Origin: Methanomassiliicoccales archaeon PtaU1.Bin124
GTDB lineage: Archaea > Thermoplasmatota > Thermoplasmata > Methanomassiliicoccales > UBA472
Reading direction: 5' to 3'
NCBI GenBank assembly: GCA_002067865.1
Contig: MVRC01000012.1
Location: forward strand, 166,474-230,473
DNA: 64,000 nt
Part shown: positions 1-64,000 of the stretch, one piece after another
Numbering within the stretch: position 1 is the stretch's first letter
How the letters are laid out: every line of letters begins with the position of its first letter
Translations under genes and position numbers: made by a program
Notes under the pieces: model-generated
The model's input: only the letters and a program-made list of their open reading frames with translations
What the model was told of the DNA's origin: nothing
Databases searched by the model: none

Positions 1-110
1 TGTTTTCAGGCCAGCCGTTCCACTAGACTAGTGAGACTGCGCTAACCCGTGGGTTCCTGGCGACGGCACCGGTACCTTATTGCTAAGGCCCTAGTCCTCG
101 CAGGTCGTGA
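1..110 (-). ncRNA. Candidate structured RNA or long 5' leader, truncated by the window edge
   Basis: Minus-strand TATA at 131-136, about 22 nt upstream. Long imperfect stem closed by a GCAA tetraloop (GCCUUA-GCAA-UAAGGU), then AACC-CACG-GGUU and CACUA-GUC-UAGUG hairpins. No credible ORF; family not recognised. Confidence 0.4.
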
Positions 111-130
111 TAATGAACTTGCCTTTAGGG

Positions 131-138
131 TATAAAAA
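131..138 (-). promoter_or_regulatory. Archaeal TATA box (TTTTTATA) driving a leftward transcript
   Basis: TTTATA on minus at the end of a long AT-rich upstream region with repeated TGATAA. Confidence 0.5.
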
Positions 139-491
139 GGACTCAATCCGGCTATCATGGGTGATAATAAAAAATGATAACGATGATAATACATCTGGCT
201 CGTGGTTTTTCTCATTTCGCGGAATGAAAAATTCGAGGCAAAAGTGATGTTGAAAAGGCATCTTTTTCTGCCATTTCTTATCGATCAATAAAATCAATCC
301 AGATATCGGATTTTTTATCATTTTTCACAATCACGGGCGATAGCAATTTGAGGTTACGGTGCGGCCGAACCCTTGAAACTCTACTTTAGTGCATCCTTTT
401 CTGCGAATGACCGGGCAGAAAAACTCTCAGGAGGAGCTCCGATGTAAGTAATCGCACAGAAATCCTTCCGTTCTGACCCTCGCACATCAAT

Positions 492-1154
492 ATGACTATC
501 TCTCAAACGTGGTTGCGAGGAGGGATGCCACTAACGTCGACCGATCGCTTCCTTTCCCCCTCCAAGTACATCGATTGGCAAGAACCGACAGTGAAAGCGA
601 TGGCGGAGAGGCTGGCCTTGGGGCTGTCAAGCGACGAGGATATCGCCAAACGCTGCTTCATCTACGTAAGGGACGAGATAAGGCATAGCATAGATCACGA
701 CACAGGGCCAGTAACGATTAGAGCGTCCGACGTGCTTCGTTACAAGGTGGGCTTCTGCTTTGCCAAGAGCCATCTGTTGGCCGCCCTGCTGAGAGCGAAC
801 GGAATACGTGCCGGGCTATGCTATCAGCGCCTGACCCTGGATGATGCCGGTAACAAGTATTGTTTACATGGCCTGAACGCTGTGCTGTTGCGCGATCACG
901 GATGGTACAGGATCGATGCCAGGGGGAACAAGGAAAACGTCTGCGCCGACTTCTGTCCTCCGAAAGAACGTTTGGCCTTCCCCGTCAGCACACCAGGCGA
1001 GGTCGATTTTGCAGGGATATGGGAGGCACCAATACCCACCATCGTCCGATGCCTTACTACGTTCAAGACCCACGTGGAGGTCCTTGAGAACATACCAGAT
1101 GCGCGGCGGATCGAAATCGGACCGACCCTAGATACGATCTGGAATACTGATTAA
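492..1154 (+). CDS. Transglutaminase-like cysteine protease family protein
   Basis: GFCFAKSHLLAALLRANGIRAG (Cys), LHGLNAV (His), WYRIDARG (Asp): intact triad. Confidence 0.9.
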   Translation: MTISQTWLRGGMPLTSTDRFLSPSKYIDWQEPTVKAMAERLALGLSSDEDIAKRCFIYVRDEIRHSIDHDTGPVTIRASDVLRYKVGFCFAKSHLLAALLRANGIRAGLCYQRLTLDDAGNKYCLHGLNAVLLRDHGWYRIDARGNKENVCADFCPPKERLAFPVSTPGEVDFAGIWEAPIPTIVRCLTTFKTHVEVLENIPDARRIEIGPTLDTIWNTD

Positions 1155-1196
1155 GCATTCAAAACAATAGAAAAGGGATAGATCAAATCTTCAAGA

Positions 1197-1598
1197 TCAA
1201 CGTACTACGATGACGACGCAGTTCGTGTTCTTGATGACGAAGTCGCTGGTGCTCTTGGAACCGCCCAGCAGGCCGCCCCCGCTCTTCTCCGGGTTCTTGC
1301 TCAGCACGACCACATCGGCCTTGATCCTGTCGGCGGCCAGGGCGATCGTCTCCATCGGATCTCCGGCCTCCAGCAGGGTGGCGACCTCGATGCCGATGTC
1401 GGCCCCGCGGATCTTCAAGCGGCCCAATATGCGCATGCCGTTCTTGATCTCCTTGTCCTTCTCCTCTCCGGACTTAGGATCTACCACGTACAGCGCCACG
1501 AAGGTCGGCTTGAACTGCTTGTAGAGGGCGAAAGCGTACTCTACCGCCTTATCGGACCATGGTTTCCCATCGGTGGCGACTAGCACACGCATCTTCAA
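1197..1598 (-). CDS. Universal stress protein (UspA family)
   Basis: RVLVATDG...ALYVVD...GDP...ADVVVL...C-terminal CVVIVVR. Confidence 0.9.
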   Translation of the reverse strand: MKMRVLVATDGKPWSDKAVEYAFALYKQFKPTFVALYVVDPKSGEEKDKEIKNGMRILGRLKIRGADIGIEVATLLEAGDPMETIALAADRIKADVVVLSKNPEKSGGGLLGGSKSTSDFVIKNTNCVVIVVR

Positions 1599-1740
1599 AA
1601 CCTCTCAAGCTTCGCTGAACTTGTAACCCTTTCAACGCCAAGGGGATTTATTGCGTTTTCGATTCCGCTATCAATAAGCATACTGGTGAATTCATCACTT
1701 CCAGCATAGAAAAAATGACCGGACGATGGATAAAATCGCC

Positions 1741-2595
1741 TCATGCCAGCACCGCCTGACCGTTGCGGACGTCAATGTGGGCATGACAGATCTCGCCGTC
1801 GGTATGGTCGTAGAAGAGGGTGAACTGCCACATGCCGGCGGGGATCGGTCCCGAGGTGCTCTGCACCCGGACGATGTCGCCGTAGTTGATGATGTGCGGC
1901 TCGCCCATGTCTATGATGGATATCCAGATGGTGTCGTTGAAGGAGAAGATGTTGGGCGCACCCTGCTGGAACTCCCACGTCTGGTTCTTCCCGTCCGGGG
2001 TGACGATCTGCAGGGCGGAGTAGTAGAACGGCACCGCCGTATCGATTATGCCGAACTGTACCAGCAGCTCGGTGCTGCTGGCCAGCGTGGGGCTGCGGAA
2101 CGCCCCGGCCGGTGTGCTCTCGCTCGAAGGCATGGAGAAGTACTCCTCCAGGCTCGGCAGTTTGTTGCCGTCCACGAATATGCGGAAGGTCCACTTGCCC
2201 AGCTCCAAAGGCTTGGTATGGTAGAGGGAGAAGGCGTCGTAGGCATCCATCTCGCAATCGTAATCGTTGTCGAGCATTGTGACGGTGGTGAGCGTGAGCC
2301 TCTCTCCGTTCGTCATGTAGGACCACCTGTCCGTCTCCAGGTCTACCGTCGTCACCTCGGTGTTGTCGGGCGAGAAGATGACCATCTGACATCTGTCATA
2401 GCGGAGCCCGGCCGTGGACGCGTCGAGGGTGAGGCGGACCTCGTTGGCCGAGATGGCATCCACAGTAGAGATCGATCCCAAGAACGCGGCGGTCTCGGTG
2501 CGCGGAGGGGGCAGATGGGTCAGTCCAACGTACGCCACCCCTCCGGTAAGGACGATGATGACGATGATGGAGGTGACGAACACGATGTGCTTCAT
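1741..2595 (-). CDS. Membrane-anchored surface protein with two tandem beta-rich domains, pilin-like
   Basis: N-terminal hydrophobic helix IVIIVLTGGVAYV; two similar repeats ending LELGKWTFRIFVD and IPAGMWQFTLFYD; 29 bp after cheC, same strand. Confidence 0.65.
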   Translation of the reverse strand: MKHIVFVTSIIVIIVLTGGVAYVGLTHLPPPRTETAAFLGSISTVDAISANEVRLTLDASTAGLRYDRCQMVIFSPDNTEVTTVDLETDRWSYMTNGERLTLTTVTMLDNDYDCEMDAYDAFSLYHTKPLELGKWTFRIFVDGNKLPSLEEYFSMPSSESTPAGAFRSPTLASSTELLVQFGIIDTAVPFYYSALQIVTPDGKNQTWEFQQGAPNIFSFNDTIWISIIDMGEPHIINYGDIVRVQSTSGPIPAGMWQFTLFYDHTDGEICHAHIDVRNGQAVLA

Positions 2596-2624
2596 TTCGA
2601 TGCCCTACTGCCGGGCGCCTCGCA

Positions 2625-3257
2625 TCAAAGTGCCCCGAACTTCTCCAGGAGCATCGTCTGCGACTCGGGGTCGGGCAGGAAGACGAAGCATCCCTGGTAG
2701 ATCTCGTTCTCGATCTGGAAGCTGGTCTTCAGGACGACCACCAGGTCAGAGACCTGTGCCACCAATGAGGCGGGGTACTGCAAGATGGCGCTGAGCATGT
2801 CGATGGCCACCATGGGCGGGGACGGCAGAACGGTCGTGCCGAGGAACTGCGCCATGGCGTTCAGGTAGGCGGAGGTGCAGATGTTGCCCATCTCCGAGAT
2901 GGCGCCGAGGCTCTCCTCGTCCAGCTCGGTCGGCATGGGCCCCATGTGCTCCAGCATGCGGGAGGACAGCCTGATGGCCGTGTCGTAGGACATCAACATC
3001 AGGAAGACCCCGGTGCCGCGTCCATATGTCTGGAACAGCGTGGCCACGGTCTGTTGCTCCCATGCGCCCAACTTCTCCGGCATCTGCTCGGTCTTGCATA
3101 CGATGCAGTCAGGCACGTCGATCATGACGGGAGCGCGAACCAGGCTAGACATGGCCGTGCTGGCATGCGATGCGCCGATGTTGCCGGCCTCGCGCAGCGC
3201 GTCTATCTCTATCTCCTGGAAACTCTGCTCCCCCTCTTCGGTCTGGAACTCTACCAT
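2625..3257 (-). CDS. cheC: CheC-family CheY-P phosphatase
   Basis: DALREAGNIGASHA and AISEMGNICTSAY ExxN motifs; PSPP; che context. Confidence 0.9.
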   Translation of the reverse strand: MVEFQTEEGEQSFQEIEIDALREAGNIGASHASTAMSSLVRAPVMIDVPDCIVCKTEQMPEKLGAWEQQTVATLFQTYGRGTGVFLMLMSYDTAIRLSSRMLEHMGPMPTELDEESLGAISEMGNICTSAYLNAMAQFLGTTVLPSPPMVAIDMLSAILQYPASLVAQVSDLVVVLKTSFQIENEIYQGCFVFLPDPESQTMLLEKFGAL

Positions 3258-3266
3258 GGCGAAACC

Positions 3267-3929
3267 TCACATCACTCCGAACTTGGCGAACATCTCTGCC
3301 TGCGAATCGGCGTCCACTCCGAACTTCTTGAAAGTGAGCGCCTGCACGTCCTTCCTGGGAAGGAACATGATGAAACCGTTGAACGACTTCAGGCCGTCCG
3401 CGAACTCCGTCTCGATGACCGCGGCGTTGGTGGAATTGAGCATTGCCAGCGAGGCAGGAAGGTTCCCGATGGGAACCTGCTCCACGCTGACGTTGGGAGG
3501 CGAGGGCATGAGGTCCATCTTGAGGAACCTGGAGATGGGGTTTAGATATTCGCGGATGCATATGTCGCCGATCTCGACCAGCGCATCTGGGTCGCCCTCC
3601 TGCAGGCGACGGGCCACGTGCTCCTTGCCGAAGACCTGGTCCGACAGCCAGGTGGCGATGGCCTCAGAGAAGACCATGAGGATCTCTCCGCCCTCCTGGG
3701 CGTTCACATCGATGCGCACGATGACGATGGTATCACCGGGCTTGGCGAAGCGCAGGGGCAGCTCCTTGAACGGGTCAAGGTGGCAGTACGTGACCGCTAT
3801 GGCGATCTCCTTCTTGACCAGGTTCGACAATGCCGTGCTGGCGTGGCTGGCCCCCACGTTCCCCAGCTCCTTCAGTGCGTCCACCTGGAGCTCGTCCAGG
3901 GGCAGTCTCTCTGCGCTCTCTAGGTTCAA
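3267..3929 (-). CDS. cheC: CheC-family phosphatase with degenerate second site
   Basis: DALKELGNVGASHA intact; second motif EIGD instead of ExGN; overlaps cheA stop. Confidence 0.88.
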   Translation of the reverse strand: MNLESAERLPLDELQVDALKELGNVGASHASTALSNLVKKEIAIAVTYCHLDPFKELPLRFAKPGDTIVIVRIDVNAQEGGEILMVFSEAIATWLSDQVFGKEHVARRLQEGDPDALVEIGDICIREYLNPISRFLKMDLMPSPPNVSVEQVPIGNLPASLAMLNSTNAAVIETEFADGLKSFNGFIMFLPRKDVQALTFKKFGVDADSQAEMFAKFGVM

Positions 3930-5878
3930 ATGAATGCCCCCACATCTAATATCATCGCTACCTTTCCGTCGCCCAATATCGTCGCTCCGGAGAAGTAGCC
4001 AGTGCTACGCAGTCCCCTGCCGACGTTCTTGACGACTATCTCTTGCTGCCCGATCAGGCGGGAGACGAGCAGGCAGGCCCGGTTCTCGTTCTTCTCCACG
4101 ATGATCGCCGGCATGTCCTTGGTCCCGTCGGCCATCAGGCCGCCGAACTCCGTATGCACGTTGAGGACCGGCAGTACCTCTTCCCTCAGGCGGAACATGC
4201 CGTGACTGGCGACCTCATGGACGTTGTCCATGGGCACTTTGACCGTCTCGCGCACGTTCTCCAGCGGGATGGCGTACTTCTCGGTGTTGATCTCCACCAG
4301 CATGGCGCGGATGATGCTCATGCTCGGCGGGAGCTTCAGCGTCATCTTGGTGCCCTTGCCTGTCTCTGATTCGATCTTGACGAAACCGCCCATGCCCTCG
4401 ATCTTGGAGCGGACCACGTCCATGCCCACGCCCCTGCCGGACACGCCCGTCACCTTCTCGGCGGTGCTGAATCCCGGTAGGAAGATGAACTGGATGATCT
4501 TCTTGTCATCCAACTTCGCCACTTCCTCAGGCGTGACGAGGCCCTTCTCGATGGCCTTCTTGGCGATCTTCTGAGGATCTATGCCCTTACCATCGTCCTC
4601 CACGGTGATGACGATGTTGCTCTGCTCCTGGAAAGCGGACAGGATGAGCTGGCCCTTGGGCTTCTTGCCCACGGCGACACGGTCGGCCGGGGCCTCTATG
4701 CCATGGTCGATGGAGTTGCGCAGCAGGTGCACCAGTGCATCGCCGATCTCGTCCAGCAGGCCGCGGTCTATTTCGATGTCGTTCCCCTTCATGATGAAGT
4801 CGACGTCCTTGCCCAGCTCGTTGCCGGTGTCTCGGACCATGCGGGGGAACCGCTTGAAGATAAAATCCACCTGCACCATGCGGGTGCGGAGGACGATGTC
4901 CTGCATCTGGGTCATGAGGCGGGAGTTGTTCTGCAGCGACTGCTTCAGTTCACGGTGCTTCAGGTCCGCCGCGATCTGGTTGATGCGGATGTTGTTGATC
5001 ATGATCTCGCCGACCAGGTCCAGCAACGAGTCCAGCAGCTTGCTTTTAACCCTGATCGTGGAGGAGTGCGACTGCGCCCCTCCCTTGGCCTCGCTCTTGC
5101 AGGAGCTGTTCTCCTCCTCGGCCTCCTCCTTGGGAAGCTCGAACTTGGAGGCCTTCGATTCAGCCACGCCGATGATGTCCATGGCAGCCTCCATCAGCGC
5201 CGCCTCGGTCTCGGCCGATGTGACGATGAAGGTTATCTCTGGCGTCTCGTCGGACACCTTCTCCCACTCCGGGTACATGACCAGCAGTTCTCCGGCAGAG
5301 GAGAGGCGCTTCTTCAGCTGGTAAGCCCGGCCCTCGCGCATCTTCAGGTCGTTCTCGAAGATCGCCCTGACGGCGTAGACCGGCTTCTTGTCCTCAATGG
5401 CCTTGGCGATCGCAGCCTTCTGTTCGGTGGTCAGCTCGACCCCGCTGGTCGGCGCCTCCGCCTTAGGTTCTGCGGTGGGGCACGGTCCCTTCGTCATGTC
5501 GAAGGCCTTCATCTTGGCCACCACGTCCTTTCCGCTGGACGAGACCGCCTGGGTCGTCTCCAGCTCATGGATCATCGATTCGATGGTGTCCAGTGCCTGG
5601 AAGAATATGTCCAGTAGTTCCTTCTCGGGGGCCCGCTTCTCCTTGCGCAGGACGTCAAGGAGGTCCTCCATGACGTGCGCTACGGACTGGATCGGCTCCA
5701 CGCCAACCACTCCCGCCGTCCCCTTGACGGTATGCAGGAAGCGGTATGCCTCGTTCATAGCGGCGTCATCGTAACCTGATTCCTCCAATTGCAGGAGGAT
5801 CTTGTTGACGGACTCCAGGTTCTCCTTCGCCTCTTCTATGAACGCTTCGACATAGCTGGATTTGTCCATTGGGCCCAC
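3926..5878 (-). CDS. cheA: Chemotaxis histidine kinase CheA
   Basis: Hpt HTVKG, HLLRNSIDHG, EDDGKG, PGFSTAEKVTGVSGRGVGMDVV, C-terminal CheW domain GATILGDG. Confidence 0.97.
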   Translation of the reverse strand: MGPMDKSSYVEAFIEEAKENLESVNKILLQLEESGYDDAAMNEAYRFLHTVKGTAGVVGVEPIQSVAHVMEDLLDVLRKEKRAPEKELLDIFFQALDTIESMIHELETTQAVSSSGKDVVAKMKAFDMTKGPCPTAEPKAEAPTSGVELTTEQKAAIAKAIEDKKPVYAVRAIFENDLKMREGRAYQLKKRLSSAGELLVMYPEWEKVSDETPEITFIVTSAETEAALMEAAMDIIGVAESKASKFELPKEEAEEENSSCKSEAKGGAQSHSSTIRVKSKLLDSLLDLVGEIMINNIRINQIAADLKHRELKQSLQNNSRLMTQMQDIVLRTRMVQVDFIFKRFPRMVRDTGNELGKDVDFIMKGNDIEIDRGLLDEIGDALVHLLRNSIDHGIEAPADRVAVGKKPKGQLILSAFQEQSNIVITVEDDGKGIDPQKIAKKAIEKGLVTPEEVAKLDDKKIIQFIFLPGFSTAEKVTGVSGRGVGMDVVRSKIEGMGGFVKIESETGKGTKMTLKLPPSMSIIRAMLVEINTEKYAIPLENVRETVKVPMDNVHEVASHGMFRLREEVLPVLNVHTEFGGLMADGTKDMPAIIVEKNENRACLLVSRLIGQQEIVVKNVGRGLRSTGYFSGATILGDGKVAMILDVGAFI

Positions 5879-5894
5879 CTTTCGATCTAACGGA

Positions 5895-6263
5895 TTACTT
5901 CGCCACCTTCAGGGCGGCCTTGAGCAGATCGTCTGCCTCGAACGGCTTGACGATATAGTCCTTGGCGCCGTTCTCCATGGCCTGGATGACCAGGTTCTTC
6001 TGGTTCAGCCCGGAGACCATCAGCACGGACACGCTCGGGTCCAGGGCCTTGAGCTTCTTCACGCCCTCGATGCCCGTCTCGCCCGGCATGACCACGTCCA
6101 TCGTGACGAGGTCAGGCTTGAGCTGGGGGTACATCGTGACCGCATCGGCCACGCACTTGGCCTGGCCGACCACGTTGAATCCGTTCTTTGTGAGGACGTC
6201 CCTGATCATGTTCCTCATGACCATGGAGTCGTCGACGATCATGACTTTCTTCGGTTCGCTCAT
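5895..6263 (-). CDS. cheY: Chemotaxis response regulator CheY
   Basis: Stand-alone receiver VDDS...DLVTMDVVMP...KPF directly upstream of cheA. Confidence 0.93.
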   Translation of the reverse strand: MSEPKKVMIVDDSMVMRNMIRDVLTKNGFNVVGQAKCVADAVTMYPQLKPDLVTMDVVMPGETGIEGVKKLKALDPSVSVLMVSGLNQKNLVIQAMENGAKDYIVKPFEADDLLKAALKVAK

Positions 6264-6290
6264 GCGTCCACTCTCTCAATCGATGCCGCT

Positions 6291-6458
6291 TCAGGCCACG
6301 CCTTCCGCGTCATCATAGTTCTCTTGGTCGTCCTGCTGCTCGACGCTCTCCTGCTCCTCGTATCTAGCGACCCAGCACTCCTCGGGAGTGCCGTTCCATC
6401 GCTCGCCCATTCTGACCTTCTTCATGGTCAGTTCGAGTTTCTTGTGGTAGGAAAGCAT
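6291..6458 (-). CDS. 55-aa small protein with basic N-terminus and acidic tail (not in ORF track)
   Basis: Manual translation MLSYHKKLELTMKKVRMGERWNGTPEECWVARYEEQESVEQQDDQENYDDAEGVA; GAGG upstream; host-like codons; ends 27 bp before cheY. Confidence 0.6.
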   Translation of the reverse strand: MLSYHKKLELTMKKVRMGERWNGTPEECWVARYEEQESVEQQDDQENYDDAEGVA

Positions 6459-6620
6459 TGCATCTCGCCTCAGGTCAAAGACCAGAGTAACCGCTGCATC
6501 AGCTACCCTTTACCAAGAATATAAAAAGCGAAGACGTGGCAATCATCCTTGATAATCTGGTCAGATGGGGTTTGGGTGTCCCGGGACTTATCGCAAATGA
6601 TAATTGCGTCCGCACCGGGA

Positions 6621-9600
6621 TCATTTCTTCTTCTGCCTGAACTTGCCCATGGGGACGAATATCTCGAAGCGTGCGCCCCTCTCCGGGTCGCCCGACTCCG
6701 AGATGTCGATCTGGGTGGCGAACAGGACCTCCCTGACGAAGTGGAGGTCATGGCCGTTCCGCCCGTTATGCGAATATTCGAATATCTCCTCCTTGGCGGC
6801 GGTGGGAACGCCGACCCCGTCATCCTCGATGACGATGTATCCGCCCTTATCGCCCACGAAGAACTTCACGTCCACCTTGGTGACCTTCTTGCCGTGCACC
6901 AAGGCGTTCTCCACCAGCTTCGGCAGTACGTTCACCGCCAGCGGGTCCGCCAGTATCTCCACGCCGTCGATCTCTCCGGACGGGTCCACATCGTCGCCCA
7001 TGTTGCTGGAGACGATCTGGCACATGTCCTGCAGGGAGATCCACCGGGGCTCTGCCTTGCCGATCATGGGGTAGAACTTGGACAGCTGCTCCCACTTGTC
7101 GGCCGCGCTCATGATGGGGAAGGGTAGCTCCTCTTCCTCCTCTGCCACAATTGGAGTGCAGACGACCTCGGCCACCGCTCCCAGCGGCTCCTGCTCGATA
7201 TGCATCCCGAGCGATTCGTCCGGCGCCGCCTGGACATTGAGGGCCAGGCTGCGCAGTATGAACAGGAACCCGGTCATGACACCGTCGGCGTTCAGCACCG
7301 GCTCCACGTCCATGGCGGTGACATATTGCGTAAGGTCCTTTGCGATGAGATGTAACTTGACGTCGCTGCAGCGTCCATGCTGCCTGACGTTGGACAACAG
7401 TTCCTTGGCCGATTCCTGATCGAAGTCGGCCACGATGTGCATCCAGCCGGGCTTTCCGCCACCGATGTCGAACAGCTTGGTGGCCTTCTCACTGGCGAAG
7501 CTGACGGTGTCGGTCTCGTCCAGCAGGAACGCCGGGTCGGGGAAGGCCTCCATGAGCTTCCTGCCCAGGTCCTCCGTCGCCAGCAGCCGCTTCTTCATCT
7601 GCAGCTTCTCGGTGATCTCCTCACCGTGCACCTGGCAGGTGTCGTTGTCCATGCTCACGCCGGTCATGTGATAGGTTCGTCTATGCCCTTCGGTGTCCCT
7701 GATCTCCAGGTCGAACTGGCCTCCGCAGGGAGCATCGGTCCGTTTGGCCGGCCAGCCGGGGAAGACCTCGGACACTTCCCGTCCGATGACGTCGTCCCAC
7801 TTGCGGCCCAGCAGTCCTTCGATGACGCGGTTGCAGTAGGTGATGACGCGGCTTTGGTCCAGATTGAGCAGCAGGTCCGGTGAGTTATCGACCATGCGCT
7901 GGTAGAGGTCGACGGCGGGAACGTCCCGCTTCTCCCTCGGCCCGACCATGGTGCAGATGCCCATGACCAGATGCCCCTTGTCGGTGGTGATGGGGTGCAC
8001 CTCCACCTTGACCGCGGTGGACGAGCCCGACCTCTTGGTCAGGACGGTCTCCACCTGGTTGTTGAGAATGAGCATGTCCTTGTGGTTCAGCTTCGACACG
8101 ACCCTCTCATAGATGTCGGTGAAGCCCTGGCACAGCGGGTCCAGGTCCGGAAGCGCGCGGCCGATGGCCTCGGACGGCCGGATGGAGGTCATCTCCTCCA
8201 TGGCCTCGTTCCACTGGATGACCACGCCGCTCTCGTCCATCATCCACACTCCGTCATGGGTGTGCTCCATCAATGTGCGGAAGGCATGGACCATATCGAC
8301 CAGGGAGCGCTCGGCCCGCTTGCGGTCGGAGACGTCCCCGCCGGCGATTAGGTGGCCTGTGGGCAGGCTGTTCTTGTCCGGCAGCCGCTTGATGTCCAGC
8401 TGCATGTATGCCAGGTTACCGTCGGCCCGGATCATGCGGACCTCGGCCCGATGCACGGCGCCGTCGGTCTTGGAGAGGATGTCCTTCAATTTGACGTGGT
8501 CCTCGAGGTCGACGAAGTGGAACAGGTCGAGGCCTGCCATATCATCGACGTGGTGGCCGATGAGCTCTCCCAGGCCCTGGGATGCATATATGATACGGTG
8601 AGTGGAATCGATCTCCCACAGCAGGTCGGGTATGTCCTCCATGTGGAGGTCCGGCCTGTTCTCGGATGGTTCCATGCCCATCCATCTGCCCTGGGAGAAC
8701 ACCTGCTGGAAGGTCCAGACGACGCAACCCTCATAACCTTCCACGGTGGCCTTGGTTCCCTGGCAGAGGAACTTCCTTCCGTCCTTCAGGTCCATGCTGA
8801 ACGGACCGCCGGATGGATCGCTGAGGCGGATGGCCTTCTCCACGAAGGCGTGGTGCTCCACCACATTGAGAAGCAGAACGCTGAGCAATGTCTCGGGTGT
8901 GACGATATCCTTGGCAGGGTCTACCTTGAATATGTCAAGGAAACGCTTGTTCCATGCCACGATGACCCGGCCGCTGCCGACCACCAGCAACGGAGCCGGC
9001 ACATCGTCGATGGCCGAGATCAGCGATGGCACCTGGGCCGTCGCCTCCTCCTTGCTCATCAAAACGGAATCGCTGATGTCGCGGGCGGTCCACATGATGC
9101 CCACGATGCCGCATTCCTCGTCATGCAGCGCTTCCACGCTGATGCTGAGCCAGCTGATGTTGTATACTCGATTGTAAGCGCGAACCACGATGTTCTGGAA
9201 GCGTTCCTGGCCGTCGAAGAAGTTCTGCCTGACCCGCTCCAAAAGGCGCTCCGATTCCTCGCCGCTCGAGATCATCGTGCCCGCGATGCTCTTACCGATG
9301 GCCTCGTCGCCCAGGCTGAGGAACTGCTTCGCCCTGTCGTTGATGAAAGTGATCTTGAAATCCCTGTCGGTCTGCACCACGATGCGCTGGTCATCGATGC
9401 TGGAGGCGTATTCCTGCTCTGCCTCCTCGTCGATGCGGACCCCCGCGACGCGATTCTTGATCCCCTCTATGAAGTCCCTGAAGCCCCCCTTGCGCTCCTG
9501 AGTCTCCTCAGCCTCCAGGCTAGCTTCGTCGATGATGTAGTCCAGAGGCTCCTCTTCCTGCGTCTCCTGCGCTTCCTGGGCCTCGGGCTCCTCTTCTTCA

Positions 9601-9626
9601 TTTTGCTGGATCTTGCGCCATCTCAA
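6621..9626 (-). CDS. Multi-PAS sensor with C-terminal HATPase domain and degenerate H and G2 boxes
   Basis: Several PAS repeats; N box LVENALVHG; G1 DDGVGV; GARFEI; likely TTG start at 9626 with GGAGG 9 nt upstream. Confidence 0.85.
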   Translation of the reverse strand: MRWRKIQQNEEEEPEAQEAQETQEEEPLDYIIDEASLEAEETQERKGGFRDFIEGIKNRVAGVRIDEEAEQEYASSIDDQRIVVQTDRDFKITFINDRAKQFLSLGDEAIGKSIAGTMISSGEESERLLERVRQNFFDGQERFQNIVVRAYNRVYNISWLSISVEALHDEECGIVGIMWTARDISDSVLMSKEEATAQVPSLISAIDDVPAPLLVVGSGRVIVAWNKRFLDIFKVDPAKDIVTPETLLSVLLLNVVEHHAFVEKAIRLSDPSGGPFSMDLKDGRKFLCQGTKATVEGYEGCVVWTFQQVFSQGRWMGMEPSENRPDLHMEDIPDLLWEIDSTHRIIYASQGLGELIGHHVDDMAGLDLFHFVDLEDHVKLKDILSKTDGAVHRAEVRMIRADGNLAYMQLDIKRLPDKNSLPTGHLIAGGDVSDRKRAERSLVDMVHAFRTLMEHTHDGVWMMDESGVVIQWNEAMEEMTSIRPSEAIGRALPDLDPLCQGFTDIYERVVSKLNHKDMLILNNQVETVLTKRSGSSTAVKVEVHPITTDKGHLVMGICTMVGPREKRDVPAVDLYQRMVDNSPDLLLNLDQSRVITYCNRVIEGLLGRKWDDVIGREVSEVFPGWPAKRTDAPCGGQFDLEIRDTEGHRRTYHMTGVSMDNDTCQVHGEEITEKLQMKKRLLATEDLGRKLMEAFPDPAFLLDETDTVSFASEKATKLFDIGGGKPGWMHIVADFDQESAKELLSNVRQHGRCSDVKLHLIAKDLTQYVTAMDVEPVLNADGVMTGFLFILRSLALNVQAAPDESLGMHIEQEPLGAVAEVVCTPIVAEEEEELPFPIMSAADKWEQLSKFYPMIGKAEPRWISLQDMCQIVSSNMGDDVDPSGEIDGVEILADPLAVNVLPKLVENALVHGKKVTKVDVKFFVGDKGGYIVIEDDGVGVPTAAKEEIFEYSHNGRNGHDLHFVREVLFATQIDISESGDPERGARFEIFVPMGKFRQKKK

Positions 9627-9824
9627 GGGGGCAGACCTCCAATGAGCGTACACTGGGAATGCGGGCGATAAGCCTAATGTCCGCTCGTTGTTCGTTACGG
9701 CAGACGGGGTCTCTTTTTAAAAAGCTCCCTTCCTAGTTACCAGAAATGATATCGTGCACGAGCTGACTGGAGACATCGGCCAGCAAGAAAAATGGAAGAA
9801 TAGAATGAAAACGTTTGGACGAAA

Positions 9825-9884
9825 TCACTTCTTCTTCTCGTCCTTCTTTCCCTTGCCTCCGCAGCCACATCCCTTTTCAGCCAT
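9825..9884 (-). CDS. 19-aa Lys-rich micro-protein MAEKGCGCGGKGKKDEKKK
   Basis: Perfect RBS GGAGGTGA (9891-9898) 6 nt upstream of ATG; TATA TTAAATAT at 9929-9936. Confidence 0.7.
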   Translation of the reverse strand: MAEKGCGCGGKGKKDEKKK

Positions 9885-10079
9885 TCAGATTCACCTCCTA
9901 TGACTTAGGGTATCGAGTCATTCACCACATATTTAACAATTATACCGGAACCCGCCGGTTCCCTGAACCCTCCAATTGAAGTGGTCTCTCCAATTATGAA
10001 TGAAATGTGCGATGAGAAATGACATCTCGCCGTGCTCGTGGAGATGTGCCTCAACCAAGTGGCGATCAAATTATTAGGA

Positions 10080-10197
10080 GAAAGGGTGGGGAGAGAATGT
10101 TGGAGGATCCTCTCCCCTCGGTTTTTTATCTTCCAGGAGTTGGAGTCCTGGAGGAGTCTCTAGGGGTGTCCAGTTCAAAAACCAAAGACTGAACGGA
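10080..10197 (-). ncRNA. Candidate sRNA of about 115 nt with three hairpins, two with CUCCAAC loops
   Basis: TTTATA at 10219-10224; UCCAGGA-CUCCAAC-UCCUGGA; GGGGAGAGGAU-CCUCCAAC-AUUCUCUCCCC; G-U pairs favour the minus strand. Confidence 0.6.
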
Positions 10198-10247
10198 ACG
10201 AGGCCATTAAGTTCCCCCTATAAACGCTTAACGTTAGCTCGTTCCGT
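10193..10247. promoter_or_regulatory. Perfect 10-bp inverted repeat flanking a TATA box (operator or acs 3' hairpin)
   Basis: ACGGAACGAG (10193-10202) ... CTCGTTCCGT (10238-10247), TATA in the 35-bp spacer. Confidence 0.55.
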
Positions 10248-10263
10248 CATTTTCGAAGAATTT

Positions 10264-12240
10264 TCACTTTTTCATCATGCGCTTGTTCTCCGCGACCAGC
10301 TTGTCCACTACGGCCGGGTCGGCGAGGGTGGTCGTGTCGCCCAATTCCTCCGATTGACCGGAGGCGATCTTGCGCAGGATGCGGCGCATGATCTTGCCGC
10401 TGCGAGTCTTCGGCAGGCCCGAGGCGAATTGGATCACGTCGGGCGCGGCGATGGGTCCGACCATTCTGCGCACGTGCAGGACGAGCTCCTTCTTCAGCTC
10501 GTCCTTCTCCTCGATGCCAGCCTTAAGGGTGACGTAGGCGTAGATGGCCTCTCCCTTGATCTCGTGAGGCATCGGTACCACCGCCGCCTCGGCCACCTTC
10601 GGGTGGGAGACCAGCGCCGACTCGACCTCGGCCGCGCCGATCCTGTGCCCGCTGACCTTGATGACGTCGTCCACGCGGCCCATGATCCAGACGTACTTGT
10701 CCTGGTCCATGCGGGCCGAGTCGCCTGTGAAGTATACGCCGGGGAAGCGGCTCCAATAGGTCTCCTTGAACCTCTCATGCTGACCGTAGACGGTCCTCAT
10801 GATGCCAGGCCAGGGCTTCTTGATGACCAGATAGCCTCCCTCGTTCACCGTCGCCTCCTTACCGTCCTCCTTCAGGATGGCCGGCTCGATGCCGAAGAAC
10901 GGCCTGGTGGCGGAACCGGGCTTTGTCACCGTGGCTCCAGGTATGGGGGTGATGAGGTGACCGCCGGTCTCGGTCTGCCACCACGTATCGACGATGGGGC
11001 AGTTCTCGTGGCCGATGTTCTTGTGGTACCACATCCAGGCCTCGGGGTTGATCGGCTCTCCGACAGTGCCGAGCAGGCGCAGGGAGCTGAGGTCCCTGCC
11101 GTTGGGCCACTTCTCGCCCTCCCTCATGAGGGAGCGGATGGCGGTCGGGGCGGTGTAGAACACGTTGACCTTGAACTTCTCCACGATCTGCCAGAAGCGG
11201 TCCATGGCCGGGTAGGTGGGGATGCCCTCGAACACGATCTGGGTCGTGCCTGCGGACATCGGTCCGTAGGTGATGTAGCTGTGACCGGTGATCCAGCCGC
11301 AGTCGGCGGTGCACCAGTAGACGTCCTCGTCATGGTGGTCGAAGACGTACTTGAAGGTCAGGGTGGCGTACACCATATATCCTCCAGTGGTGTGCAGCAC
11401 GCCCTTCGGCTTGCCAGTGGAACCGGAGGTGTAGAGGATGAACAGCGGGTCCTCCGCATCCATCCAGACCGGGTCGCACACGGGCGAGGCGGTCTTCATC
11501 TCCTCATGGTACCAGGTGTCCCTGCCCTCCTCCATGACGACCTCGTTGCCGGCCCTCTTTACGACGATGACGCTCTTGACGGACGTGCCCTTCTCCAGGG
11601 CCAGGTCGGCGTTGGACTTCAACGTTACAAGTTTTCCGCCGCGGTGGTTCCCGTCGGCGGTGATGAGCACCTTGCACTCGCTGTCGGCGATGCGGTCGCG
11701 CAGCGATTCGGAGGAGAAGCCACCGAACACGATGCTGTGGATAGCGCCTATCCTGGCGCAGGCTAGCATGCTGAAGACGAGCTCCGGGATCATGGGCAGG
11801 TAGATCGAGACACGGTCGCCCTTCTCCACGCCCTTGCTCTTCAGCACGTTGGCGAACTTGGAGACCTCATAGAGGACCTGTTGGTAGGTGAAGGTGCGGA
11901 CATCCTCGTCGTTCTCTCCCTGCCAGATGATGGCGGCCTTGTTCTTGTTGGGGCCGAGGGCATGACGGTCGACGCAGTTGTAGCAGGCGTTGAGCTTGCC
12001 TCCCTCGTACCACTTGATCTTGGCCTCCTTGACGTCCCAGGAGTGAACGTTGTGCCACTTGGCGAACCAGTGGAGGCAGTCCGCGTGCTTTTCCCAGAAG
12101 GCGGCCGGGTCCTTGATGGACTCGTCGTACATCTTCTGGTACTGTTCCATCGACTTGATGAGCGCGCGCTCGCTGAACTGCTTGGGCGGCTCGAACCTGC
12201 GGTCCTCCTCCATCACCGACTCGATCGTCTTTTCGCTCAT
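10264..12240 (-). CDS. acs: AMP-forming acetyl-CoA synthetase
   Basis: [36 protein letters not shown]. Confidence 0.97.
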
Positions 12241-12332
12241 GCGATTTTTTCCTCCATTAGCCCGTGAATTCTATGAAATGGTTGGAAGATATTGTTTGCT
12301 CGGCAGACATAATAGCATGCCTTTTTTAAGAG

Positions 12333-12412
12333 TTTCGAAAAGCGCATCAAGAAAACATTCATAATTATACTTTTCGAATTATTTCGACGATAATTGTCGA
12401 TTATTTCGAAAA
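12333..12412. promoter_or_regulatory. TCGA-repeat palindromic operator array upstream of acs
   Basis: TTTCGAAA at 12333; TTTTCGAA...TCGAC-N7-GTCGA...TTCGAAAA at 12371-12412. Confidence 0.5.
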
Positions 12413-12627
12413 ATTATAGTGATTTTGCGAGAAAATACGTACGATTTGCGGGATTATCCGCACGACTCCCGCAGAAGTGCATCGGAATTCGTATGAGGGT
12501 TATGGGAATCCCTATTTCGAGGTAAACAATCATGGTCATCAATCGTTGAGACCGCCAATATGCTGGATAGAAAAATGGATTGTCTCGGGCATCGACTCGC
12601 GACGATGCCGTCATCGACCCTTGACGA

Positions 12628-13380
12628 TTATCTCCTGCTCTTCGCCGCCTCTATCGTGCTGGCGCTGGTCAGCACGACCTTCTCCTTGTCGATACGGGAG
12701 GCGAGCTGGTTTATGACCAGGAACGCCACCAGGCCGACCGCCGCGGAGACCAGTATGACGGAGATGTTCACCGCGCTTTCCCCGATGATGGCCGGACCGA
12801 GCGCCATCGAACCGAAGAACATCACGAAGAAGGCGATCATGCTCACCATCGAGCTCGCCCTCATGTCCATGACCAGCGTGGTATAGCCGATGATGCCGGC
12901 CATGGCCAGCGTGAACAGCGGCGTGGTCAACAGTATCTGCAATGCTATGATCGCCGAAGGCAGCACGATCTTCGACGCGAAGATCATCGGCACCATCATG
13001 TAGATGCCGATGGCCAGCATGGCGAACGGCACCGAAATGACCGTGACCGCGATGAGCTTCCCGGTCCACAGCGAACGCAGGCCGAGCGGGGTGCAGAGCA
13101 GGGATTCCATGATGCCCCCGAACTTCTCAGACTGGAAGACGCCAGATGTGAGGATGTAGGCCATCATTCCGCCCATCAGGGGGGCCATGGTGAATATCTG
13201 GGCGGTCATGAACTGCTCGGTAATCATGTCGGGGGACAGGGAGCCGATGCTCATCAGCGGGTTGATCAGCCCGAACCAGAGGGTGAAGAAGAGGGCCAGC
13301 AGGATGGTCTTGCGGCTGTTCAGCATCTCCCGCAGCTCCTCCCTCGCCACGATCTTCGTCTGCGCGTCCATCCTACGCAC
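12628..13380 (-). CDS. ABC-2 type exporter permease
   Basis: Six TM segments; SEKFGGIMESLLCTPL...GK motif; coupled to ATPase. Confidence 0.88.
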   Translation of the reverse strand: MRRMDAQTKIVAREELREMLNSRKTILLALFFTLWFGLINPLMSIGSLSPDMITEQFMTAQIFTMAPLMGGMMAYILTSGVFQSEKFGGIMESLLCTPLGLRSLWTGKLIAVTVISVPFAMLAIGIYMMVPMIFASKIVLPSAIIALQILLTTPLFTLAMAGIIGYTTLVMDMRASSMVSMIAFFVMFFGSMALGPAIIGESAVNISVILVSAAVGLVAFLVINQLASRIDKEKVVLTSASTIEAAKSRR

Positions 13381-14302
13381 CTCCCTTGGTGCTTCCGACG
13401 GTCCTCAGGTAGATGTCCTCGAGAGAAGTGTCCACGGACCTTACCTGACGTATCCTCACTCCCTTCCCCGCCAGAAATGCGATGAGGTCGGGGGAGTCAG
13501 CCGTGGCCACCGGGACCACCAACATGCGCCCGTCCCTCTGGGTACCGGCGTAGGAGGACAGCGGCTGAAGTAACTGTTCTGCCTTCTGGGCGTGGGCATC
13601 GTCCTCCATCTCGACCTCCACCTGGGGCTTGGCGAAGTTGCTCCTGAGGGATTCCAGGTCGTTGCACGCGCGGATGCGGCCGGCGACGATGATGCCGACA
13701 TGGTCGCAGATGCGCTGCACCTCGTCAAGGTTGTGGGTGTTGATGAAGATGGTCTTCCTGCCCTTCTTGGACAGGGAGATGATAAGCTCCCTCATGGCAT
13801 GCTGCGCCTCCGGATCGAGACCGGATGACGGCTCGTCCAGGAACAGGATCTCTGGCTGGTGGATGACCGCCCTGGCCAGACCGATCTTCTGCTTCATGCC
13901 CTTGGAGTACTTGCCGACCTTCTCGTCGGCCCGGTCGAGAAGACCGACCATTTCCAGCGTCTCCTTCACGGCGCTGTCCACGTCCTTGACCCCATACAGC
14001 TTGGCGAAATAGGACAGGTTGCTTCTGGCGCTGCGGTTGAGATAGAGGCCGTTGTTCTCCAGCATGACGCCGAAGCGCTTCATCTGCTCCCCGCCGTCAG
14101 TCAGCGGGACCCCCTCCACCAGCACCTCTCCGCTGTCGGGGCGGAGAAGGTTCAGCATGATGCGCAGGGTGGTCGTCTTGCCGGCCCCGTTGGGACCAAG
14201 GTAACCGAAGACCGAACCCTGCTTCACCGAGAAGCTCACATCCTGCAAAATCTGACGCCCCTCGATGCTCTTGGAGACGTTCATCACCCGGATCGATTCC
14301 AT
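13373..14302 (-). CDS. ABC exporter ATP-binding protein
   Basis: GPNGAGKTT, YSKGMKQK, LFLDEP, H-loop. Confidence 0.95.
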   Translation of the reverse strand: MESIRVMNVSKSIEGRQILQDVSFSVKQGSVFGYLGPNGAGKTTTLRIMLNLLRPDSGEVLVEGVPLTDGGEQMKRFGVMLENNGLYLNRSARSNLSYFAKLYGVKDVDSAVKETLEMVGLLDRADEKVGKYSKGMKQKIGLARAVIHQPEILFLDEPSSGLDPEAQHAMRELIISLSKKGRKTIFINTHNLDEVQRICDHVGIIVAGRIRACNDLESLRSNFAKPQVEVEMEDDAHAQKAEQLLQPLSSYAGTQRDGRMLVVPVATADSPDLIAFLAGKGVRIRQVRSVDTSLEDIYLRTVGSTKGGA

Positions 14303-14439
14303 TTCATTTCACCGATTCCAGGCCTTCTGGCAGGGCATCCTATGTCCTGCCAAGACGTGTCCTGGATGGACCGCTCCGAGATTGTCCCAGCTATATCAAG
14401 CTGTTGCAGCTTCTAAAAAATGATGTGCTGGAAGGTGCC

Positions 14440-15291
14440 TCAGTCCTCTTCCCTGATGAAGATGCCCTGGTCGATCTCCTTGAACGCCTGTTCCACCTCA
14501 GCATCGGTGTTCATGACCACCGGGCCGCCCCAGGCGATCGGCTCGCGCAGCGGTCTGCCCGAGGCGAAGAGGAATCTTGCCGCCCCCCTCCCAGCCTTTG
14601 CCACGATCGTATCGCCTTCGCCGAAAAGGACCGTGTGCTCGTCCAGCCCTACCCTTCCCGGGTCCGGGCCGAACGTGGGCCTGCCCTCATACACGTAAGC
14701 GAAGCAGTTGATGCCCGCCTTGACCTTGTGCTCGAAGGCCGCCCCCGGCCCCATATGGACATCGAACAGCTCCACCTGTATGGTGAGATCGCGCATCGGC
14801 CCCTCGACCCCTCCAAACTTTCCTGCGATGACCTTCACCTCGCATCCCTCCGATGGCCTCGCGATGCCGATATCATTGGCCAGGATGTTGTTGTAGCGGG
14901 GGGCCATCATCTTCATGGCACGGGGCAGGTTGACCCACAGCTGGAAACCGTTCAATATCTTTCCTTGAGGCATCTCCTCGTGCATGACCCCGCGGCCGGC
15001 CGTCATCCACTGCACGTCCCCCACATTGACGACACCGGTGTTCCCGCTGGAGTCGCGATGGTGGATCTCTCCGGCCAGTATGTACGTGACCGTCTCGATG
15101 CCCCGATGAGGGTGGAGGGGGAAGCCTGGACGGAACTCGCTGGGGGCGTTGGAGCCGAAATGGTCCAGCAGCAGGAACGGGTCCAGCTCCTTGGCCTCAT
15201 CCCGCCCGAACGCCCGTCGCAGCCTCACGCCCGCGCCGTCGCTCGTCTCCATGCTGGATAGCACTCTGGTGACTGATCTGATCATTGTCAT
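14440..15291 (-). CDS. Pirin family protein
   Basis: DPFLLLDH, HPHRGIETVT, WMTAGRGVMHEE, QLWVNLP, GPVVMN. Confidence 0.95.
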   Translation of the reverse strand: MTMIRSVTRVLSSMETSDGAGVRLRRAFGRDEAKELDPFLLLDHFGSNAPSEFRPGFPLHPHRGIETVTYILAGEIHHRDSSGNTGVVNVGDVQWMTAGRGVMHEEMPQGKILNGFQLWVNLPRAMKMMAPRYNNILANDIGIARPSEGCEVKVIAGKFGGVEGPMRDLTIQVELFDVHMGPGAAFEHKVKAGINCFAYVYEGRPTFGPDPGRVGLDEHTVLFGEGDTIVAKAGRGAARFLFASGRPLREPIAWGGPVVMNTDAEVEQAFKEIDQGIFIREED

Positions 15292-15345
15292 GGAAGGAAG
15301 CTTGTCATCCTCGGGAATATATCACTGCCGATTGCTCAAGGCCGA

Positions 15346-16572
15346 TCACTTGTGGTTCGCCTTGGCCTTCCTTCTCCCCTTCCAGTTCCGGCTGTCAGAC
15401 CTCACATACATGAAGAGCGGGATGGACGACAGCTGCAGACCGACCGCCAGCACTATCATGGACGGCATGGACAGGTCGAACAACAGGCCGATGAGCACGC
15501 TGCCCGAGAACCACGCTATGCCGAACACGGCGTTGTAGTAGCCGAATGCAGAGGCGCGGCGGCAGTATGGGGCCATGTCGGCCACGATGGCGCGCATGAT
15601 CGATTCCTGCGCCCCGAACCCTATGCCATAAAGGACCATTCCCACCAGCATCAGCGCAATGTTGCCGGAGAATATCAGCGGCACGAACAGCGGCGCGATG
15701 AGCAGCCCTACGATCAGTATGCCCATCCCCTTGTGATCGTACAGCCTGCCGAACACCAGGGCGGAGAGGGCGTCAGCTCCCATGGCCAACGCGTAGAGTA
15801 TGGGCATGAGGTCGTCGGCCACCATCTGGGTGTCGGAGAGGTAATAGGAGATGATGGGGAAGTCGATGTAACCGGCGGCCACCAGCGCCGCCCCCGCCAC
15901 GAAGTACCAGTAGGCAGATGGCAACCTCTTCCTGGTATCGATCTTGGTGCAGCTGCCCTCCATGTCCCTGGGCCTGGGGTTGATCTTCCATGCGTAGACC
16001 AGGAGGACCATGGCCATCAGGGCCGGTATCGCCAGCACGAGGAATCCCATGCGGTAGTTCCCGCCGATCAGCATGATTAGCACCACTATCATGGGGCCGA
16101 GCATCCCGCCGACCGATGACAGCGCCTCCTGGACGCCGTATGCCCATCCCCTTCCGGTATCGACCGATGCATGGGATAACATGGCGTCCCTGGCCGGGCC
16201 GCGGATGGCCCGACCGACCCTCTCCACCAGCATGAGCGATACGGCGAAGGGCCAATCCCCCGCGAGGGCCAGGGCCGGCACTGCCACGAGGTTTATGCCA
16301 TAACCGATGAACGTCAGCGTCCAGTAGCGTCCGGTTCGGTCCGTGACCCAGCCGAAGACCACCCTGAGGCTGTAGCCGGCCAGTTCGCTCAGGCCTGAAA
16401 TGATGGCCACGATCGCCGCTGACGCTCCTAGCGCAGCGAGGAACGGCCCGGTCATGACCCGGGAGCCTTCGTTGGCCATATCGGCCAACAGACTTACGAG
16501 CCCAAGAACGATGACGAATACGACGGCCAGCGGCCATTTCTTCCTTTCCGGCGCTTCCTTCTCTTCCTGCAT
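15346..16572 (-). CDS. MFS transporter
   Basis: About 12 TM segments; GWVTDRTGRY and GRLYDHKG motif A. Confidence 0.92.
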   Translation of the reverse strand: MQEEKEAPERKKWPLAVVFVIVLGLVSLLADMANEGSRVMTGPFLAALGASAAIVAIISGLSELAGYSLRVVFGWVTDRTGRYWTLTFIGYGINLVAVPALALAGDWPFAVSLMLVERVGRAIRGPARDAMLSHASVDTGRGWAYGVQEALSSVGGMLGPMIVVLIMLIGGNYRMGFLVLAIPALMAMVLLVYAWKINPRPRDMEGSCTKIDTRKRLPSAYWYFVAGAALVAAGYIDFPIISYYLSDTQMVADDLMPILYALAMGADALSALVFGRLYDHKGMGILIVGLLIAPLFVPLIFSGNIALMLVGMVLYGIGFGAQESIMRAIVADMAPYCRRASAFGYYNAVFGIAWFSGSVLIGLLFDLSMPSMIVLAVGLQLSSIPLFMYVRSDSRNWKGRRKAKANHK

Positions 16573-16775
16573 CCCATCCCTCCATCCCTCCGCGGCCTCG
16601 ATCTGTCAGACAAATGTCAGCCGTCGAAGCCGGTAGGGCTTGATGCGTTATTTATACCCTTTCTTTGGTAGATGGCCAGATGTACAATTTCTCAGGAATA
16701 CCAAAAAATTAGTCGGACGTCGATATGAACATCGACAAATGTGGAAGTTCGGGGGATTTGACCCCCTAAATGATT

Positions 16776-17291
16776 TCAAGCTAGGATGGGGAACCTTTTC
16801 ACGATGCCCATCTCGCCCCAGCGCTTGCCGCATCCCAGATATTGTCCAGCCTGCACCCTTTCCAGCACGAACAGTGCGAAGATGTAGATGATGTGATCGT
16901 CGATGATCGGGTTGTTGGCCGGGGGGATGTTGCTGGACCAGAGCAGGAGCATCAACAATGTTCCTCCGTAGAACGCCAATCTCATCCCTATGCCCAGTAT
17001 CAGGGCGACGCCCAACGCCAGCAGGGCAAGCATGAAGATAACGTCCACGACCGCGTTCCCTGCGATGCTGTGGTAGAACCCCTCCAACAGGCCGCTCGAG
17101 CCATACTTCAGATAGCCCTCGGTCGGCGAGAATCCGTTGATCCAGCCATGTCCTGATTGAGTGGCATAGCCCAGCCCGAACAGCTTGTCCAGGAACGCCC
17201 AGAGGAACAGCCACCCGAGCAATATTCGCAAACCTCCCCAGCCCCATTCCGTCTTGAAGGCGGGGACCAGATGACCCGGATATTCGCTCAT
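16776..17291 (-). CDS. DoxX family membrane protein
   Basis: LRILLGWLFLWAFLDKLFG...SPTEGYL...NPIIDDHIIY. Confidence 0.85.
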   Translation of the reverse strand: MSEYPGHLVPAFKTEWGWGGLRILLGWLFLWAFLDKLFGLGYATQSGHGWINGFSPTEGYLKYGSSGLLEGFYHSIAGNAVVDVIFMLALLALGVALILGIGMRLAFYGGTLLMLLLWSSNIPPANNPIIDDHIIYIFALFVLERVQAGQYLGCGKRWGEMGIVKRFPILA

Positions 17292-17355
17292 GAAACTTGC
17301 TTGGGAAAAAATGGTATTTAATGCTGTCTTAAAAGGAATGAAGGGGAAAGGGGTT

Positions 17356-18303
17356 TCAATTCACATGCTCAGGGGGCGGGCAGGCCTTCTTTCCCCGGTT
17401 CTTGATCAGCGAGGCCAGGATCGTCACGACCAGGATGCCAACGATGACCAGCAGGGACAGGATGACCGGGATGTGGATGAAGCTGGCCAGCAGCATCTTC
17501 GTGCCGACGAACGCGAGGATGGCAGCCAGACCGTACTTCAGGTAGCAGAACAGGCCCATCACGCTGGCCAGCAGGAAGTACAATGACCTCAGGCCGAGGA
17601 TGGCGAAGGCGTTGGAGGTGTAGACGATGAACGGGTCCTGGGTGATGGCGATGATGGCCGGGACGGAGTCTACCGCGAACACGATGTCGGTGGTCTCGAC
17701 CACCAGCAAGGCCACGAAGAGCGGAGTGGCCATTAGGATCTCCTTCTTCCACACGAAGAACTTCGACCCCTCGTAGTTCTCGGTGACGCGGAAGACCTTC
17801 CTAAAGCCACGAACGACTATGTTGTGGTCTGGATGGACCTCAGCGTCCTCCTTCTTGATGGCGATCTTGATGGCGGTGAAGATCAGGAACGCCCCGAAGA
17901 TATAGATGACCCAGTCGAACTGCTGCACGACCGCTATGCCGGCGAAGATGAACAGGCCGCGGAAGAGCAAAGCGCCCAGGACGCCATAGAAGAGCACCTT
18001 GTGATGGTCCTCCTTTGGCACCGCGAAGTAGGAGAAGATGAGGATGAACACGAACATGTTGTCGACGCTGAGCGCCTCCTCCATGACGTATCCAGTGGTG
18101 AACTCGAGCGCCTTTTCTCCCCCATACCAATACCACACCAGGATGTTGAAGATGACAGCCAGCGCGACCCAGAACAGCCACATCTTGACGGCTTCTTTCG
18201 CCTTGATCTCATGGGCCTTGCGGTTGAAGAATCCCAGATCAAGGGCAAGCATTGCGATGATGAAAACGAAGAAAAGGATCCATATGAGATTTTGATCAAC
18301 CAT
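17356..18303 (-). CDS. terC: TerC/Alx family metal homeostasis membrane protein
   Basis: EEALSVDNMFVF, ETTDIVFAVDSVPA, TSNAFAILGLRSLYF. Confidence 0.93.
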   Translation of the reverse strand: MVDQNLIWILFFVFIIAMLALDLGFFNRKAHEIKAKEAVKMWLFWVALAVIFNILVWYWYGGEKALEFTTGYVMEEALSVDNMFVFILIFSYFAVPKEDHHKVLFYGVLGALLFRGLFIFAGIAVVQQFDWVIYIFGAFLIFTAIKIAIKKEDAEVHPDHNIVVRGFRKVFRVTENYEGSKFFVWKKEILMATPLFVALLVVETTDIVFAVDSVPAIIAITQDPFIVYTSNAFAILGLRSLYFLLASVMGLFCYLKYGLAAILAFVGTKMLLASFIHIPVILSLLVIVGILVVTILASLIKNRGKKACPPPEHVN

Positions 18304-18424
18304 CTTGGTTAACTCCCAATACGCCGTGGCCTACATGGCCACTGTGTGCCGTCATCCAAAGGGGGATTGGGTGGGCGTTAATAAAGACTGCGGACGCACC
18401 ACTTGGGAGATCGGGGTTATGCCA

Positions 18425-19516
18425 TCATGCGAACAGCACCACGCCGATGAAGACCGCGTAGAGGGCGCCGCCCAGCATCAGGCCCCGCACATGTATCTCG
18501 TCCTTCCTCGCCTCGAAGAACAGGATGACCGCGCTCAGCATGGCGATGAAAATGCTCAGCGCCTGCAGCATCTGTCCCTTGTCGCTCAGGTCGATGGCCC
18601 AGTTCGTCATTAGGATACCGATGGTCACAGGGATGCACGATTGGAACACCATGGCGCCTGTGATATTGCCGATGGCGAAGGTGTCCTTCCCCTCCCTGAT
18701 CCAAAGGAACGAGTTGAACTTCTCCGGCAGTTCCGTGGCGATCGGGACAATGAGCAATGCCAGCACTATGGCCTGGATGCCAAGCGAATGGGACATGAGC
18801 TCGATCTGCTCCACGAAAATGTTCGCTCCTAATATTATCGCCCCGAGCGAGAGGATGATCTGCAGGATTATCTCCCAGGTGTCCGGCTCCTTGGTGCGCA
18901 GGACCGAGTCGATCTTCCGCTCCACCGGGTCTAGCAGACCGTCTATGACCTTTCCGCCCCTCAGCTCCACCTTATCGGTCAGTTTGCAGATGTATAGAGG
19001 ATCGACCTCGTCATCGGCGCAGGTCTCGCCGGTCTTCATGGTGTAGTAGACGTAGACCACATAGATCGGCACCAGCAGGCAACCGATGGCCAGGTGGACC
19101 TCGTGCAGATCGGCCGGAAGGAACGCCGCCACCACGGCTATGGAGTAGGCGATGAGGAAGAACTTCAGGTCGCGGCGCATCAGTTGCCCGCAGACCTTCA
19201 ATGTCTTGCGCTTTCTCTTCTTGGCGAAGATCAGTACGCTCAGGCCGCAGACGAACAAGGCCAGGGTGGCGAGCATGAACGGCGCGCCGAGGATGGAGCC
19301 TACGCCGATCTCCTCGCTGGCGCCGGTGGACATGAAGAATATGGCGATGATGGGAATGACCGTTTCCGGTAGGGCGGTCCCGACCGCGGCCAGTACCGAA
19401 CCGACCGCCCCCTCTGAAAGATGGAACTTCTTGCCGGCCCATTCCACCCCGTTGGTGAAGAACTCGCAGCCGATCAGAATGATGCCGAGACTGATGATGA
19501 ACGTCAGTATGTCCAT
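18425..19516 (-). CDS. Sodium/calcium exchanger (CaCA) family antiporter
   Basis: Alpha repeats AVGTALPE and PIATELPE...GNITGA. Confidence 0.9.
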   Translation of the reverse strand: MDILTFIISLGIILIGCEFFTNGVEWAGKKFHLSEGAVGSVLAAVGTALPETVIPIIAIFFMSTGASEEIGVGSILGAPFMLATLALFVCGLSVLIFAKKRKRKTLKVCGQLMRRDLKFFLIAYSIAVVAAFLPADLHEVHLAIGCLLVPIYVVYVYYTMKTGETCADDEVDPLYICKLTDKVELRGGKVIDGLLDPVERKIDSVLRTKEPDTWEIILQIILSLGAIILGANIFVEQIELMSHSLGIQAIVLALLIVPIATELPEKFNSFLWIREGKDTFAIGNITGAMVFQSCIPVTIGILMTNWAIDLSDKGQMLQALSIFIAMLSAVILFFEARKDEIHVRGLMLGGALYAVFIGVVLFA

Positions 19517-19570
19517 GCGACCAGGGAGCCTATCATCGGTCGGTTAATAAAGGTATCAGATGCGATAATT

Positions 19571-19984
19571 CTACCATCCGCCCATGGAGCGCTGTAGGTA
19601 GGCCAGTATCTCGTCCCTCGAGCGACGGAAGGCCTGCAGCTTCTCCTCATCCGTGCCTTCCACGACGGAAGGGTCCTGGAATGGTCTATGGATTATCTTG
19701 TTGCCGGGGAAGAAAGGACAGGACCGGGCGGCATCGTCGCATACGGTCACGACCACATTGAACATCCAGCCCCGGAACTCGTTGATGCTCTTCGAGCGCT
19801 GGGCGGAGATGTCGATGCCTATCTCCTTCATGCAGGCGACGGCCATTGGATGGACCGAAGAAGGTTCCACGCCGCCGCTGTACGCCTTCCATTTGTCCCC
19901 ATACTTTGCGTTTACCAATCCCTCGGCCATCTGGGACCTGGCGGAATTATGCGTGCAGATGAAAAGGACGCTCCTCTTGTCCAT
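19571..19984 (-). CDS. arsC: Arsenate reductase ArsC (LMW-PTP fold)
   Basis: VLFICTHNSARSQMAEG, VTVCDDAARSCPFFPG, DP; start trimmed to ATG 19984. Confidence 0.88.
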   Translation of the reverse strand: MDKRSVLFICTHNSARSQMAEGLVNAKYGDKWKAYSGGVEPSSVHPMAVACMKEIGIDISAQRSKSINEFRGWMFNVVVTVCDDAARSCPFFPGNKIIHRPFQDPSVVEGTDEEKLQAFRRSRDEILAYLQRSMGGW

Positions 19985-20108
19985 GCGAAGGGTATTGGTG
20001 GTGATAGGGATGAATAACTTGCCATATCCTGCAACGATGATCTGGTTTCTGGGAATAACGATATCATTGCCCACACCCTTGCACGAACGTCAAGGTGGCC
20101 AATTTCTG

Positions 20109-20438
20109 ATGACGGCGAAGGTCAAGGTCAACATGAGGCTGTGCGGCAAGACTCATCTGATTACGGTCGATTCGACTGACGAAGGTAATTATCGGGTGAA
20201 CATCGAGACCGATTGTGCCAATGTGAGGGAGTTCTCGGAAGGTCTGAACGATCTGAGCATGTCCGACCTGACAGACAAGCTGAGCAGCAAGGTCGTCAGC
20301 AGGTATCAGAACTGTCGCATGAGCGCCAACTGTCTGGCCCCGGCGGGCGTGCTCAGCGCCGCTTGGGTCGAGGCCGGCATGATCGCCCGGTCGAACGCTA
20401 AGAGGAACAAGTGCAACGACGTCGAGTTCCTTGAATAA
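20109..20438 (+). CDS. Small Cys-containing conserved protein (DUF6951-like)
   Basis: MTAKVKVNMRLCG...IETDC...NCLAPAGVLSAAWVEAG; true ORF is the 3' part of the track ORF. Confidence 0.75.
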   Translation: MTAKVKVNMRLCGKTHLITVDSTDEGNYRVNIETDCANVREFSEGLNDLSMSDLTDKLSSKVVSRYQNCRMSANCLAPAGVLSAAWVEAGMIARSNAKRNKCNDVEFLE

Positions 20439-20469
20439 TATTATACAAATATTATAAATTTAGTTGTAT

Positions 20470-20500
20470 TAAAAAAAGACCCTGGGACTAGTTCCCAGGT
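20470..20500 (-). terminator. Hairpin plus U-tract terminator between convergent genes
   Basis: CCTGGGA-actag-TCCCAGG followed by a T run on minus. Confidence 0.55.
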
Positions 20501-20817
20501 TCTATGGTTTCCCTGCCAGCTCCTCTTACATCGAGCTCTGCGCCATTGATGCAGTAGTACTGGTGCATGAGGCCCCATTCCTGAGCCACCGGACAGGACG
20601 CGCAGATGCATCCATTCTCCTCGAACGAGCAGGTGCCCTTGCCTATGATACAGAAGGCAAGGTCCGACTTCGCATCCGCACATTCGTTGTATGAGGGGCA
20701 TTGAGGGCAGTTGCAGAGCATCTTCAATTTTCTTGTTTCCTGCTCCCTTCCCTGCCTAGACATCCTGGACCATCTGTCCCGATTCTTCTCGAAATTGTCC
20801 ATGGGTGTTTTCCTCAT
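20488..20817 (-). CDS. DUF2769 Cys-rich (Fe-S/Zn) protein
   Basis: CNCPQCPSY...C...GCICASCPV...YYC; start uncertain. Confidence 0.8.
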   Translation of the reverse strand: MRKTPMDNFEKNRDRWSRMSRQGREQETRKLKMLCNCPQCPSYNECADAKSDLAFCIIGKGTCSFEENGCICASCPVAQEWGLMHQYYCINGAELDVRGAGRETIEPGN

Positions 20818-20927
20818 CTTCCTGATACAATTTACCTTCAACGACTAGATATTGATTTGCTTCCGCTAGGTGTTAATCCAGTTAGAAAAAAAATGGAAGT
20901 GGTTTGGTTCGGTCTGGCACGATCGGC

Positions 20928-21272
20928 CTAGCGCCTTCCCATCTGCTGGGTGGCCTGCATGTTGCACTGGCCGGAGCATGCGCCGGAGCGCACGCAGTTC
21001 TGGTCCATGTTCTGAACCATGTTCCCGCTGCCGGTTCCGCTCATGTCGCAGGTCCTGTCCCTGGTCTGATTTTGCAACATGTCGGGCGTTCCGTCGCACG
21101 TTCCGTCGCATATGCCGTCGCACGTACCATCGCACGTTCCGTCGCACGAGCCGTCACGGGCCTGTGTTAACGTTCCCGCGCCCGTGTTACCGGCCGCGAA
21201 CGCGACCGGCATGAGCAAGGCCGCGCCGAGCAGCACCGCGAAGGATGCGATGAGAATTGTCTTGATCCTCAC
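20928..21272 (-). CDS. Secreted small protein with five CDG(T/I) repeats
   Basis: Signal peptide ending AFA; GGAGGTGA RBS; RDGSCDGTCDGTCDGICDGTCDGT. Confidence 0.8.
   Translation of the reverse strand: MRIKTILIASFAVLLGAALLMPVAFAAGNTGAGTLTQARDGSCDGTCDGTCDGICDGTCDGTPDMLQNQTRDRTCDMSGTGSGNMVQNMDQNCVRSGACSGQCNMQATQQMGRR
21091..21150. repeat. Five 12-bp in-frame tandem repeats (CCGTCGCACGTT consensus)
   Basis: Units start at 21091, 21103, 21115, 21127, 21139. Confidence 0.9.
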
Positions 21273-21307
21273 TTGTTCACCTCCTAGCAGGCAAGTCCTG
21301 CACGACC

Positions 21308-21378
21308 GAACCTATCTCGGTGAAAAGGTTAATGAACCTATCGTGAAAAGTGATGAAAAGTGGCGTGAAAAGTGAAAA
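21308..21378. promoter_or_regulatory. Direct-repeat operator array (TGAAAA x5, GAACCTATC x2)
   Basis: TGAAAA at 21321, 21344, 21354, 21366, 21373; GAACCTATC at 21308 and 21334. Confidence 0.5.
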
Positions 21379-21383
21379 CTGGC

Positions 21384-21938
21384 TCATTCCCGGGCATAGG
21401 TGAGGTCCACCTTCACCCGGTTCGTCGAGCCGTACCGTTCCTTGCTCACGACGCGCTTCTCGATGAGCTTGTCGATGGTGCGGGAGACCTTTGCGTCGGA
21501 CCACTTCAATTTGGTGATGAGATCCTTCTGCAGCATCTCCCCGCCGGCGTCTACGATGCTGCGATACATCTCCCTTTCATCCCCGTTAAGGAGGCGGAGG
21601 ACGAGGTAGTCCGATTCCGATATGCTCTCATCCTTCTCCTCCACCTTCACCGGTTCCGCGGGGGTCGCGGGCGCCTCTTGCGCAGGTGCAGGCGCATTCA
21701 CATTAACGACCGCGTCCTCATGCTTCCCGCGATATAATAGGACCCAAGCTCCGATGGCGATCAGGGCCACGCCCACCCCCATGAGAGCGATGTTGGTCAG
21801 GCTGTAGTTGGCCGTTCTGCTCCCCATATCGCGCATACCGCCTGAACCCACTTCCGGGGTCAGCAGGCCGATCGCGATGGCCAGAACCCCGATGAGCATC
21901 AGACAGACCGCCAATACCTTCCTCGTTCTCGGGCTCAT
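21384..21938 (-). CDS. Membrane-tethered winged-helix regulator (2 TM + MarR-like HTH)
   Basis: Two TM segments then LNGDERE...GGEMLQKDL...WSDAKVSRTIDKL...ERYGSTNRV. Confidence 0.85.
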   Translation of the reverse strand: MSPRTRKVLAVCLMLIGVLAIAIGLLTPEVGSGGMRDMGSRTANYSLTNIALMGVGVALIAIGAWVLLYRGKHEDAVVNVNAPAPAQEAPATPAEPVKVEEKDESISESDYLVLRLLNGDEREMYRSIVDAGGEMLQKDLITKLKWSDAKVSRTIDKLIEKRVVSKERYGSTNRVKVDLTYARE

Positions 21939-22034
21939 GATGACTGCCTTCTAGATGGGCACACCATTAAAAAATCATTCACAATCATTTCACCGAACTA
22001 ATAAATGGAATTGATTCGGTCCAGAACGGGCCGT

Positions 22035-23828
22035 TCACTTCTTCCGCTCTCTGAACTCGATCTCCTGGTGCAGCGGGATCAGGCCCCTCTCCTTCTCCTT
22101 GTCGGCCAGCGGGGAGGACAGCGGGTCCTTCACGAAGTCCATCTTCTGTTCCTTCAGATACCTGCTGCCGGTGCACGTTCTGTCGTAGACCATCTTCATC
22201 AGGTAGACGAACCAGCACACATATCCCAGGGTGATGACGATGACCGAGGGCCACCAGACCGGGAACATGAAGCAGACCGTGGCGCACATGATCAGGCCCA
22301 GTGTTATGGCCTGGGCGATGTAGTTGGTCAGCGGCTTGTCCGAGCCCATGGCCGAGCCGAGGTTGGTATAATCGATCAGGCGAATGACAGACCTCATCTC
22401 CCTGGCCAGCATGCGGTACACCTGCAGGCACAAGGCTATCGTGACAATGAATATGGCCAGGTGGAGGACCCCCTCGGTGGCCGCCGTGAGCATCAGGCCG
22501 ATGACCAGGGCGCCGAGCACCATGAGGAACTTCTTGGTGACCTTGAACGGGCGGAAGGTGGAGGGGAAGACCAGCTTGCCCAAGGTGCGGGCGACCACGG
22601 CGCCTCCATACTTCAAGAAGTTGGGCATCCTGAGGCCGACCCTGTCCGCTATCTTGTAGGAGTTCTTGATGAAGAACGGGCAGAGCGCGGACATGACGAA
22701 GGTGATCGCTCCTGCTATAGGGTTAAGCTCAGCGCCCTTGGTCGACGCGGGCAACTGGGCCCCGACCGATGCGTACATGACGGACTCCCCGCCGCGGGCG
22801 CTGAACGATGCCCCGATCGTGACCGATGCGCCCTTATTGAAGCCGATGAGATATGCTACGAAGGGCATAATGACCATCTCGGCCAGTAGGATCAACACCA
22901 CTGCCACTATGACGACCGGCATCATGGTGATGAACATGGGCGGGTCGATCATCATGCCGAAGCTGACGAAGAAGATGGCCACGAAGGCGTCTCTGAGCGG
23001 CGAGATCTTCTTCTCCATGCGGTCCATGACCTTCGTCTCCGCGAAGACCATGCCGATGAAGAACGCCCCGATGAGCTTCGGGACGCCGCAGTAATCGGCG
23101 AAAGCGGCCGAGCAGAACACGATGCCCAGCATGAACAGCACGAACATCTCGTCGCTCTTCATCTTGGAAAGGTACGTCACGGTGCGGGGAATGACGAACG
23201 CTGCCAGCACTGCAAAGAACGCGAAGAACGCGATCATGCCGACGACGAGGTTGACGATGGTGAAGTCCGGGTTTATCTTGATGACCAGGCCGCCCACCAC
23301 TGCCAGGAACACCATGGAGATGAACTCCTCCAGGATGACCATGCCCAGGATGTACTCGGTCTCCGGCTTGGACATGCGGTTCAGCTCGATGAGCGTCTTC
23401 ATCGCCACGCCCGAGCAGGACATGGCCATGACCGCCGCCAGGAAGATGGAGTCGACCAGGGGCCAGCCCAGGCCGAACGCTAACAGGAAGCCGACGAACA
23501 GGTTGATGCCCACATCGATGAAGCTGAGGATGACCGCGGGGCCCTTGACCCTCTTGATCTTCTCCATGCTGAACTCCAGCCCGACGAAGAAGATGAGCAG
23601 AAGGATGCCTAACTGGCTGAGCGCATCGACGATCTGGGTGTCCTGCACGAGGCCATGGTAGACGTAGCCGCCGATCTCGATGTACATGAACGGGCCGAGA
23701 AGGATGCCGACGAGGATGTAACCAAGAATGGCGGATTGTTTAAGGCGGTAGGCTAGCGCTGACCCTACGAAGGCTATCAGTAGGATAGCTCCCAGCTCAA
23801 GTAACAGGGTGCTTGATTCGACTGCCAT
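22035..23828 (-). CDS. CPA2/Kef-type cation:proton antiporter with extra C-terminal TM segments
   Basis: GYILVGILLGP, FFVGLEFS, IGAFFIG, LRDAFVAIFFVSFG, ARGGES. Confidence 0.9.
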   Translation of the reverse strand: MAVESSTLLLELGAILLIAFVGSALAYRLKQSAILGYILVGILLGPFMYIEIGGYVYHGLVQDTQIVDALSQLGILLLIFFVGLEFSMEKIKRVKGPAVILSFIDVGINLFVGFLLAFGLGWPLVDSIFLAAVMAMSCSGVAMKTLIELNRMSKPETEYILGMVILEEFISMVFLAVVGGLVIKINPDFTIVNLVVGMIAFFAFFAVLAAFVIPRTVTYLSKMKSDEMFVLFMLGIVFCSAAFADYCGVPKLIGAFFIGMVFAETKVMDRMEKKISPLRDAFVAIFFVSFGMMIDPPMFITMMPVVIVAVVLILLAEMVIMPFVAYLIGFNKGASVTIGASFSARGGESVMYASVGAQLPASTKGAELNPIAGAITFVMSALCPFFIKNSYKIADRVGLRMPNFLKYGGAVVARTLGKLVFPSTFRPFKVTKKFLMVLGALVIGLMLTAATEGVLHLAIFIVTIALCLQVYRMLAREMRSVIRLIDYTNLGSAMGSDKPLTNYIAQAITLGLIMCATVCFMFPVWWPSVIVITLGYVCWFVYLMKMVYDRTCTGSRYLKEQKMDFVKDPLSSPLADKEKERGLIPLHQEIEFRERKK

Positions 23829-24102
23829 CTATGCCGCCTGATGTGGCGCGGCGCGATCTATCATATATTACAGTCGCTTGGCGTCCCAAGCGATCGATTC
23901 TCTAACCCGTACCATCCCAGAACGGGCCGCGTGCATCCCGAGCAAATAAATAACGTATCAATTAATTAAATGTTGGTAAAGAGTTTGGCTCCTGGGGTGT
24001 TCCGGGGCGGTGGAGGGATAGGAGATAATGTAAATCCGGCCTACCATCTGCCCTTGGGAAAAGAACGTCTTTCAAAGATGATCGGAAGAAGATGATGCCC
24101 GG

Positions 24103-25392
24103 ATGAGCGACAAGGAGACCTTCGACCAGATTCTCATTGAGGCCTCGAGGATGAGGAAGGCCATGGCGGAAGCGCCGGGCCGATACATCAAGGCCAAGGC
24201 GATCATGGCCGAGGCCAGGGAAAAGGTCGACCGGAACCCCAAGAGGGCGCTGAAGCTGATGACCTCCGCCAGGGAGGAGGTGGAGCAGGAGGCCGCAGTC
24301 CTCAGGCGCCTGGCGAACATCCGCCGGCGCAGGACCATCCTGCCCTCCTACCAGGCCATGGACGAGGAGGTCGTCAGGGAGAACCAGTTGGATGAGCTTC
24401 TGCAGAACGGCGATTATCAGAACGCCCAGGCCAACCTCGACTTCCTGGAATCGGCGCTGCACGATGACGTGGAGCAGAGCGTGGAGAACGAGGTGGCGCT
24501 GGAGCTGCCCGAGGCCCAGCTCACGTTCGGGCAGGGCAACACTCTCGTTCTGAAGATCGCCAATCGGACGAAATTCCCCATGCGCATGCTGAAGCTGGCA
24601 GGAAGTTCGGCCCAGGCCCAGGTGATCGTCTTCGATGAGTTCAAGGGCGTGGTCCTGGCCGGGGCCTCCAAGGATGTAAGGGTCAACATCATCCCGAACA
24701 TCGAAGGGGACCTGGTGATCGAACTGGAGGGAATGGTGGAGATGAGCTCCAGGCAGATCCCGGTGAAGAAACATTCGTCGATGAAGGTTAAGCCCGCGCC
24801 GGTCCAGACGATCTATGTGCAGGGGACGCCGGGTCAGATGCCGATCGCCCCGCCGAAGATGGCGCTGAGCGATCCGTTGGACCTGATCGATAAGGGGAGC
24901 GTGGACCAATGGTGCTCGCTCATCACGACCTATTATGAGAGCAAAGCGGCGATGTCACTGGAAGGGCTGGTGCAGAAGGTGTCCGGTTTCCAGACGGCCG
25001 AGGGCTACCGTTCATTGTTCCAGGCGCTGCTGTTGATCGACTATTCCAATCCACAGGCGTGGCATGACTGGTTCTCCTCGCAGGGCATCGTCGGCGAAGA
25101 GATGACCAGGCGCTGCTCCGAGCTGTTCTTCCACCTGGCGTCTGCGAAGGGTGCTTACGAGCTGGAGCTGGACGGGAACGTGGGGTCGTCGAACAACCAG
25201 TACCTCATCAGCGCGCTTCATGTCGCTTCTGGACTGATAGCGCTGGACCGGGAGAGGCGCAAGGACGTCATGAAATGGGAGATCACCGGGACGAGGAATG
25301 GCAAACCATTCCTCCTCACCGTCGAGCGGGCGATAAAGAAGGGAGAGGCGGGGGCGAGGTCCCGTTCCGTCTTCAAGATGGCCCTAAGCTGA
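24103..25392 (+). CDS. Soluble multidomain hypothetical protein (helical N-terminus, Ig-like middle, Pro linker, alpha/beta C-terminus)
   Basis: Host-like codons; LKIANRT...LAGASKDVRVNIIPNIEGDLVIEL Ig pattern; 9-bp convergent overlap with next gene. Confidence 0.75.
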   Translation: MSDKETFDQILIEASRMRKAMAEAPGRYIKAKAIMAEAREKVDRNPKRALKLMTSAREEVEQEAAVLRRLANIRRRRTILPSYQAMDEEVVRENQLDELLQNGDYQNAQANLDFLESALHDDVEQSVENEVALELPEAQLTFGQGNTLVLKIANRTKFPMRMLKLAGSSAQAQVIVFDEFKGVVLAGASKDVRVNIIPNIEGDLVIELEGMVEMSSRQIPVKKHSSMKVKPAPVQTIYVQGTPGQMPIAPPKMALSDPLDLIDKGSVDQWCSLITTYYESKAAMSLEGLVQKVSGFQTAEGYRSLFQALLLIDYSNPQAWHDWFSSQGIVGEEMTRRCSELFFHLASAKGAYELELDGNVGSSNNQYLISALHVASGLIALDRERRKDVMKWEITGTRNGKPFLLTVERAIKKGEAGARSRSVFKMALS

Positions 25393-26181
25393 GTAGATCT
25401 TCTCGATCATCTCTTTCGCCTTCTCGGAACTGGCGCCCCCCAGTCCGGAGCTCGGGTCCACCAGCGAACTGATGGCCCTCCATCCCCTCTGCGGCAACGT
25501 CAACGGCAGCTTCGACAGCACCAGGTTGCATCTGGACGTCGAGAGGGACAGCGGCGGTTCGGTCATGAAGGTGATCGGAACGAGGCCTAGCTGGATGTCG
25601 AGCAGCTTCGACAGCATGTAGCCCAGCTTGATGCGGTCCTTCTGCTCGGTCCCCTTGCACGTGACCACGAACTTCACTTGGGGGTCCTTGACGAAGCCGT
25701 CGACCAGGCGGTTCACGGATTCCTTGGATATGAGGCTCTTGAGCGGGGCGATCTCCTCTTCCAGCGGCACCGGTTCCCAGTTTATGTCGAGCTTAGGTAC
25801 CTCGCCGATGGGGATGCCGTTCTTCTCCTCGTCGGCCACGAGGGCCTTCTCCACGTCGTAATAGGAGAGGCCTTGCGCCAGTGCGCTGCGGGGAATGAGG
25901 AGGGTGTGGGTCAGGATGCCGGTGCGGCCCTTCTCGTCCAGCTTGTTGCGGCGGAAGATCTTGCTGAAGTACACCCCTTCCAGCGCCGGGACCGATGCCA
26001 CCAGCCTTGCTTCAGCGGTGAACACGTCCTCGGCCTTCACGTAGTTAGGGTCCAGCGGGATATAATAGCCGATGAAGCGTTCATACTCATCGGGATTGAT
26101 GTTAGATGACCTGGCCCGCTTCGAGTAACCCTTCTTCGGCACCGGTCCGTAGATGAAATGCTCCACGGAGGTGACGGTCAT
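25384..26181 (-). CDS. GTPase-associated protein, GAP1-N/longin-DENN-like
   Basis: HFIYG..KGY...RS start and DEKGRTGILTHTLLIP motif; ATGA overlap with GTPase stop. Confidence 0.6.
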   Translation of the reverse strand: MTVTSVEHFIYGPVPKKGYSKRARSSNINPDEYERFIGYYIPLDPNYVKAEDVFTAEARLVASVPALEGVYFSKIFRRNKLDEKGRTGILTHTLLIPRSALAQGLSYYDVEKALVADEEKNGIPIGEVPKLDINWEPVPLEEEIAPLKSLISKESVNRLVDGFVKDPQVKFVVTCKGTEQKDRIKLGYMLSKLLDIQLGLVPITFMTEPPLSLSTSRCNLVLSKLPLTLPQRGWRAISSLVDPSSGLGGASSEKAKEMIEKIYSA

Positions 26182-27221
26182 TTGTTCCCCTCGAACTCCT
26201 GCTCGTCCTTGACCTCGTCAGGCATCTTGTCTGCGATCTCACGGAAGCGGTCGATGAAACCCCGGTACTCCTTGTCGGAGTAGTCCAGTTCCGGCTTCCC
26301 CTTGATGGTGACGAGCCTGGGTATGATCTCCCCGTTCTCGTTCTGCTCGGTGTGTATCTCCGAGAAGAAGAACGCCGACTTGTCGAACGAGACGTTCGCC
26401 AGCACACCCCCCTTGGCCAGCGCCATGGTGTCGCCGTAGTACTTGGCCAGGATGGCCTTGGCGTAATCCTCCTTGCTGAACCCCTTCTTGGAGGAAAGGC
26501 CGGCGAACAGGCCCCGCTTCTCCGTCTCCAGCTCGGCGAAGGTCATGGGCCAGTTGTTCTGCTTCTTGATCTCGTTGTCCAGCAGGTCGAACTTCGTGAG
26601 TATGAAGACCGGGTAGATCTTGGCCTTGTCCGGGCTGGTACGGAAGACCTCGGACTTGTACTTCGAGACCGCCGAGATCAAAGTGGCCATGAACACGTCG
26701 TAGTTGCGCATCTCCTTGAAACGCTCGGTCCTCGCCTCAGCGTTGACGCGGCTCAAATCGACCAGGAACACGAGCACGTTGCACTTCAGCAGCTCCCTGA
26801 ACGATTCGCTCAAGGTGTCGAAGTTGAACTCGCCCTTGTAGGTGCCGGATGCTATGCTCTCGCGGTACTGCTCCAGCGAGCGGAGGATGTCGAGGTCCTC
26901 GCCGGCGATATCGTACACGGTGAAGTCCATGATGTCGAACTTCGAGGAGGACTTGTTGCCCAGCGACAGCATCTTCTTGTAACCGTACTTGAACTTGTAC
27001 TTGGACAGGTTCCCTTTCAGCGTGCTGTCCGCCCATTGACCCGACATGAGGTCGGTACGGATGTCACCGAGGATCTTCTCGAACGAAGGGTCGGTGGTGA
27101 AGCGGAACTCGCCTGGACCGACGTTCTTGATGTCATTGGTATATCGGACCTGCGACTCATAGAGCAAGCTGAGGAACACGGTCTTGCCGCAAGACCTGTC
27201 CCCGAATATCGCTACCGGCAT
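26178..27221 (-). CDS. TRAFAC-class GTPase (DO-GTPase2-like)
   Basis: G1 GDRSCGKT, putative G2 Thr (DSTL), G3 DIAGE, G4 TKFD; own TATA ATATTTAAT at 27244-27252, leaderless. Confidence 0.85.
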   Translation of the reverse strand: MPVAIFGDRSCGKTVFLSLLYESQVRYTNDIKNVGPGEFRFTTDPSFEKILGDIRTDLMSGQWADSTLKGNLSKYKFKYGYKKMLSLGNKSSSKFDIMDFTVYDIAGEDLDILRSLEQYRESIASGTYKGEFNFDTLSESFRELLKCNVLVFLVDLSRVNAEARTERFKEMRNYDVFMATLISAVSKYKSEVFRTSPDKAKIYPVFILTKFDLLDNEIKKQNNWPMTFAELETEKRGLFAGLSSKKGFSKEDYAKAILAKYYGDTMALAKGGVLANVSFDKSAFFFSEIHTEQNENGEIIPRLVTIKGKPELDYSDKEYRGFIDRFREIADKMPDEVKDEQEFEGNK

Positions 27222-27318
27222 GCGCTAAGCATCGTATGTTGAGATTAAATATCTTTTCCAGACAATAATTTGCCTTCTCCGATAGAAACTGGGCCGATGT
27301 TTGATTGGAAATGAGCCT

Positions 27319-28083
27319 TTATTTGACTTCAGCTTCCTTTTCGACCTTCGCATGGCGTTCATCGTCCCTGAGCCAGAGCTGGTAGAGGAGGAACGCCAGC
27401 AGGGCGATGGTGAAAGCCAGGCCGATGACGCTGAACATGTTGCCTACGATGATGTCGGTGAGCGGTCTGACGGCTGGGGCCAGGTACCAGGCGGCCAGGC
27501 CCACCGCCGTTGCCATTACGGCCGCCAGACATACGCGCAGCGTGATGAACCGCATGTTCCTGTCGATGGCGATATCCAGTTCTTCCTTGGGGGCGCCCCG
27601 CTTGACCAGGCCCCTCTTCCTCTTCATGGCCTGCTGCCAGGAACGGAAGTAGAGGTCGGCCGCGACCAGCACTATACCGTTGATCATCACAACGCCGGCA
27701 CCGAGATCGTTGGAGAATGTATGGAAGAAGTCCACGTCGCTCTTGGCGATGAGCCAGTTCAGGTCCCCGTAGTACAGCACGGAGAAGATGAACATGAACC
27801 AGGAGAGATAGAGGGACAGCCACAGCGCCCTGGCGTTCCAAAGGCCGTAGACGAGCAGCAGCAGGAAGACCATGGTGAGGATGAACTCGGAGCTGAAGCC
27901 GGTGAAGATGAAGCCGATTACGCCGAGGATGCTGTGCATGGTGCTCTGGTACTTGGCGTTGTGATTGAAGACGATGAGGGAGAGCGCCAGCGTGGTTGAG
28001 ATGACGAAGAATGGGAGCATGGAATTGCTCCACCAGAACACCTTCTTCGGCCGGAGCTTATTGATGACGTCCATGGCGTTCAT
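27319..28083 (-). CDS. Multi-TM membrane protein, last gene of MoxR operon
   Basis: About 7 hydrophobic segments; abuts DUF58 gene. Confidence 0.8.
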   Translation of the reverse strand: MNAMDVINKLRPKKVFWWSNSMLPFFVISTTLALSLIVFNHNAKYQSTMHSILGVIGFIFTGFSSEFILTMVFLLLLVYGLWNARALWLSLYLSWFMFIFSVLYYGDLNWLIAKSDVDFFHTFSNDLGAGVVMINGIVLVAADLYFRSWQQAMKRKRGLVKRGAPKEELDIAIDRNMRFITLRVCLAAVMATAVGLAAWYLAPAVRPLTDIIVGNMFSVIGLAFTIALLAFLLYQLWLRDDERHAKVEKEAEVK

Positions 28084-28084
28084 C

Positions 28085-29374
28085 TCATCCCCTCCTTCCC
28101 ACGCCGAACAGGAGCATGCGCTGCAAATTCTGCCTTTGCGGGTCCCAGGGCACGACGAACGTGCCTTCCTTCCTCAGCTCCTTCAGCTCCGGCAGGTCGT
28201 TCATGTTGGCCATGACCGAGGCCAGGTCGTCCAGCGGGCCCTCCGCCCCGAGGTGGTTGCCGCTCACATGGATGACGATCGAGGTGGCCCTCGGTCCCGA
28301 ATACCGTTTCAGGTCCCGCATCCCGTTCTTGATGTCGTCGACGTTCCTGTCGCGCACGTTCGTGATGACGATGAACAATGGGCTGGTGCCCTGCAGATGC
28401 CCCTTGAGCGAGCGGACCAGGTAGCGCAGGCCGCCGTCCATGAACGACATCTCCATGCGCATGAGAGTACGGCCGATGAGCTCCCTCTGCCTCCTGCCCA
28501 GGTCCGGATAGATGACCTTGTCCTTGTTGAACAGCACCATGCCGACGCTGCAGTTGCGGCCCAGATAATAATCGGCCAGGCCGCTCGCCGCCTGTACGGC
28601 GTACTCGAACGCGTTCTGCACGTTGGTGCCCTGCGCCATTCCCGGTCCGCAGTCCAGCAGGATCCACACGGTCTTCCGTCCTTCCCGCTCATACTCGTTC
28701 ACCATCAGCTTCTGGCCGTTGGAGAGGCGGGCGGTCGCCTTCCAGTTGATGCTCTTGAACATGTCGCCGGGCCGGTACTCCCTGATCTCCTTGAAGTCGG
28801 TCGTCAGGGGGCCGATCCTGCTGATGGATGTGATCGGCAACGGTATGCGGGAGGTGAGGCGGGGGTCGCGCATGCGGCGGGGGTCGATGGAACGGTGGAT
28901 GACCAGCAGATCAGTGGACTTGTCGAAGCGCACCACCATCATCTCCTCCAGGCCCAGCGCGTTGTATGACTCCAGGGTGTGCGCCCCGATCTGGTACACG
29001 CCCCGCTTGGTGCACTTCACCTTGTACGAGAAGGAACGCTGCACCGCCCCGTCCTCCTTGAAGAAGACGTGGAAGTTGCTGCCTTCCACCAGCTGGAAAT
29101 GCCTCGGCAGCTGCTCATGGCAGGTGACCATCCCGGTCCCCTCGCCCACATTGAACTCGGAGGTCACCTCCACCACCTCGTTCACGATCGCCAGCCTCTT
29201 CTGTTCCGGCAGCGATGTCCCGAGCCTCCAGGGCTGTCTTACCTCTACTCCGAGCACGAGGAAGAAGAACGGCACCAGCGATAGCACTATCAGCACTATG
29301 TTGCCGAACAGCAGCCCCGCCAGCAGCAGGGAGAGGAAGATGACGAACTCGGTGGAGACCCTTCTGGACAGCAT
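28085..29374 (-). CDS. DUF58 (Ig + vWA-like) membrane protein
   Basis: FKEIREYRPGD..KSINWKATAR..LMVNEYERE; MIDAS degenerate (DCGPG). Confidence 0.93.
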   Translation of the reverse strand: MLSRRVSTEFVIFLSLLLAGLLFGNIVLIVLSLVPFFFLVLGVEVRQPWRLGTSLPEQKRLAIVNEVVEVTSEFNVGEGTGMVTCHEQLPRHFQLVEGSNFHVFFKEDGAVQRSFSYKVKCTKRGVYQIGAHTLESYNALGLEEMMVVRFDKSTDLLVIHRSIDPRRMRDPRLTSRIPLPITSISRIGPLTTDFKEIREYRPGDMFKSINWKATARLSNGQKLMVNEYEREGRKTVWILLDCGPGMAQGTNVQNAFEYAVQAASGLADYYLGRNCSVGMVLFNKDKVIYPDLGRRQRELIGRTLMRMEMSFMDGGLRYLVRSLKGHLQGTSPLFIVITNVRDRNVDDIKNGMRDLKRYSGPRATSIVIHVSGNHLGAEGPLDDLASVMANMNDLPELKELRKEGTFVVPWDPQRQNLQRMLLFGVGRRG

Positions 29375-29381
29375 CTCAGCA

Positions 29382-30356
29382 TCATTTCCTGACGAAGTCC
29401 TTGGGCACCTCTACCTTGGACATGATCTCGGCCAGCACTCCTTCCGGACGGACATTGGACTCGATCTCGTACTCCATTTTCAGGATTATGCGGTGGCTCA
29501 GCGCATCGACGGCGAACAGCTTCACATCGTCCGGGGTGACGAAGTCCCGGCCCATCATGGCCGCGTGCGCCCTCGACACCTTCAGCAATGCCAGTGCGCC
29601 CCTGGGACTGGAACCGACCTCCACCGCCACATGGTCCCTGGTGGCCCGGACGACCGTGGAGATGTACGTCAGGATGGTCTCGTCCACGTAGATGCCGTTC
29701 TCGACCGTCCTCTGCATCTCGGTGAACTGCTCCTGGGTGACGGCCGATGGCAGCGATGAGACCGGGTCGTCAGAGCGCCACTTGATGCGGCGGCGCAGGA
29801 TCTCGCTCTCCAGATCGACCGATTTCACATATCCAGTGGCTAATTTCAAAAGGAAACGGTCCATCTGCGCCTCGGGCAGAGGGAACGTACCTTCCTGCTC
29901 GATGGGGTTCTGCGTGGCCATGACGAAGTAGGGGTCGGTCAGTTTGTACGTGGTCCCTTCGATCGTGACCTGCCTTTCCTCCATGGCTTCCAGCAAGGCC
30001 GATTGGGTCTTCGGAGGGGAACGGTTGATCTCGTCGGCCAGGAGGATGTTGGTGAAGATCGGCCCGCGTTCAAAGATGAAGTCCGAGGTCTGCGGCCTCC
30101 AGATGCGGTTGCCGAGGATGTCGACCGGCATGATGTCCGGTGTGAACTGCACCCTCTTCCAGCCGCACCCGGTCGCCTTGGCGAAGACCTTCGCCAGCAA
30201 CGTCTTTCCCAGGCCAGGGTTGTCCTCGAACAGCACGTGGCCGTTCGCCAACGCGGCCGCCAGTAGCTTGCGCAGCAACAGTTCCTCTCCCACGAAGATG
30301 CTGCCAGTCGTCTCCAGGATCCGGTTGGCGTTCTGATTGAACTCATTCAGCTCCAC
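29382..30356 (-). CDS. moxR: MoxR-family AAA+ ATPase
   Basis: GHVLFEDNPGLGKT, RVQFTPD, LLADEINR.PPKTQSALLEAM, ATQNPIE, PLPEAQMDRF. Confidence 0.97.
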   Translation of the reverse strand: MELNEFNQNANRILETTGSIFVGEELLLRKLLAAALANGHVLFEDNPGLGKTLLAKVFAKATGCGWKRVQFTPDIMPVDILGNRIWRPQTSDFIFERGPIFTNILLADEINRSPPKTQSALLEAMEERQVTIEGTTYKLTDPYFVMATQNPIEQEGTFPLPEAQMDRFLLKLATGYVKSVDLESEILRRRIKWRSDDPVSSLPSAVTQEQFTEMQRTVENGIYVDETILTYISTVVRATRDHVAVEVGSSPRGALALLKVSRAHAAMMGRDFVTPDDVKLFAVDALSHRIILKMEYEIESNVRPEGVLAEIMSKVEVPKDFVRK

Positions 30357-30366
30357 TTGTTCACCT

Positions 30367-31530
30367 TCAGATCTTCTCTCTCGTCTCCTCGATGTTGTGT
30401 GAAAGGTAATCGGCCTTCATGGCCTTGGCCGCGTTCTGCAGCACGTCGATGACCACGCCGGTCCGCTCCTTCTGATAGGACCGCTGGACGTCCCCCCTGG
30501 TCCAGATGGGATAGAGGTCCTTCGTGTAGGTGGTATAGATGACCAGGCGGTGGATGGCCTCGGATATCTGCTCGTCCTTGACGCCATTCATTTGCATGGT
30601 CTTGACGATCTGGACCAGGAACGGTTCCTTACGCCCATAGACTACGAACTCGTCCACCGCCTCACGCACGGCCTTCATGTCGCCCCGGTCGCGCATGACC
30701 GACTGCACCAGAAGCCCCCAGTCGCCCATGGTCTCCCTGTGGCTCCCCTTCCTCAGCCAGCGGAGGGTGTAGAAGAGGATGACCGCAGCGACGACGATAA
30801 GGACGATCCACTCGGCCATGGTGGCGTTGGTGGCTGCCTGTCCTTCCCAATCGGGCCGTACGATGAAGAAGTAGATCGATATGGCCAGGGCGATGATGCA
30901 CAGAACCACCTTGTGGACGAGGGATGCCATCCACTTTCCCAGCAATGCCACGGTCTCGTTGCTGTGCTTCTCGAACAGCGCCAGTAAAGATATAACGGCC
31001 ACGATGGTCATGGCCACCAGCGGGGCGATGCTCCTGGCCAGGCTGTAATTGTAGTAGAGCAGGAAGAGCGAGACCACGGCCCCGACGGCCACGATGGCCG
31101 CGGCCTGCAGCACGGTCGAGGGGGTCGGCCGCCTCTCCCGCACCATGCTGTCGGCGCTGAGGGTGATGCCGATCAGCAAGGCCGGAATGGCCGCCGCATC
31201 GGCGTTCAGGTTCAGCACCTTCGGAGAACCGACGATGAAGAATGCCAGGAAGACGAAGAGGGACAACGTCGAGAACGCCTCCGAGACCCGGTAGGCCGTC
31301 TCGCCGCCGAAGAACACGCTGAACATGTAGCTGGCGTATGTCATGATGAGGAAGACGACCAGCGGGAACCACAGCTGCTGGAACTCCTTGACGTCCAGGT
31401 CGCTGAAGTAGTTGACCATGATGAACTGCAGCACGACCAGGGCGATGATCAGGTAGAGGGTCAGGAACACTCCCCTCATCCAGAGCGGCCTCGGCCTCTT
31501 CTCTTCATATTCGCGATGGAAAATGTTCAC
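30367..31530 (-). CDS. Multi-TM membrane protein of MoxR operon
   Basis: About 8 TM segments plus cytoplasmic tail; GTG start overlaps upstream TGA (GTGA). Confidence 0.8.
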   Translation of the reverse strand: MNIFHREYEEKRPRPLWMRGVFLTLYLIIALVVLQFIMVNYFSDLDVKEFQQLWFPLVVFLIMTYASYMFSVFFGGETAYRVSEAFSTLSLFVFLAFFIVGSPKVLNLNADAAAIPALLIGITLSADSMVRERRPTPSTVLQAAAIVAVGAVVSLFLLYYNYSLARSIAPLVAMTIVAVISLLALFEKHSNETVALLGKWMASLVHKVVLCIIALAISIYFFIVRPDWEGQAATNATMAEWIVLIVVAAVILFYTLRWLRKGSHRETMGDWGLLVQSVMRDRGDMKAVREAVDEFVVYGRKEPFLVQIVKTMQMNGVKDEQISEAIHRLVIYTTYTKDLYPIWTRGDVQRSYQKERTGVVIDVLQNAAKAMKADYLSHNIEETREKI

Positions 31531-34500
31531 TGCGTCACGTCCTTGAATGCCTTCCAGGCCGTCTCGTACTCCGCCCTGCCGATGGGGTGGTGGCTGTACT
31601 CGGCCAGCTCGAACATGCGCACCAGTTCGTCCAACGACCTCTCGGGCAGCGTCCCCTTCAGACGGTAGTACAGCTCGCGGGCGCACATGCCATCGGTGAT
31701 GCCCGGGTCCTTCTCCTTCCAGATGGCCAATGCCTGCTGGAACAGCGAGACGACCTCCTCGCGGTAATCCACCGCACGCAGGAGCCCCTCGGTCCTTTCC
31801 CCGGCAGTTACGGCGGTGAGCATGTACTCTCCTCTGGGGTAGGCCTTCTCGATGCTCTTCGGTCCATCCTTGAGATCGAAGCTCTCGGAGGTGCCGTCGC
31901 CCAGATCGATGCGGGATGGTCCTGGCTGTCCTTTTACGATGAGCAAGAGCGGGTCGTCCTCCCTCCAGACCAGCGGCATGCCCTCGGCGTTGCCGAGTGA
32001 GAACGATATCTTGTCGCTGGTCATCAGGGCTGGACGGACCGGTTCGGCGGACGCCGATGCTGCCGTTTCCTCCCTCTTTTCCTTCCAGTGGCTGCGCAGG
32101 CCGTATGCTGCGACCGCCCCGATGCCGATGACCACGAACGGCAGAAGGATGAGGTAGTCGAACGGTTTGGCGCTTATGGTTATGGATCTGCTGGTGGATG
32201 CGTAGAGCGCGTTGCCATCATAGTCAAGGGTGGCAGTGTAACTGGTCCCGCGGTCGATAGGGATGATCGTCTTTCCGTTGTTGTCGGTGACGAACGACGT
32301 CCGTCCGGACGGGGTCTCGAACCAGATGGTCTGGTCTCTGAGGGGCTCATTGTTCTCGGCCAGGAGGGTCACCTTGAGAGTTCTTTCATCCTCATCGATC
32401 TCCAGCATGGGTCGGGAGAGAAGTGTCAACGAGATGGACGATACTGGGTTGCCGGCGAACCTCACCTCGCATGAACGTTCACCTGGCAACAGGTCTGAAG
32501 GGACGATGACCGTGCTTGTGAAGCTCCCATCCGTCTCGGTCCAAAATTCGATGGCCGCATCCGGTCCCAGGGCGATCGAGATGTTCCCTATCCCTGGCGT
32601 CATGGGACCGATGGTCAGCGCACCAGACAATGTGTTCATCTCCCCGATCACCAGGACATCGGTGTAGACGGTCAGTTCGCGATCATAGGCCGTCACCGGC
32701 CAATCCAGCATGGCAGTGGACCAGTCGTTGGAACCATAATAGGTAGCATCGATCCAGATCCGTCCACTGCCGGTGAAGTACATTGGCACTAGGGCGATAC
32801 CCTTTTCATCGGTCGTGGCCGAGACCGTTGTGCCAAGATATTGGAGATGAACCTCCTCGCCTGCGATGGGCGTGTGGGTGCCATATTCAAACAAATTGAT
32901 CGGAACCATGACCGTCTTGTTGGTCTCGTACATCGAGTCTCCGGCCTCGAGGTATGATGTGCCCTTCACACGAACGACCGGGTCGCTGTCCGAACCGGCG
33001 AAGAGGTCATTGCCTATGGTCCTTACGATGATATTGAAGTTGCCGAACGGTGCGTCGAGCGGTACGTGGCATCTGACAGCGCATGTACCAGTGGTGATCA
33101 CGCCTGCCCCGATCAGGATGCCGTTACGGTAATCCTTGTCCGGAGAGAGATATGCCAAGGCCCTCAGGCCATTTGCTGAGACGGTGGAGTTGATCAGCAC
33201 ATAGATATTGTACGAAATGCCGCGCGATATCTCATCGTCGAAAAAATACAGCGTTGTGTTGGTGGCATAAGGCACGAAATCCGGCCTGTATAGACCAAAA
33301 TTCACATCCCTAAGAGAATAAACGTCATTGAAAAGACCATAGGAAATTACGTTGCTCGTCCACCCGTCCGGCACATCTATCCAGATCGTGCAGTTGACCA
33401 TGGTCACGTCCGTAGAAAAGGAGAATGCACCGCTCGGACCGGTCGTTCGGGTGGTCTCATAGGTGCCAGTGGTCCCATTGCAGAACATATGGACGACCAC
33501 GCCCTCCATCCCGTTCTCGTTGGCATCGCGGCCGCCGTCATGATCCTTATCATAGTATACGACGCCCCAAGGCTCCGATGCGGAGTTGTCGAGCAAGGGG
33601 ATCTCGATCTCATACGAGCTCATCGTGCCGTCGATGGCCCGCCATTGCTGGACATAGGTCGTTTTCATGGTATTGTTGTCCTCGCAATATCCATGGATGA
33701 AATATTCGCCAGGCAGGACATAGGGGATGTAAAAATAACCCGTTTCATTAGCGATCGCTTCATAACGCTGGGTCGCATTATCTAGGTAGATCCAGGCGTA
33801 AGGTGCATTTTTTTCGTAAAAGTCGCGTACCCCGTCCCTATCTGCATCTATGAAGCAGTAACCAGACAGACGACAGGTCGTCGGAGTAACGACGGGATCG
33901 TCCTGACCTCCATCGTTGCTCCCATTGTCTCCGCTGATCGAATCGGAGGTGGATGTGAGCGGGGTTGGATTTACTGTCATCCAGCCTGTCTCTGGGAAGT
34001 ACACCTCGGCGTAATAGAACTTGTTCGTGATGCTGCCCAGATCGATATACTGGGTGGTGACGTTGGCGTTGATGTGATATCCCTGGACCAATCGGGCCGG
34101 GACGTTGGCCATGCGTGACAGCAGAACGAACGCCGTCGCGAACGTCAGTGAGTTGCCATCGGCATTTCCGTTCAGGAATGCGGTCAGCAATTGGTCGCCG
34201 GTCAGGTTCTGGCCGTTCTTGTTCTTCGAAGAATAAGTATGTTCCGAGATGTTCTGACAGATCTTCTTGACCATCTGGTAGGGGTCCTCCACTCTGCCGA
34301 TCGCGTCCAAACGGTAGGTCAAGGAATATTGCAGGTCTTCAGGCACGTCCATGTAGCCATCCAGATCGATCAGTGTGAGATCTTTCAGCAGCCTTTCATC
34401 GAACTCCTGGACCACATAATGAAGGAAGATGCTGCCATTCACCCTGCCATTGGCCCCCACCATGTCATACATATCAGATTGCAGCAGCGCTCCAGTGGTG

Positions 34501-34901
34501 CTGGTCGCGTTATACAAATTCTTGAACGTGGGCAACCATCCGGAGACCGGTCCGGAGAGGGAGAACGTCACGTTGACATAGGTCTTGTTCGACAGGGTGG
34601 ATAACCGTTCTGCCAGGCCATCGAGGGCGCCGATGTCCCCCTTATCGATGGTCCATGAACCATCGATGTAGTTGGTAAAGACCCTCTGCCGGACATACGA
34701 GGTCATCGTCTTGTTGTTGACACAGATGACGACCTTCTGCTGCTCGAAATTCGTCTCGTTCCCAACCTTGGGAGAACCGCCGATGTTGAGCCAGGAGAGG
34801 TCGACCCCCGCCGGTGAGACGCGCTGGAACGCGCCGAAAAGCGTGGTGACCATTAGCGTGGCCACTATCACTATCGCCACCGACTTGACCAGCAGCTTCA
34901 A
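31527..34901 (-). CDS. Large surface protein: inactive transglutaminase domain, SdrD B-like and Ig repeats, TM, DUF4129-like tail
   Basis: GNSLTFATA...RMANVPARLVQGY...FYYAEVY...GWMTVNPTP; DADRDG and DKDHDG loops; C-terminal FELAEYS. Confidence 0.85.
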   Translation of the reverse strand: MKLLVKSVAIVIVATLMVTTLFGAFQRVSPAGVDLSWLNIGGSPKVGNETNFEQQKVVICVNNKTMTSYVRQRVFTNYIDGSWTIDKGDIGALDGLAERLSTLSNKTYVNVTFSLSGPVSGWLPTFKNLYNATSTTGALLQSDMYDMVGANGRVNGSIFLHYVVQEFDERLLKDLTLIDLDGYMDVPEDLQYSLTYRLDAIGRVEDPYQMVKKICQNISEHTYSSKNKNGQNLTGDQLLTAFLNGNADGNSLTFATAFVLLSRMANVPARLVQGYHINANVTTQYIDLGSITNKFYYAEVYFPETGWMTVNPTPLTSTSDSISGDNGSNDGGQDDPVVTPTTCRLSGYCFIDADRDGVRDFYEKNAPYAWIYLDNATQRYEAIANETGYFYIPYVLPGEYFIHGYCEDNNTMKTTYVQQWRAIDGTMSSYEIEIPLLDNSASEPWGVVYYDKDHDGGRDANENGMEGVVVHMFCNGTTGTYETTRTTGPSGAFSFSTDVTMVNCTIWIDVPDGWTSNVISYGLFNDVYSLRDVNFGLYRPDFVPYATNTTLYFFDDEISRGISYNIYVLINSTVSANGLRALAYLSPDKDYRNGILIGAGVITTGTCAVRCHVPLDAPFGNFNIIVRTIGNDLFAGSDSDPVVRVKGTSYLEAGDSMYETNKTVMVPINLFEYGTHTPIAGEEVHLQYLGTTVSATTDEKGIALVPMYFTGSGRIWIDATYYGSNDWSTAMLDWPVTAYDRELTVYTDVLVIGEMNTLSGALTIGPMTPGIGNISIALGPDAAIEFWTETDGSFTSTVIVPSDLLPGERSCEVRFAGNPVSSISLTLLSRPMLEIDEDERTLKVTLLAENNEPLRDQTIWFETPSGRTSFVTDNNGKTIIPIDRGTSYTATLDYDGNALYASTSRSITISAKPFDYLILLPFVVIGIGAVAAYGLRSHWKEKREETAASASAEPVRPALMTSDKISFSLGNAEGMPLVWREDDPLLLIVKGQPGPSRIDLGDGTSESFDLKDGPKSIEKAYPRGEYMLTAVTAGERTEGLLRAVDYREEVVSLFQQALAIWKEKDPGITDGMCARELYYRLKGTLPERSLDELVRMFELAEYSHHPIGRAEYETAWKAFKDVTQ

Positions 34902-35067
34902 CTTTTCCCCTTCTCCCCCGAGTCTTGGTTAAGTTGGGCGATTCTATTTCCATATCAGACTTTTAAACTTGCGATTGGACGGGTCGGTCGGAGAATCCGT
35001 CCTCCGGTCCGCATTGATGGTAATAAATACCTAATGCGATGTTTTTCCGACTTGGCCAGCATCTAAG

Positions 35068-35397
35068 GTGCACAGGGAATCGGTGGATGAAGTGAGCGGG
35101 GCCTTCAAGCAATGGATGGAGAGGCGTGACGCCGAGAAGGATCTGGACGACCAGCGCAGGAAGGAGGTCAAGGATGCCATCACCGCGCTGATTGGCGACG
35201 CGGGCGATTCATCGGCGGAACTGGCAGAGATCAAGGAGATGGTCAAGGAGAACCAGGTCCAGGAGGAGAGAAGGCCAGAACCTCCAAAGCTGGGCGATGA
35301 TGAGGACGATAATCATACTTGTCCGAAATGTGGCAGGGCGATGGAAGAAGGGGATGAGCGCTGCCAGTATTGCGGTGCATCATTAGCAAAAAGGTGA
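35068..35397 (+). CDS. Small coiled-coil protein with C-terminal zinc ribbon
   Basis: CPKCG...CQYCG; start uncertain. Confidence 0.7.
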   Translation: MHRESVDEVSGAFKQWMERRDAEKDLDDQRRKEVKDAITALIGDAGDSSAELAEIKEMVKENQVQEERRPEPPKLGDDEDDNHTCPKCGRAMEEGDERCQYCGASLAKR

Positions 35398-35460
35398 CAA
35401 AAATCCGTATATTCGGTGTAATCGAAAATTTTATTTTTCGCATTTGATTAATACTGGCAT

Positions 35461-35817
35461 GTGGTAAAGATTAAACAAACCAAAAATTTTTACTTTGATG
35501 GGCCCGAAGGAATTACCTATGTGGACCTCATCGCAATCCTGGCTTATGTTAAGAAAAGAGGTTCCGTTTTGGAATTGAAGGCCGTCGAGAAAAAATGGAA
35601 TTGTTTTGGTAGAAATGACGATATCTCATCTCTTCTTCGAAATGTCTCTATCGACAAAGTAGTCATCGGTCGGATTGGCGATACCGTCCATATTAAGATC
35701 GTCGATCGCCCATGGGCCGATTATCTGGCAATGAAGTTCGGTAAAGAACAACCTCATCACGGTCAACCAATTCTTGCGTCGGAAACTAGAAATCAACATA
35801 TAAAAAATTATAAGTAA
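35461..35817 (+). CDS. Hypothetical protein, AT-rich
   Basis: 118-aa ORF in a low-GC islet; no motif recognised. Confidence 0.5.
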   Translation: MVKIKQTKNFYFDGPEGITYVDLIAILAYVKKRGSVLELKAVEKKWNCFGRNDDISSLLRNVSIDKVVIGRIGDTVHIKIVDRPWADYLAMKFGKEQPHHGQPILASETRNQHIKNYK

Positions 35818-35850
35818 CTTATATTATATTTACAGTTAAGGAGACCTGGT

Positions 35851-36306
35851 ATGAGCATAGAAAAGACCACGCGGACAAGATCCGAACCCTTTGGTGGACT
35901 GATGCCTGATACGGTACAAGGTCGGGTGCTCCAAGAACTTGCGGCGGACCCCTTTTCCATGTACGCACCAAAAACAATGGCAGAACTCACCGATTGTTCT
36001 TTGATCAGCGTTTCCCGCGCGCTTAAGAAACTGGAGACCAAAGGGCTTCTATCAAACGTTTCAAAAGATAAGCAACATCCCATGTTTATCGTTCGGGAGG
36101 GTTCACGGGTCATCAACGCATTGATCTTCCTTTCATTGGCCTGGCAGGATGATATGGATGGGACTGATCTGATGGATGAGGGCGTCAGAGACTATGCAAA
36201 AAACAGTCTGGACATGAGAGTTGTCAGGAAGGGTGACATCTCATCGGCCAGGAGGGAAGAGGGCCACACCATAACACCTGCCCTTAGGAGATCAAGGCCA
36301 TCATGA
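35851..36306 (+). CDS. Winged-helix DNA-binding protein
   Basis: PKTMAELTDCSLISVSRALKKLETKGLL HTH. Confidence 0.75.
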   Translation: MSIEKTTRTRSEPFGGLMPDTVQGRVLQELAADPFSMYAPKTMAELTDCSLISVSRALKKLETKGLLSNVSKDKQHPMFIVREGSRVINALIFLSLAWQDDMDGTDLMDEGVRDYAKNSLDMRVVRKGDISSARREEGHTITPALRRSRPS

Positions 36307-36367
36307 TATTCTCCGCCTTCAACAAAATCTGACAAAACCTTATCTATCCAGCTTCCTTTCTTCTCTC

Positions 36368-39300
36368 ATGGCCTCGTCCAGACGTGTTGCCGGGCGAATG
36401 ATGTTATTCCTTGGTTCTTTGATCTTCATCGCGGTCCTGTGCTCCACCCAGGCGGCGGGCGCCCAGGCCGGGTCGGATAAGGTCCTGGCGAACACCTGGA
36501 CGATCATGGTCTATCTGGATGGGGACAACAATCTGGAAGAGGACGCCATCGGCGACTTCTTGGAGATGGCCACGGCCCCCACCACGGACAATGTGAACAT
36601 CGTCGTACAGATGGACCGGATCGAGGGCTTCGATACCAGCTATGGGGATTGGACCGGCACCATGAGGTTCCATGTCACCTCGGGCCTGACGCCCATGCCG
36701 GACCATGCCGAAATGGACCTGGACGAAGTGAATATGGCAGACCCCGCTTCTTTGACAGACTTCATCGACTGGAGCCTGACCAACTACCCTGCGCAGAACT
36801 ACATGCTGGTCATGTGGGACCATGGCGGCAATTGGGGAGGGGTGTGCCAGGACTACTCCAGCTCGTACCAGATCATGGGCCTCACCGAGGTCAACTCTTC
36901 CTTGGCGGCAGTGAAGTCATTGCATTCCGAGTTCCATCTCACCATCCTCGGTTTCGACGCCTGCATCATGGCCGGGATGGAGATATGCGCGGAGCTGCAC
37001 CAGTATACGGATTATTTCATCTTCTCGGAGCTGAACGAGCCCGGGTATGGGTGGAACTACGAGCTCAGTCTGAACTGGCTCACCTCTAACTACGCCGCGA
37101 AGGGGGAGGCGGTCGCCACCAGGTTCGCCCTTGATTACATCGATTCGTACACCCTGCCCATCTATTACGAGGCGGAGGTCTCGATGAGCGTCGTCAACTC
37201 CAGTCATGTTCCGGAGATGATGACCTCGCTCGACGCGCTGGCAAAGAACATGTCCGCTTCCGCCAGCGCCTATCACAATTACATCTCCGCCAGCCGTTCG
37301 TACGGGCTATTCCTCAGCAGCAATGTCGACCTTTTGATGTTCGCAGAGGCGATGAGGGACAACTGCCTGGACAGCTCGCTGCACCAGAACGCGTACGATC
37401 TCTACATCGCTACATCGAAGGCCATCGTCTACAGCGGTGTCAACGACCTGCCTGGAGGTGAGGACTGCAGCGTGCTGCATGGCCTGGGCCTCTACATGCC
37501 TGCCAGCTTCTATTCCTACAACAGCGATTACGAGCTCCTCGGCTTGGCCTTGATCGCCGAGACGCATTGGGAGGAGGCGCTGCATGCCTGGTTCACCGCC
37601 GATGCCGCCAGCAACGCCGCGCCCTCGATCGCTGCCTATTCCCCCACGGCGGACCTGACGATGATCCCGGGCGACCTGCAGGCGTTCAGCGTGACCGTGA
37701 GCGATGCCGACCCGGACGCCATCCAGTACTATTGGTACCTGGACGGGGCATTGGTCCTTTCCATCCTGTCCCCGGGAGTGAACTACGGGCCTGCCGTGGA
37801 GGACATCGGGACGCACACCCTGGAAGTGGTGGTATGGGACGGTGCCGCCACGCAGGGCCATACCTGGAGCATCACCGTGGCCGCGTCGATCATCACCACT
37901 CCCACACTGACCGGAACGGCAGGACATGATGGCTGGTATCGCAGCGATGTGTCTGTCAGCTTCAGTGTGGATGACAACACCGGCTCCGGGGTCGAATTCA
38001 CCAATTACTCCCTGGACGGAGGGGCATGGACCACCTATTCCGGCTCGCTCATCATCACGGCAGAGGGGACGCATACCCTGCAATTCTTCTCTCATAGCTT
38101 CGATGGTAAGGATGAAGAGGTCCAATCCATCGTCATCAAGATCGACCAGACGATGCCCTCGATGACCGCGGAGGTCAGCACTTACAAGGTATGGCTGAAC
38201 GGCACCGATGCGGTCAGCGGCGTCTACCACATCTACTACCGCCTGGATGGAGGGTCATGGGTCATCTATCAGGGGGCGTTCCAGACCGCCTCCGGCTTCC
38301 ATCACGCCCTCGATTTCTATGTTGAGGACTATGGTGGTAACATCATCGCCACCGCCACGATCGAGTTCGGAACGAACGACTCCATGACCCCGACCTCCGG
38401 CCATACCATCACCAACCCCACCGGCAGCGATGGATGGTACGTCATCGCGCCGAACGTCTGGCTGACCGGTTCGGACGATGGCGGTTCTGGTCTCAAGGGG
38501 ATCTATTACAGCATCGCCGGAGGGGCCTGGACCAAATACACAGCCATGGTCACGATCAACGTGCAGGGGACGGTGCAGTTCCGCTACTACGCGGTCGACA
38601 ACTTCGGCAACACCGAGGGAGTGCATTCCTTCACGGTAAAAGTGGACACCGTCGACCCGGAGACGCATCTGTTCGAGATGACCGGATTCTCCTATGGGTG
38701 GGGGAATGCCACCTCGACATATGCGGTGATCCCGGAGGATGTCACTTCCGGACCCGCCTCCACCTATTATCGCATCGATAACGGCACATGGACTCCGTAC
38801 ACCGCCCCGCTCTCCTTCGACCAGGATGGGGTCTTCTTCATCGAGTTCTATGCGGTGGACGCGGCCGGGAACGTGGGTCCGATCGTGAACGTGACATTGA
38901 GGTTCGATGTCACATCACCAGATTGCTATACCGTCATCGAAGGGCGTACCGATTCGGTCGGGACGTACCTCGATCTGGTCAACGTGACATTGGTGGGAAG
39001 CGATGTCGGCAGCGGCGTGGCCGGTTACGAGGTGAGCCTGGACGGCGGAGACTGGCAGCAATGCGGTGCCAAGTTCGATCTGGAGCTGGCGAACGGCACT
39101 CACTTGCTGCTCTACCGAGCCATCGATATCACTGGCAATACCGGCGCCACCGGATCGACGACCTTCACCCTGGTGCATCCGACCGACCCCGCCCCGGTGG
39201 ACGACCTGAAGGTGGAGGCGAAGGACGGCAATCTGGTCCTCACCTGGACCGCGCCGGACAATGGCGGAACGCCGATCACCGCTTACGTCATCTACCGCTC

Positions 39301-39559
39301 CACTGACAGTGGCGTGATGGTGCTGTATGACGTGACCACCAATACGACTTACACGGACCGGAACGTGGAGCAGGAGAAGGAGTACACCTACCAGGTCGTG
39401 GCCGCCAACATCATCAACACCAGCATATCGTCCAATTCCGCCTTGGGGAAGGTGCCGAAGCCCAGCGCGATCGGTCTGGACATAATACTGATATTGCTCG
39501 TCGTGGTCGCAGCGATCGTCACGGCGGTGTTATTGTTACGTGTAAGGAGAAAGATGTGA
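36368..39559 (+). CDS. Cell-anchored clostripain (C11) protease with Ig/OmpL47-like repeats and FN3
   Basis: WTIMVYLDGDNNLE, WDHGG (His), GFDAC (Cys); repeated GWY...YSLDGG.W..Y; FN3 LTWTAP.NGG.PI; C-terminal TM plus RRK. Confidence 0.92.
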   Translation: MASSRRVAGRMMLFLGSLIFIAVLCSTQAAGAQAGSDKVLANTWTIMVYLDGDNNLEEDAIGDFLEMATAPTTDNVNIVVQMDRIEGFDTSYGDWTGTMRFHVTSGLTPMPDHAEMDLDEVNMADPASLTDFIDWSLTNYPAQNYMLVMWDHGGNWGGVCQDYSSSYQIMGLTEVNSSLAAVKSLHSEFHLTILGFDACIMAGMEICAELHQYTDYFIFSELNEPGYGWNYELSLNWLTSNYAAKGEAVATRFALDYIDSYTLPIYYEAEVSMSVVNSSHVPEMMTSLDALAKNMSASASAYHNYISASRSYGLFLSSNVDLLMFAEAMRDNCLDSSLHQNAYDLYIATSKAIVYSGVNDLPGGEDCSVLHGLGLYMPASFYSYNSDYELLGLALIAETHWEEALHAWFTADAASNAAPSIAAYSPTADLTMIPGDLQAFSVTVSDADPDAIQYYWYLDGALVLSILSPGVNYGPAVEDIGTHTLEVVVWDGAATQGHTWSITVAASIITTPTLTGTAGHDGWYRSDVSVSFSVDDNTGSGVEFTNYSLDGGAWTTYSGSLIITAEGTHTLQFFSHSFDGKDEEVQSIVIKIDQTMPSMTAEVSTYKVWLNGTDAVSGVYHIYYRLDGGSWVIYQGAFQTASGFHHALDFYVEDYGGNIIATATIEFGTNDSMTPTSGHTITNPTGSDGWYVIAPNVWLTGSDDGGSGLKGIYYSIAGGAWTKYTAMVTINVQGTVQFRYYAVDNFGNTEGVHSFTVKVDTVDPETHLFEMTGFSYGWGNATSTYAVIPEDVTSGPASTYYRIDNGTWTPYTAPLSFDQDGVFFIEFYAVDAAGNVGPIVNVTLRFDVTSPDCYTVIEGRTDSVGTYLDLVNVTLVGSDVGSGVAGYEVSLDGGDWQQCGAKFDLELANGTHLLLYRAIDITGNTGATGSTTFTLVHPTDPAPVDDLKVEAKDGNLVLTWTAPDNGGTPITAYVIYRSTDSGVMVLYDVTTNTTYTDRNVEQEKEYTYQVVAANIINTSISSNSALGKVPKPSAIGLDIILILLVVVAAIVTAVLLLRVRRKM

Positions 39560-39589
39560 GAGTTCCTTGATGGTCACCTTAGATACGAT

Positions 39590-39799
39590 ATGGCCAGATC
39601 GGTCGCTCCCTTCCGAGATGAACCTAGAATGAAGGAGGGATTGAGCAATATCAAAGAGAAATTCTCTACCATCAATTCCTTTGGTCCGGCGTGGGTTGGA
39701 GAGTTCATGGCTTCTGCTGACCCTCAGATGAAACGGAGACACCAAGCGGACTCCTTCGTTTTGGTCAGACAGTTCATCGACCATCTGGATAAGTTATGA
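39590..39799 (+). pseudogene. Probable C-terminal gene remnant, recalled resemblance to nucleotidyltransferase-like toxin C-termini
   Basis: KEGLSNIKEKF...GPAWVGEF pattern; lower GC; no RBS; resemblance from memory only. Confidence 0.3.
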
Positions 39800-39809
39800 G
39801 TTCCCAAAA

Positions 39810-42692
39810 TTACTCCGCCGGTTCCCTCTCCTGGCTCTGGAACAGGCCCATGGCCAGGTAAGCGGTGATCAGTATCACGGCCAGGATGACCGCGTCCCAC
39901 AGGACGACGTCGATGCCCCAGCCCTGATATCTCAGGCCGCTCTGCTTCAGTATGGTCATCCAGGAGACGTAGTAGAGGACGTTCGCCGATACCAGGCCGA
40001 CCACTAGACCGGCCAAGGACGGGATGGCAAGCTCCCTCAGCATCGTGCCCTGGCGCTGCCTTTTCCTCATCCCCAACGAACGGAGCAGACCGGTCTCCCT
40101 CTCCCTCAGCTGGGAGACATGGAGCATCTGTGCGACCAGGCCGGCCGTGAGCGAGAAGGACGTTGCGATCAGCAGCGAATCGAACATCCTGGTCCATTCG
40201 GTGATGCTTCTGTCGACCCAGGCCTTGGTGCTGCCGATGTCGATGACCATGAGGTCGGCCGGGAAGACCACGCTGCGCAGCATGTCCGACTGGACCATGG
40301 CGTCCAGGCCGTCCTTGTAATCGATGGCGATGATCGTGGGGTGGGTGACGTTCATGGCCGAGGAGACCAGACCGCTGCCGACGAACACCGCCAGCAGGAA
40401 CCGCTGCCTGGTGATGCCGACGATGGTGACGTCGGACGCCCCGCCCGTTTCGTTCATGATGCGGACCTTGGAGCCGATCCCGGCCTTCTCCCCGGGATGG
40501 AGCAGGTCTGAGTAGGAGTTGACCATCTCCGAATCGACGATGGCCAGGGTGGTGTTGGTGGAGACGGCGTTCCACACCTCCTCCTCGCTGGTGAAATTGG
40601 CATGGTCGTAGTTGGTCAGGCCCAGGCCGAACGTTCCTATCAGCGATCGGTCCATGCCCACGACGTAGTACTTCATCCCGCCCGATGTGATGTTGCCGAC
40701 CGGATCGATCAATATGCGCTGCAGGCCGGCATAGATCGGCGTGACCGCGCTGATGTTCGCCGACCACAGCACCCCGTTGGTGTCGTTCACCATCTTCCAG
40801 ACATCGGCATCGGTCTGGCCCAGATCGGGCCGGAGGACGACCGCGTCGATGCTGGCCGCCCCCTCCTGGAACTGCGCGTCGATGTTGGTGCGGGCCATGG
40901 CCAGCATGGACGAGGACAGCGAGGTGATGAGGAAGAGGGCGGCGATGGAGAGCACGATGATGGTGCGCCTGGAACGGTCCTGGCGCAGATGCTTGATGGA
41001 GAGGTAGCGGGAGGCGGTGCATCCCTTCAGCTGCTGCAGGACCCACAACGCGCCTGCCGCAGAACGTTCCAGCAGGAGGGAGGCGGCCATGCCCAGGCAG
41101 ACCAGCAGGACCCCGGCCAATGCCAGGAGGGTCGGCAGGCCCGTATCCATCCATCCGTCCCGCACGCCTATGACGAGGACGATGATGAGAACGAAGGAGG
41201 CGGAGGTCCAGTAGAGGGAGGAGGCGCGCAGCCATCTGACCATGCCGGTGATGAGCAGGAGGACCGCCAGCGATGGGAAGGTCAGTTCGTTCCATCCCGC
41301 CGCCAGGCCGATCGATGTGATCGCCAGGACGATGAGCAGGGCGGCGATGATTATGCCGTCCGCGATCTTCCTCCCGGACCCCTTCTTGATCGGGAGGAGA
41401 GAGACGGCCAACGCCGCCATCAGGGTGCATCCCAGCACCGAAAGGCCTGTCAGCGCCAGCGTGGTCGGGCGGAGCACCAGGCCGACGTTGAAGATGTACC
41501 CGGACGGCGCTCCATCACCTCCGATCAGGAAGAGGAGGAAGAGCGTCGAGGCGGCGAGACCGATCGTCACCCCTGGCAGGGCGCAGACGATGCACTCGGT
41601 CGCTCTCATCGCGGCGATCTCGCCCCGCTTCAGCCCGAGCGAGCGGAAGACCCTGGCGTCCCGGTCCCGGCCCTGCTGGGCCACCGTGATGAACCCCACC
41701 ACGATGAAGATGCCGGCCATCATGGAGAACCCTCCGACCGATCCCAGAGCGGTCAGCGGAACGGCGTAGTCGTCGTGGGCCTTGGCCATCTCGATGGCGC
41801 TGTTGTCGTAGACCCCGAGGCCGAGCGTCGAGAAGGTGGCGTTGAGCACCTGCCCGGTACGTTCGCTCGATGCGTGTACATCGTTTCCATCGGCATCGAT
41901 GAGGATGCGGTTGAAGCCCCAGTGTGACTCGCTGACGAGGTTGGTTACGGTGCTGGAGCAGAAGATGGTGGCAGCCGAGGCGGAGAGCTCCCCGATGCCC
42001 ACTTCCTTCACGATACCGATCACGTGCAGCGGCACGGTGATGTTGCCATAGTGGATGAAGACATAGTTGTCGACGGTGACGGGGATGGTCTCGGTGAACG
42101 CCCGGTTCACCAATACCTCGTCCCCCTCCATCTCCCGGTCGAAGTGACCGCCCGAGTACGTGGTGAAGCCGCCGAAGTGTTCCACCGCATCGCCGTACAT
42201 GGAGATGAGCTGGACATCGGGGGAGAAGCCGACCAGGTTGCCCCCGACCGCCGGCGCCGAGACGAAGGCGGCCGGGTAGGAAGGCCCGATGGACGATGAG
42301 AGCTGGGACAGGACGCCCTGCAGCTCCGAGGTGTTGTAGAAGCGCGAATCGTCGCGGGAGGCGTTGGTCACGGCGATGTCCACCGGACCTAATGCCGCCC
42401 GACCGGACCGGTCCACGAAGTCGACGAGAGAATCGTTCACCAGCAGCGCCGTTCCCACACCGGCCGTGACGACCGCCACGCCCAGCATGATCAGCAGCGT
42501 GCTTCGGCCATGGCGTTTCACCTCCTTCCACGCCTGGCGGTTCAGGTACGATGGCTGCAGCAGGACGAGCGCCAGGATGGCTATGAGGAAGAGGACGGCG
42601 GCGAAGAGGACCAGGCGGAGGAAGGTGCATACCAGCCCGGCACCGATCAGACCGACCGCAGCAGGCACCCTCCAGCCGGTCCTGATGCTCAT
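39810..42692 (-). CDS. FtsX/MacB-like ABC permease with two extracellular domains
   Basis: Duplicated RSLG motifs (FRSLGLKR, LRSLGMRK); ATG at 42692 overlaps upstream TGA; track ORF 5' extension is a shadow. Confidence 0.85.
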   Translation of the reverse strand: MSIRTGWRVPAAVGLIGAGLVCTFLRLVLFAAVLFLIAILALVLLQPSYLNRQAWKEVKRHGRSTLLIMLGVAVVTAGVGTALLVNDSLVDFVDRSGRAALGPVDIAVTNASRDDSRFYNTSELQGVLSQLSSSIGPSYPAAFVSAPAVGGNLVGFSPDVQLISMYGDAVEHFGGFTTYSGGHFDREMEGDEVLVNRAFTETIPVTVDNYVFIHYGNITVPLHVIGIVKEVGIGELSASAATIFCSSTVTNLVSESHWGFNRILIDADGNDVHASSERTGQVLNATFSTLGLGVYDNSAIEMAKAHDDYAVPLTALGSVGGFSMMAGIFIVVGFITVAQQGRDRDARVFRSLGLKRGEIAAMRATECIVCALPGVTIGLAASTLFLLFLIGGDGAPSGYIFNVGLVLRPTTLALTGLSVLGCTLMAALAVSLLPIKKGSGRKIADGIIIAALLIVLAITSIGLAAGWNELTFPSLAVLLLITGMVRWLRASSLYWTSASFVLIIVLVIGVRDGWMDTGLPTLLALAGVLLVCLGMAASLLLERSAAGALWVLQQLKGCTASRYLSIKHLRQDRSRRTIIVLSIAALFLITSLSSSMLAMARTNIDAQFQEGAASIDAVVLRPDLGQTDADVWKMVNDTNGVLWSANISAVTPIYAGLQRILIDPVGNITSGGMKYYVVGMDRSLIGTFGLGLTNYDHANFTSEEEVWNAVSTNTTLAIVDSEMVNSYSDLLHPGEKAGIGSKVRIMNETGGASDVTIVGITRQRFLLAVFVGSGLVSSAMNVTHPTIIAIDYKDGLDAMVQSDMLRSVVFPADLMVIDIGSTKAWVDRSITEWTRMFDSLLIATSFSLTAGLVAQMLHVSQLRERETGLLRSLGMRKRQRQGTMLRELAIPSLAGLVVGLVSANVLYYVSWMTILKQSGLRYQGWGIDVVLWDAVILAVILITAYLAMGLFQSQEREPAE

Positions 42693-43540
42693 CCCTCCGT
42701 CTGCGGCAGCGATAGGCCCCATCCGAACCCCTGCCACATCGCCCCGTCCTCGCGGAACATGGGGCCAGGCGGCCCCCTCCTTCCCAGCAGATCGCCGAGA
42801 TTGCCGGCCCACTCGCCCCATCTTCCCTCGTAGGTCAGAACGGTGTGATCGAAATCGACCATCTTGAAAACGCAGGCCTGTTCGTTCTCTGCCCTGGCGG
42901 TGAAGAACATGGCGTGGCTGCCCAGCTCCACGTGGACCGTCACCGACCCATCCACCTTCTCCAGCGAGGACCACATGGCCTTCTGTCCGGAATGATGCTG
43001 GCTGACCATGGCCCATTGCGGCACTTGATACTTGTCGAGCATCACCTGGTACATCTCCCAGTCGCCCTCGTGGCGGTTCATCTGGCCGTAGTTGAAGGCG
43101 TAGAAGAACCAGTACTGGATGATCGTGCCGGTGCCGCTGTGGGTGATGGCGACATAGGAGAGCGGCATGCTGCCGTTCCAAGCGTAAGAATCGATGATGC
43201 CGTTGTCGTCCAGCCCGCCTGCCTTGCAGTCCAGGTAGCTGTACGAGGTGGAGTTCACGAGACCATCGAACGTGATGTTCTCTTCGACCAGAGTTGGAAC
43301 ACCCGTCCGCATGTTCCACAACGAGCAGTTCTCCATGTATTCGAGCGCATCCATCGGCCGCAATCTCTCGTCCGGAGAGAACATCAGCACAGGGCAATAG
43401 TAGGACGCAAGTTCTTGATCGGTCATCTCAGAAGAAGGGACGGGAGGAGAAAAATTCAGGATGAGGGCCAGGCTAATGACCGGAGCTAGGAACACGAACG
43501 CCCTCTCCGGCCACCCGGCCCCCTCCCGCGCCATGCTCAT
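42689..43540 (-). CDS. Secreted Vps62-related protein
   Basis: Signal anchor; IQYWFFYAFN...HEGDWE...SQH...GSHA...GRWG...GP. Confidence 0.8.
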   Translation of the reverse strand: MSMAREGAGWPERAFVFLAPVISLALILNFSPPVPSSEMTDQELASYYCPVLMFSPDERLRPMDALEYMENCSLWNMRTGVPTLVEENITFDGLVNSTSYSYLDCKAGGLDDNGIIDSYAWNGSMPLSYVAITHSGTGTIIQYWFFYAFNYGQMNRHEGDWEMYQVMLDKYQVPQWAMVSQHHSGQKAMWSSLEKVDGSVTVHVELGSHAMFFTARAENEQACVFKMVDFDHTVLTYEGRWGEWAGNLGDLLGRRGPPGPMFREDGAMWQGFGWGLSLPQTEG

Positions 43541-43569
43541 CGCATGCGCTTCCAGGGATTTATACCGGT

Positions 43570-44916
43570 CTACTTCCTCCTCCGCAGGAAGAGGAACGCT
43601 ACGACCAGGAACACCGCCACTGCTGCCACCACCACTATGAGTATGATGGTGGTGCTGTCGATGGAACCGCCACCGGTGCTCGTCGCCCCGGTGATGTCCT
43701 CGTAGGTGGACCGGTCCGTCACCTGGTGCTCCACGTTGGTGATGCTGGTGTCGGCCGTGGCGACAGGCACAGCATGCAGCGAAAGGATGATCTCGGTCGA
43801 GCCCAACTCAAAGGTCGCGTCCGAGGCGAGCAGGTGCATGTTGGCCGGGTCCAGGTAGTAGGACTCGGTGTCGGAGGTGAGGCCGATGCAGTTCACGTTC
43901 ACGCCGTTCGCGTCAGGCACGTTCTTGTTGCGGGCGTAGGTGACATGGGCGGAGATGCTCTGGTCCGAACCACTGAACTGGCCATGGTCGTAGATGAAAC
44001 CGGAGGTGGCGCCGTTGGTCAGGTCCGCCAGGTTGATCGGGAATCCGGTTATGCCGTACTGTGCCAGGGCCTGGTTGACGTTCGCCTTGTACGCGTCCGG
44101 GACGCCGGTGATGTCGATGCTGCCGGTGATCTGGCCGCTGGTGATCATCGCATCGCTCAGGTACCAATCATCCCCCACGTTCATTCCGGCCGGGACCGCT
44201 ATGAGCGGAGTGTCCAGTGTGGACATGGCGGACAGGACCATGTTGGCGTTGATCCCCGCGTTCACATCGGCGTAGGTGACATTGACCATCGAGTCACCGT
44301 ACGTGTAACCGTACTCGGTCATGGGGAAGTTGGTCAGGGTGATGCTTCCCTTGGCATACGAGGAGGCGCCGATCTTGGCGGAGACGATGGCCATGTCGGC
44401 CTTCTGCACCGTCAGGACGATCGTTCCGTTCGTGGCGGCGGCGAACTTGGCGCTGCCGGTGATGGTCTTCTTGGCCTCAGGCGCGTTCTGGATGTCCACC
44501 TTCTCGGCCGACGGGCTCATGGTCCATGTGTAGTAGTGGCCTGCCACCGGCATGTCCCCGCTGACGCTCTGCGAGAACGAGAGGTAGAGGCTGGCGCCGA
44601 AGGTCACGGTCACGGTGTATGTCGTGGCAGAGACGGCCGTCACTTCGAACACCACGCTCATGTCCATCGAGCCGTTCGCGCTGTGGGACAGGATGGTGGC
44701 GTTGTCCGCGTACGAATCATAGATGGAGTTCTTCAGCCAGTTCTCGTCGATCGAGGAGTACATCACTCCCACGTCCTTGCTGCCGGCCAAGGCCCAGGAG
44801 TCGCCCACGCTCCATGTTGGTACAGAAGTGGCGGCGCTGGCCTGCCCTGAGGCAAGGAAAGGGCATGCGCCCATCATCAATGCTATGCTGATAGCTATAA
44901 GGATCGTCTTTCTCAA
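43570..44916 (-). CDS. Secreted C-terminally anchored surface protein
   Basis: Signal peptide, PTWSVGDSW start, beta-rich body, C-terminal TM plus RRRK. Confidence 0.85.
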   Translation of the reverse strand: MRKTILIAISIALMMGACPFLASGQASAATSVPTWSVGDSWALAGSKDVGVMYSSIDENWLKNSIYDSYADNATILSHSANGSMDMSVVFEVTAVSATTYTVTVTFGASLYLSFSQSVSGDMPVAGHYYTWTMSPSAEKVDIQNAPEAKKTITGSAKFAAATNGTIVLTVQKADMAIVSAKIGASSYAKGSITLTNFPMTEYGYTYGDSMVNVTYADVNAGINANMVLSAMSTLDTPLIAVPAGMNVGDDWYLSDAMITSGQITGSIDITGVPDAYKANVNQALAQYGITGFPINLADLTNGATSGFIYDHGQFSGSDQSISAHVTYARNKNVPDANGVNVNCIGLTSDTESYYLDPANMHLLASDATFELGSTEIILSLHAVPVATADTSITNVEHQVTDRSTYEDITGATSTGGGSIDSTTIILIVVVAAVAVFLVVAFLFLRRRK

Positions 44917-45084
44917 TCATATCCCCCATTAGATGGTATATCATTTTGCAGAGGTCTATTTAAGATATTCTGGAGCGAGCGGTTGTGCAAAAACACGCGG
45001 ACCAGGAATGTTACACAAACGTGCAATGATTTCTCATTTATTGGAATCGGATGAGAAGGTATTCCAATGGCCGATCGTACGGGC

Positions 45085-46111
45085 TCACTTTCTCTTCAGG
45101 GGCTGAACGACCACATTGGGGAGCTGCGAGAGCGAGGAGAAGATGAACGGTCCCTTTCTTACCAGTGGGAGATGGATGTGCCTGACGATGTGATCGGAGC
45201 ACCAGCAGAGGCAGAGGCCGAGGGTGATGCCCCAGGCCAGGAGCGATAACGTTCCGATGATGCCCGATATCGAATGGAAGTAGGTCAGGAGCAGGATGAA
45301 CGCCAGCGTGAACGAAGGCATGGTCGCTGCGTGACGGGAGAAGAAATGGAAGAGGCTGGTCAACGATCTCGATCTGAGCTGCGTGGTCCACCTTCCGATC
45401 TGCAGCAGGACGATGCCTGCGCCGACCGAGCCCAGGAGGAACAGGGCGTATTCGAACGGAGTTGCGGGAGAGAACGATGCCGGGCCGATGAGGACCGCCG
45501 CCGCGGACATCATGCCGGCGCCCATAATCAACGTGAGCGGACCGCTCTCGGATATCTGTAACAGGGGGGAGTGGGAATAGGCGAAGCCGATGTAAAGGAG
45601 AGGCTGGGAGACCAGTGCCGCCCGGACCTGCCATGGCAACGAGGGAAGGACCGTTCCGGCCAGACCCATCAGGACGATCGGGATGAACCGGTACTTCGGC
45701 ATGGAGATGACGATCAGGACGAACGCTAATTCCGCTACGAGGAGAAGCGGCAGGAACCACAGCACCTCGGACATGATGCCGATGGAAGAGGGATCTCCGA
45801 GGACCAGTGCGTTTTGTAATTGATCCGCTCCAAGTCCGTGGGTCGCGATGACGACGGTGCAGAGCGCCAGGTAAGGGATGAGCGTCGATATGGCGATCTT
45901 GCCGATGGTCAGCAGAGGTTCTTCCCTTGCCTTCCGCTCATCGAACAGGTGGCCGATGGCGAGAAGGATGACAGGGAAGGTGAGATAGGAGAGGAAGGAT
46001 GGAGCGCCGCCTACGAGAACATCAAGGGCTGCCAGCGCTGCGGCGGCGGCCAGGGCTGCTTCTGCGGCATAGGGCTTCAGAGGGCTTACGCTCCATTGCT
46101 TCTTTCTTCAT
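45085..46111 (-). pseudogene. Multi-TM membrane protein with an apparent +1 frameshift just after its start
   Basis: Frame of 45085-45774 stays open and hydrophobic for about 110 more codons without a standard start; ATG at 46111 with GGGGTGA upstream is one base out of frame. Confidence 0.5.
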
Positions 46112-46222
46112 AATCACCCCGTGAGGGGGAAGGGGGTTTCGGGGCATAGGAGGAAGGAAACTGCTTCCGATCTCGGGGGGAGGAATGAATGCCAAATGCC
46201 CCGTTCATTGGGAGTTCTGAGA

Positions 46223-46597
46223 TTATACTGGCTTGCAGGAGACCGAGCCGCTGCCATCCAGCATCATGCCCAGCTCGAGGTCGTACGATGCGTTCTCGCA
46301 CGTTCCATCGACCATCTCGATGCGCGCTGTGAGCTTGTTGCGCTCGAAGACGATCTGGGCGTTCTTCACTTTCGATTTGTACATTGAGATGCGCTTTCCT
46401 GCCTGGGTCAGCTTGCGTTCGCAGCAGGTGATGAGTCCGGCATCCTCCAGGAGTTTGATCTTCCTGTAACAGGCGGCGATGGGGATCCCGAGCTTCTCGC
46501 TGAGGTCGAAGGCAGACTTCGGCTTGCCCATGGTGGCGAGAAGGATCTTTGCCGCATATTCTTCTGTCAAGAGTTGTGAGGTTTCTAAAGCTTGCAT
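46223..46597 (-). CDS. ArsR-like winged-helix regulator
   Basis: KPKSAFDLSEKLGIPIAACYRKIKLLEDAGLI...GKRISMYKS; AGGTGG RBS before ATG 46597. Confidence 0.85.
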   Translation of the reverse strand: MQALETSQLLTEEYAAKILLATMGKPKSAFDLSEKLGIPIAACYRKIKLLEDAGLITCCERKLTQAGKRISMYKSKVKNAQIVFERNKLTARIEMVDGTCENASYDLELGMMLDGSGSVSCKPV

Positions 46598-46963
46598 GAT
46601 ACTCCACCTATTGGGACTTCTTAGGTTATCATCGCCGATGAGGGTATATGAAGAGGCCGATGTGATTATCACTTTTGATTTGGTTAGAAACGACGGGCCA
46701 GATGTGTTATCAGGCGGTGGAAATAACGATTCTTGATGCTAGATATCGAAATGTGGAACGATGGCGGAATGCGATTTGAAAAATGGTGAGAATAATTAAT
46801 GATCATTAAAGAGAACAATCGATTTCTGAATAATATGCAATGAGAGATGTCAGATTATTAGTTATTCCTTTTTAATCAAATGGAAGGATAATATTCAAAT
46901 ACTTACTGGGTAAATGATACCTACAAGCCAGGGATTAGCAACCTGACTAGAGGTGAGAATTTC

Positions 46964-47008
46964 ATGGCATTCAAGGACAAGAAGAAGGACGACAAGAAGA
47001 AGAAATAA
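46964..47008 (+). CDS. 14-aa Lys/Asp micro-protein MAFKDKKKDDKKKK
   Basis: GAGGTGA RBS 7 nt upstream; AAG/GAC codons amid AT-rich DNA; followed by a terminator. Confidence 0.65.
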   Translation: MAFKDKKKDDKKKK

Positions 47009-47020
47009 GTTCACAATTAC

Positions 47021-47049
47021 GTGCTGATCTATTCAGCACTCCTTTTTTT
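47021..47049 (+). terminator. Hairpin plus T-tract terminator
   Basis: GTGCTGA-TCTAT-TCAGCAC then TCC and T7. Confidence 0.65.
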
Positions 47050-47119
47050 AAAAAAATGTCTGGAAATAGTACAATCAAAATCCAATTAATTATATTGTAA
47101 TTAAAACATGGCGTTTTAG

Positions 47120-48229
47120 ATGAAAATATTAATGGTCACAGATAAATATTTACCAAATGTGGGGGGTGTAATAAATACAATTAGAGAAATTTCCGAGAAT
47201 TTGGTCGGCACGGGAAATGAGGTAACAATTGTATGTTTCGGAAATCAAAATAAGACCGATTTTATCAACGGAGTAAAAATTTTTTTTATAAAATCCCAAT
47301 TGTCAAAATATTTTTTGGGTTTAAGTTTTCCAATATTAGTTAAAATCAATTCCATAATCAAAGAAGAGAATCCAGATATCGTTCACATTCATGGTTATCA
47401 TACTTTATTATCTCTATCTGCATTAATTCCTTTAAAAACTGGAATAAATATTGTTTTCAGTCCTCATTATCACAAAGTTGGCCACACTCCCTTAAATAAT
47501 CTGCTTCACCATGGATATAAATATATTGGATATGTATTATTTAAAAAATCAAGAATAATATTTACTGGATCCCATTATGAAAAAGAATTGGTGACAACAA
47601 ATTTTCCGAATTTTCAACGCAAGGTAGTTTTGGTACCACTTGGTGTGAAAAAAATTATTATCTCCGAAAAAAAACAAACAAATTTGGATCGAAAAAGGAT
47701 TAATCTATTATTTATCGGAAATTTGATGGAATATAAAGGTATTCAATATATCATCAAATCACTTTCATATTTGATTAAAAAGGGATATTGTCCACATCTG
47801 ACCATAATTGGAAATGGGTCATATAAGAGTGATTTAGTTAGCTTAATTGAGGTAGAAAATGTTGGGAGCAACATAAATTTTTTTGAAAAGTTAAGCGATC
47901 ATGAAATTGAATTAAAAATGTTAGACAGTGATATGTTATTATTGCTTTCGAAAGCTGAAGCATATGGATTGGTCGTAGCTGAATCACTTGGATTAGGAAC
48001 ACCTACAATTGTTAGTAATGCAAATGCGTTGAAAGAGTTCACTGAAATTCCAGGTTGTTTTGGTATAGATATCCCGCCCCGAATTGATGATTTGGCCGAT
48101 TTGATCATCAATACGTTTAATTATTCTGGTCCAGTTGGTCCTGCTGATAAAACAAAAATTCGAACCTGGGACGAAGTCGCCTCAAATTACTTTTTTATAT
48201 ACGAAAGAATAAAATTTGGTGCAAGATGA
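47120..48229 (+). CDS. GT4 family glycosyltransferase
   Basis: P.VGG, PDIVHIH, GNLMEYKG, EAYGLVVAE (EX7E). Confidence 0.93.
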   Translation: MKILMVTDKYLPNVGGVINTIREISENLVGTGNEVTIVCFGNQNKTDFINGVKIFFIKSQLSKYFLGLSFPILVKINSIIKEENPDIVHIHGYHTLLSLSALIPLKTGINIVFSPHYHKVGHTPLNNLLHHGYKYIGYVLFKKSRIIFTGSHYEKELVTTNFPNFQRKVVLVPLGVKKIIISEKKQTNLDRKRINLLFIGNLMEYKGIQYIIKSLSYLIKKGYCPHLTIIGNGSYKSDLVSLIEVENVGSNINFFEKLSDHEIELKMLDSDMLLLLSKAEAYGLVVAESLGLGTPTIVSNANALKEFTEIPGCFGIDIPPRIDDLADLIINTFNYSGPVGPADKTKIRTWDEVASNYFFIYERIKFGAR

Positions 48230-49824
48230 ATATGGTATTTTCTAGAAAGCCATTGAAATTTTTGACAATTTTGATGTTAATACAGATATCATTATTTTTA
48301 TGGATAATCTCCAGCGTATCTATCCATACATTTTCTCCCGACTCTTTTTATTATGTTACACAAATGCCGATAATATTCTGGGTAGGTTTAGCAATTTGGG
48401 CAATTACTTTATCATTCAAGATAAAATGGACAAATTTATTTTCAAAAAATATTAGTCACATTATCGATTTATGTTTATTACTTCTAATAATTTTGTTTTT
48501 GTTTGGTTTACCATGTTTTATTTATGATAACTATCGATTTTCAGATAGCCTTAAAGTTATTAATGATGTTAATAATCTGATAAGCTCTGGTCAGTTTATT
48601 TTATCTGGGGAGTTAAATTATCTTTCATCTGCACCAGGTTTTCATCTTTTTTCTGCGAATATTTCTATTATAACCGATACTTCTGTATTTGATATTGCAA
48701 AATATTATCCGATCTTCATATTTGTGTTAATCTGTATTGTACTTTATTCAATAGCAATATTTTTTTCGGCTAAATACGCGATATTTGCCCCAATCATGTT
48801 TCTAGGTCTCTCTTGGACTCAGGAATACCATTTTGCCCCACAATCTTTTGCCATAATATTATATTCATTTTTTATTTATGTTATCATTAAAAATTGGAAT
48901 GAAGATTCATCTTCATACAAATATATATTAATCATGTTAATAATGATATTTTCAATTACTATAAGCCACTTGGGAACTCCTTTATTTGTCATACTAAATA
49001 TTTTATTCATTATTATTTTATTTTCCATTTCTAAAAAAAGGTCTCATAATCTTACATTGAAAAGTGTTCCTTCGTTCAATCTATTAATATTAAATATTTG
49101 CGTTTGGGTATCTTGGTTAATTTATATATCTGATGGAATAATGAGTTTATTTATCAATTTAGTCACAAATTCAATTAACAATTTGCTCTTGGGCGAAGTA
49201 TCTCTCTCGAATAGTATAGCTTCGAATCCGACTTATGATTTCGTTGTCGTTTCCGATATTCGCATTGTTATTGGTATTATACAAATTCTACTCGGATTCG
49301 CAATGTTATTTTTCTTTAGAAAAAATATCAAGTTGGCAACGATTTTAGGCGGTATTTTCCTTGGATCCTTTTCTTTTGCAATATTGTCGCCCTCCTTAGG
49401 AGGACTTTATTTTGGTCGATCATTTATTTTTTCTTCAATTATTGTATCAATAATGTTCATTGCCGCAATCAAATATTTTCCCCGTCCCTCTACAAAAATA
49501 TTTTTTAATATGATTATTTGTTTTATAATAATTACATTATTCTTAATCCCCGTTACTCATTATGCGGGAGATGGATTGGAATTTATTTCCGATTCGCAGC
49601 TCCAAGAAAAAATGTATGCAGAATGCCTCAATATTTCATTGTACCACCCTACAACATATGAAATATATAATAATATATATGATAATAAATATTATTCATA
49701 TTCTACGGCATTTTATAATTATTACTATCAACGTATGTCCGCTGGAGATATTTATAATAAATATTACATTTTAATGAATCATGACATTATTTATAATAAT
49801 AATGAATTTAGAATATATGATTAG
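48226..49824 (+). CDS. Polytopic membrane protein (GT-C or polymerase-like)
   Basis: About 13 TM segments; PGFH, PQSFA, ISH motifs; in glycan island. Confidence 0.7.
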   Translation: MNMVFSRKPLKFLTILMLIQISLFLWIISSVSIHTFSPDSFYYVTQMPIIFWVGLAIWAITLSFKIKWTNLFSKNISHIIDLCLLLLIILFLFGLPCFIYDNYRFSDSLKVINDVNNLISSGQFILSGELNYLSSAPGFHLFSANISIITDTSVFDIAKYYPIFIFVLICIVLYSIAIFFSAKYAIFAPIMFLGLSWTQEYHFAPQSFAIILYSFFIYVIIKNWNEDSSSYKYILIMLIMIFSITISHLGTPLFVILNILFIIILFSISKKRSHNLTLKSVPSFNLLILNICVWVSWLIYISDGIMSLFINLVTNSINNLLLGEVSLSNSIASNPTYDFVVVSDIRIVIGIIQILLGFAMLFFFRKNIKLATILGGIFLGSFSFAILSPSLGGLYFGRSFIFSSIIVSIMFIAAIKYFPRPSTKIFFNMIICFIIITLFLIPVTHYAGDGLEFISDSQLQEKMYAECLNISLYHPTTYEIYNNIYDNKYYSYSTAFYNYYYQRMSAGDIYNKYYILMNHDIIYNNNEFRIYD

Positions 49825-49892
49825 TTGATATTATTTAACGAATTATAACACAATTTAAATTAATTATTCTGTACCGAAACAAACAAACTATT

Positions 49893-51095
49893 TTGAATAA
49901 AGTCAATATTTACTTAAAAAGGTTCGATAGTTTGAAAATTCTAATCGTGTGTTCAACATTGGATTTAAAATTCAAACTTGGATGCACCCCATCATGGTGG
50001 CAATTGATCAAGGCATTAAATGAAAAAGGAAACGAAATATTGGTATTGCCATATCTTGGAACGTGCATGGACACCATATGGTGGCGTTCGTATTCGAATC
50101 CCACTTTTTTTGAAAGTATAATTTATTACAACTTATTAAATAAATTACCCGATTTTAAGACCTATCAACAGAAGAGTAAAAAATTTTTAAAAATTTTTAT
50201 TCCATATATCAATTTCAAATGGAAAAATAAAATATGGGAAATAGTTAATCAAGAAAAAGATATAAATTTGGTATTCTTTATTAATATACCATTGGACCAA
50301 ATTACTGATATCCCATCAAAAATTAAGGAAGAATTTGGAATCCCCTCGTTTTATTTGGAGGGGGACATGCCTACGATTCTTCCAAAATATTCCGTTGGAC
50401 GTGGTTTTAAATTTAATTATTATCAAAATGCCGACCTATCTGTCTTTGATATTTTTTATTCCAATTCTATTGGGGTTACAAATGATATCAAAAGTATGGG
50501 GGCAAAAAAAATTGAATCTTTACATTATGCGGTGGATCCTCAATTCTTTCAACCATTGCCGACAAGGAAAAAATTTGATATTTCGTTTTTTGGGTACGGG
50601 AGCCAATATCGTGAAGATTGGATGGAAAAATTAATAACTAAACCTTCAAATGAAATGTGCAGATACAAATTTGCAGTGGCTGGGGGTGGATTCGGGATCT
50701 CTTTGGGAAATGCGGATTTGGTAGGGGATATTTCATTTGACAATTATCGTTTATTCTGTTCTCAAAGTAGGATCAATCTCAATATCACAAGATGGTCTCA
50801 CACAAATGTTTACGGATCTTCAACGGCCAGGATTTTTGAATTGGCAGGATTTGGTTGTTGTATTGTTTCCCAACCATACAATGGGATGGATGAATGGTTC
50901 GACCCTGGTCGCGAAATTTTTATGATAAAAAACGATGAAGAAATCAATGAATTATATAATTGGTTATTGGACGATGAAGAAATTCGTATTAAATCAGGCA
51001 TGGCTGCAAGAGAAAGGGTACTTAAAAATCATACTTATGGTCATAGGGCCCAACAAATAATCAATAATTTTAATGACCTAAAGGATAAAACATGA
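49893..51095 (+). CDS. CgeB-like GT-B glycosyltransferase
   Basis: YAVDP..F.P, DISFFG, INLNITR, RIFELAGFG, HTYGHRA. Confidence 0.85.
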   Translation: MNKVNIYLKRFDSLKILIVCSTLDLKFKLGCTPSWWQLIKALNEKGNEILVLPYLGTCMDTIWWRSYSNPTFFESIIYYNLLNKLPDFKTYQQKSKKFLKIFIPYINFKWKNKIWEIVNQEKDINLVFFINIPLDQITDIPSKIKEEFGIPSFYLEGDMPTILPKYSVGRGFKFNYYQNADLSVFDIFYSNSIGVTNDIKSMGAKKIESLHYAVDPQFFQPLPTRKKFDISFFGYGSQYREDWMEKLITKPSNEMCRYKFAVAGGGFGISLGNADLVGDISFDNYRLFCSQSRINLNITRWSHTNVYGSSTARIFELAGFGCCIVSQPYNGMDEWFDPGREIFMIKNDEEINELYNWLLDDEEIRIKSGMAARERVLKNHTYGHRAQQIINNFNDLKDKT

Positions 51096-51532
51096 AGGTA
51101 GGATTAATTGGAGCTAGTGGTGGTCATCTTACTGAATTATTACAATTGGCTCATTCATTGGACCACTGCACTTTATTCATAATAACATATAAAACCAATC
51201 GCTTTATTAATTTGCCAATACCTCAATTCTATGTTCCAGATATCGGCCAAAAGGGTAACTTTATTTCTGCCTCATTCAATATTTTTAAAATTCTGATTAG
51301 TGAAAGACCAGATTATGTCATAAGCACCGGATCGGAGATTGCTATTCCCTCTTTTTTAATCTGCAAGAGTCTAGGTATTAAAACAATTTTTATTGAATCA
51401 TGGTGTCGCGTTAATTGCAAATCTGGCACTGGCAGAATTGTTTATTATTTTTCTGATTATTTCTTTGTCCAGTGGGAAGAGTTGATTAAAAAATATGGTA
51501 AAAAAGCTCAATATTTCGGAGGTCTCATATGA
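51092..51532 (+). CDS. Alg14/PssD/CpsF-like glycosyltransferase subunit
   Basis: ASGGHLTEL, RPDYVISTG, FIES, FFVQWE. Confidence 0.92.
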   Translation: MKVGLIGASGGHLTELLQLAHSLDHCTLFIITYKTNRFINLPIPQFYVPDIGQKGNFISASFNIFKILISERPDYVISTGSEIAIPSFLICKSLGIKTIFIESWCRVNCKSGTGRIVYYFSDYFFVQWEELIKKYGKKAQYFGGLI

Positions 51533-51999
51533 TCTTGGTGACTGTAGGTACCATCGGATTTGATCGTTTAATCAATTATTGCGATTCCATTTCCGATTTT
51601 TTTAATGAACCCATGCTGCTACAAATCGGTAACTCAACAACTATTCCGAAAAAATGTCCATATTTTAATATGATAGAATACGACAAAATGATGGGGGTCA
51701 TCAAAGAGTCTCGATTAGTAATTACTCACGGCGGTGCTGGAACAATTATGGATTGTATATTGCTGAACAAACCAATAATTGCCGTTCCCAGATTGAAAAA
51801 ATTTGGGGAAGTGATAGACGATCATCAGATTGAAATGTTAAATCAAATTAGGAAAAAGTATCAACTAGATGTAGTAACAAATATTACAGATTTGATGGAT
51901 TTGATAATAATGAAACGTCCAGAATCTCATTGCGGAACATACGAAATAAATTCTAAATTATCAATGAAAATATCGGAAATAATTAAAGGTGTGCGATAA
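51529..51999 (+). CDS. Alg13/PssE/CpsG-like glycosyltransferase subunit
   Basis: MILVTVGT..FDRL, ITHGGAGT, VPR...GEVIDDHQ. Confidence 0.92.
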   Translation: MILVTVGTIGFDRLINYCDSISDFFNEPMLLQIGNSTTIPKKCPYFNMIEYDKMMGVIKESRLVITHGGAGTIMDCILLNKPIIAVPRLKKFGEVIDDHQIEMLNQIRKKYQLDVVTNITDLMDLIIMKRPESHCGTYEINSKLSMKISEIIKGVR

Positions 52000-53107
52000 A
52001 CTCAGAATAATTTATGATGGAATATTCCTTTCGTACAATTTCCAAGGCTCGATCAGAATATTTTTGGGCAATTTCTGGATTATCTGATAACAGATCAATC
52101 GAATTCCTTAAAGCATCAACATCTCCTTCAGGAATCAAAATGCCACCATCTTTTAATATCGTAGGAATCCCTCCGATATTCGATGCTATTATGCATTTAT
52201 GACTCGCCATTGCCTCCATCAAAACATTTGGTGATATCTCAGCAACATGTTCAGTAATCGATGGCATTATTACGATGTCGACTGCGTTATAAAGGAATAT
52301 CATGTTTTCAGGTTTTACTGGGTCTATCAAAATTATGTTATTCGATGGAATAATTTTGTTCAAATCTTTTAAATTTCCAAAATTTATAATAATTAATAAA
52401 TAGTTTTTTTCAATGACATGTTGTTGGATTGATAGGACACTATCAATTCCTTTCACCTTATAAAAACCGCCAGCATACAGCACCACAGATTTAAATTTGT
52501 GATTTTTTAGCAAATCCGCCAAATTCTCATCAATCCCCAAAATTCCATTTTTAGAATATTTCTCCAAACAAATCCCATGTGTTTTTACAATTGAATTAGA
52601 AATTTTAAATTCCTCTTGTAGATACTTCTTATTCATATCTGACTCAGCAACAATATTTATTATGTTTTTATATACAAATTTAATAAATTTTTTCTTGACA
52701 CTTGATAAAAATTTTAAAACACCTTTCATATTATTTGTCCGATCCAAATTATTTTCAATAATAATGACCATATTTGCATTGAGAATTTTTCCAACAGCAA
52801 TTAATGATAGTGACGCGGTGGTTTCCGAAGCTAAAATAACAATTTTATTGGGTTTCAGAAAAATTAATTTTTTCATTAAATTAAAATTGGGAAAAAGATC
52901 GCCCGAAAATCTTTTTATTTTAAATTTATGAACATTTAGGTTGTCAATATTTATTTTTAAAAAACGAATTGCACTGGGATATTCATCTTCCTCATCAATA
53001 GTAAAAATGTACACGTCATTAAAATATTTATTAAATTGTCTCCCCATGTCTAGCATCCAGGGATATAAAAATGGAGCCCAAATTACACATTTTTGTTCAA
53101 CCGACAA
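51983..53107 (-). CDS. GT4 family glycosyltransferase
   Basis: KG, PS...EISPNVLMEAMA, SNIGGIP. Confidence 0.88.
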   Translation of the reverse strand: MSVEQKCVIWAPFLYPWMLDMGRQFNKYFNDVYIFTIDEEDEYPSAIRFLKINIDNLNVHKFKIKRFSGDLFPNFNLMKKLIFLKPNKIVILASETTASLSLIAVGKILNANMVIIIENNLDRTNNMKGVLKFLSSVKKKFIKFVYKNIINIVAESDMNKKYLQEEFKISNSIVKTHGICLEKYSKNGILGIDENLADLLKNHKFKSVVLYAGGFYKVKGIDSVLSIQQHVIEKNYLLIIINFGNLKDLNKIIPSNNIILIDPVKPENMIFLYNAVDIVIMPSITEHVAEISPNVLMEAMASHKCIIASNIGGIPTILKDGGILIPEGDVDALRNSIDLLSDNPEIAQKYSDRALEIVRKEYSIINYSEFIAHL

Positions 53108-53213
53108 GATATCCCAACAAATAAAATATTTATTAATATTTACATTCTCTGATATGCCATTCTTGACAGAAAATCTTCTTCATATTATAATATTAGTTAT
53201 TAAATATTGACAA

Positions 53214-54506
53214 ATGAATATTAAGATTGGAATGTTGGATCCTATGAAAAATGTCCTCATTGTTTCTTTCTATTTTTCAGAAAGTGAGAATATTGGTTCC
53301 CATCGCTCTCGAGGCCTAGCTGAAAATCTTTCAAAATTTGGTTGGCATCCAATAATCATTACTCAACAAAATTCCACTCCCTTTAACTGTGCCAATTGTG
53401 AAATTATTGAAGTCCCTTTCTGTTCAAAACTATCATACTGGAAGCGCAAATTTGGTTATTCCGAACATTCCGCAATTCTTAAACCAAATCGTTTTGATGG
53501 CCAAAAGTACTCAATATTTGATACCGGGTCTGAAATTATCCGTTTTATATTATTTTATCCTGACGAAGCTAATTCCTGGATATCACCTACAATTGAAAAA
53601 ATTCAAGAAATCCTAAAAAATGAAAAAATTTCAGCAATAATTAGTACATCATCTCCAATTTCTTCGCATTTTATCGCATGTAATATTAAGCGCAGATTTA
53701 ACATACCATGGATTGCTGATTTTCGGGATCTGTGGTCTCAAAATCATTATTTGAGATCAAAAATTTGGAAAGCAAGACATATCATAAATGAAAAAATAAC
53801 AATTTCTAATGCAAATATTTTGACTACTGTGTCGGCCCCACTAGCAAATAAACTCGAAAACATTCACCATCTCCGGGCAATTTCGATAATGAATGGCTAT
53901 AATCGCCTTGATTTGAATTTAGGTGAGCCATTAGATCAAAAATTTTCTATCATTCATACGGGGAGATTATATGAAGGTCGGAGAGATCCAGAGCCACTAT
54001 TTCGTGCGATTCATAATTTAATTTTAACCAATAAAATTTCTCCTAATGAAATTTCTGTCAATTTTTATGGATGTGATGATGAATGGTTGAAGAAATGTAT
54101 AGAACGATATCAATTGCAAGATATTGTCAGTTCTGTAGGTATTATTTCGAGGGATGAATCAATTAAAAAACAACGAAGCGCGCAACTATTATTATTATTA
54201 ACTTGGAATTCTTCTGATGAAAGTGGTGTATATACTGGGAAAATTTTCGAGTACATTGCCGCAAAGCGACCAATATTTTTGATGGGGTGTGAGGGTGGAG
54301 TGGCATCTCAATTAATTATGAATGCCGGTATAGGGAAAGTGGCAGATAATAAAAATAGTATTGAAGAAATATTAATGGGGTATTATATCGATTTTAAAAA
54401 ATACGGGTATGTTCCATATAATGAAAAAAAAGAAATAACCAGCACATTAGATCAAGAAAGAATGGCAAGGCAGTTTGCTGAACTACTTGATGATCTGACC
54501 TCCTGA
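53214..54506 (+). CDS. GT4 family glycosyltransferase
   Basis: PWIADFRDLW, NGY, HTGRLY, GKIFEYIAAKRPI. Confidence 0.9.
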   Translation: MNIKIGMLDPMKNVLIVSFYFSESENIGSHRSRGLAENLSKFGWHPIIITQQNSTPFNCANCEIIEVPFCSKLSYWKRKFGYSEHSAILKPNRFDGQKYSIFDTGSEIIRFILFYPDEANSWISPTIEKIQEILKNEKISAIISTSSPISSHFIACNIKRRFNIPWIADFRDLWSQNHYLRSKIWKARHIINEKITISNANILTTVSAPLANKLENIHHLRAISIMNGYNRLDLNLGEPLDQKFSIIHTGRLYEGRRDPEPLFRAIHNLILTNKISPNEISVNFYGCDDEWLKKCIERYQLQDIVSSVGIISRDESIKKQRSAQLLLLLTWNSSDESGVYTGKIFEYIAAKRPIFLMGCEGGVASQLIMNAGIGKVADNKNSIEEILMGYYIDFKKYGYVPYNEKKEITSTLDQERMARQFAELLDDLTS

Positions 54507-54525
54507 TTGTATCGTATAAAAATCT

Positions 54526-55971
54526 ATGAGCATGCTAAATAAAAGTGGTTCCAAGAACAAAAACCTCATCGACGTGTTAACAGTGATGAGTGGAACGACA
54601 GCAGCTCAATTAATAATAATCATATCAGCTCCGTTAGTAACTCGCTTATATGGTGCAGATTCTTTTGGATTATCTTCACTATTCTCTTCAATTGTCAGTA
54701 TTTTGGTCGTAGTAGTATGCCTTCGATATGAAATGGCGATTATGCTTCCGAAAAGCGATGAAGAAGCAATAAATATTCTAATTTTAAGTATAATAATATC
54801 ATTCATTTTCAGTTTAATGCTGGTTCCTTTTATATTATTGTTTGAATCGAATTTGATAATAATCCTCAATGCGCCAGGGCTTCAAAATTATTTGTGGTTA
54901 GTTCCTCCAATGGTATTCTTCACCGGATCTTTTTCAGCTTTAAGTTATTGGATAATCCGGAGGAAAAAATTTAAAAACCTGGCATTTGCACAGGTGGCAA
55001 AAGCCACAGCAACTTCTGGGACTCAATTATCTGCAGGTTACATGGGATATGCCACAGGTGGTAATCTTATTGGTGGGAGCGTTCTGGGCCAGACATTCGC
55101 TTCAACAATTCTTAGCTTTCAAGTCTGGAAATCAGATAAACACATTATTAAAAATTTTGTCAGTCGGAAACAAATGAGGCAATGCCTACACCACTATCAG
55201 AATTTTCCACTTTATGATGTTTGGTCCGGGTTATTAAATGCATTTTCTTTTCAAATGCCGATTTTTATTCTGTCAATATTTTTTTCTTCCACCGTTGTAG
55301 GTTTTTATTCTCTCGCACTCTTAGTTCTGTTGTTGCCGACCTCATTCATTGGGTCGGCGATTGGTCAAATTTTTTATCAAAGGTCATCAGAGGCATATCA
55401 TAAGAATAATGGTGAATTTGCCACCATCGTTGAGGCCACGGTTTCTCAATTATTTTTAATTGGGTTTCCGATAATATTATCATTGGTTATAATCGGTGGG
55501 GATGCATTTAATATTGTTTTTGGATCAAATTGGACCGAAGCGGGATATTTTTCACAAGTACTCTCGATTTGGATATTAGTTGTGTTCGTTACCAGTCCAA
55601 TAAGTACCATATATGCAATATTTAGAAAATTACGGATTTTATTAATCATAAATGTAATATTATTTTTTATCCGAACTATTGTATTGATTATCGGTGGAAT
55701 TTTTAATGATGTGTATCTGGGTTTAACGTTGTTTTCACTCGCCAGTTCAATAATCTTGATTGCGATGGGTATTCATATTCTAAAAATATCGAAAATTTCT
55801 ATTCGACACTTATGCGACTCTGTCAAATATTATTTAGTTCTAGGATCATTTTGTCTAGTTTTAATTTTTATCATTAGAAATATTTTCCTAAATAATCCGC
55901 AGATGGTTATAATACTCTCGGTTGTAATTATCATGCCATACTATTTTATATTATTATATAAATATTATTAA
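54526..55971 (+). CDS. Wzx-type oligosaccharide flippase
   Basis: GT..AQ...P.VTRLY...FG, LRYEMAI; 12-14 TM segments. Confidence 0.92.
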   Translation: MSMLNKSGSKNKNLIDVLTVMSGTTAAQLIIIISAPLVTRLYGADSFGLSSLFSSIVSILVVVVCLRYEMAIMLPKSDEEAINILILSIIISFIFSLMLVPFILLFESNLIIILNAPGLQNYLWLVPPMVFFTGSFSALSYWIIRRKKFKNLAFAQVAKATATSGTQLSAGYMGYATGGNLIGGSVLGQTFASTILSFQVWKSDKHIIKNFVSRKQMRQCLHHYQNFPLYDVWSGLLNAFSFQMPIFILSIFFSSTVVGFYSLALLVLLLPTSFIGSAIGQIFYQRSSEAYHKNNGEFATIVEATVSQLFLIGFPIILSLVIIGGDAFNIVFGSNWTEAGYFSQVLSIWILVVFVTSPISTIYAIFRKLRILLIINVILFFIRTIVLIIGGIFNDVYLGLTLFSLASSIILIAMGIHILKISKISIRHLCDSVKYYLVLGSFCLVLIFIIRNIFLNNPQMVIILSVVIIMPYYFILLYKYY

Positions 55972-55974
55972 TTA

Positions 55975-57669
55975 CTAATTTTTTTCCTGATATAAATTCG
56001 ATACATAATCGGCTGTAAGGAATGAATTAACGTTTTTCCTTAAATGATATTCGGATAAAAATCGAGATTCTTCAATAAAACCATAATATGCCAATGGGTG
56101 AAATTTATAAATTTCATTCTCTACAATTTTTGCCCTAACGTTTTCTTTTACGTCAATTAATTTGTTTTTATAATCTAACACGAATTTCGAATCAGCTAGT
56201 GATCCAGAAATCGCCATCAACATTTTTTCAGAATTTGATTCCGCCAAATTCAAATTTGTTGTACATTCAATATCTTTTAATTTATATAAATTATCGACAA
56301 ATAAATATGTTAAACAATATTTTTTATATAAATATTGATGGATTTTATATTTTAATGGTACTCTTTTAAAAAATTTTATCAATTGCGTATCCCACAGTGG
56401 CAATCTCCATTCATATTCAAAAAATTCATATGTTCTAACAGAATTTATAATAAACTTCGATTGTCTCTCCATGAAATCAAAATATTCGAAGCCATTTGCA
56501 TAAGATTCTGCATTATTAATAATAATTTCTGATATATAATTTCGAATTTTATTTTTTAACAGTCTTCGATTTTGTTTGGAGTCTTTATTGGGCTGATTTA
56601 AGAAATGATAGTTAATAACCTCCTCAGCGCAGAGATCGTTATTATATACGTTCCTATTGAGCAAATCTCCCGGTATATGACCCCCAGATATCATATCTCC
56701 TGTGTGTCCCGGTACAAATGTTGAATTGCTTGGCACGAGCTGATTTTCTTTTATGAATTTCACTGCGAGAAAATCTTGTATGTGTGGTAGAGACGTGGAA
56801 TTCGAGGCATATTTATAATATGTTTTTAATATTTCAGAAGAATAAATATCTTTCCATTTATCATTGGTATATTCAATAAATATCCATTCATATCCCAATG
56901 CATCAGCAACTTTTTTACTTATTTTAGATTCTGCATTATTTAATCGTCCATACGAAAAACAAATTACATCTGTTATACCATATTTTTTTAATAATGCTAC
57001 AATAATTCTGGAATCCAATCCACCACTCAAAGGGACAACAAGAAATTTTCCTTTATCAACGGTTGATTGTTTCAATCTAAGAAAAACATTATTAAACACA
57101 GTATCAAGTTGTGATAATAACATATGTTCTGTTACATTTTCAATGATTTTGTTAGTTGGATAAAAATATTTCCAAATTTCCATCTTTTTTATTTGTTTAG
57201 AATAAAATAATAATTCTCCAGCCTGAAGTTGGAAAATGTTTTGGTAAATTGTTTCTCTACCCATAACGTAACCAGTATGTAGGAATTCTAAAACATTTTT
57301 TTGATCGATAATAGTTGAATTATCGATCAAATCGTCTGAACAATCGGATAACACCGTCTCCAATTCATTATTGCGATAATAAATTGGTATCGTTCTTAAC
57401 CGGTCAACTACACACAATAATATTTCTGGTGTTTGAAAAATTATCGCGAAGTCTCCCTCAAGGTTTTGTATCAGCGGACAAATAGATTCAGAAGTTCTTT
57501 TCGAATCTTGTGATATTTTATCCATGAAAATTTTGCAGAGATCAACTGCTTCGACATATTTATTCTCGAAAAAAATATTGCCCTTAATGCTGAGTGACAC
57601 ATCATTAATTATTATAGATTTCCAATTATATTTATAATTATTTAAAATAATTTTTATATTCATTTTCAC
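55975..57669 (-). CDS. Asparagine synthase-like amidating enzyme lacking the N-terminal Cys
   Basis: PLSGGLDSR PP-loop, PGHTGD, ERQSKFIINS, WRLPLWD. Confidence 0.85.
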   Translation of the reverse strand: MKMNIKIILNNYKYNWKSIIINDVSLSIKGNIFFENKYVEAVDLCKIFMDKISQDSKRTSESICPLIQNLEGDFAIIFQTPEILLCVVDRLRTIPIYYRNNELETVLSDCSDDLIDNSTIIDQKNVLEFLHTGYVMGRETIYQNIFQLQAGELLFYSKQIKKMEIWKYFYPTNKIIENVTEHMLLSQLDTVFNNVFLRLKQSTVDKGKFLVVPLSGGLDSRIIVALLKKYGITDVICFSYGRLNNAESKISKKVADALGYEWIFIEYTNDKWKDIYSSEILKTYYKYASNSTSLPHIQDFLAVKFIKENQLVPSNSTFVPGHTGDMISGGHIPGDLLNRNVYNNDLCAEEVINYHFLNQPNKDSKQNRRLLKNKIRNYISEIIINNAESYANGFEYFDFMERQSKFIINSVRTYEFFEYEWRLPLWDTQLIKFFKRVPLKYKIHQYLYKKYCLTYLFVDNLYKLKDIECTTNLNLAESNSEKMLMAISGSLADSKFVLDYKNKLIDVKENVRAKIVENEIYKFHPLAYYGFIEESRFLSEYHLRKNVNSFLTADYVSNLYQEKN

Positions 57670-57738
57670 AGTTTTTGAAGAACTAGATACATATAATTCT
57701 TTTTTGTAGGATCGAACACAACTCTCATAATAAGAAAA

Positions 57739-58692
57739 TTATTTTTCATGACTCATTAAAATCCTCAGTGAATTTAAAATCAAGGCCACAAATATTAAAA
57801 AAAGGCCCACTCCGAACATTGCAATTCCTGCAATGCCCTGCAATGTTAGGGTCCACTGGAATATGATAGTAGTTTCAAACAGAGTAAATAAACCTAAAAT
57901 CGTGCCTGCTGACAAAATAAAAAATCCTGGGACTCCAAACAATAATAAGGGTCGTTTATATCCAACAAAACCAACAATCCTTCCTAGAACCGACATGCCA
58001 TGTTTCCATGGATTCTCTTTATGGCCATTCGGGACATCGTATCTAACATTGAAAGGAACCTCAACGATCTTCAATCCCTTTCTAGAAAAATGCATAATCA
58101 TATCTGTTTCGATGTTGTAATCTTTTGAATCGAAATCAAGATTTTTTAGAGCGCTTCGAGAAAGTGCCCGATATCCCGACTGGGAGTCCGTTATCGAAAC
58201 ATCCGATCCCATCTTCTGAGCAAAGTTAATCGTCTTAAGTCCAAGGCGCCTCGTCCTCGGAATCTCAGCATCATCACGAATATAACGAGATCCAATAACC
58301 AGGTCCGCCTTTCCCTCAAGCACCGGCGCACTAATCGCCGGTATTTCGCCCGGGTCCATCTGCCCGTCCCCGTCCAGCATTACAACGCAGTCGGGGTCGT
58401 ATCGCATGCATTCCTTGAATCCTTCCATCAACGCATGCGCCTTGCCAGAGTTCTTCTCCAGATCATAAACCACAGCACCGGCAATCTTCGCCAACAACGA
58501 CGTCCTATCCTTCGAACCGTCGTTCACCACGATGACCTTGTAAACATACGGTGCAGCCAGATGCACTACCGAAGCGATCGTCAGTTCCTCATTATACGCA
58601 GGAATGAGCGCTATCACCCTGCCGCTCTCGCCAGGCATCACATTGAGCAATCCATTCTGATTTAATAAGGTTGGCCTCCAGCACTCCATCAA
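57739..58692 (-). CDS. GT2 polyprenol-phosphate glycosyltransferase (DPM1/AglJ-like) with 2 C-terminal TM segments
   Basis: IPAYNEE, VNDGSKD, DGDGQ, DLVIGSR, DSQSGYRA. Confidence 0.93.
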   Translation of the reverse strand: MMECWRPTLLNQNGLLNVMPGESGRVIALIPAYNEELTIASVVHLAAPYVYKVIVVNDGSKDRTSLLAKIAGAVVYDLEKNSGKAHALMEGFKECMRYDPDCVVMLDGDGQMDPGEIPAISAPVLEGKADLVIGSRYIRDDAEIPRTRRLGLKTINFAQKMGSDVSITDSQSGYRALSRSALKNLDFDSKDYNIETDMIMHFSRKGLKIVEVPFNVRYDVPNGHKENPWKHGMSVLGRIVGFVGYKRPLLLFGVPGFFILSAGTILGLFTLFETTIIFQWTLTLQGIAGIAMFGVGLFLIFVALILNSLRILMSHEK

Positions 58693-58805
58693 TGCCTAAC
58701 AATCGACTCACAAAATTGACGAACGTAACGAACCAACACCAGTTTTTTAATCCCTTCAGATAATTATTCCGGATCATTCATAAAGTATATCATCCACCAT
58801 CGTGA

Positions 58806-59711
58806 TTGATTGCCCCAATGACCGACCAGGTCCCAGAGAAGTACTGCCCGAACTGCGGCAACCCTCTCGCTCAACATGACGTCTTCTGCAGCCGCTGCGG
58901 CACTAACACCAATCAACAGGCAGCGCCACCGACGGCCGCCCCGGCACCGTTGCCGCCACCGCTTCCCCCACCGAAGAAGCGCAAGAGCGCAGTCGGCCCG
59001 ATCGCTCTGATCGTCGTCATCGGCGTCGTCATCGGACTGCTCATGCTCGACATCCCCCAGCAGCTGTTGGAGGACGGCGGGTTCGAACTGCCCGGCCTGT
59101 CCGGCAAGACGTACACCTCCGGCAACGGCACCAAGCTGTACTCCTGGACGTACGACAACGATAACTACACCGTCAGGTACAATCTCACCACGTCCCAGTA
59201 CAACTACTATCACAATAACGGCATCCAGCGTTACATGACAGTGAACGATTACGATCACGGTCTGGGCTTCATCACCAACGACAGCACCATGAGGCAGCTC
59301 GCCTACGATCTCAAAACGCTAGCGGACAAGGCAGGCCTGGACAGTCTCGGCACTGCCAACATGGTCCTCAGCTTCGTGCAGAAGGCGATGCCCTACCAGT
59401 ATGACAACATCACCTACGGGGAAGAGGAGTATTGGGCCTTCCCGATCGAGATGCTATGGCTCGGTCACGGCGACTGCGAGGACAAGTCGTTCATGTACTG
59501 CAGCCTGATGGAGATCCTCGGCTACGACACCTGCCTGCTCTTCTTCACCGGTCATGTTGCAGCAGGGATCGCGATGCCTGATGGCTCTGGCACATGGCGC
59601 TACCCGCACGACGGCGTGAACTACTACTATTGCGAAACGACCGGGTCTGGGTGGGCCATAGGGGACAAGCCCGAGGAGTACGGCGATTCCCACCTGGTAG
59701 TAGTGGCGTAA
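58806..59711 (+). CDS. Zinc ribbon + Pro linker + TM + extracellular transglutaminase-like cysteine protease
   Basis: CPNCG...CSRCG; GDCEDKS, GHVAAG, YYYCETT. Confidence 0.88.
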   Translation: MIAPMTDQVPEKYCPNCGNPLAQHDVFCSRCGTNTNQQAAPPTAAPAPLPPPLPPPKKRKSAVGPIALIVVIGVVIGLLMLDIPQQLLEDGGFELPGLSGKTYTSGNGTKLYSWTYDNDNYTVRYNLTTSQYNYYHNNGIQRYMTVNDYDHGLGFITNDSTMRQLAYDLKTLADKAGLDSLGTANMVLSFVQKAMPYQYDNITYGEEEYWAFPIEMLWLGHGDCEDKSFMYCSLMEILGYDTCLLFFTGHVAAGIAMPDGSGTWRYPHDGVNYYYCETTGSGWAIGDKPEEYGDSHLVVVA

Positions 59712-59859
59712 AACCCTTTCTTCATTGGATCCTACTGATCCCATTTTTCTCTCCGATGTTGATTTTTTAGTTCACTGAGAAATATCAATCATATGTCTGC
59801 AATTTCGAATAAAAAATGTTCGTACAATTTTTATACGCACATTATTCTCATAACCTAAT

Positions 59860-60204
59860 ATGGGCGCGTTCACCAATACCTTCGGGGTATCACCAAGGGT
59901 GGCTGTACTAGAAGCATTCATTGAAAACGATGGACAAAAGTTCTCAAGACCAGAGATCATTGAAATGACTGGAATCTCTAGAGGTGCTGTTTATTACACA
60001 GTGGACAAATTGGTCCAAGAAGGATTCATAATAAAAAAAAAAGGGTCGGGGAAGGCACAAAAATATGCATTAAATACAAATGATGCGAGATCGAAAATCC
60101 TTTCCACAATCGAAAGCCTATTAGTTGCTGGTCAAATTGAGGCGATTATGAAAAAAGAATCAAACCTCCCTCAATCAAATCGTTTAGAAGGCTCAATATT
60201 ATGA
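59860..60204 (+). CDS. Winged-helix DNA-binding protein in AT-rich islet
   Basis: FG.SPRVAVLE...FSRPEIIEMTGISRGAVY..VDKLVQEGFI. Confidence 0.8.
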   Translation: MGAFTNTFGVSPRVAVLEAFIENDGQKFSRPEIIEMTGISRGAVYYTVDKLVQEGFIIKKKGSGKAQKYALNTNDARSKILSTIESLLVAGQIEAIMKKESNLPQSNRLEGSIL

Positions 60205-60332
60205 CAATGGGTAGGGAATAACCGTCTAATATTCAAAATAAGAAATTTTAGTTGATAAGCATCCCTGAAATATTGGGGTTTGCAAGACCCAATCAGGCGG
60301 TTGGACCGAATCTGGATGTTTAGTATTCCGTC

Positions 60333-61133
60333 TCAGCCATTATGTTGGGTTAAAGACTGCCCTTCTTCCACCATGTGCATGATGGCCGAATGCTGCAGCG
60401 CCACGATCAACGGCAGCTCGAAGACCAGCGCGGTCCGTTCGCCGTTCATCTCGTAGATCAGCAGCGACCTCCTCGCATCGACGATGATCAGCATCTCCGC
60501 GCGGTACAGGTCCTCGCTCGATTCCAGCTTGCCGGTAAAGACCTTGACATACGTTTCTGCCAACGAATCGTTGCCTAGGTGCGGTTCCACCACGGTCGCA
60601 TCTCCCAGCGCCGCCCGGAACGTCTCCGCGTCCTCCGGCACCATGCAGAACACGTCCGCCCTGGTCGCGATCTCCTTCAGTTCCTTCACCAGCGGACGGA
60701 AGGTCGATGTCCTCGTGCACACCACCATCAGGTCCTTTTTCACTTCGGAAAGGAACGTCCTCACCTGGTCCTGGATGCTCATCTCCCCCTTGATGTGCCA
60801 CACCGGGAACGACCGCTGCTTGGCCTTGAGGCTGAGCTCCTGCAGTTCCGACGAAGCGGTCCGCATCGAATCCTCCAGGTCCTCCCGCAGCAAACGCATC
60901 AAACGGTCGGGCGGCACGGCCCGGTAGTATTTCGGCTTCCCCTGCCACACCTCCACATAGCCCTTAGATTCCAGCGATTCCAGGATATCATAGACCCGTG
61001 GTCTCGGCACCCCGCACGCCTCGTGCACCTGCCTGGCCGTTCCCTCTCCCAGACCGACCAGACTCGAATACACTCTCGCCTCGTACTCGGTCATTCCTAG
61101 ACGAACCAGCTCTGGCACGGATCTATCGAACAT
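60333..61133 (-). CDS. TrmB family transcriptional regulator
   Basis: LGMTEYEARVY...VPRPRVYDILESLESKGYV...PKYYRAVPP. Confidence 0.93.
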   Translation of the reverse strand: MFDRSVPELVRLGMTEYEARVYSSLVGLGEGTARQVHEACGVPRPRVYDILESLESKGYVEVWQGKPKYYRAVPPDRLMRLLREDLEDSMRTASSELQELSLKAKQRSFPVWHIKGEMSIQDQVRTFLSEVKKDLMVVCTRTSTFRPLVKELKEIATRADVFCMVPEDAETFRAALGDATVVEPHLGNDSLAETYVKVFTGKLESSEDLYRAEMLIIVDARRSLLIYEMNGERTALVFELPLIVALQHSAIMHMVEEGQSLTQHNG

Positions 61134-61152
61134 TGTAACTATGATAGTTACA
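61134..61152. promoter_or_regulatory. Perfect 9-1-9 palindromic operator
   Basis: TGTAACTAT-G-ATAGTTACA abutting the TrmB start codon. Confidence 0.75.
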
Positions 61153-61200
61153 ACAACTACATCTAACCTCCTTCTACTGACAGCTCATCGGTGGTTCACA

Positions 61201-62352
61201 ATGAGCTCCGGAAAGGTTTGGCAGGCGTTCAAGGAGAACATGAAAGGCATGTGGCCGGCGCGCTTCATCGCGCTGGTGGTCGTCGCATCGATCATCATCT
61301 CGCTGTTCGGGCTGGCGTTCGAGAAAGGCCCGACGCAGGACATCTCGGTCGATGTGGTCAACATGGACTCGGCGACGGTCAATTCGACCGCATCCATGGT
61401 TGTGGGCGTGATGGATTCTGGGACGACTGTCAACATCATTTCCACCTACCGATCATCTGACACCAACGCTCTTCAGACCGCATTGGACGATCTCAAGTCC
61501 GGTAAGGTGGAGGCGGTCATCTTCTTCGGCCAGAACTTCACCTCCGACATTACCGCTTGGATGCTAGCGGCCAAGAACGGCACGTCGATTGCTCCCTCCA
61601 GCCTGGTGCTCTACATGGATGCTTCCAATCCCATCGCCTCCGCAGCAGTTCAAGGGGAGGTGCAGCGCAGCGTTCAGGTCGTACTGGCTTCGACGTTCAA
61701 GCTCTCCTCACCTGTTCGTGTTATGCCAAACATCGTTTACGGCGAAGGCACGGACATGAGGGACTTTATGTCACCAGCGATCGCCGGTCTGCTCATCTTC
61801 ATTCTGACGCTCATGCCAACGCTGATGTCCAGCATGAACGGCGGTACGGTCAGGGATGGCAGATACACCGCTGGCGAAAGGATATCAGCGCAGATACTCT
61901 CCTCATTAGTGGTCGGGGCGGTCCTGGCCACGACCATCCTGCTGGTTATGGCGGCTTTCGGAATTCGTATGGTTGGAGACATGTCCGTCACGTTCACTCT
62001 GCTGGCCTTGCTGGCGATGGCCAGTTCCGGCCTCGGTCTTCTCTTGGCCACTGTGACGAAGAAGGCCCCGGCGGCCACCATGGTCATCTTCCCGCTGGTG
62101 CTGTACCCTGCCATCCTGCTGGGCGGCATCATCCTGCCGATATCGTCCATCCCGGACTATCTGCTCCCCATATCCTATCTCTTCCCCCTGACCTACGCCA
62201 TCGACGGCACCAGGCTCTCGATGCTGGACGGGTTCGGGTGGGACGGTTGCTGGGTGCAGGTCCTCTCGCTGCTGGTGTATGTGGCGATATGCGTGGGCAT
62301 CGCCTGGTACTTCGAACGCCATGCAAGGTCAGAGGAGGTAGAGAAAAAATGA
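61201..62352 (+). CDS. ABC-2 type permease
   Basis: TM, extracellular VVNMD domain, then 5 TM segments; LGG..LP....P...PLTYAIDG. Confidence 0.88.
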   Translation: MSSGKVWQAFKENMKGMWPARFIALVVVASIIISLFGLAFEKGPTQDISVDVVNMDSATVNSTASMVVGVMDSGTTVNIISTYRSSDTNALQTALDDLKSGKVEAVIFFGQNFTSDITAWMLAAKNGTSIAPSSLVLYMDASNPIASAAVQGEVQRSVQVVLASTFKLSSPVRVMPNIVYGEGTDMRDFMSPAIAGLLIFILTLMPTLMSSMNGGTVRDGRYTAGERISAQILSSLVVGAVLATTILLVMAAFGIRMVGDMSVTFTLLALLAMASSGLGLLLATVTKKAPAATMVIFPLVLYPAILLGGIILPISSIPDYLLPISYLFPLTYAIDGTRLSMLDGFGWDGCWVQVLSLLVYVAICVGIAWYFERHARSEEVEKK

Positions 62353-62407
62353 TGATCGGGGGCAACGCCCCCTTTCCATCCGCACGAGGCCACTATGCGG
62401 TGTCAGG

Positions 62408-63070
62408 TCAGCTCCTCCCGCCGACCGACAGCGTTCCCTTCATCAACCATATCTCCGTGCCGTACTTGTCCAGCATCTCGCAGACCTTGTCCGCGAACCC
62501 GCCCATGTCCTTCAGGACCTCCTCGTGGTCGAGCTTCTGGACATCGCTATCCACATTAGCGACTGCGTCGACGAACTCCCTCTCCCCAAAGAGGTTGTAC
62601 GCGCTCTCCAGGAACTCCATCGTCTCCTCCGGGTTCTGCAGGAGCTCCTTGTTGTTCAGGACGATGCAGGGCATGCGCACCTCGATGCCCTTGTTGATCA
62701 CGACCGGAGAACCGACCCCGGCCAGCACGATCGCCGGGGTCTCGTCGAACGGTATGGCGTTCGTGATCGACACGTGCGCCGGGTCGTTCTTCCGCAGGAT
62801 CCCGACCACCAGGTTCCTTTCCCTCCTGCCCCACTCCGTCAAAGCCGACTCCAATTCCGCGTTCGCCTCGAAGCCAGGCACGTGGAACAGTATCGCCCCG
62901 CTCTTGCTCGGCTCCCACCTCGCCTCTTCTGCCGTCAGGCGCTTGTCCCGCATGTCATACTCTTCGCGGGACAGGCCAGACATCTCTTCCGTTTCGATCT
63001 CGATGTTTCGGGCCTCATCCTTGATGTCGCCCCATGACTCGATACCTGTATGGACCATCGTTGTTACCAT
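62408..63070 (-). CDS. Hypothetical acidic protein, possible Cys-less thioredoxin-like fold
   Basis: GGAGG RBS before ATG 63070; paralog of the adjacent gene. Confidence 0.75.
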   Translation of the reverse strand: MVTTMVHTGIESWGDIKDEARNIEIETEEMSGLSREEYDMRDKRLTAEEARWEPSKSGAILFHVPGFEANAELESALTEWGRRERNLVVGILRKNDPAHVSITNAIPFDETPAIVLAGVGSPVVINKGIEVRMPCIVLNNKELLQNPEETMEFLESAYNLFGEREFVDAVANVDSDVQKLDHEEVLKDMGGFADKVCEMLDKYGTEIWLMKGTLSVGGRS

Positions 63071-63341
63071 GTTCCTCCCTCCCTCATTGCATCGCCTCGC
63101 CGGACGGTGGTAGGAATCAATTGTCATCCCATCCCCCCTACGGATGTCCTCGAAACACCACGGGTGTTCGATTTCATCCCCCCGCTGATAAACCTTTGGC
63201 AGGGCAGAAATAATTGAGCTGGAACTTTAAAAAAGCAGAAATTTTCAGGGGGCCGCTGGGGTCAAAAACAAGGCATATTATGGAAAAGCGAGGGGACCCT
63301 CCCCTCAAACAATGCCAGCGAGGCGAGCGTTCCTTTCTTTC

Positions 63342-64000
63342 TTATGTTCCACCCCTCCTGTTCACCCTGATCGTCCCCGTCACCAGGCCGATGTTCAATT
63401 TTGTGCTCGTCCAAGAGGTCGCAGACCATGGTGGCGAACCCGCCCATGCCGGACAGCGTCACGTCATGGTCCAAGCGGTTCTCCTCCTCGCCGACCTTTC
63501 CTACCGCCTCCACGAACTCCCTCTCTACGAAGAGGTCATAGATGCTCTCCAGCGCCTCCATCGTTCTCTCTGTGTTCGCCAGCATCTCCTTGTCGTCCAG
63601 CACCACGAACGGCATCCTCACATGGATCCCCTTGTCGACGACATCTGACGACTCCACCCCCGCGATGACGATAGCCGGGGACCTCTCTACCGAGAACGCG
63701 CCCATGACCGAATGGTATGCCGCGTCATCCCTCCTCAGATGCCCCACCGCCAGGTTCATGTCCCGCTGCGCGCCCCACGCTTCCAGTTCAGTCTCAAGCT
63801 CGGGGTAGTTGGCCAGTCCGGGAGTGAAGAACAGCAATGCACCAGACTTGCTCGGGCTCCACGAGATCCTCATTCCCTTGGCCGCAGCCCTGGTCCGCGC
63901 ATCGATGAACGCAGCCTCTCCTCTGACTCTTCGATCTCCAAGTTGCGGGCTTCATTTTTGATGTCGCCCCAGGTTTCGATGTATCTTCTTTGCTCTGTCA
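63342..64000 (-). pseudogene. Tandem paralog with two frameshifts, start at or just beyond the window edge
   Basis: IETWGDIKNEARNLEIE and IGLVTGTIRV blocks match the paralog but lie in frames different from the central ORF. Confidence 0.7.

Follow-up and report, generated by a model that had tools for sequence, protein, structure and literature searches.

A divergent, shortened relative of the DO-GTPase/GAP1 systems in a Methanomassiliicoccales archaeon, with a partner protein predicted to join longin and DENN-like domains

What kind of system is encoded by a GTPase gene and the gene overlapping its end in a 64,000-nucleotide stretch of the Methanomassiliicoccales archaeon PtaU1.Bin124 (contig MVRC01000012.1; hereafter the window)? 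A preliminary description, made from the letters and their open reading frames, proposed a minimal, effector-less, two-gene module outside Asgard archaea, consisting of a TRAFAC GTPase and a GAP1-N-type, longin/DENN-like regulator, and suspected an undescribed system. The sequence elements on which it relied, i.e. the two ORFs, their ATGA overlap, the GTPase motifs and the partner motifs HFIYG..KGY and DEKGRTGILTHTLLIP, are all present.

Gene order and promoter of the cassette

In the ORF list, the GTPase gene occupies positions 26178-27221 of the minus strand (347 aa) and is followed on the same strand by the partner gene at 25384-26181 (265 aa). The GTPase stop and the partner start share a 4-nt ATGA at 26178-26181 (GGG AAC AAA TGA / ATG ACC GTC), and the partner is translationally coupled to the GTPase. 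A third gene, X429 (24103-25392, plus strand, 429 aa), converges on the pair, and its stop overlaps the partner stop by 9 nt. The cassette is composed of three genes, not two: the GTPase, the partner and the convergent X429. PADLOC and NCBIfam gave no match for the four proteins of the locus that were searched, and no recognisable effector enzyme (nuclease, TIR, pore) is encoded in the cassette.

Upstream of the GTPase, the putative promoter block GAAAAGATATTTAA (27245-27258, minus strand) combines a BRE-like A-run with the TATA-like box ATATTTAA at 27252-27245. The box reported previously is real and conserved in 11/11 loci, but the spacer to the GTPase ATG (27221) measures 23 nt and not 22 nt. 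Since the block GAAAAnATATTTAA keeps a constant distance from the ATG in all 11 related loci while the surrounding DNA varies, it is a reasonable inference that the GTPase transcript is leaderless or near-leaderless.

Homology of the two core proteins

The GTPase translation contains G1 GDRSCGKT, the Walker B/G3 motif DIAGE, in which Glu stands where Ras-type proteins have Gln, and G4 TKFD. The P-loop Lys and DxxGE are retained in 76/76 main GTPases from 80 related loci, and a C-terminal beta/alpha extension (residues ~250-347) is also conserved. The sole Pfam match of the window protein was DO-GTPase2 (PF19993), with 20.4 bits and E 4.4e-4 against a gathering cut-off of 27 bits; the same family was found in 12 of 21 relatives at E <= 0.01 (best E 1.6e-6). 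The structural neighbours of the GTPase model are YcjX, G-alpha, SR-beta and Arf, and also MglA. The TRAFAC assignment is borne out by these relatives and fold neighbours. Judging from its motifs and family matches, the protein is a divergent, TRAFAC-type relative of DO-GTPase2 and is predicted to be catalytically competent.

Regarding the partner, Pfam searches with its sequence from the window returned no family, even at E <= 10, and a search of the window genome with PF20013 (GAP1-N2) gave no match. GAP1-N2 was the commonest family among the partner relatives, yet its matches were sub-threshold (4/56, best 17.3 bits); the three listed at E <= 0.05 cover residues ~19-126. In the ESM Atlas, the best 10 family-bearing matches of the partner all carry GAP1-N2, N1 or M. 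Profile-profile comparison by hhalign was clearer. The GTPase family (alignment A2) matched 8 GTPases adjoining archaeal GAP1 genes with a probability of 98.3 (E 1.4e-14, 259 columns). The partner family (alignment A3, 48 sequences) matched 8 archaeal GAP1 ORFs, 3 of which exceed the Pfam GAP1-N2 cut-off of 24 bits, with a probability of 96.3 (E 1.6e-9, 192 columns). This second match spans residues 3-207 of the partner and 4-209 of GAP1 and includes the D-x-GR-x-G...H strand, so that the R.G...THTLLI-like strand named in the preliminary description is indeed aligned and the GAP1-N-type identity of the partner is supported. In the controls, the partner gave E 0.6 with the GAP1-adjacent GTPases and E 0.098 with reversed GAP1. 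Of the three GAP1 parts, N and M are present in the partner and C is missing.

Given the profile-profile homology of both core proteins, the cassette is a relative of the GTPase-centric systems and not wholly new. To call it an undescribed system was too strong, because both proteins are remote homologues of the DO-GTPase/GAP1 pair described computationally in 2020 (Kaur, Burroughs, Iyer, Aravind, eLife, PMC7159879). By its sequence profiles, we consider the cassette to be a divergent, shortened archaeal member of these systems, whose archaeal cases are termed "a few" in the consulted text of that paper. The systems are known only via comparative genomics. The words longin and DENN have 0 occurrences each in the searched text of PMC7159879, and the literature that we consulted contains no description of a fold or activity for GAP1.

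The comparison with the DO-GTPase/GAP1-N2 systems (PF19993, PF20013, PF20014; PMC7159879) revealed both shared and differing features. Both share a TRAFAC GTPase whose Walker B contains a glutamate, a GAP1-type gene immediately 3' of the GTPase gene, a third, variable and non-enzymatic component, and patchy, mobile-looking neighbourhoods. In contrast to those systems, the window GTPase lacks both a zinc ribbon and a TM segment, and the partner comprises 265 aa (N and M) versus ~560 aa in three globular domains (N, M and C) for GAP1. The GAP1-C part is the one through which effectors were proposed to be deployed. The accompanying protein of the described systems is an FNIII-repeat protein (N2) or GASH (N1), and no test run here placed X429 with either. 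Both core proteins of the window lie below the curated Pfam cut-offs of the DO-GTPase/GAP1 families. These low scores count against the reading as a reduced DO-GTPase/GAP1 system, as do the missing GAP1-C part and the lack of a recognised effector enzyme in the cassette.

A second paralogous GTPase is common both to the described systems and to most relatives found here, whereas the window genome (99.8% complete) encodes a single GTPase of the family. A second copy is present in 6 of 11 close loci and, by our own count, in 69 of 80 related loci, mostly in degenerate form, with the P-loop Lys retained in only 13/65. In the described systems two copies were recorded in 38% of cases, which makes the duplication frequent but not obligatory (PMC7159879). 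The single copy, like the finding of no relative on viral contigs or plasmids, is a point against the same reading.

Predicted fold of the partner

The partner was modelled by AlphaFold2 with pLDDT 85.6 and pTM 0.87. The model consists of a longin-type N-domain (~1-125), the counterpart of GAP1-N2, and an alpha/beta DENN-like C-domain (~130-265), and the longin and DENN-like halves anticipated in the preliminary description are both seen in the prediction and in its comparisons by Foldseek and VIA. The predicted elements of the N-domain (E2-14, E18-24, H30-37, E57-64, E69-78, E88-97, H98-102, H107-121) follow the longin order of two strands, a helix, three strands and helices. The translation carries HFIYGP..KKGY and DEKGRTGILTHTLLIP. 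Across the family H92 is invariant, and G18, Y19, S25, P42, R86, R183 and W234 are nearly so. R86 and H92 are located on the beta4-beta5 hairpin, and G18-Y19 precede strand 2, the place taken in eukaryotic longin GAPs by a GP motif beside the arginine finger (PMC12290439). As a lead, R86 and H92 could be regarded as candidate catalytic or switch-contacting residues.

With the full-length model, the top three VIA matches were TagF (Z 9.3, 222 aligned residues), DENND10 (8.1, 232) and DENND1A (8.1, 220), where Z 8-9 is modestly above the typical best score of the tool for unmatched models. The next match had Z 5.6 and was followed mostly by longin/Roadblock proteins, interspersed with helicases and further alpha/beta folds; SRX and MglB appeared at Z 3.9-4.3. 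Foldseek recovered the Lst4 longin, TagF, FLCN-FNIP2 and DENND1B-Rab35 with probabilities of 0.72-1.0 (TagF 1.00, TM 0.48), and the longin-type matches of the model were Lst4, FNIP2, Loki longin and VAMP7. When the C-domain was searched alone, the folliculin DENN domain scored Z 4.4-4.5 versus Z 4.6 for helicase RecA-like domains. The modest Z values and this equal likeness to RecA-like domains also speak against the explanation that we favour below. An all-helical dDENN domain is absent from the C-terminus of the model, which ends in one helix (253-264). None of the 53 relatives scanned and none of the 56 alignment members matched the uDENN, DENN or dDENN profiles, and no solved structure related to the partner by sequence was found. 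On the strength of the model, a longin-DENN architecture is predicted with good confidence overall, the DENN-like half being the less certain part.

In the DENN modules of eukaryotes and Asgard archaea (DENND1-Rab35, DENND10, FLCN/FNIP, C9orf72/SMCR8) a longin domain precedes an alpha/beta DENN-like domain, as predicted here, and the partner is encoded beside its cognate small-GTPase-like protein, as in the Asgard operon of Roadblock, Rab-like GTPase and DENN (10.1101/2020.10.19.343400). In contrast to these modules, the partner has no dDENN and no sequence-profile similarity to them, the window GTPase is a DO-GTPase and not Rab, Rag or Arf, and the host belongs to Thermoplasmata and not to Asgard archaea. 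MglA/MglB and SR-beta/SRX similarly pair an Arf/G-alpha/MglA-like GTPase with a longin or Roadblock platform, but these proteins belong to other sequence families, and the partner is distinguished from their platforms by its second, DENN-like domain. TagF, a regulator of type VI secretion (PDB 9t0n, 6iz8, 2qnu), ranks first among the structural matches when the partner model is compared as a whole; the two proteins have no sequence similarity, and the locus showed no type VI secretion genes. TagF is not known to have a GTPase partner.

Third component, distribution and probable role

X429 has a helical N-region and a C-domain (~255-429) with the invariant motifs W..WF..G..G..T.RC and DG.VGSSN. 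Residues ~130-230 probably form an Ig-like beta-sandwich; we treat this as a lead only, as the structural matches (CARDB/NPCBM-type beta-sandwich) were weak, with TM 0.30-0.37. Pfam recognised no known family in X429, and hhalign found no likeness to the C-half of GAP1 (E 0.066). Across the 11 related genomes the identity is 30-42% in X429, whereas the partner reaches 66-74% and the GTPase 70-79%.

The closest named relatives of the cassette come from Methanomassiliicoccales/Methanomassiliicoccaceae and the wider set mostly from Thermoplasmata, which agrees with the expected location outside Asgard archaea. The neighbourhood survey confirmed the adjacency of the pair as more than coincidence: in 76 of 80 loci the ORF next downstream of the GTPase belongs to the partner family, and the remaining 4 are cut by contig ends. 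In soil Thermoplasmata we noticed a sister cassette (loci L063-L100), for which no published description was found in the literature. It comprises a membrane protein, GTPase, GAP1/DENN-like partner, degenerate GTPase and convergent orphan, and its GTPase and partner belong to the same families as those of the window (HMM E in the 1e-98 and 1e-60 range). The GTPase-then-partner order and the convergent gene at the 3' end are shared, whereas neither the degenerate second GTPase nor the membrane protein upstream has a counterpart in the window, and the two convergent genes have no detectable relation (hhalign E 0.24).

Could the GTPase and the partner be a self-sufficient, effector-less switch, with X429 as a mere conserved neighbour? 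We consider this improbable. It is true that these two genes alone are co-directional and translationally coupled, and that in 52 loci of the wider Thermoplasmata X429 is swapped for an unrelated convergent protein, fam1 (the family behind the hhalign value above), which marks the pair as the constant core. However, those 52 loci also have a convergent gene at the same position. The triad with X429 is kept in all 11 related genomes, the 3' ends of X429 and the partner overlap by 4-9 nt in 10/10 loci, and conservation in these genomes does not extend to the four flanking window genes that were tested. Moreover, a GTPase paralog elsewhere is fused to the X429 C-domain (BLASTP 2e-10; HMM 6e-14), and X429-like modules stand in same-strand operons with GTPases and partner on the metagenome contigs L117 and L118. 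Because X429 is conserved with the pair and fused to a GTPase paralog, the earlier label "minimal, effector-less" was wrong. We give even less weight to fold convergence, by which the partner would be a generic two-domain alpha/beta protein, its DENN likeness would not be homology, and the two genes would be adjacent for an unrelated reason, for instance because the partner helps the GTPase as a chaperone or assembly factor. The lack of any sequence profile tying the partner to uDENN, DENN, dDENN or a solved structure would agree with it, as would the missing dDENN-like helical domain and the moderate Z values. Nevertheless, proteins with a DENN module and longin were ranked on top by two independent aligners across both domains, and the homology to GAP1, itself a dedicated partner of GTPases, leaves this explanation very little room.

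The more serious competitor is a cell-biological switch that would control a membrane or cytoskeletal process as the prokaryotic counterpart of Rab/DENN, Rag/folliculin or MglA/MglB. In it the partner would be the GEF or GAP and X429 the output under control, without an immune role. The fold family of the partner is that of eukaryotic and Asgard GTPase regulators, the cassette contains no toxin-like effector, and nearly all of the 57 genomes with matches (out of 401 in the class) carry one copy. In soil Thermoplasmata the flanks of the sister cassette are partly conserved, including the upstream membrane protein in 26 loci, which fits vertical, possibly housekeeping, inheritance there. On the other hand, the distribution is patchy even within genera: the cassette occurs in 12 of 201 genomes of the order, in 16 of 43 of one genus and in neither of the 2 other genomes of the window's own genus. 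Synteny with the nearest complete genome, from the same genus, breaks off right beside it. A related cassette is decaying, with a frameshifted GTPase and X429 in three pieces (L019/L041). Relatives of the partner domain are also fused to TIR (P0058, P0103) and to HerA-like (P0051, P0091, P0118, L043) modules; further fusions of this conflict type involve AAA+ modules (P0092, P0097, P0111). As the cassette is lost so often, a core process is unlikely, and we regard the cell-biological switch as possible but doubtful.

The explanation that we prefer, and consider probable, is a reduced archaeal DO-GTPase/GAP1 system with three working parts that acts as a GTP-gated accessory switch. A single TRAFAC GTPase, catalytically competent and with a glutamate in Walker B, would be expressed from the conserved, probably leaderless promoter. 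Its translationally coupled partner would be a short GAP1 protein reduced to N2 and M, i.e. the predicted longin and DENN-like alpha/beta domains. The partner may dock on the GTPase via its longin face, by analogy with the longin/Roadblock platforms of Arf/G-alpha/MglA-like GTPases, and tune the nucleotide cycle, for which R86 and H92 are candidate residues. The GTP/GDP state might then be passed on to X429 as the variable sensing or output part. We propose, from conservation and fusion, that X429 is a fast-evolving, convergently transcribed third component whose C-domain would work with the GTPase. The role of the cassette is most likely accessory, as a switch in conflict or stress response, and not a core cellular one. 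If it is an immune switch, it would offer an archaeal example whose sensing or output component belongs to no known family.

In eukaryotes, the architecture predicted for the partner is that of regulators of Rab, Rag and Arf GTPases. It is conceivable, though we hold this only tentatively, that the GAP1 N and M parts are true homologues of longin and central DENN, and that the window holds their shortest free-standing form. The conflict-type GTPase systems of prokaryotes would then be where DENN-type regulation arose, TagF being another offshoot; this regulation would be widespread in non-Asgard archaea and would predate eukaryotic Rab/DENN and Rag/folliculin. Under such homology, the origin of DENN-type regulators would shift from eukaryotes or Asgard archaea to prokaryotic switch systems with a link to TagF, and the pair of 347 and 265 aa would be the simplest system for measuring ancestral GEF or GAP chemistry. 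With a single GTPase predicted to be active, the 265-aa partner and one accessory protein besides, the locus is the smallest natural version of the DO-GTPase/GAP1 systems. Whichever its role, the pair is small, soluble and well suited to direct biochemistry.

Gene layout and distribution of the cassette

The cassette consists of three real genes. A GTPase of 347 aa (26178..27221, minus strand) is followed by a partner of 265 aa (25384..26181, minus strand), which starts in an ATGA overlap with the GTPase ORF, and a convergent protein of 429 aa, X429 (24103..25392, plus strand), overlaps the partner stop by 9 nt. All GTPase homologs begin with MPVAI.GDR, so the GTPase start codon is right. The block GAAAAGATATTTAA lies upstream of the GTPase gene (27258-27245), with 23 nt from its end to the ATG. 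Because the block is kept at the same distance from the ATG in 11/11 related loci amid otherwise variable flanking DNA, we infer with fair confidence a putative archaeal BRE/TATA promoter, which would give a leaderless or nearly leaderless transcript.

Using the partner profile, we found the gene in 12 of the 201 genomes of the order; by group, it was present in 11/46 in the family of the window, 0/155 in other families and 0/2 other genomes of the same genus. The order GTPase, partner and convergent X429 is retained in 11/11 other genomes, with a 3′ overlap of 4-9 nt between partner and X429 in 10/10 loci, and none of the four tested flanking genes of the window (Na+/H+ antiporter, TM254, DUF58 and MoxR) had a match in those 11 loci. 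In these genomes the GTPase shares 70-79 % identity with its counterpart in the window and the partner 66-74 %, but X429 only 30-42 %; the third protein therefore evolves much faster.

With the GTPase alignment as query, 112 loci were confirmed in species-representative genomes, and 80 of them were kept. Nearly all of these are labelled Thermoplasmata, Thermoplasmatota or Methanobacteriota, and two are from a Desulfurococcaceae MAG and a MAG labelled only 'bacterium'. The GTPase-partner adjacency given in the preliminary description held up in this survey of gene neighbourhoods: in 76/80 loci the next ORF after the GTPase is of the partner family, and the other 4 loci stop at a contig edge. 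By our count, 69/80 loci also have a second GTPase-family ORF. The P-loop Lys is present in 13 of the 65 second GTPase ORFs of at least 250 aa, against 76/76 main GTPases; the genome of the window, 99.8 % complete, has a single GTPase of the family. Within the class sample the partner gene occurs in 57/401 genomes, concentrated in two families (21/59 and 21/33) and patchy even inside one genus (16/43). The distribution of the cassette is thus accessory.

Several loci depart from this layout. In close relatives (L034-L039, L032, L033, L040 and L041), a small proline-rich protein with a double zinc ribbon (Pfam DZR) is encoded just before the main GTPase; a degenerate second GTPase (e.g. with the P-loop GVEGCGRT) occurs in six of these relatives as well. 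The double-zinc-ribbon gene was rejected as a member of the window cassette, where it is absent, its sole match being weak and ~8 kb away. Kaur et al. (PMC7159879) describe zinc ribbons as fused to most DO-GTPases, whereas in these close relatives a gene of its own would encode the ribbon, and the window lacks both the ribbon gene and the second GTPase. At L019/L041 (genome G127) a frame change breaks the GTPase match, which continues into the partner as a single 612-aa ORF, and three ORF pieces make up the X429 homolog; this cassette copy is probably decaying. At L013/L039, X429 is in two ORF pieces.

The GTPase and its partner

The translated GTPase ORF of the window contains the motifs G1 GDRSCGKT, G3 DIAGE and G4 TKFD and is thus an intact GTPase. 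Residues without any variation among 21 relatives are G7, R9, G12, K13 and K210-F211-D212; D104 and E108 are almost invariant. The only Pfam match of the window GTPase was DO-GTPase2, below threshold (20.4 bits vs a cut-off of 27); the same family matches 12/21 relatives (best E 1.6e-6) and no other family recurs. The protein also shares with DO-GTPases the Glu after DxxG, which is given as their hallmark by Kaur et al. (PMC7159879). Foldseek neighbours of its AlphaFold2 model (pLDDT 83.0, pTM 0.86) are YcjX, G-alpha-s, SR-beta, Arf and MglA, and the predicted structure puts it on the Arf/G-alpha/MglA side of TRAFAC GTPases. Searches of the GTPase, the partner and X429 against PDB sequences returned nothing meaningful (best E across these searches 0.32-6.7).

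Pfam did not match the partner at any E up to 10, and PADLOC and NCBIfam found no match for four locus proteins, partner included. Its model, built on a 15-sequence alignment (pLDDT 85.6, pTM 0.87), shows at residues 2-121 the order strand-strand-helix-three strands-two helices, followed by an alpha/beta domain at 131-264. Aligned against 48,161 chains with VIA-align, it matched best TagF 9t0n (Z 9.3, 222 aligned), DENND10 (Z 8.1, 232) and DENND1A (Z 8.1, 220), where best scores of Z 7-8 are common for unmatched models; below these three the scores drop to Z 5.6, mostly for longin/Roadblock domains with some helicase and other alpha/beta folds. Foldseek, independently of VIA-align, gave the Lst4 longin, TagF, FLCN-FNIP2, DENND1B-Rab35, C9orf72-SMCR8 and GATOR1. 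A longin fold of the N-terminal domain is well supported as a prediction. The two-domain arrangement may be called DENN-like in the sense of structural likeness only, and we grade this label as moderately supported because Z 7-8 is so common in unmatched models, the C-terminal half is ambiguous (with VIA-align its match to the folliculin DENN domain was no better than those to RecA-like helicase domains) and the model has no dDENN-like domain. From the longin/DENN-like partner proposed earlier, the longin domain thus stands on the model and both structure searches, and the DENN-like arrangement is retained at moderate strength, as a likeness of fold.

The link to GAP1 was tested in several ways. 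All ten best family-bearing clusters in an ESM Atlas feature search with the partner contain GAP1-N2, N1 or M (scores at ranks 1-4, 0.95-0.93). Among 56 partner-family members GAP1-N2 was the commonest Pfam family, although in just 4/56 and always below threshold (best 17.3 bits vs 24), and the three matches at E <= 0.05 cover residues ~19-126, i.e. the longin part. In a third homolog search all listed matches were close relatives from Thermoplasmata that lack Pfam labels, and bacterial GAP1 was out of its reach. PF20013 had matches in 14 of 401 Thermoplasmata genomes, a tally that counts one genome flagged as unpublished and not otherwise used. Eight of the 14 belong to one low-GC family (8/43 genomes), with ORFs of 531-606 aa, 3 of 8 over the cut-off. 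In the canonical-size GAP1-N2 loci (L119-L126, with GAP1-N2 proteins of 531-595 aa, from genomes G386, G461, G371, G282, G361, G376, G325 and G411) a GTPase gene lies directly upstream of the GAP1 gene in 8/8 cases. These GTPases have 470-600 aa with long N-terminal extensions, and further large ORFs follow GAP1.

Comparison by hhalign of the partner family with the eight archaeal GAP1s gave a probability of 96.3 and E 1.6e-9 over 192 columns (partner 3-207 = GAP1 4-209), and the GTPase family aligned to the GTPases beside them with a probability of 98.3 and E 1.4e-14 over 259 columns. In the controls, E was 0.6 for the partner vs the GAP1-adjacent GTPases and 0.098 for the partner vs reversed GAP1. 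The partner alignment pairs the D-x-GR-x-G...H strand, the one compared in the preliminary description with the R.G...THTLLI strand of GAP1-N proteins. The GTPase and the partner are therefore remote homologs of a canonical DO-GTPase/GAP1-N2 pair; the partner is a short GAP1 consisting of the N and M parts alone.

The cassette therefore belongs to a kind of system described computationally in 2020 (PMC7159879). The archaeal cases in that paper are few, its main text does not mention longin or DENN, and some short Thermoplasmata GAP1s may already be in its dataset. DENN domains were treated as confined to the eukaryotic DENN module by Zhang et al. 2012 (PMC3521125), and DENN operons were reported in Asgard by Liu et al. 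(10.1101/2020.10.19.343400). In the titles and abstracts listed by our literature searches we found no description of GAP1 as longin/DENN-like; a 2026 preprint (10.64898/2026.10.19.760177) touches the subject in general terms only, stating on the basis of unpublished observations that in anti-selfish-element systems GTPases are often found together with profilin-longin-like domains.

A profile search for the partner family in 1.84 billion representatives recovered 75 proteins with E <= 0.001, of which 54 had E <= 1e-10. Pfam assigned a named family over the partner domain in 0 of 53 scanned relatives, eight of which are fusions, to TIR (P0058, P0103), HerA/DUF87-like (P0051, P0091, P0118) and AAA+ (P0092, P0097, P0111) domains. 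At one locus of a Thermoplasmata MAG (L043:2474-4342) the partner domain with an N-terminal HerA/DUF87-like ATPase follows a family GTPase. In alignments of 48-56 diverse members H92 never varies, and conservation reaches at least 90 % at G18, Y19, S25, P42, R86, R183 and W234.

The third component

Regarding X429, no Pfam family was found, and the ESM Atlas gave only weak leads to CARDB/NPCBM-type beta-sandwiches (TM 0.30-0.37). Its alignment shows a helical N-terminal region, a middle part with strand-like periodicity and a C-terminal domain with invariant motifs. This last domain has a homolog in the C-terminal extension of P0040, a GTPase paralog of 539 aa (BLASTP 2e-10, family HMM 6e-14). 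On the metagenome contig from which P0040 comes (L117) and its sister L118, X429-like modules stand in a same-strand operon with two or three GTPases and the partner. On L118 (4-12796), genes for a Ser/Thr protein kinase, a HEAT/ARM-repeat kinase protein and a 632-aa X429-like protein come before the cassette, and a DDE transposase comes after it.

Elsewhere in Thermoplasmata another protein, fam1, takes the convergent position of X429 in 52 loci. Its homology to X429 is unsupported (hhalign E 0.24; HMM of fam1 vs P0040 E 0.04), as is the idea that X429 is a detached GAP1-C (hhalign E 0.066). Since fam1, not detectably related, occupies the X429 position, the GTPase-partner core is constant and the third member is replaceable, a pattern described for GTPase-centric systems by Kaur et al. 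(PMC7159879). X429 itself is, by sequence comparison, a conserved, fast-evolving component that is domain-fused to a GTPase elsewhere.

Possible mechanism and role

The partner is a tightly coupled GAP1-type homolog with a predicted longin-DENN-like fold, and it would dock via its longin face and regulate the nucleotide cycle of the GTPase. Candidate regulatory residues sit on the beta4-beta5 hairpin (R86, H92) and ahead of strand 2 (G18-Y19), which recalls eukaryotic longin GAPs with their arginine finger and their GP motif preceding strand 2 (PMC12290439). X429 might be the sensing or output part. Complex prediction for GTPase and partner with GTP and Mg, run without controls, gave a score of 0.26, under the mark of 0.32, and counts neither for nor against binding.

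The role of such a cassette is uncertain. A conflict or stress switch would agree with the patchy distribution, the probably decaying copy at L019/L041 and the TIR and HerA fusions of the partner domain. DNA synteny with G023, a complete genome of the same genus, points the same way, as it runs up to the Na+/H+ antiporter gene and breaks exactly beside the cassette (~23976, next to X429). From there to ~46300 (~46.3 kb) no DNA match to G023 was found over ~22 kb, which places the cassette where a large variable region begins. A cell-biological switch is a possible alternative: the cassette has no recognisable effector, PADLOC recognised nothing, no cassette relatives were found on viral contigs or plasmids, and the flanks are partly conserved in soil Thermoplasmata.

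Directly upstream of the cassette (27319-31686, minus strand), a MoxR (AAA_3) ATPase, a DUF58 protein and two membrane proteins (254 and 439 aa) are encoded in one direction. Their adjacency looks coincidental, because TM254, DUF58 and MoxR are conserved in 0/11 related loci. Further along the window, 46000-58700 has a GC content of 0.29-0.39 vs ~0.58 elsewhere and holds a surface-glycan cluster with several GT4/GT2/GT28-type glycosyltransferases, a flippase-type polysaccharide-biosynthesis protein and an asparagine-synthase-like protein. This low-GC stretch is probably a variable glycosylation island gained by horizontal transfer.
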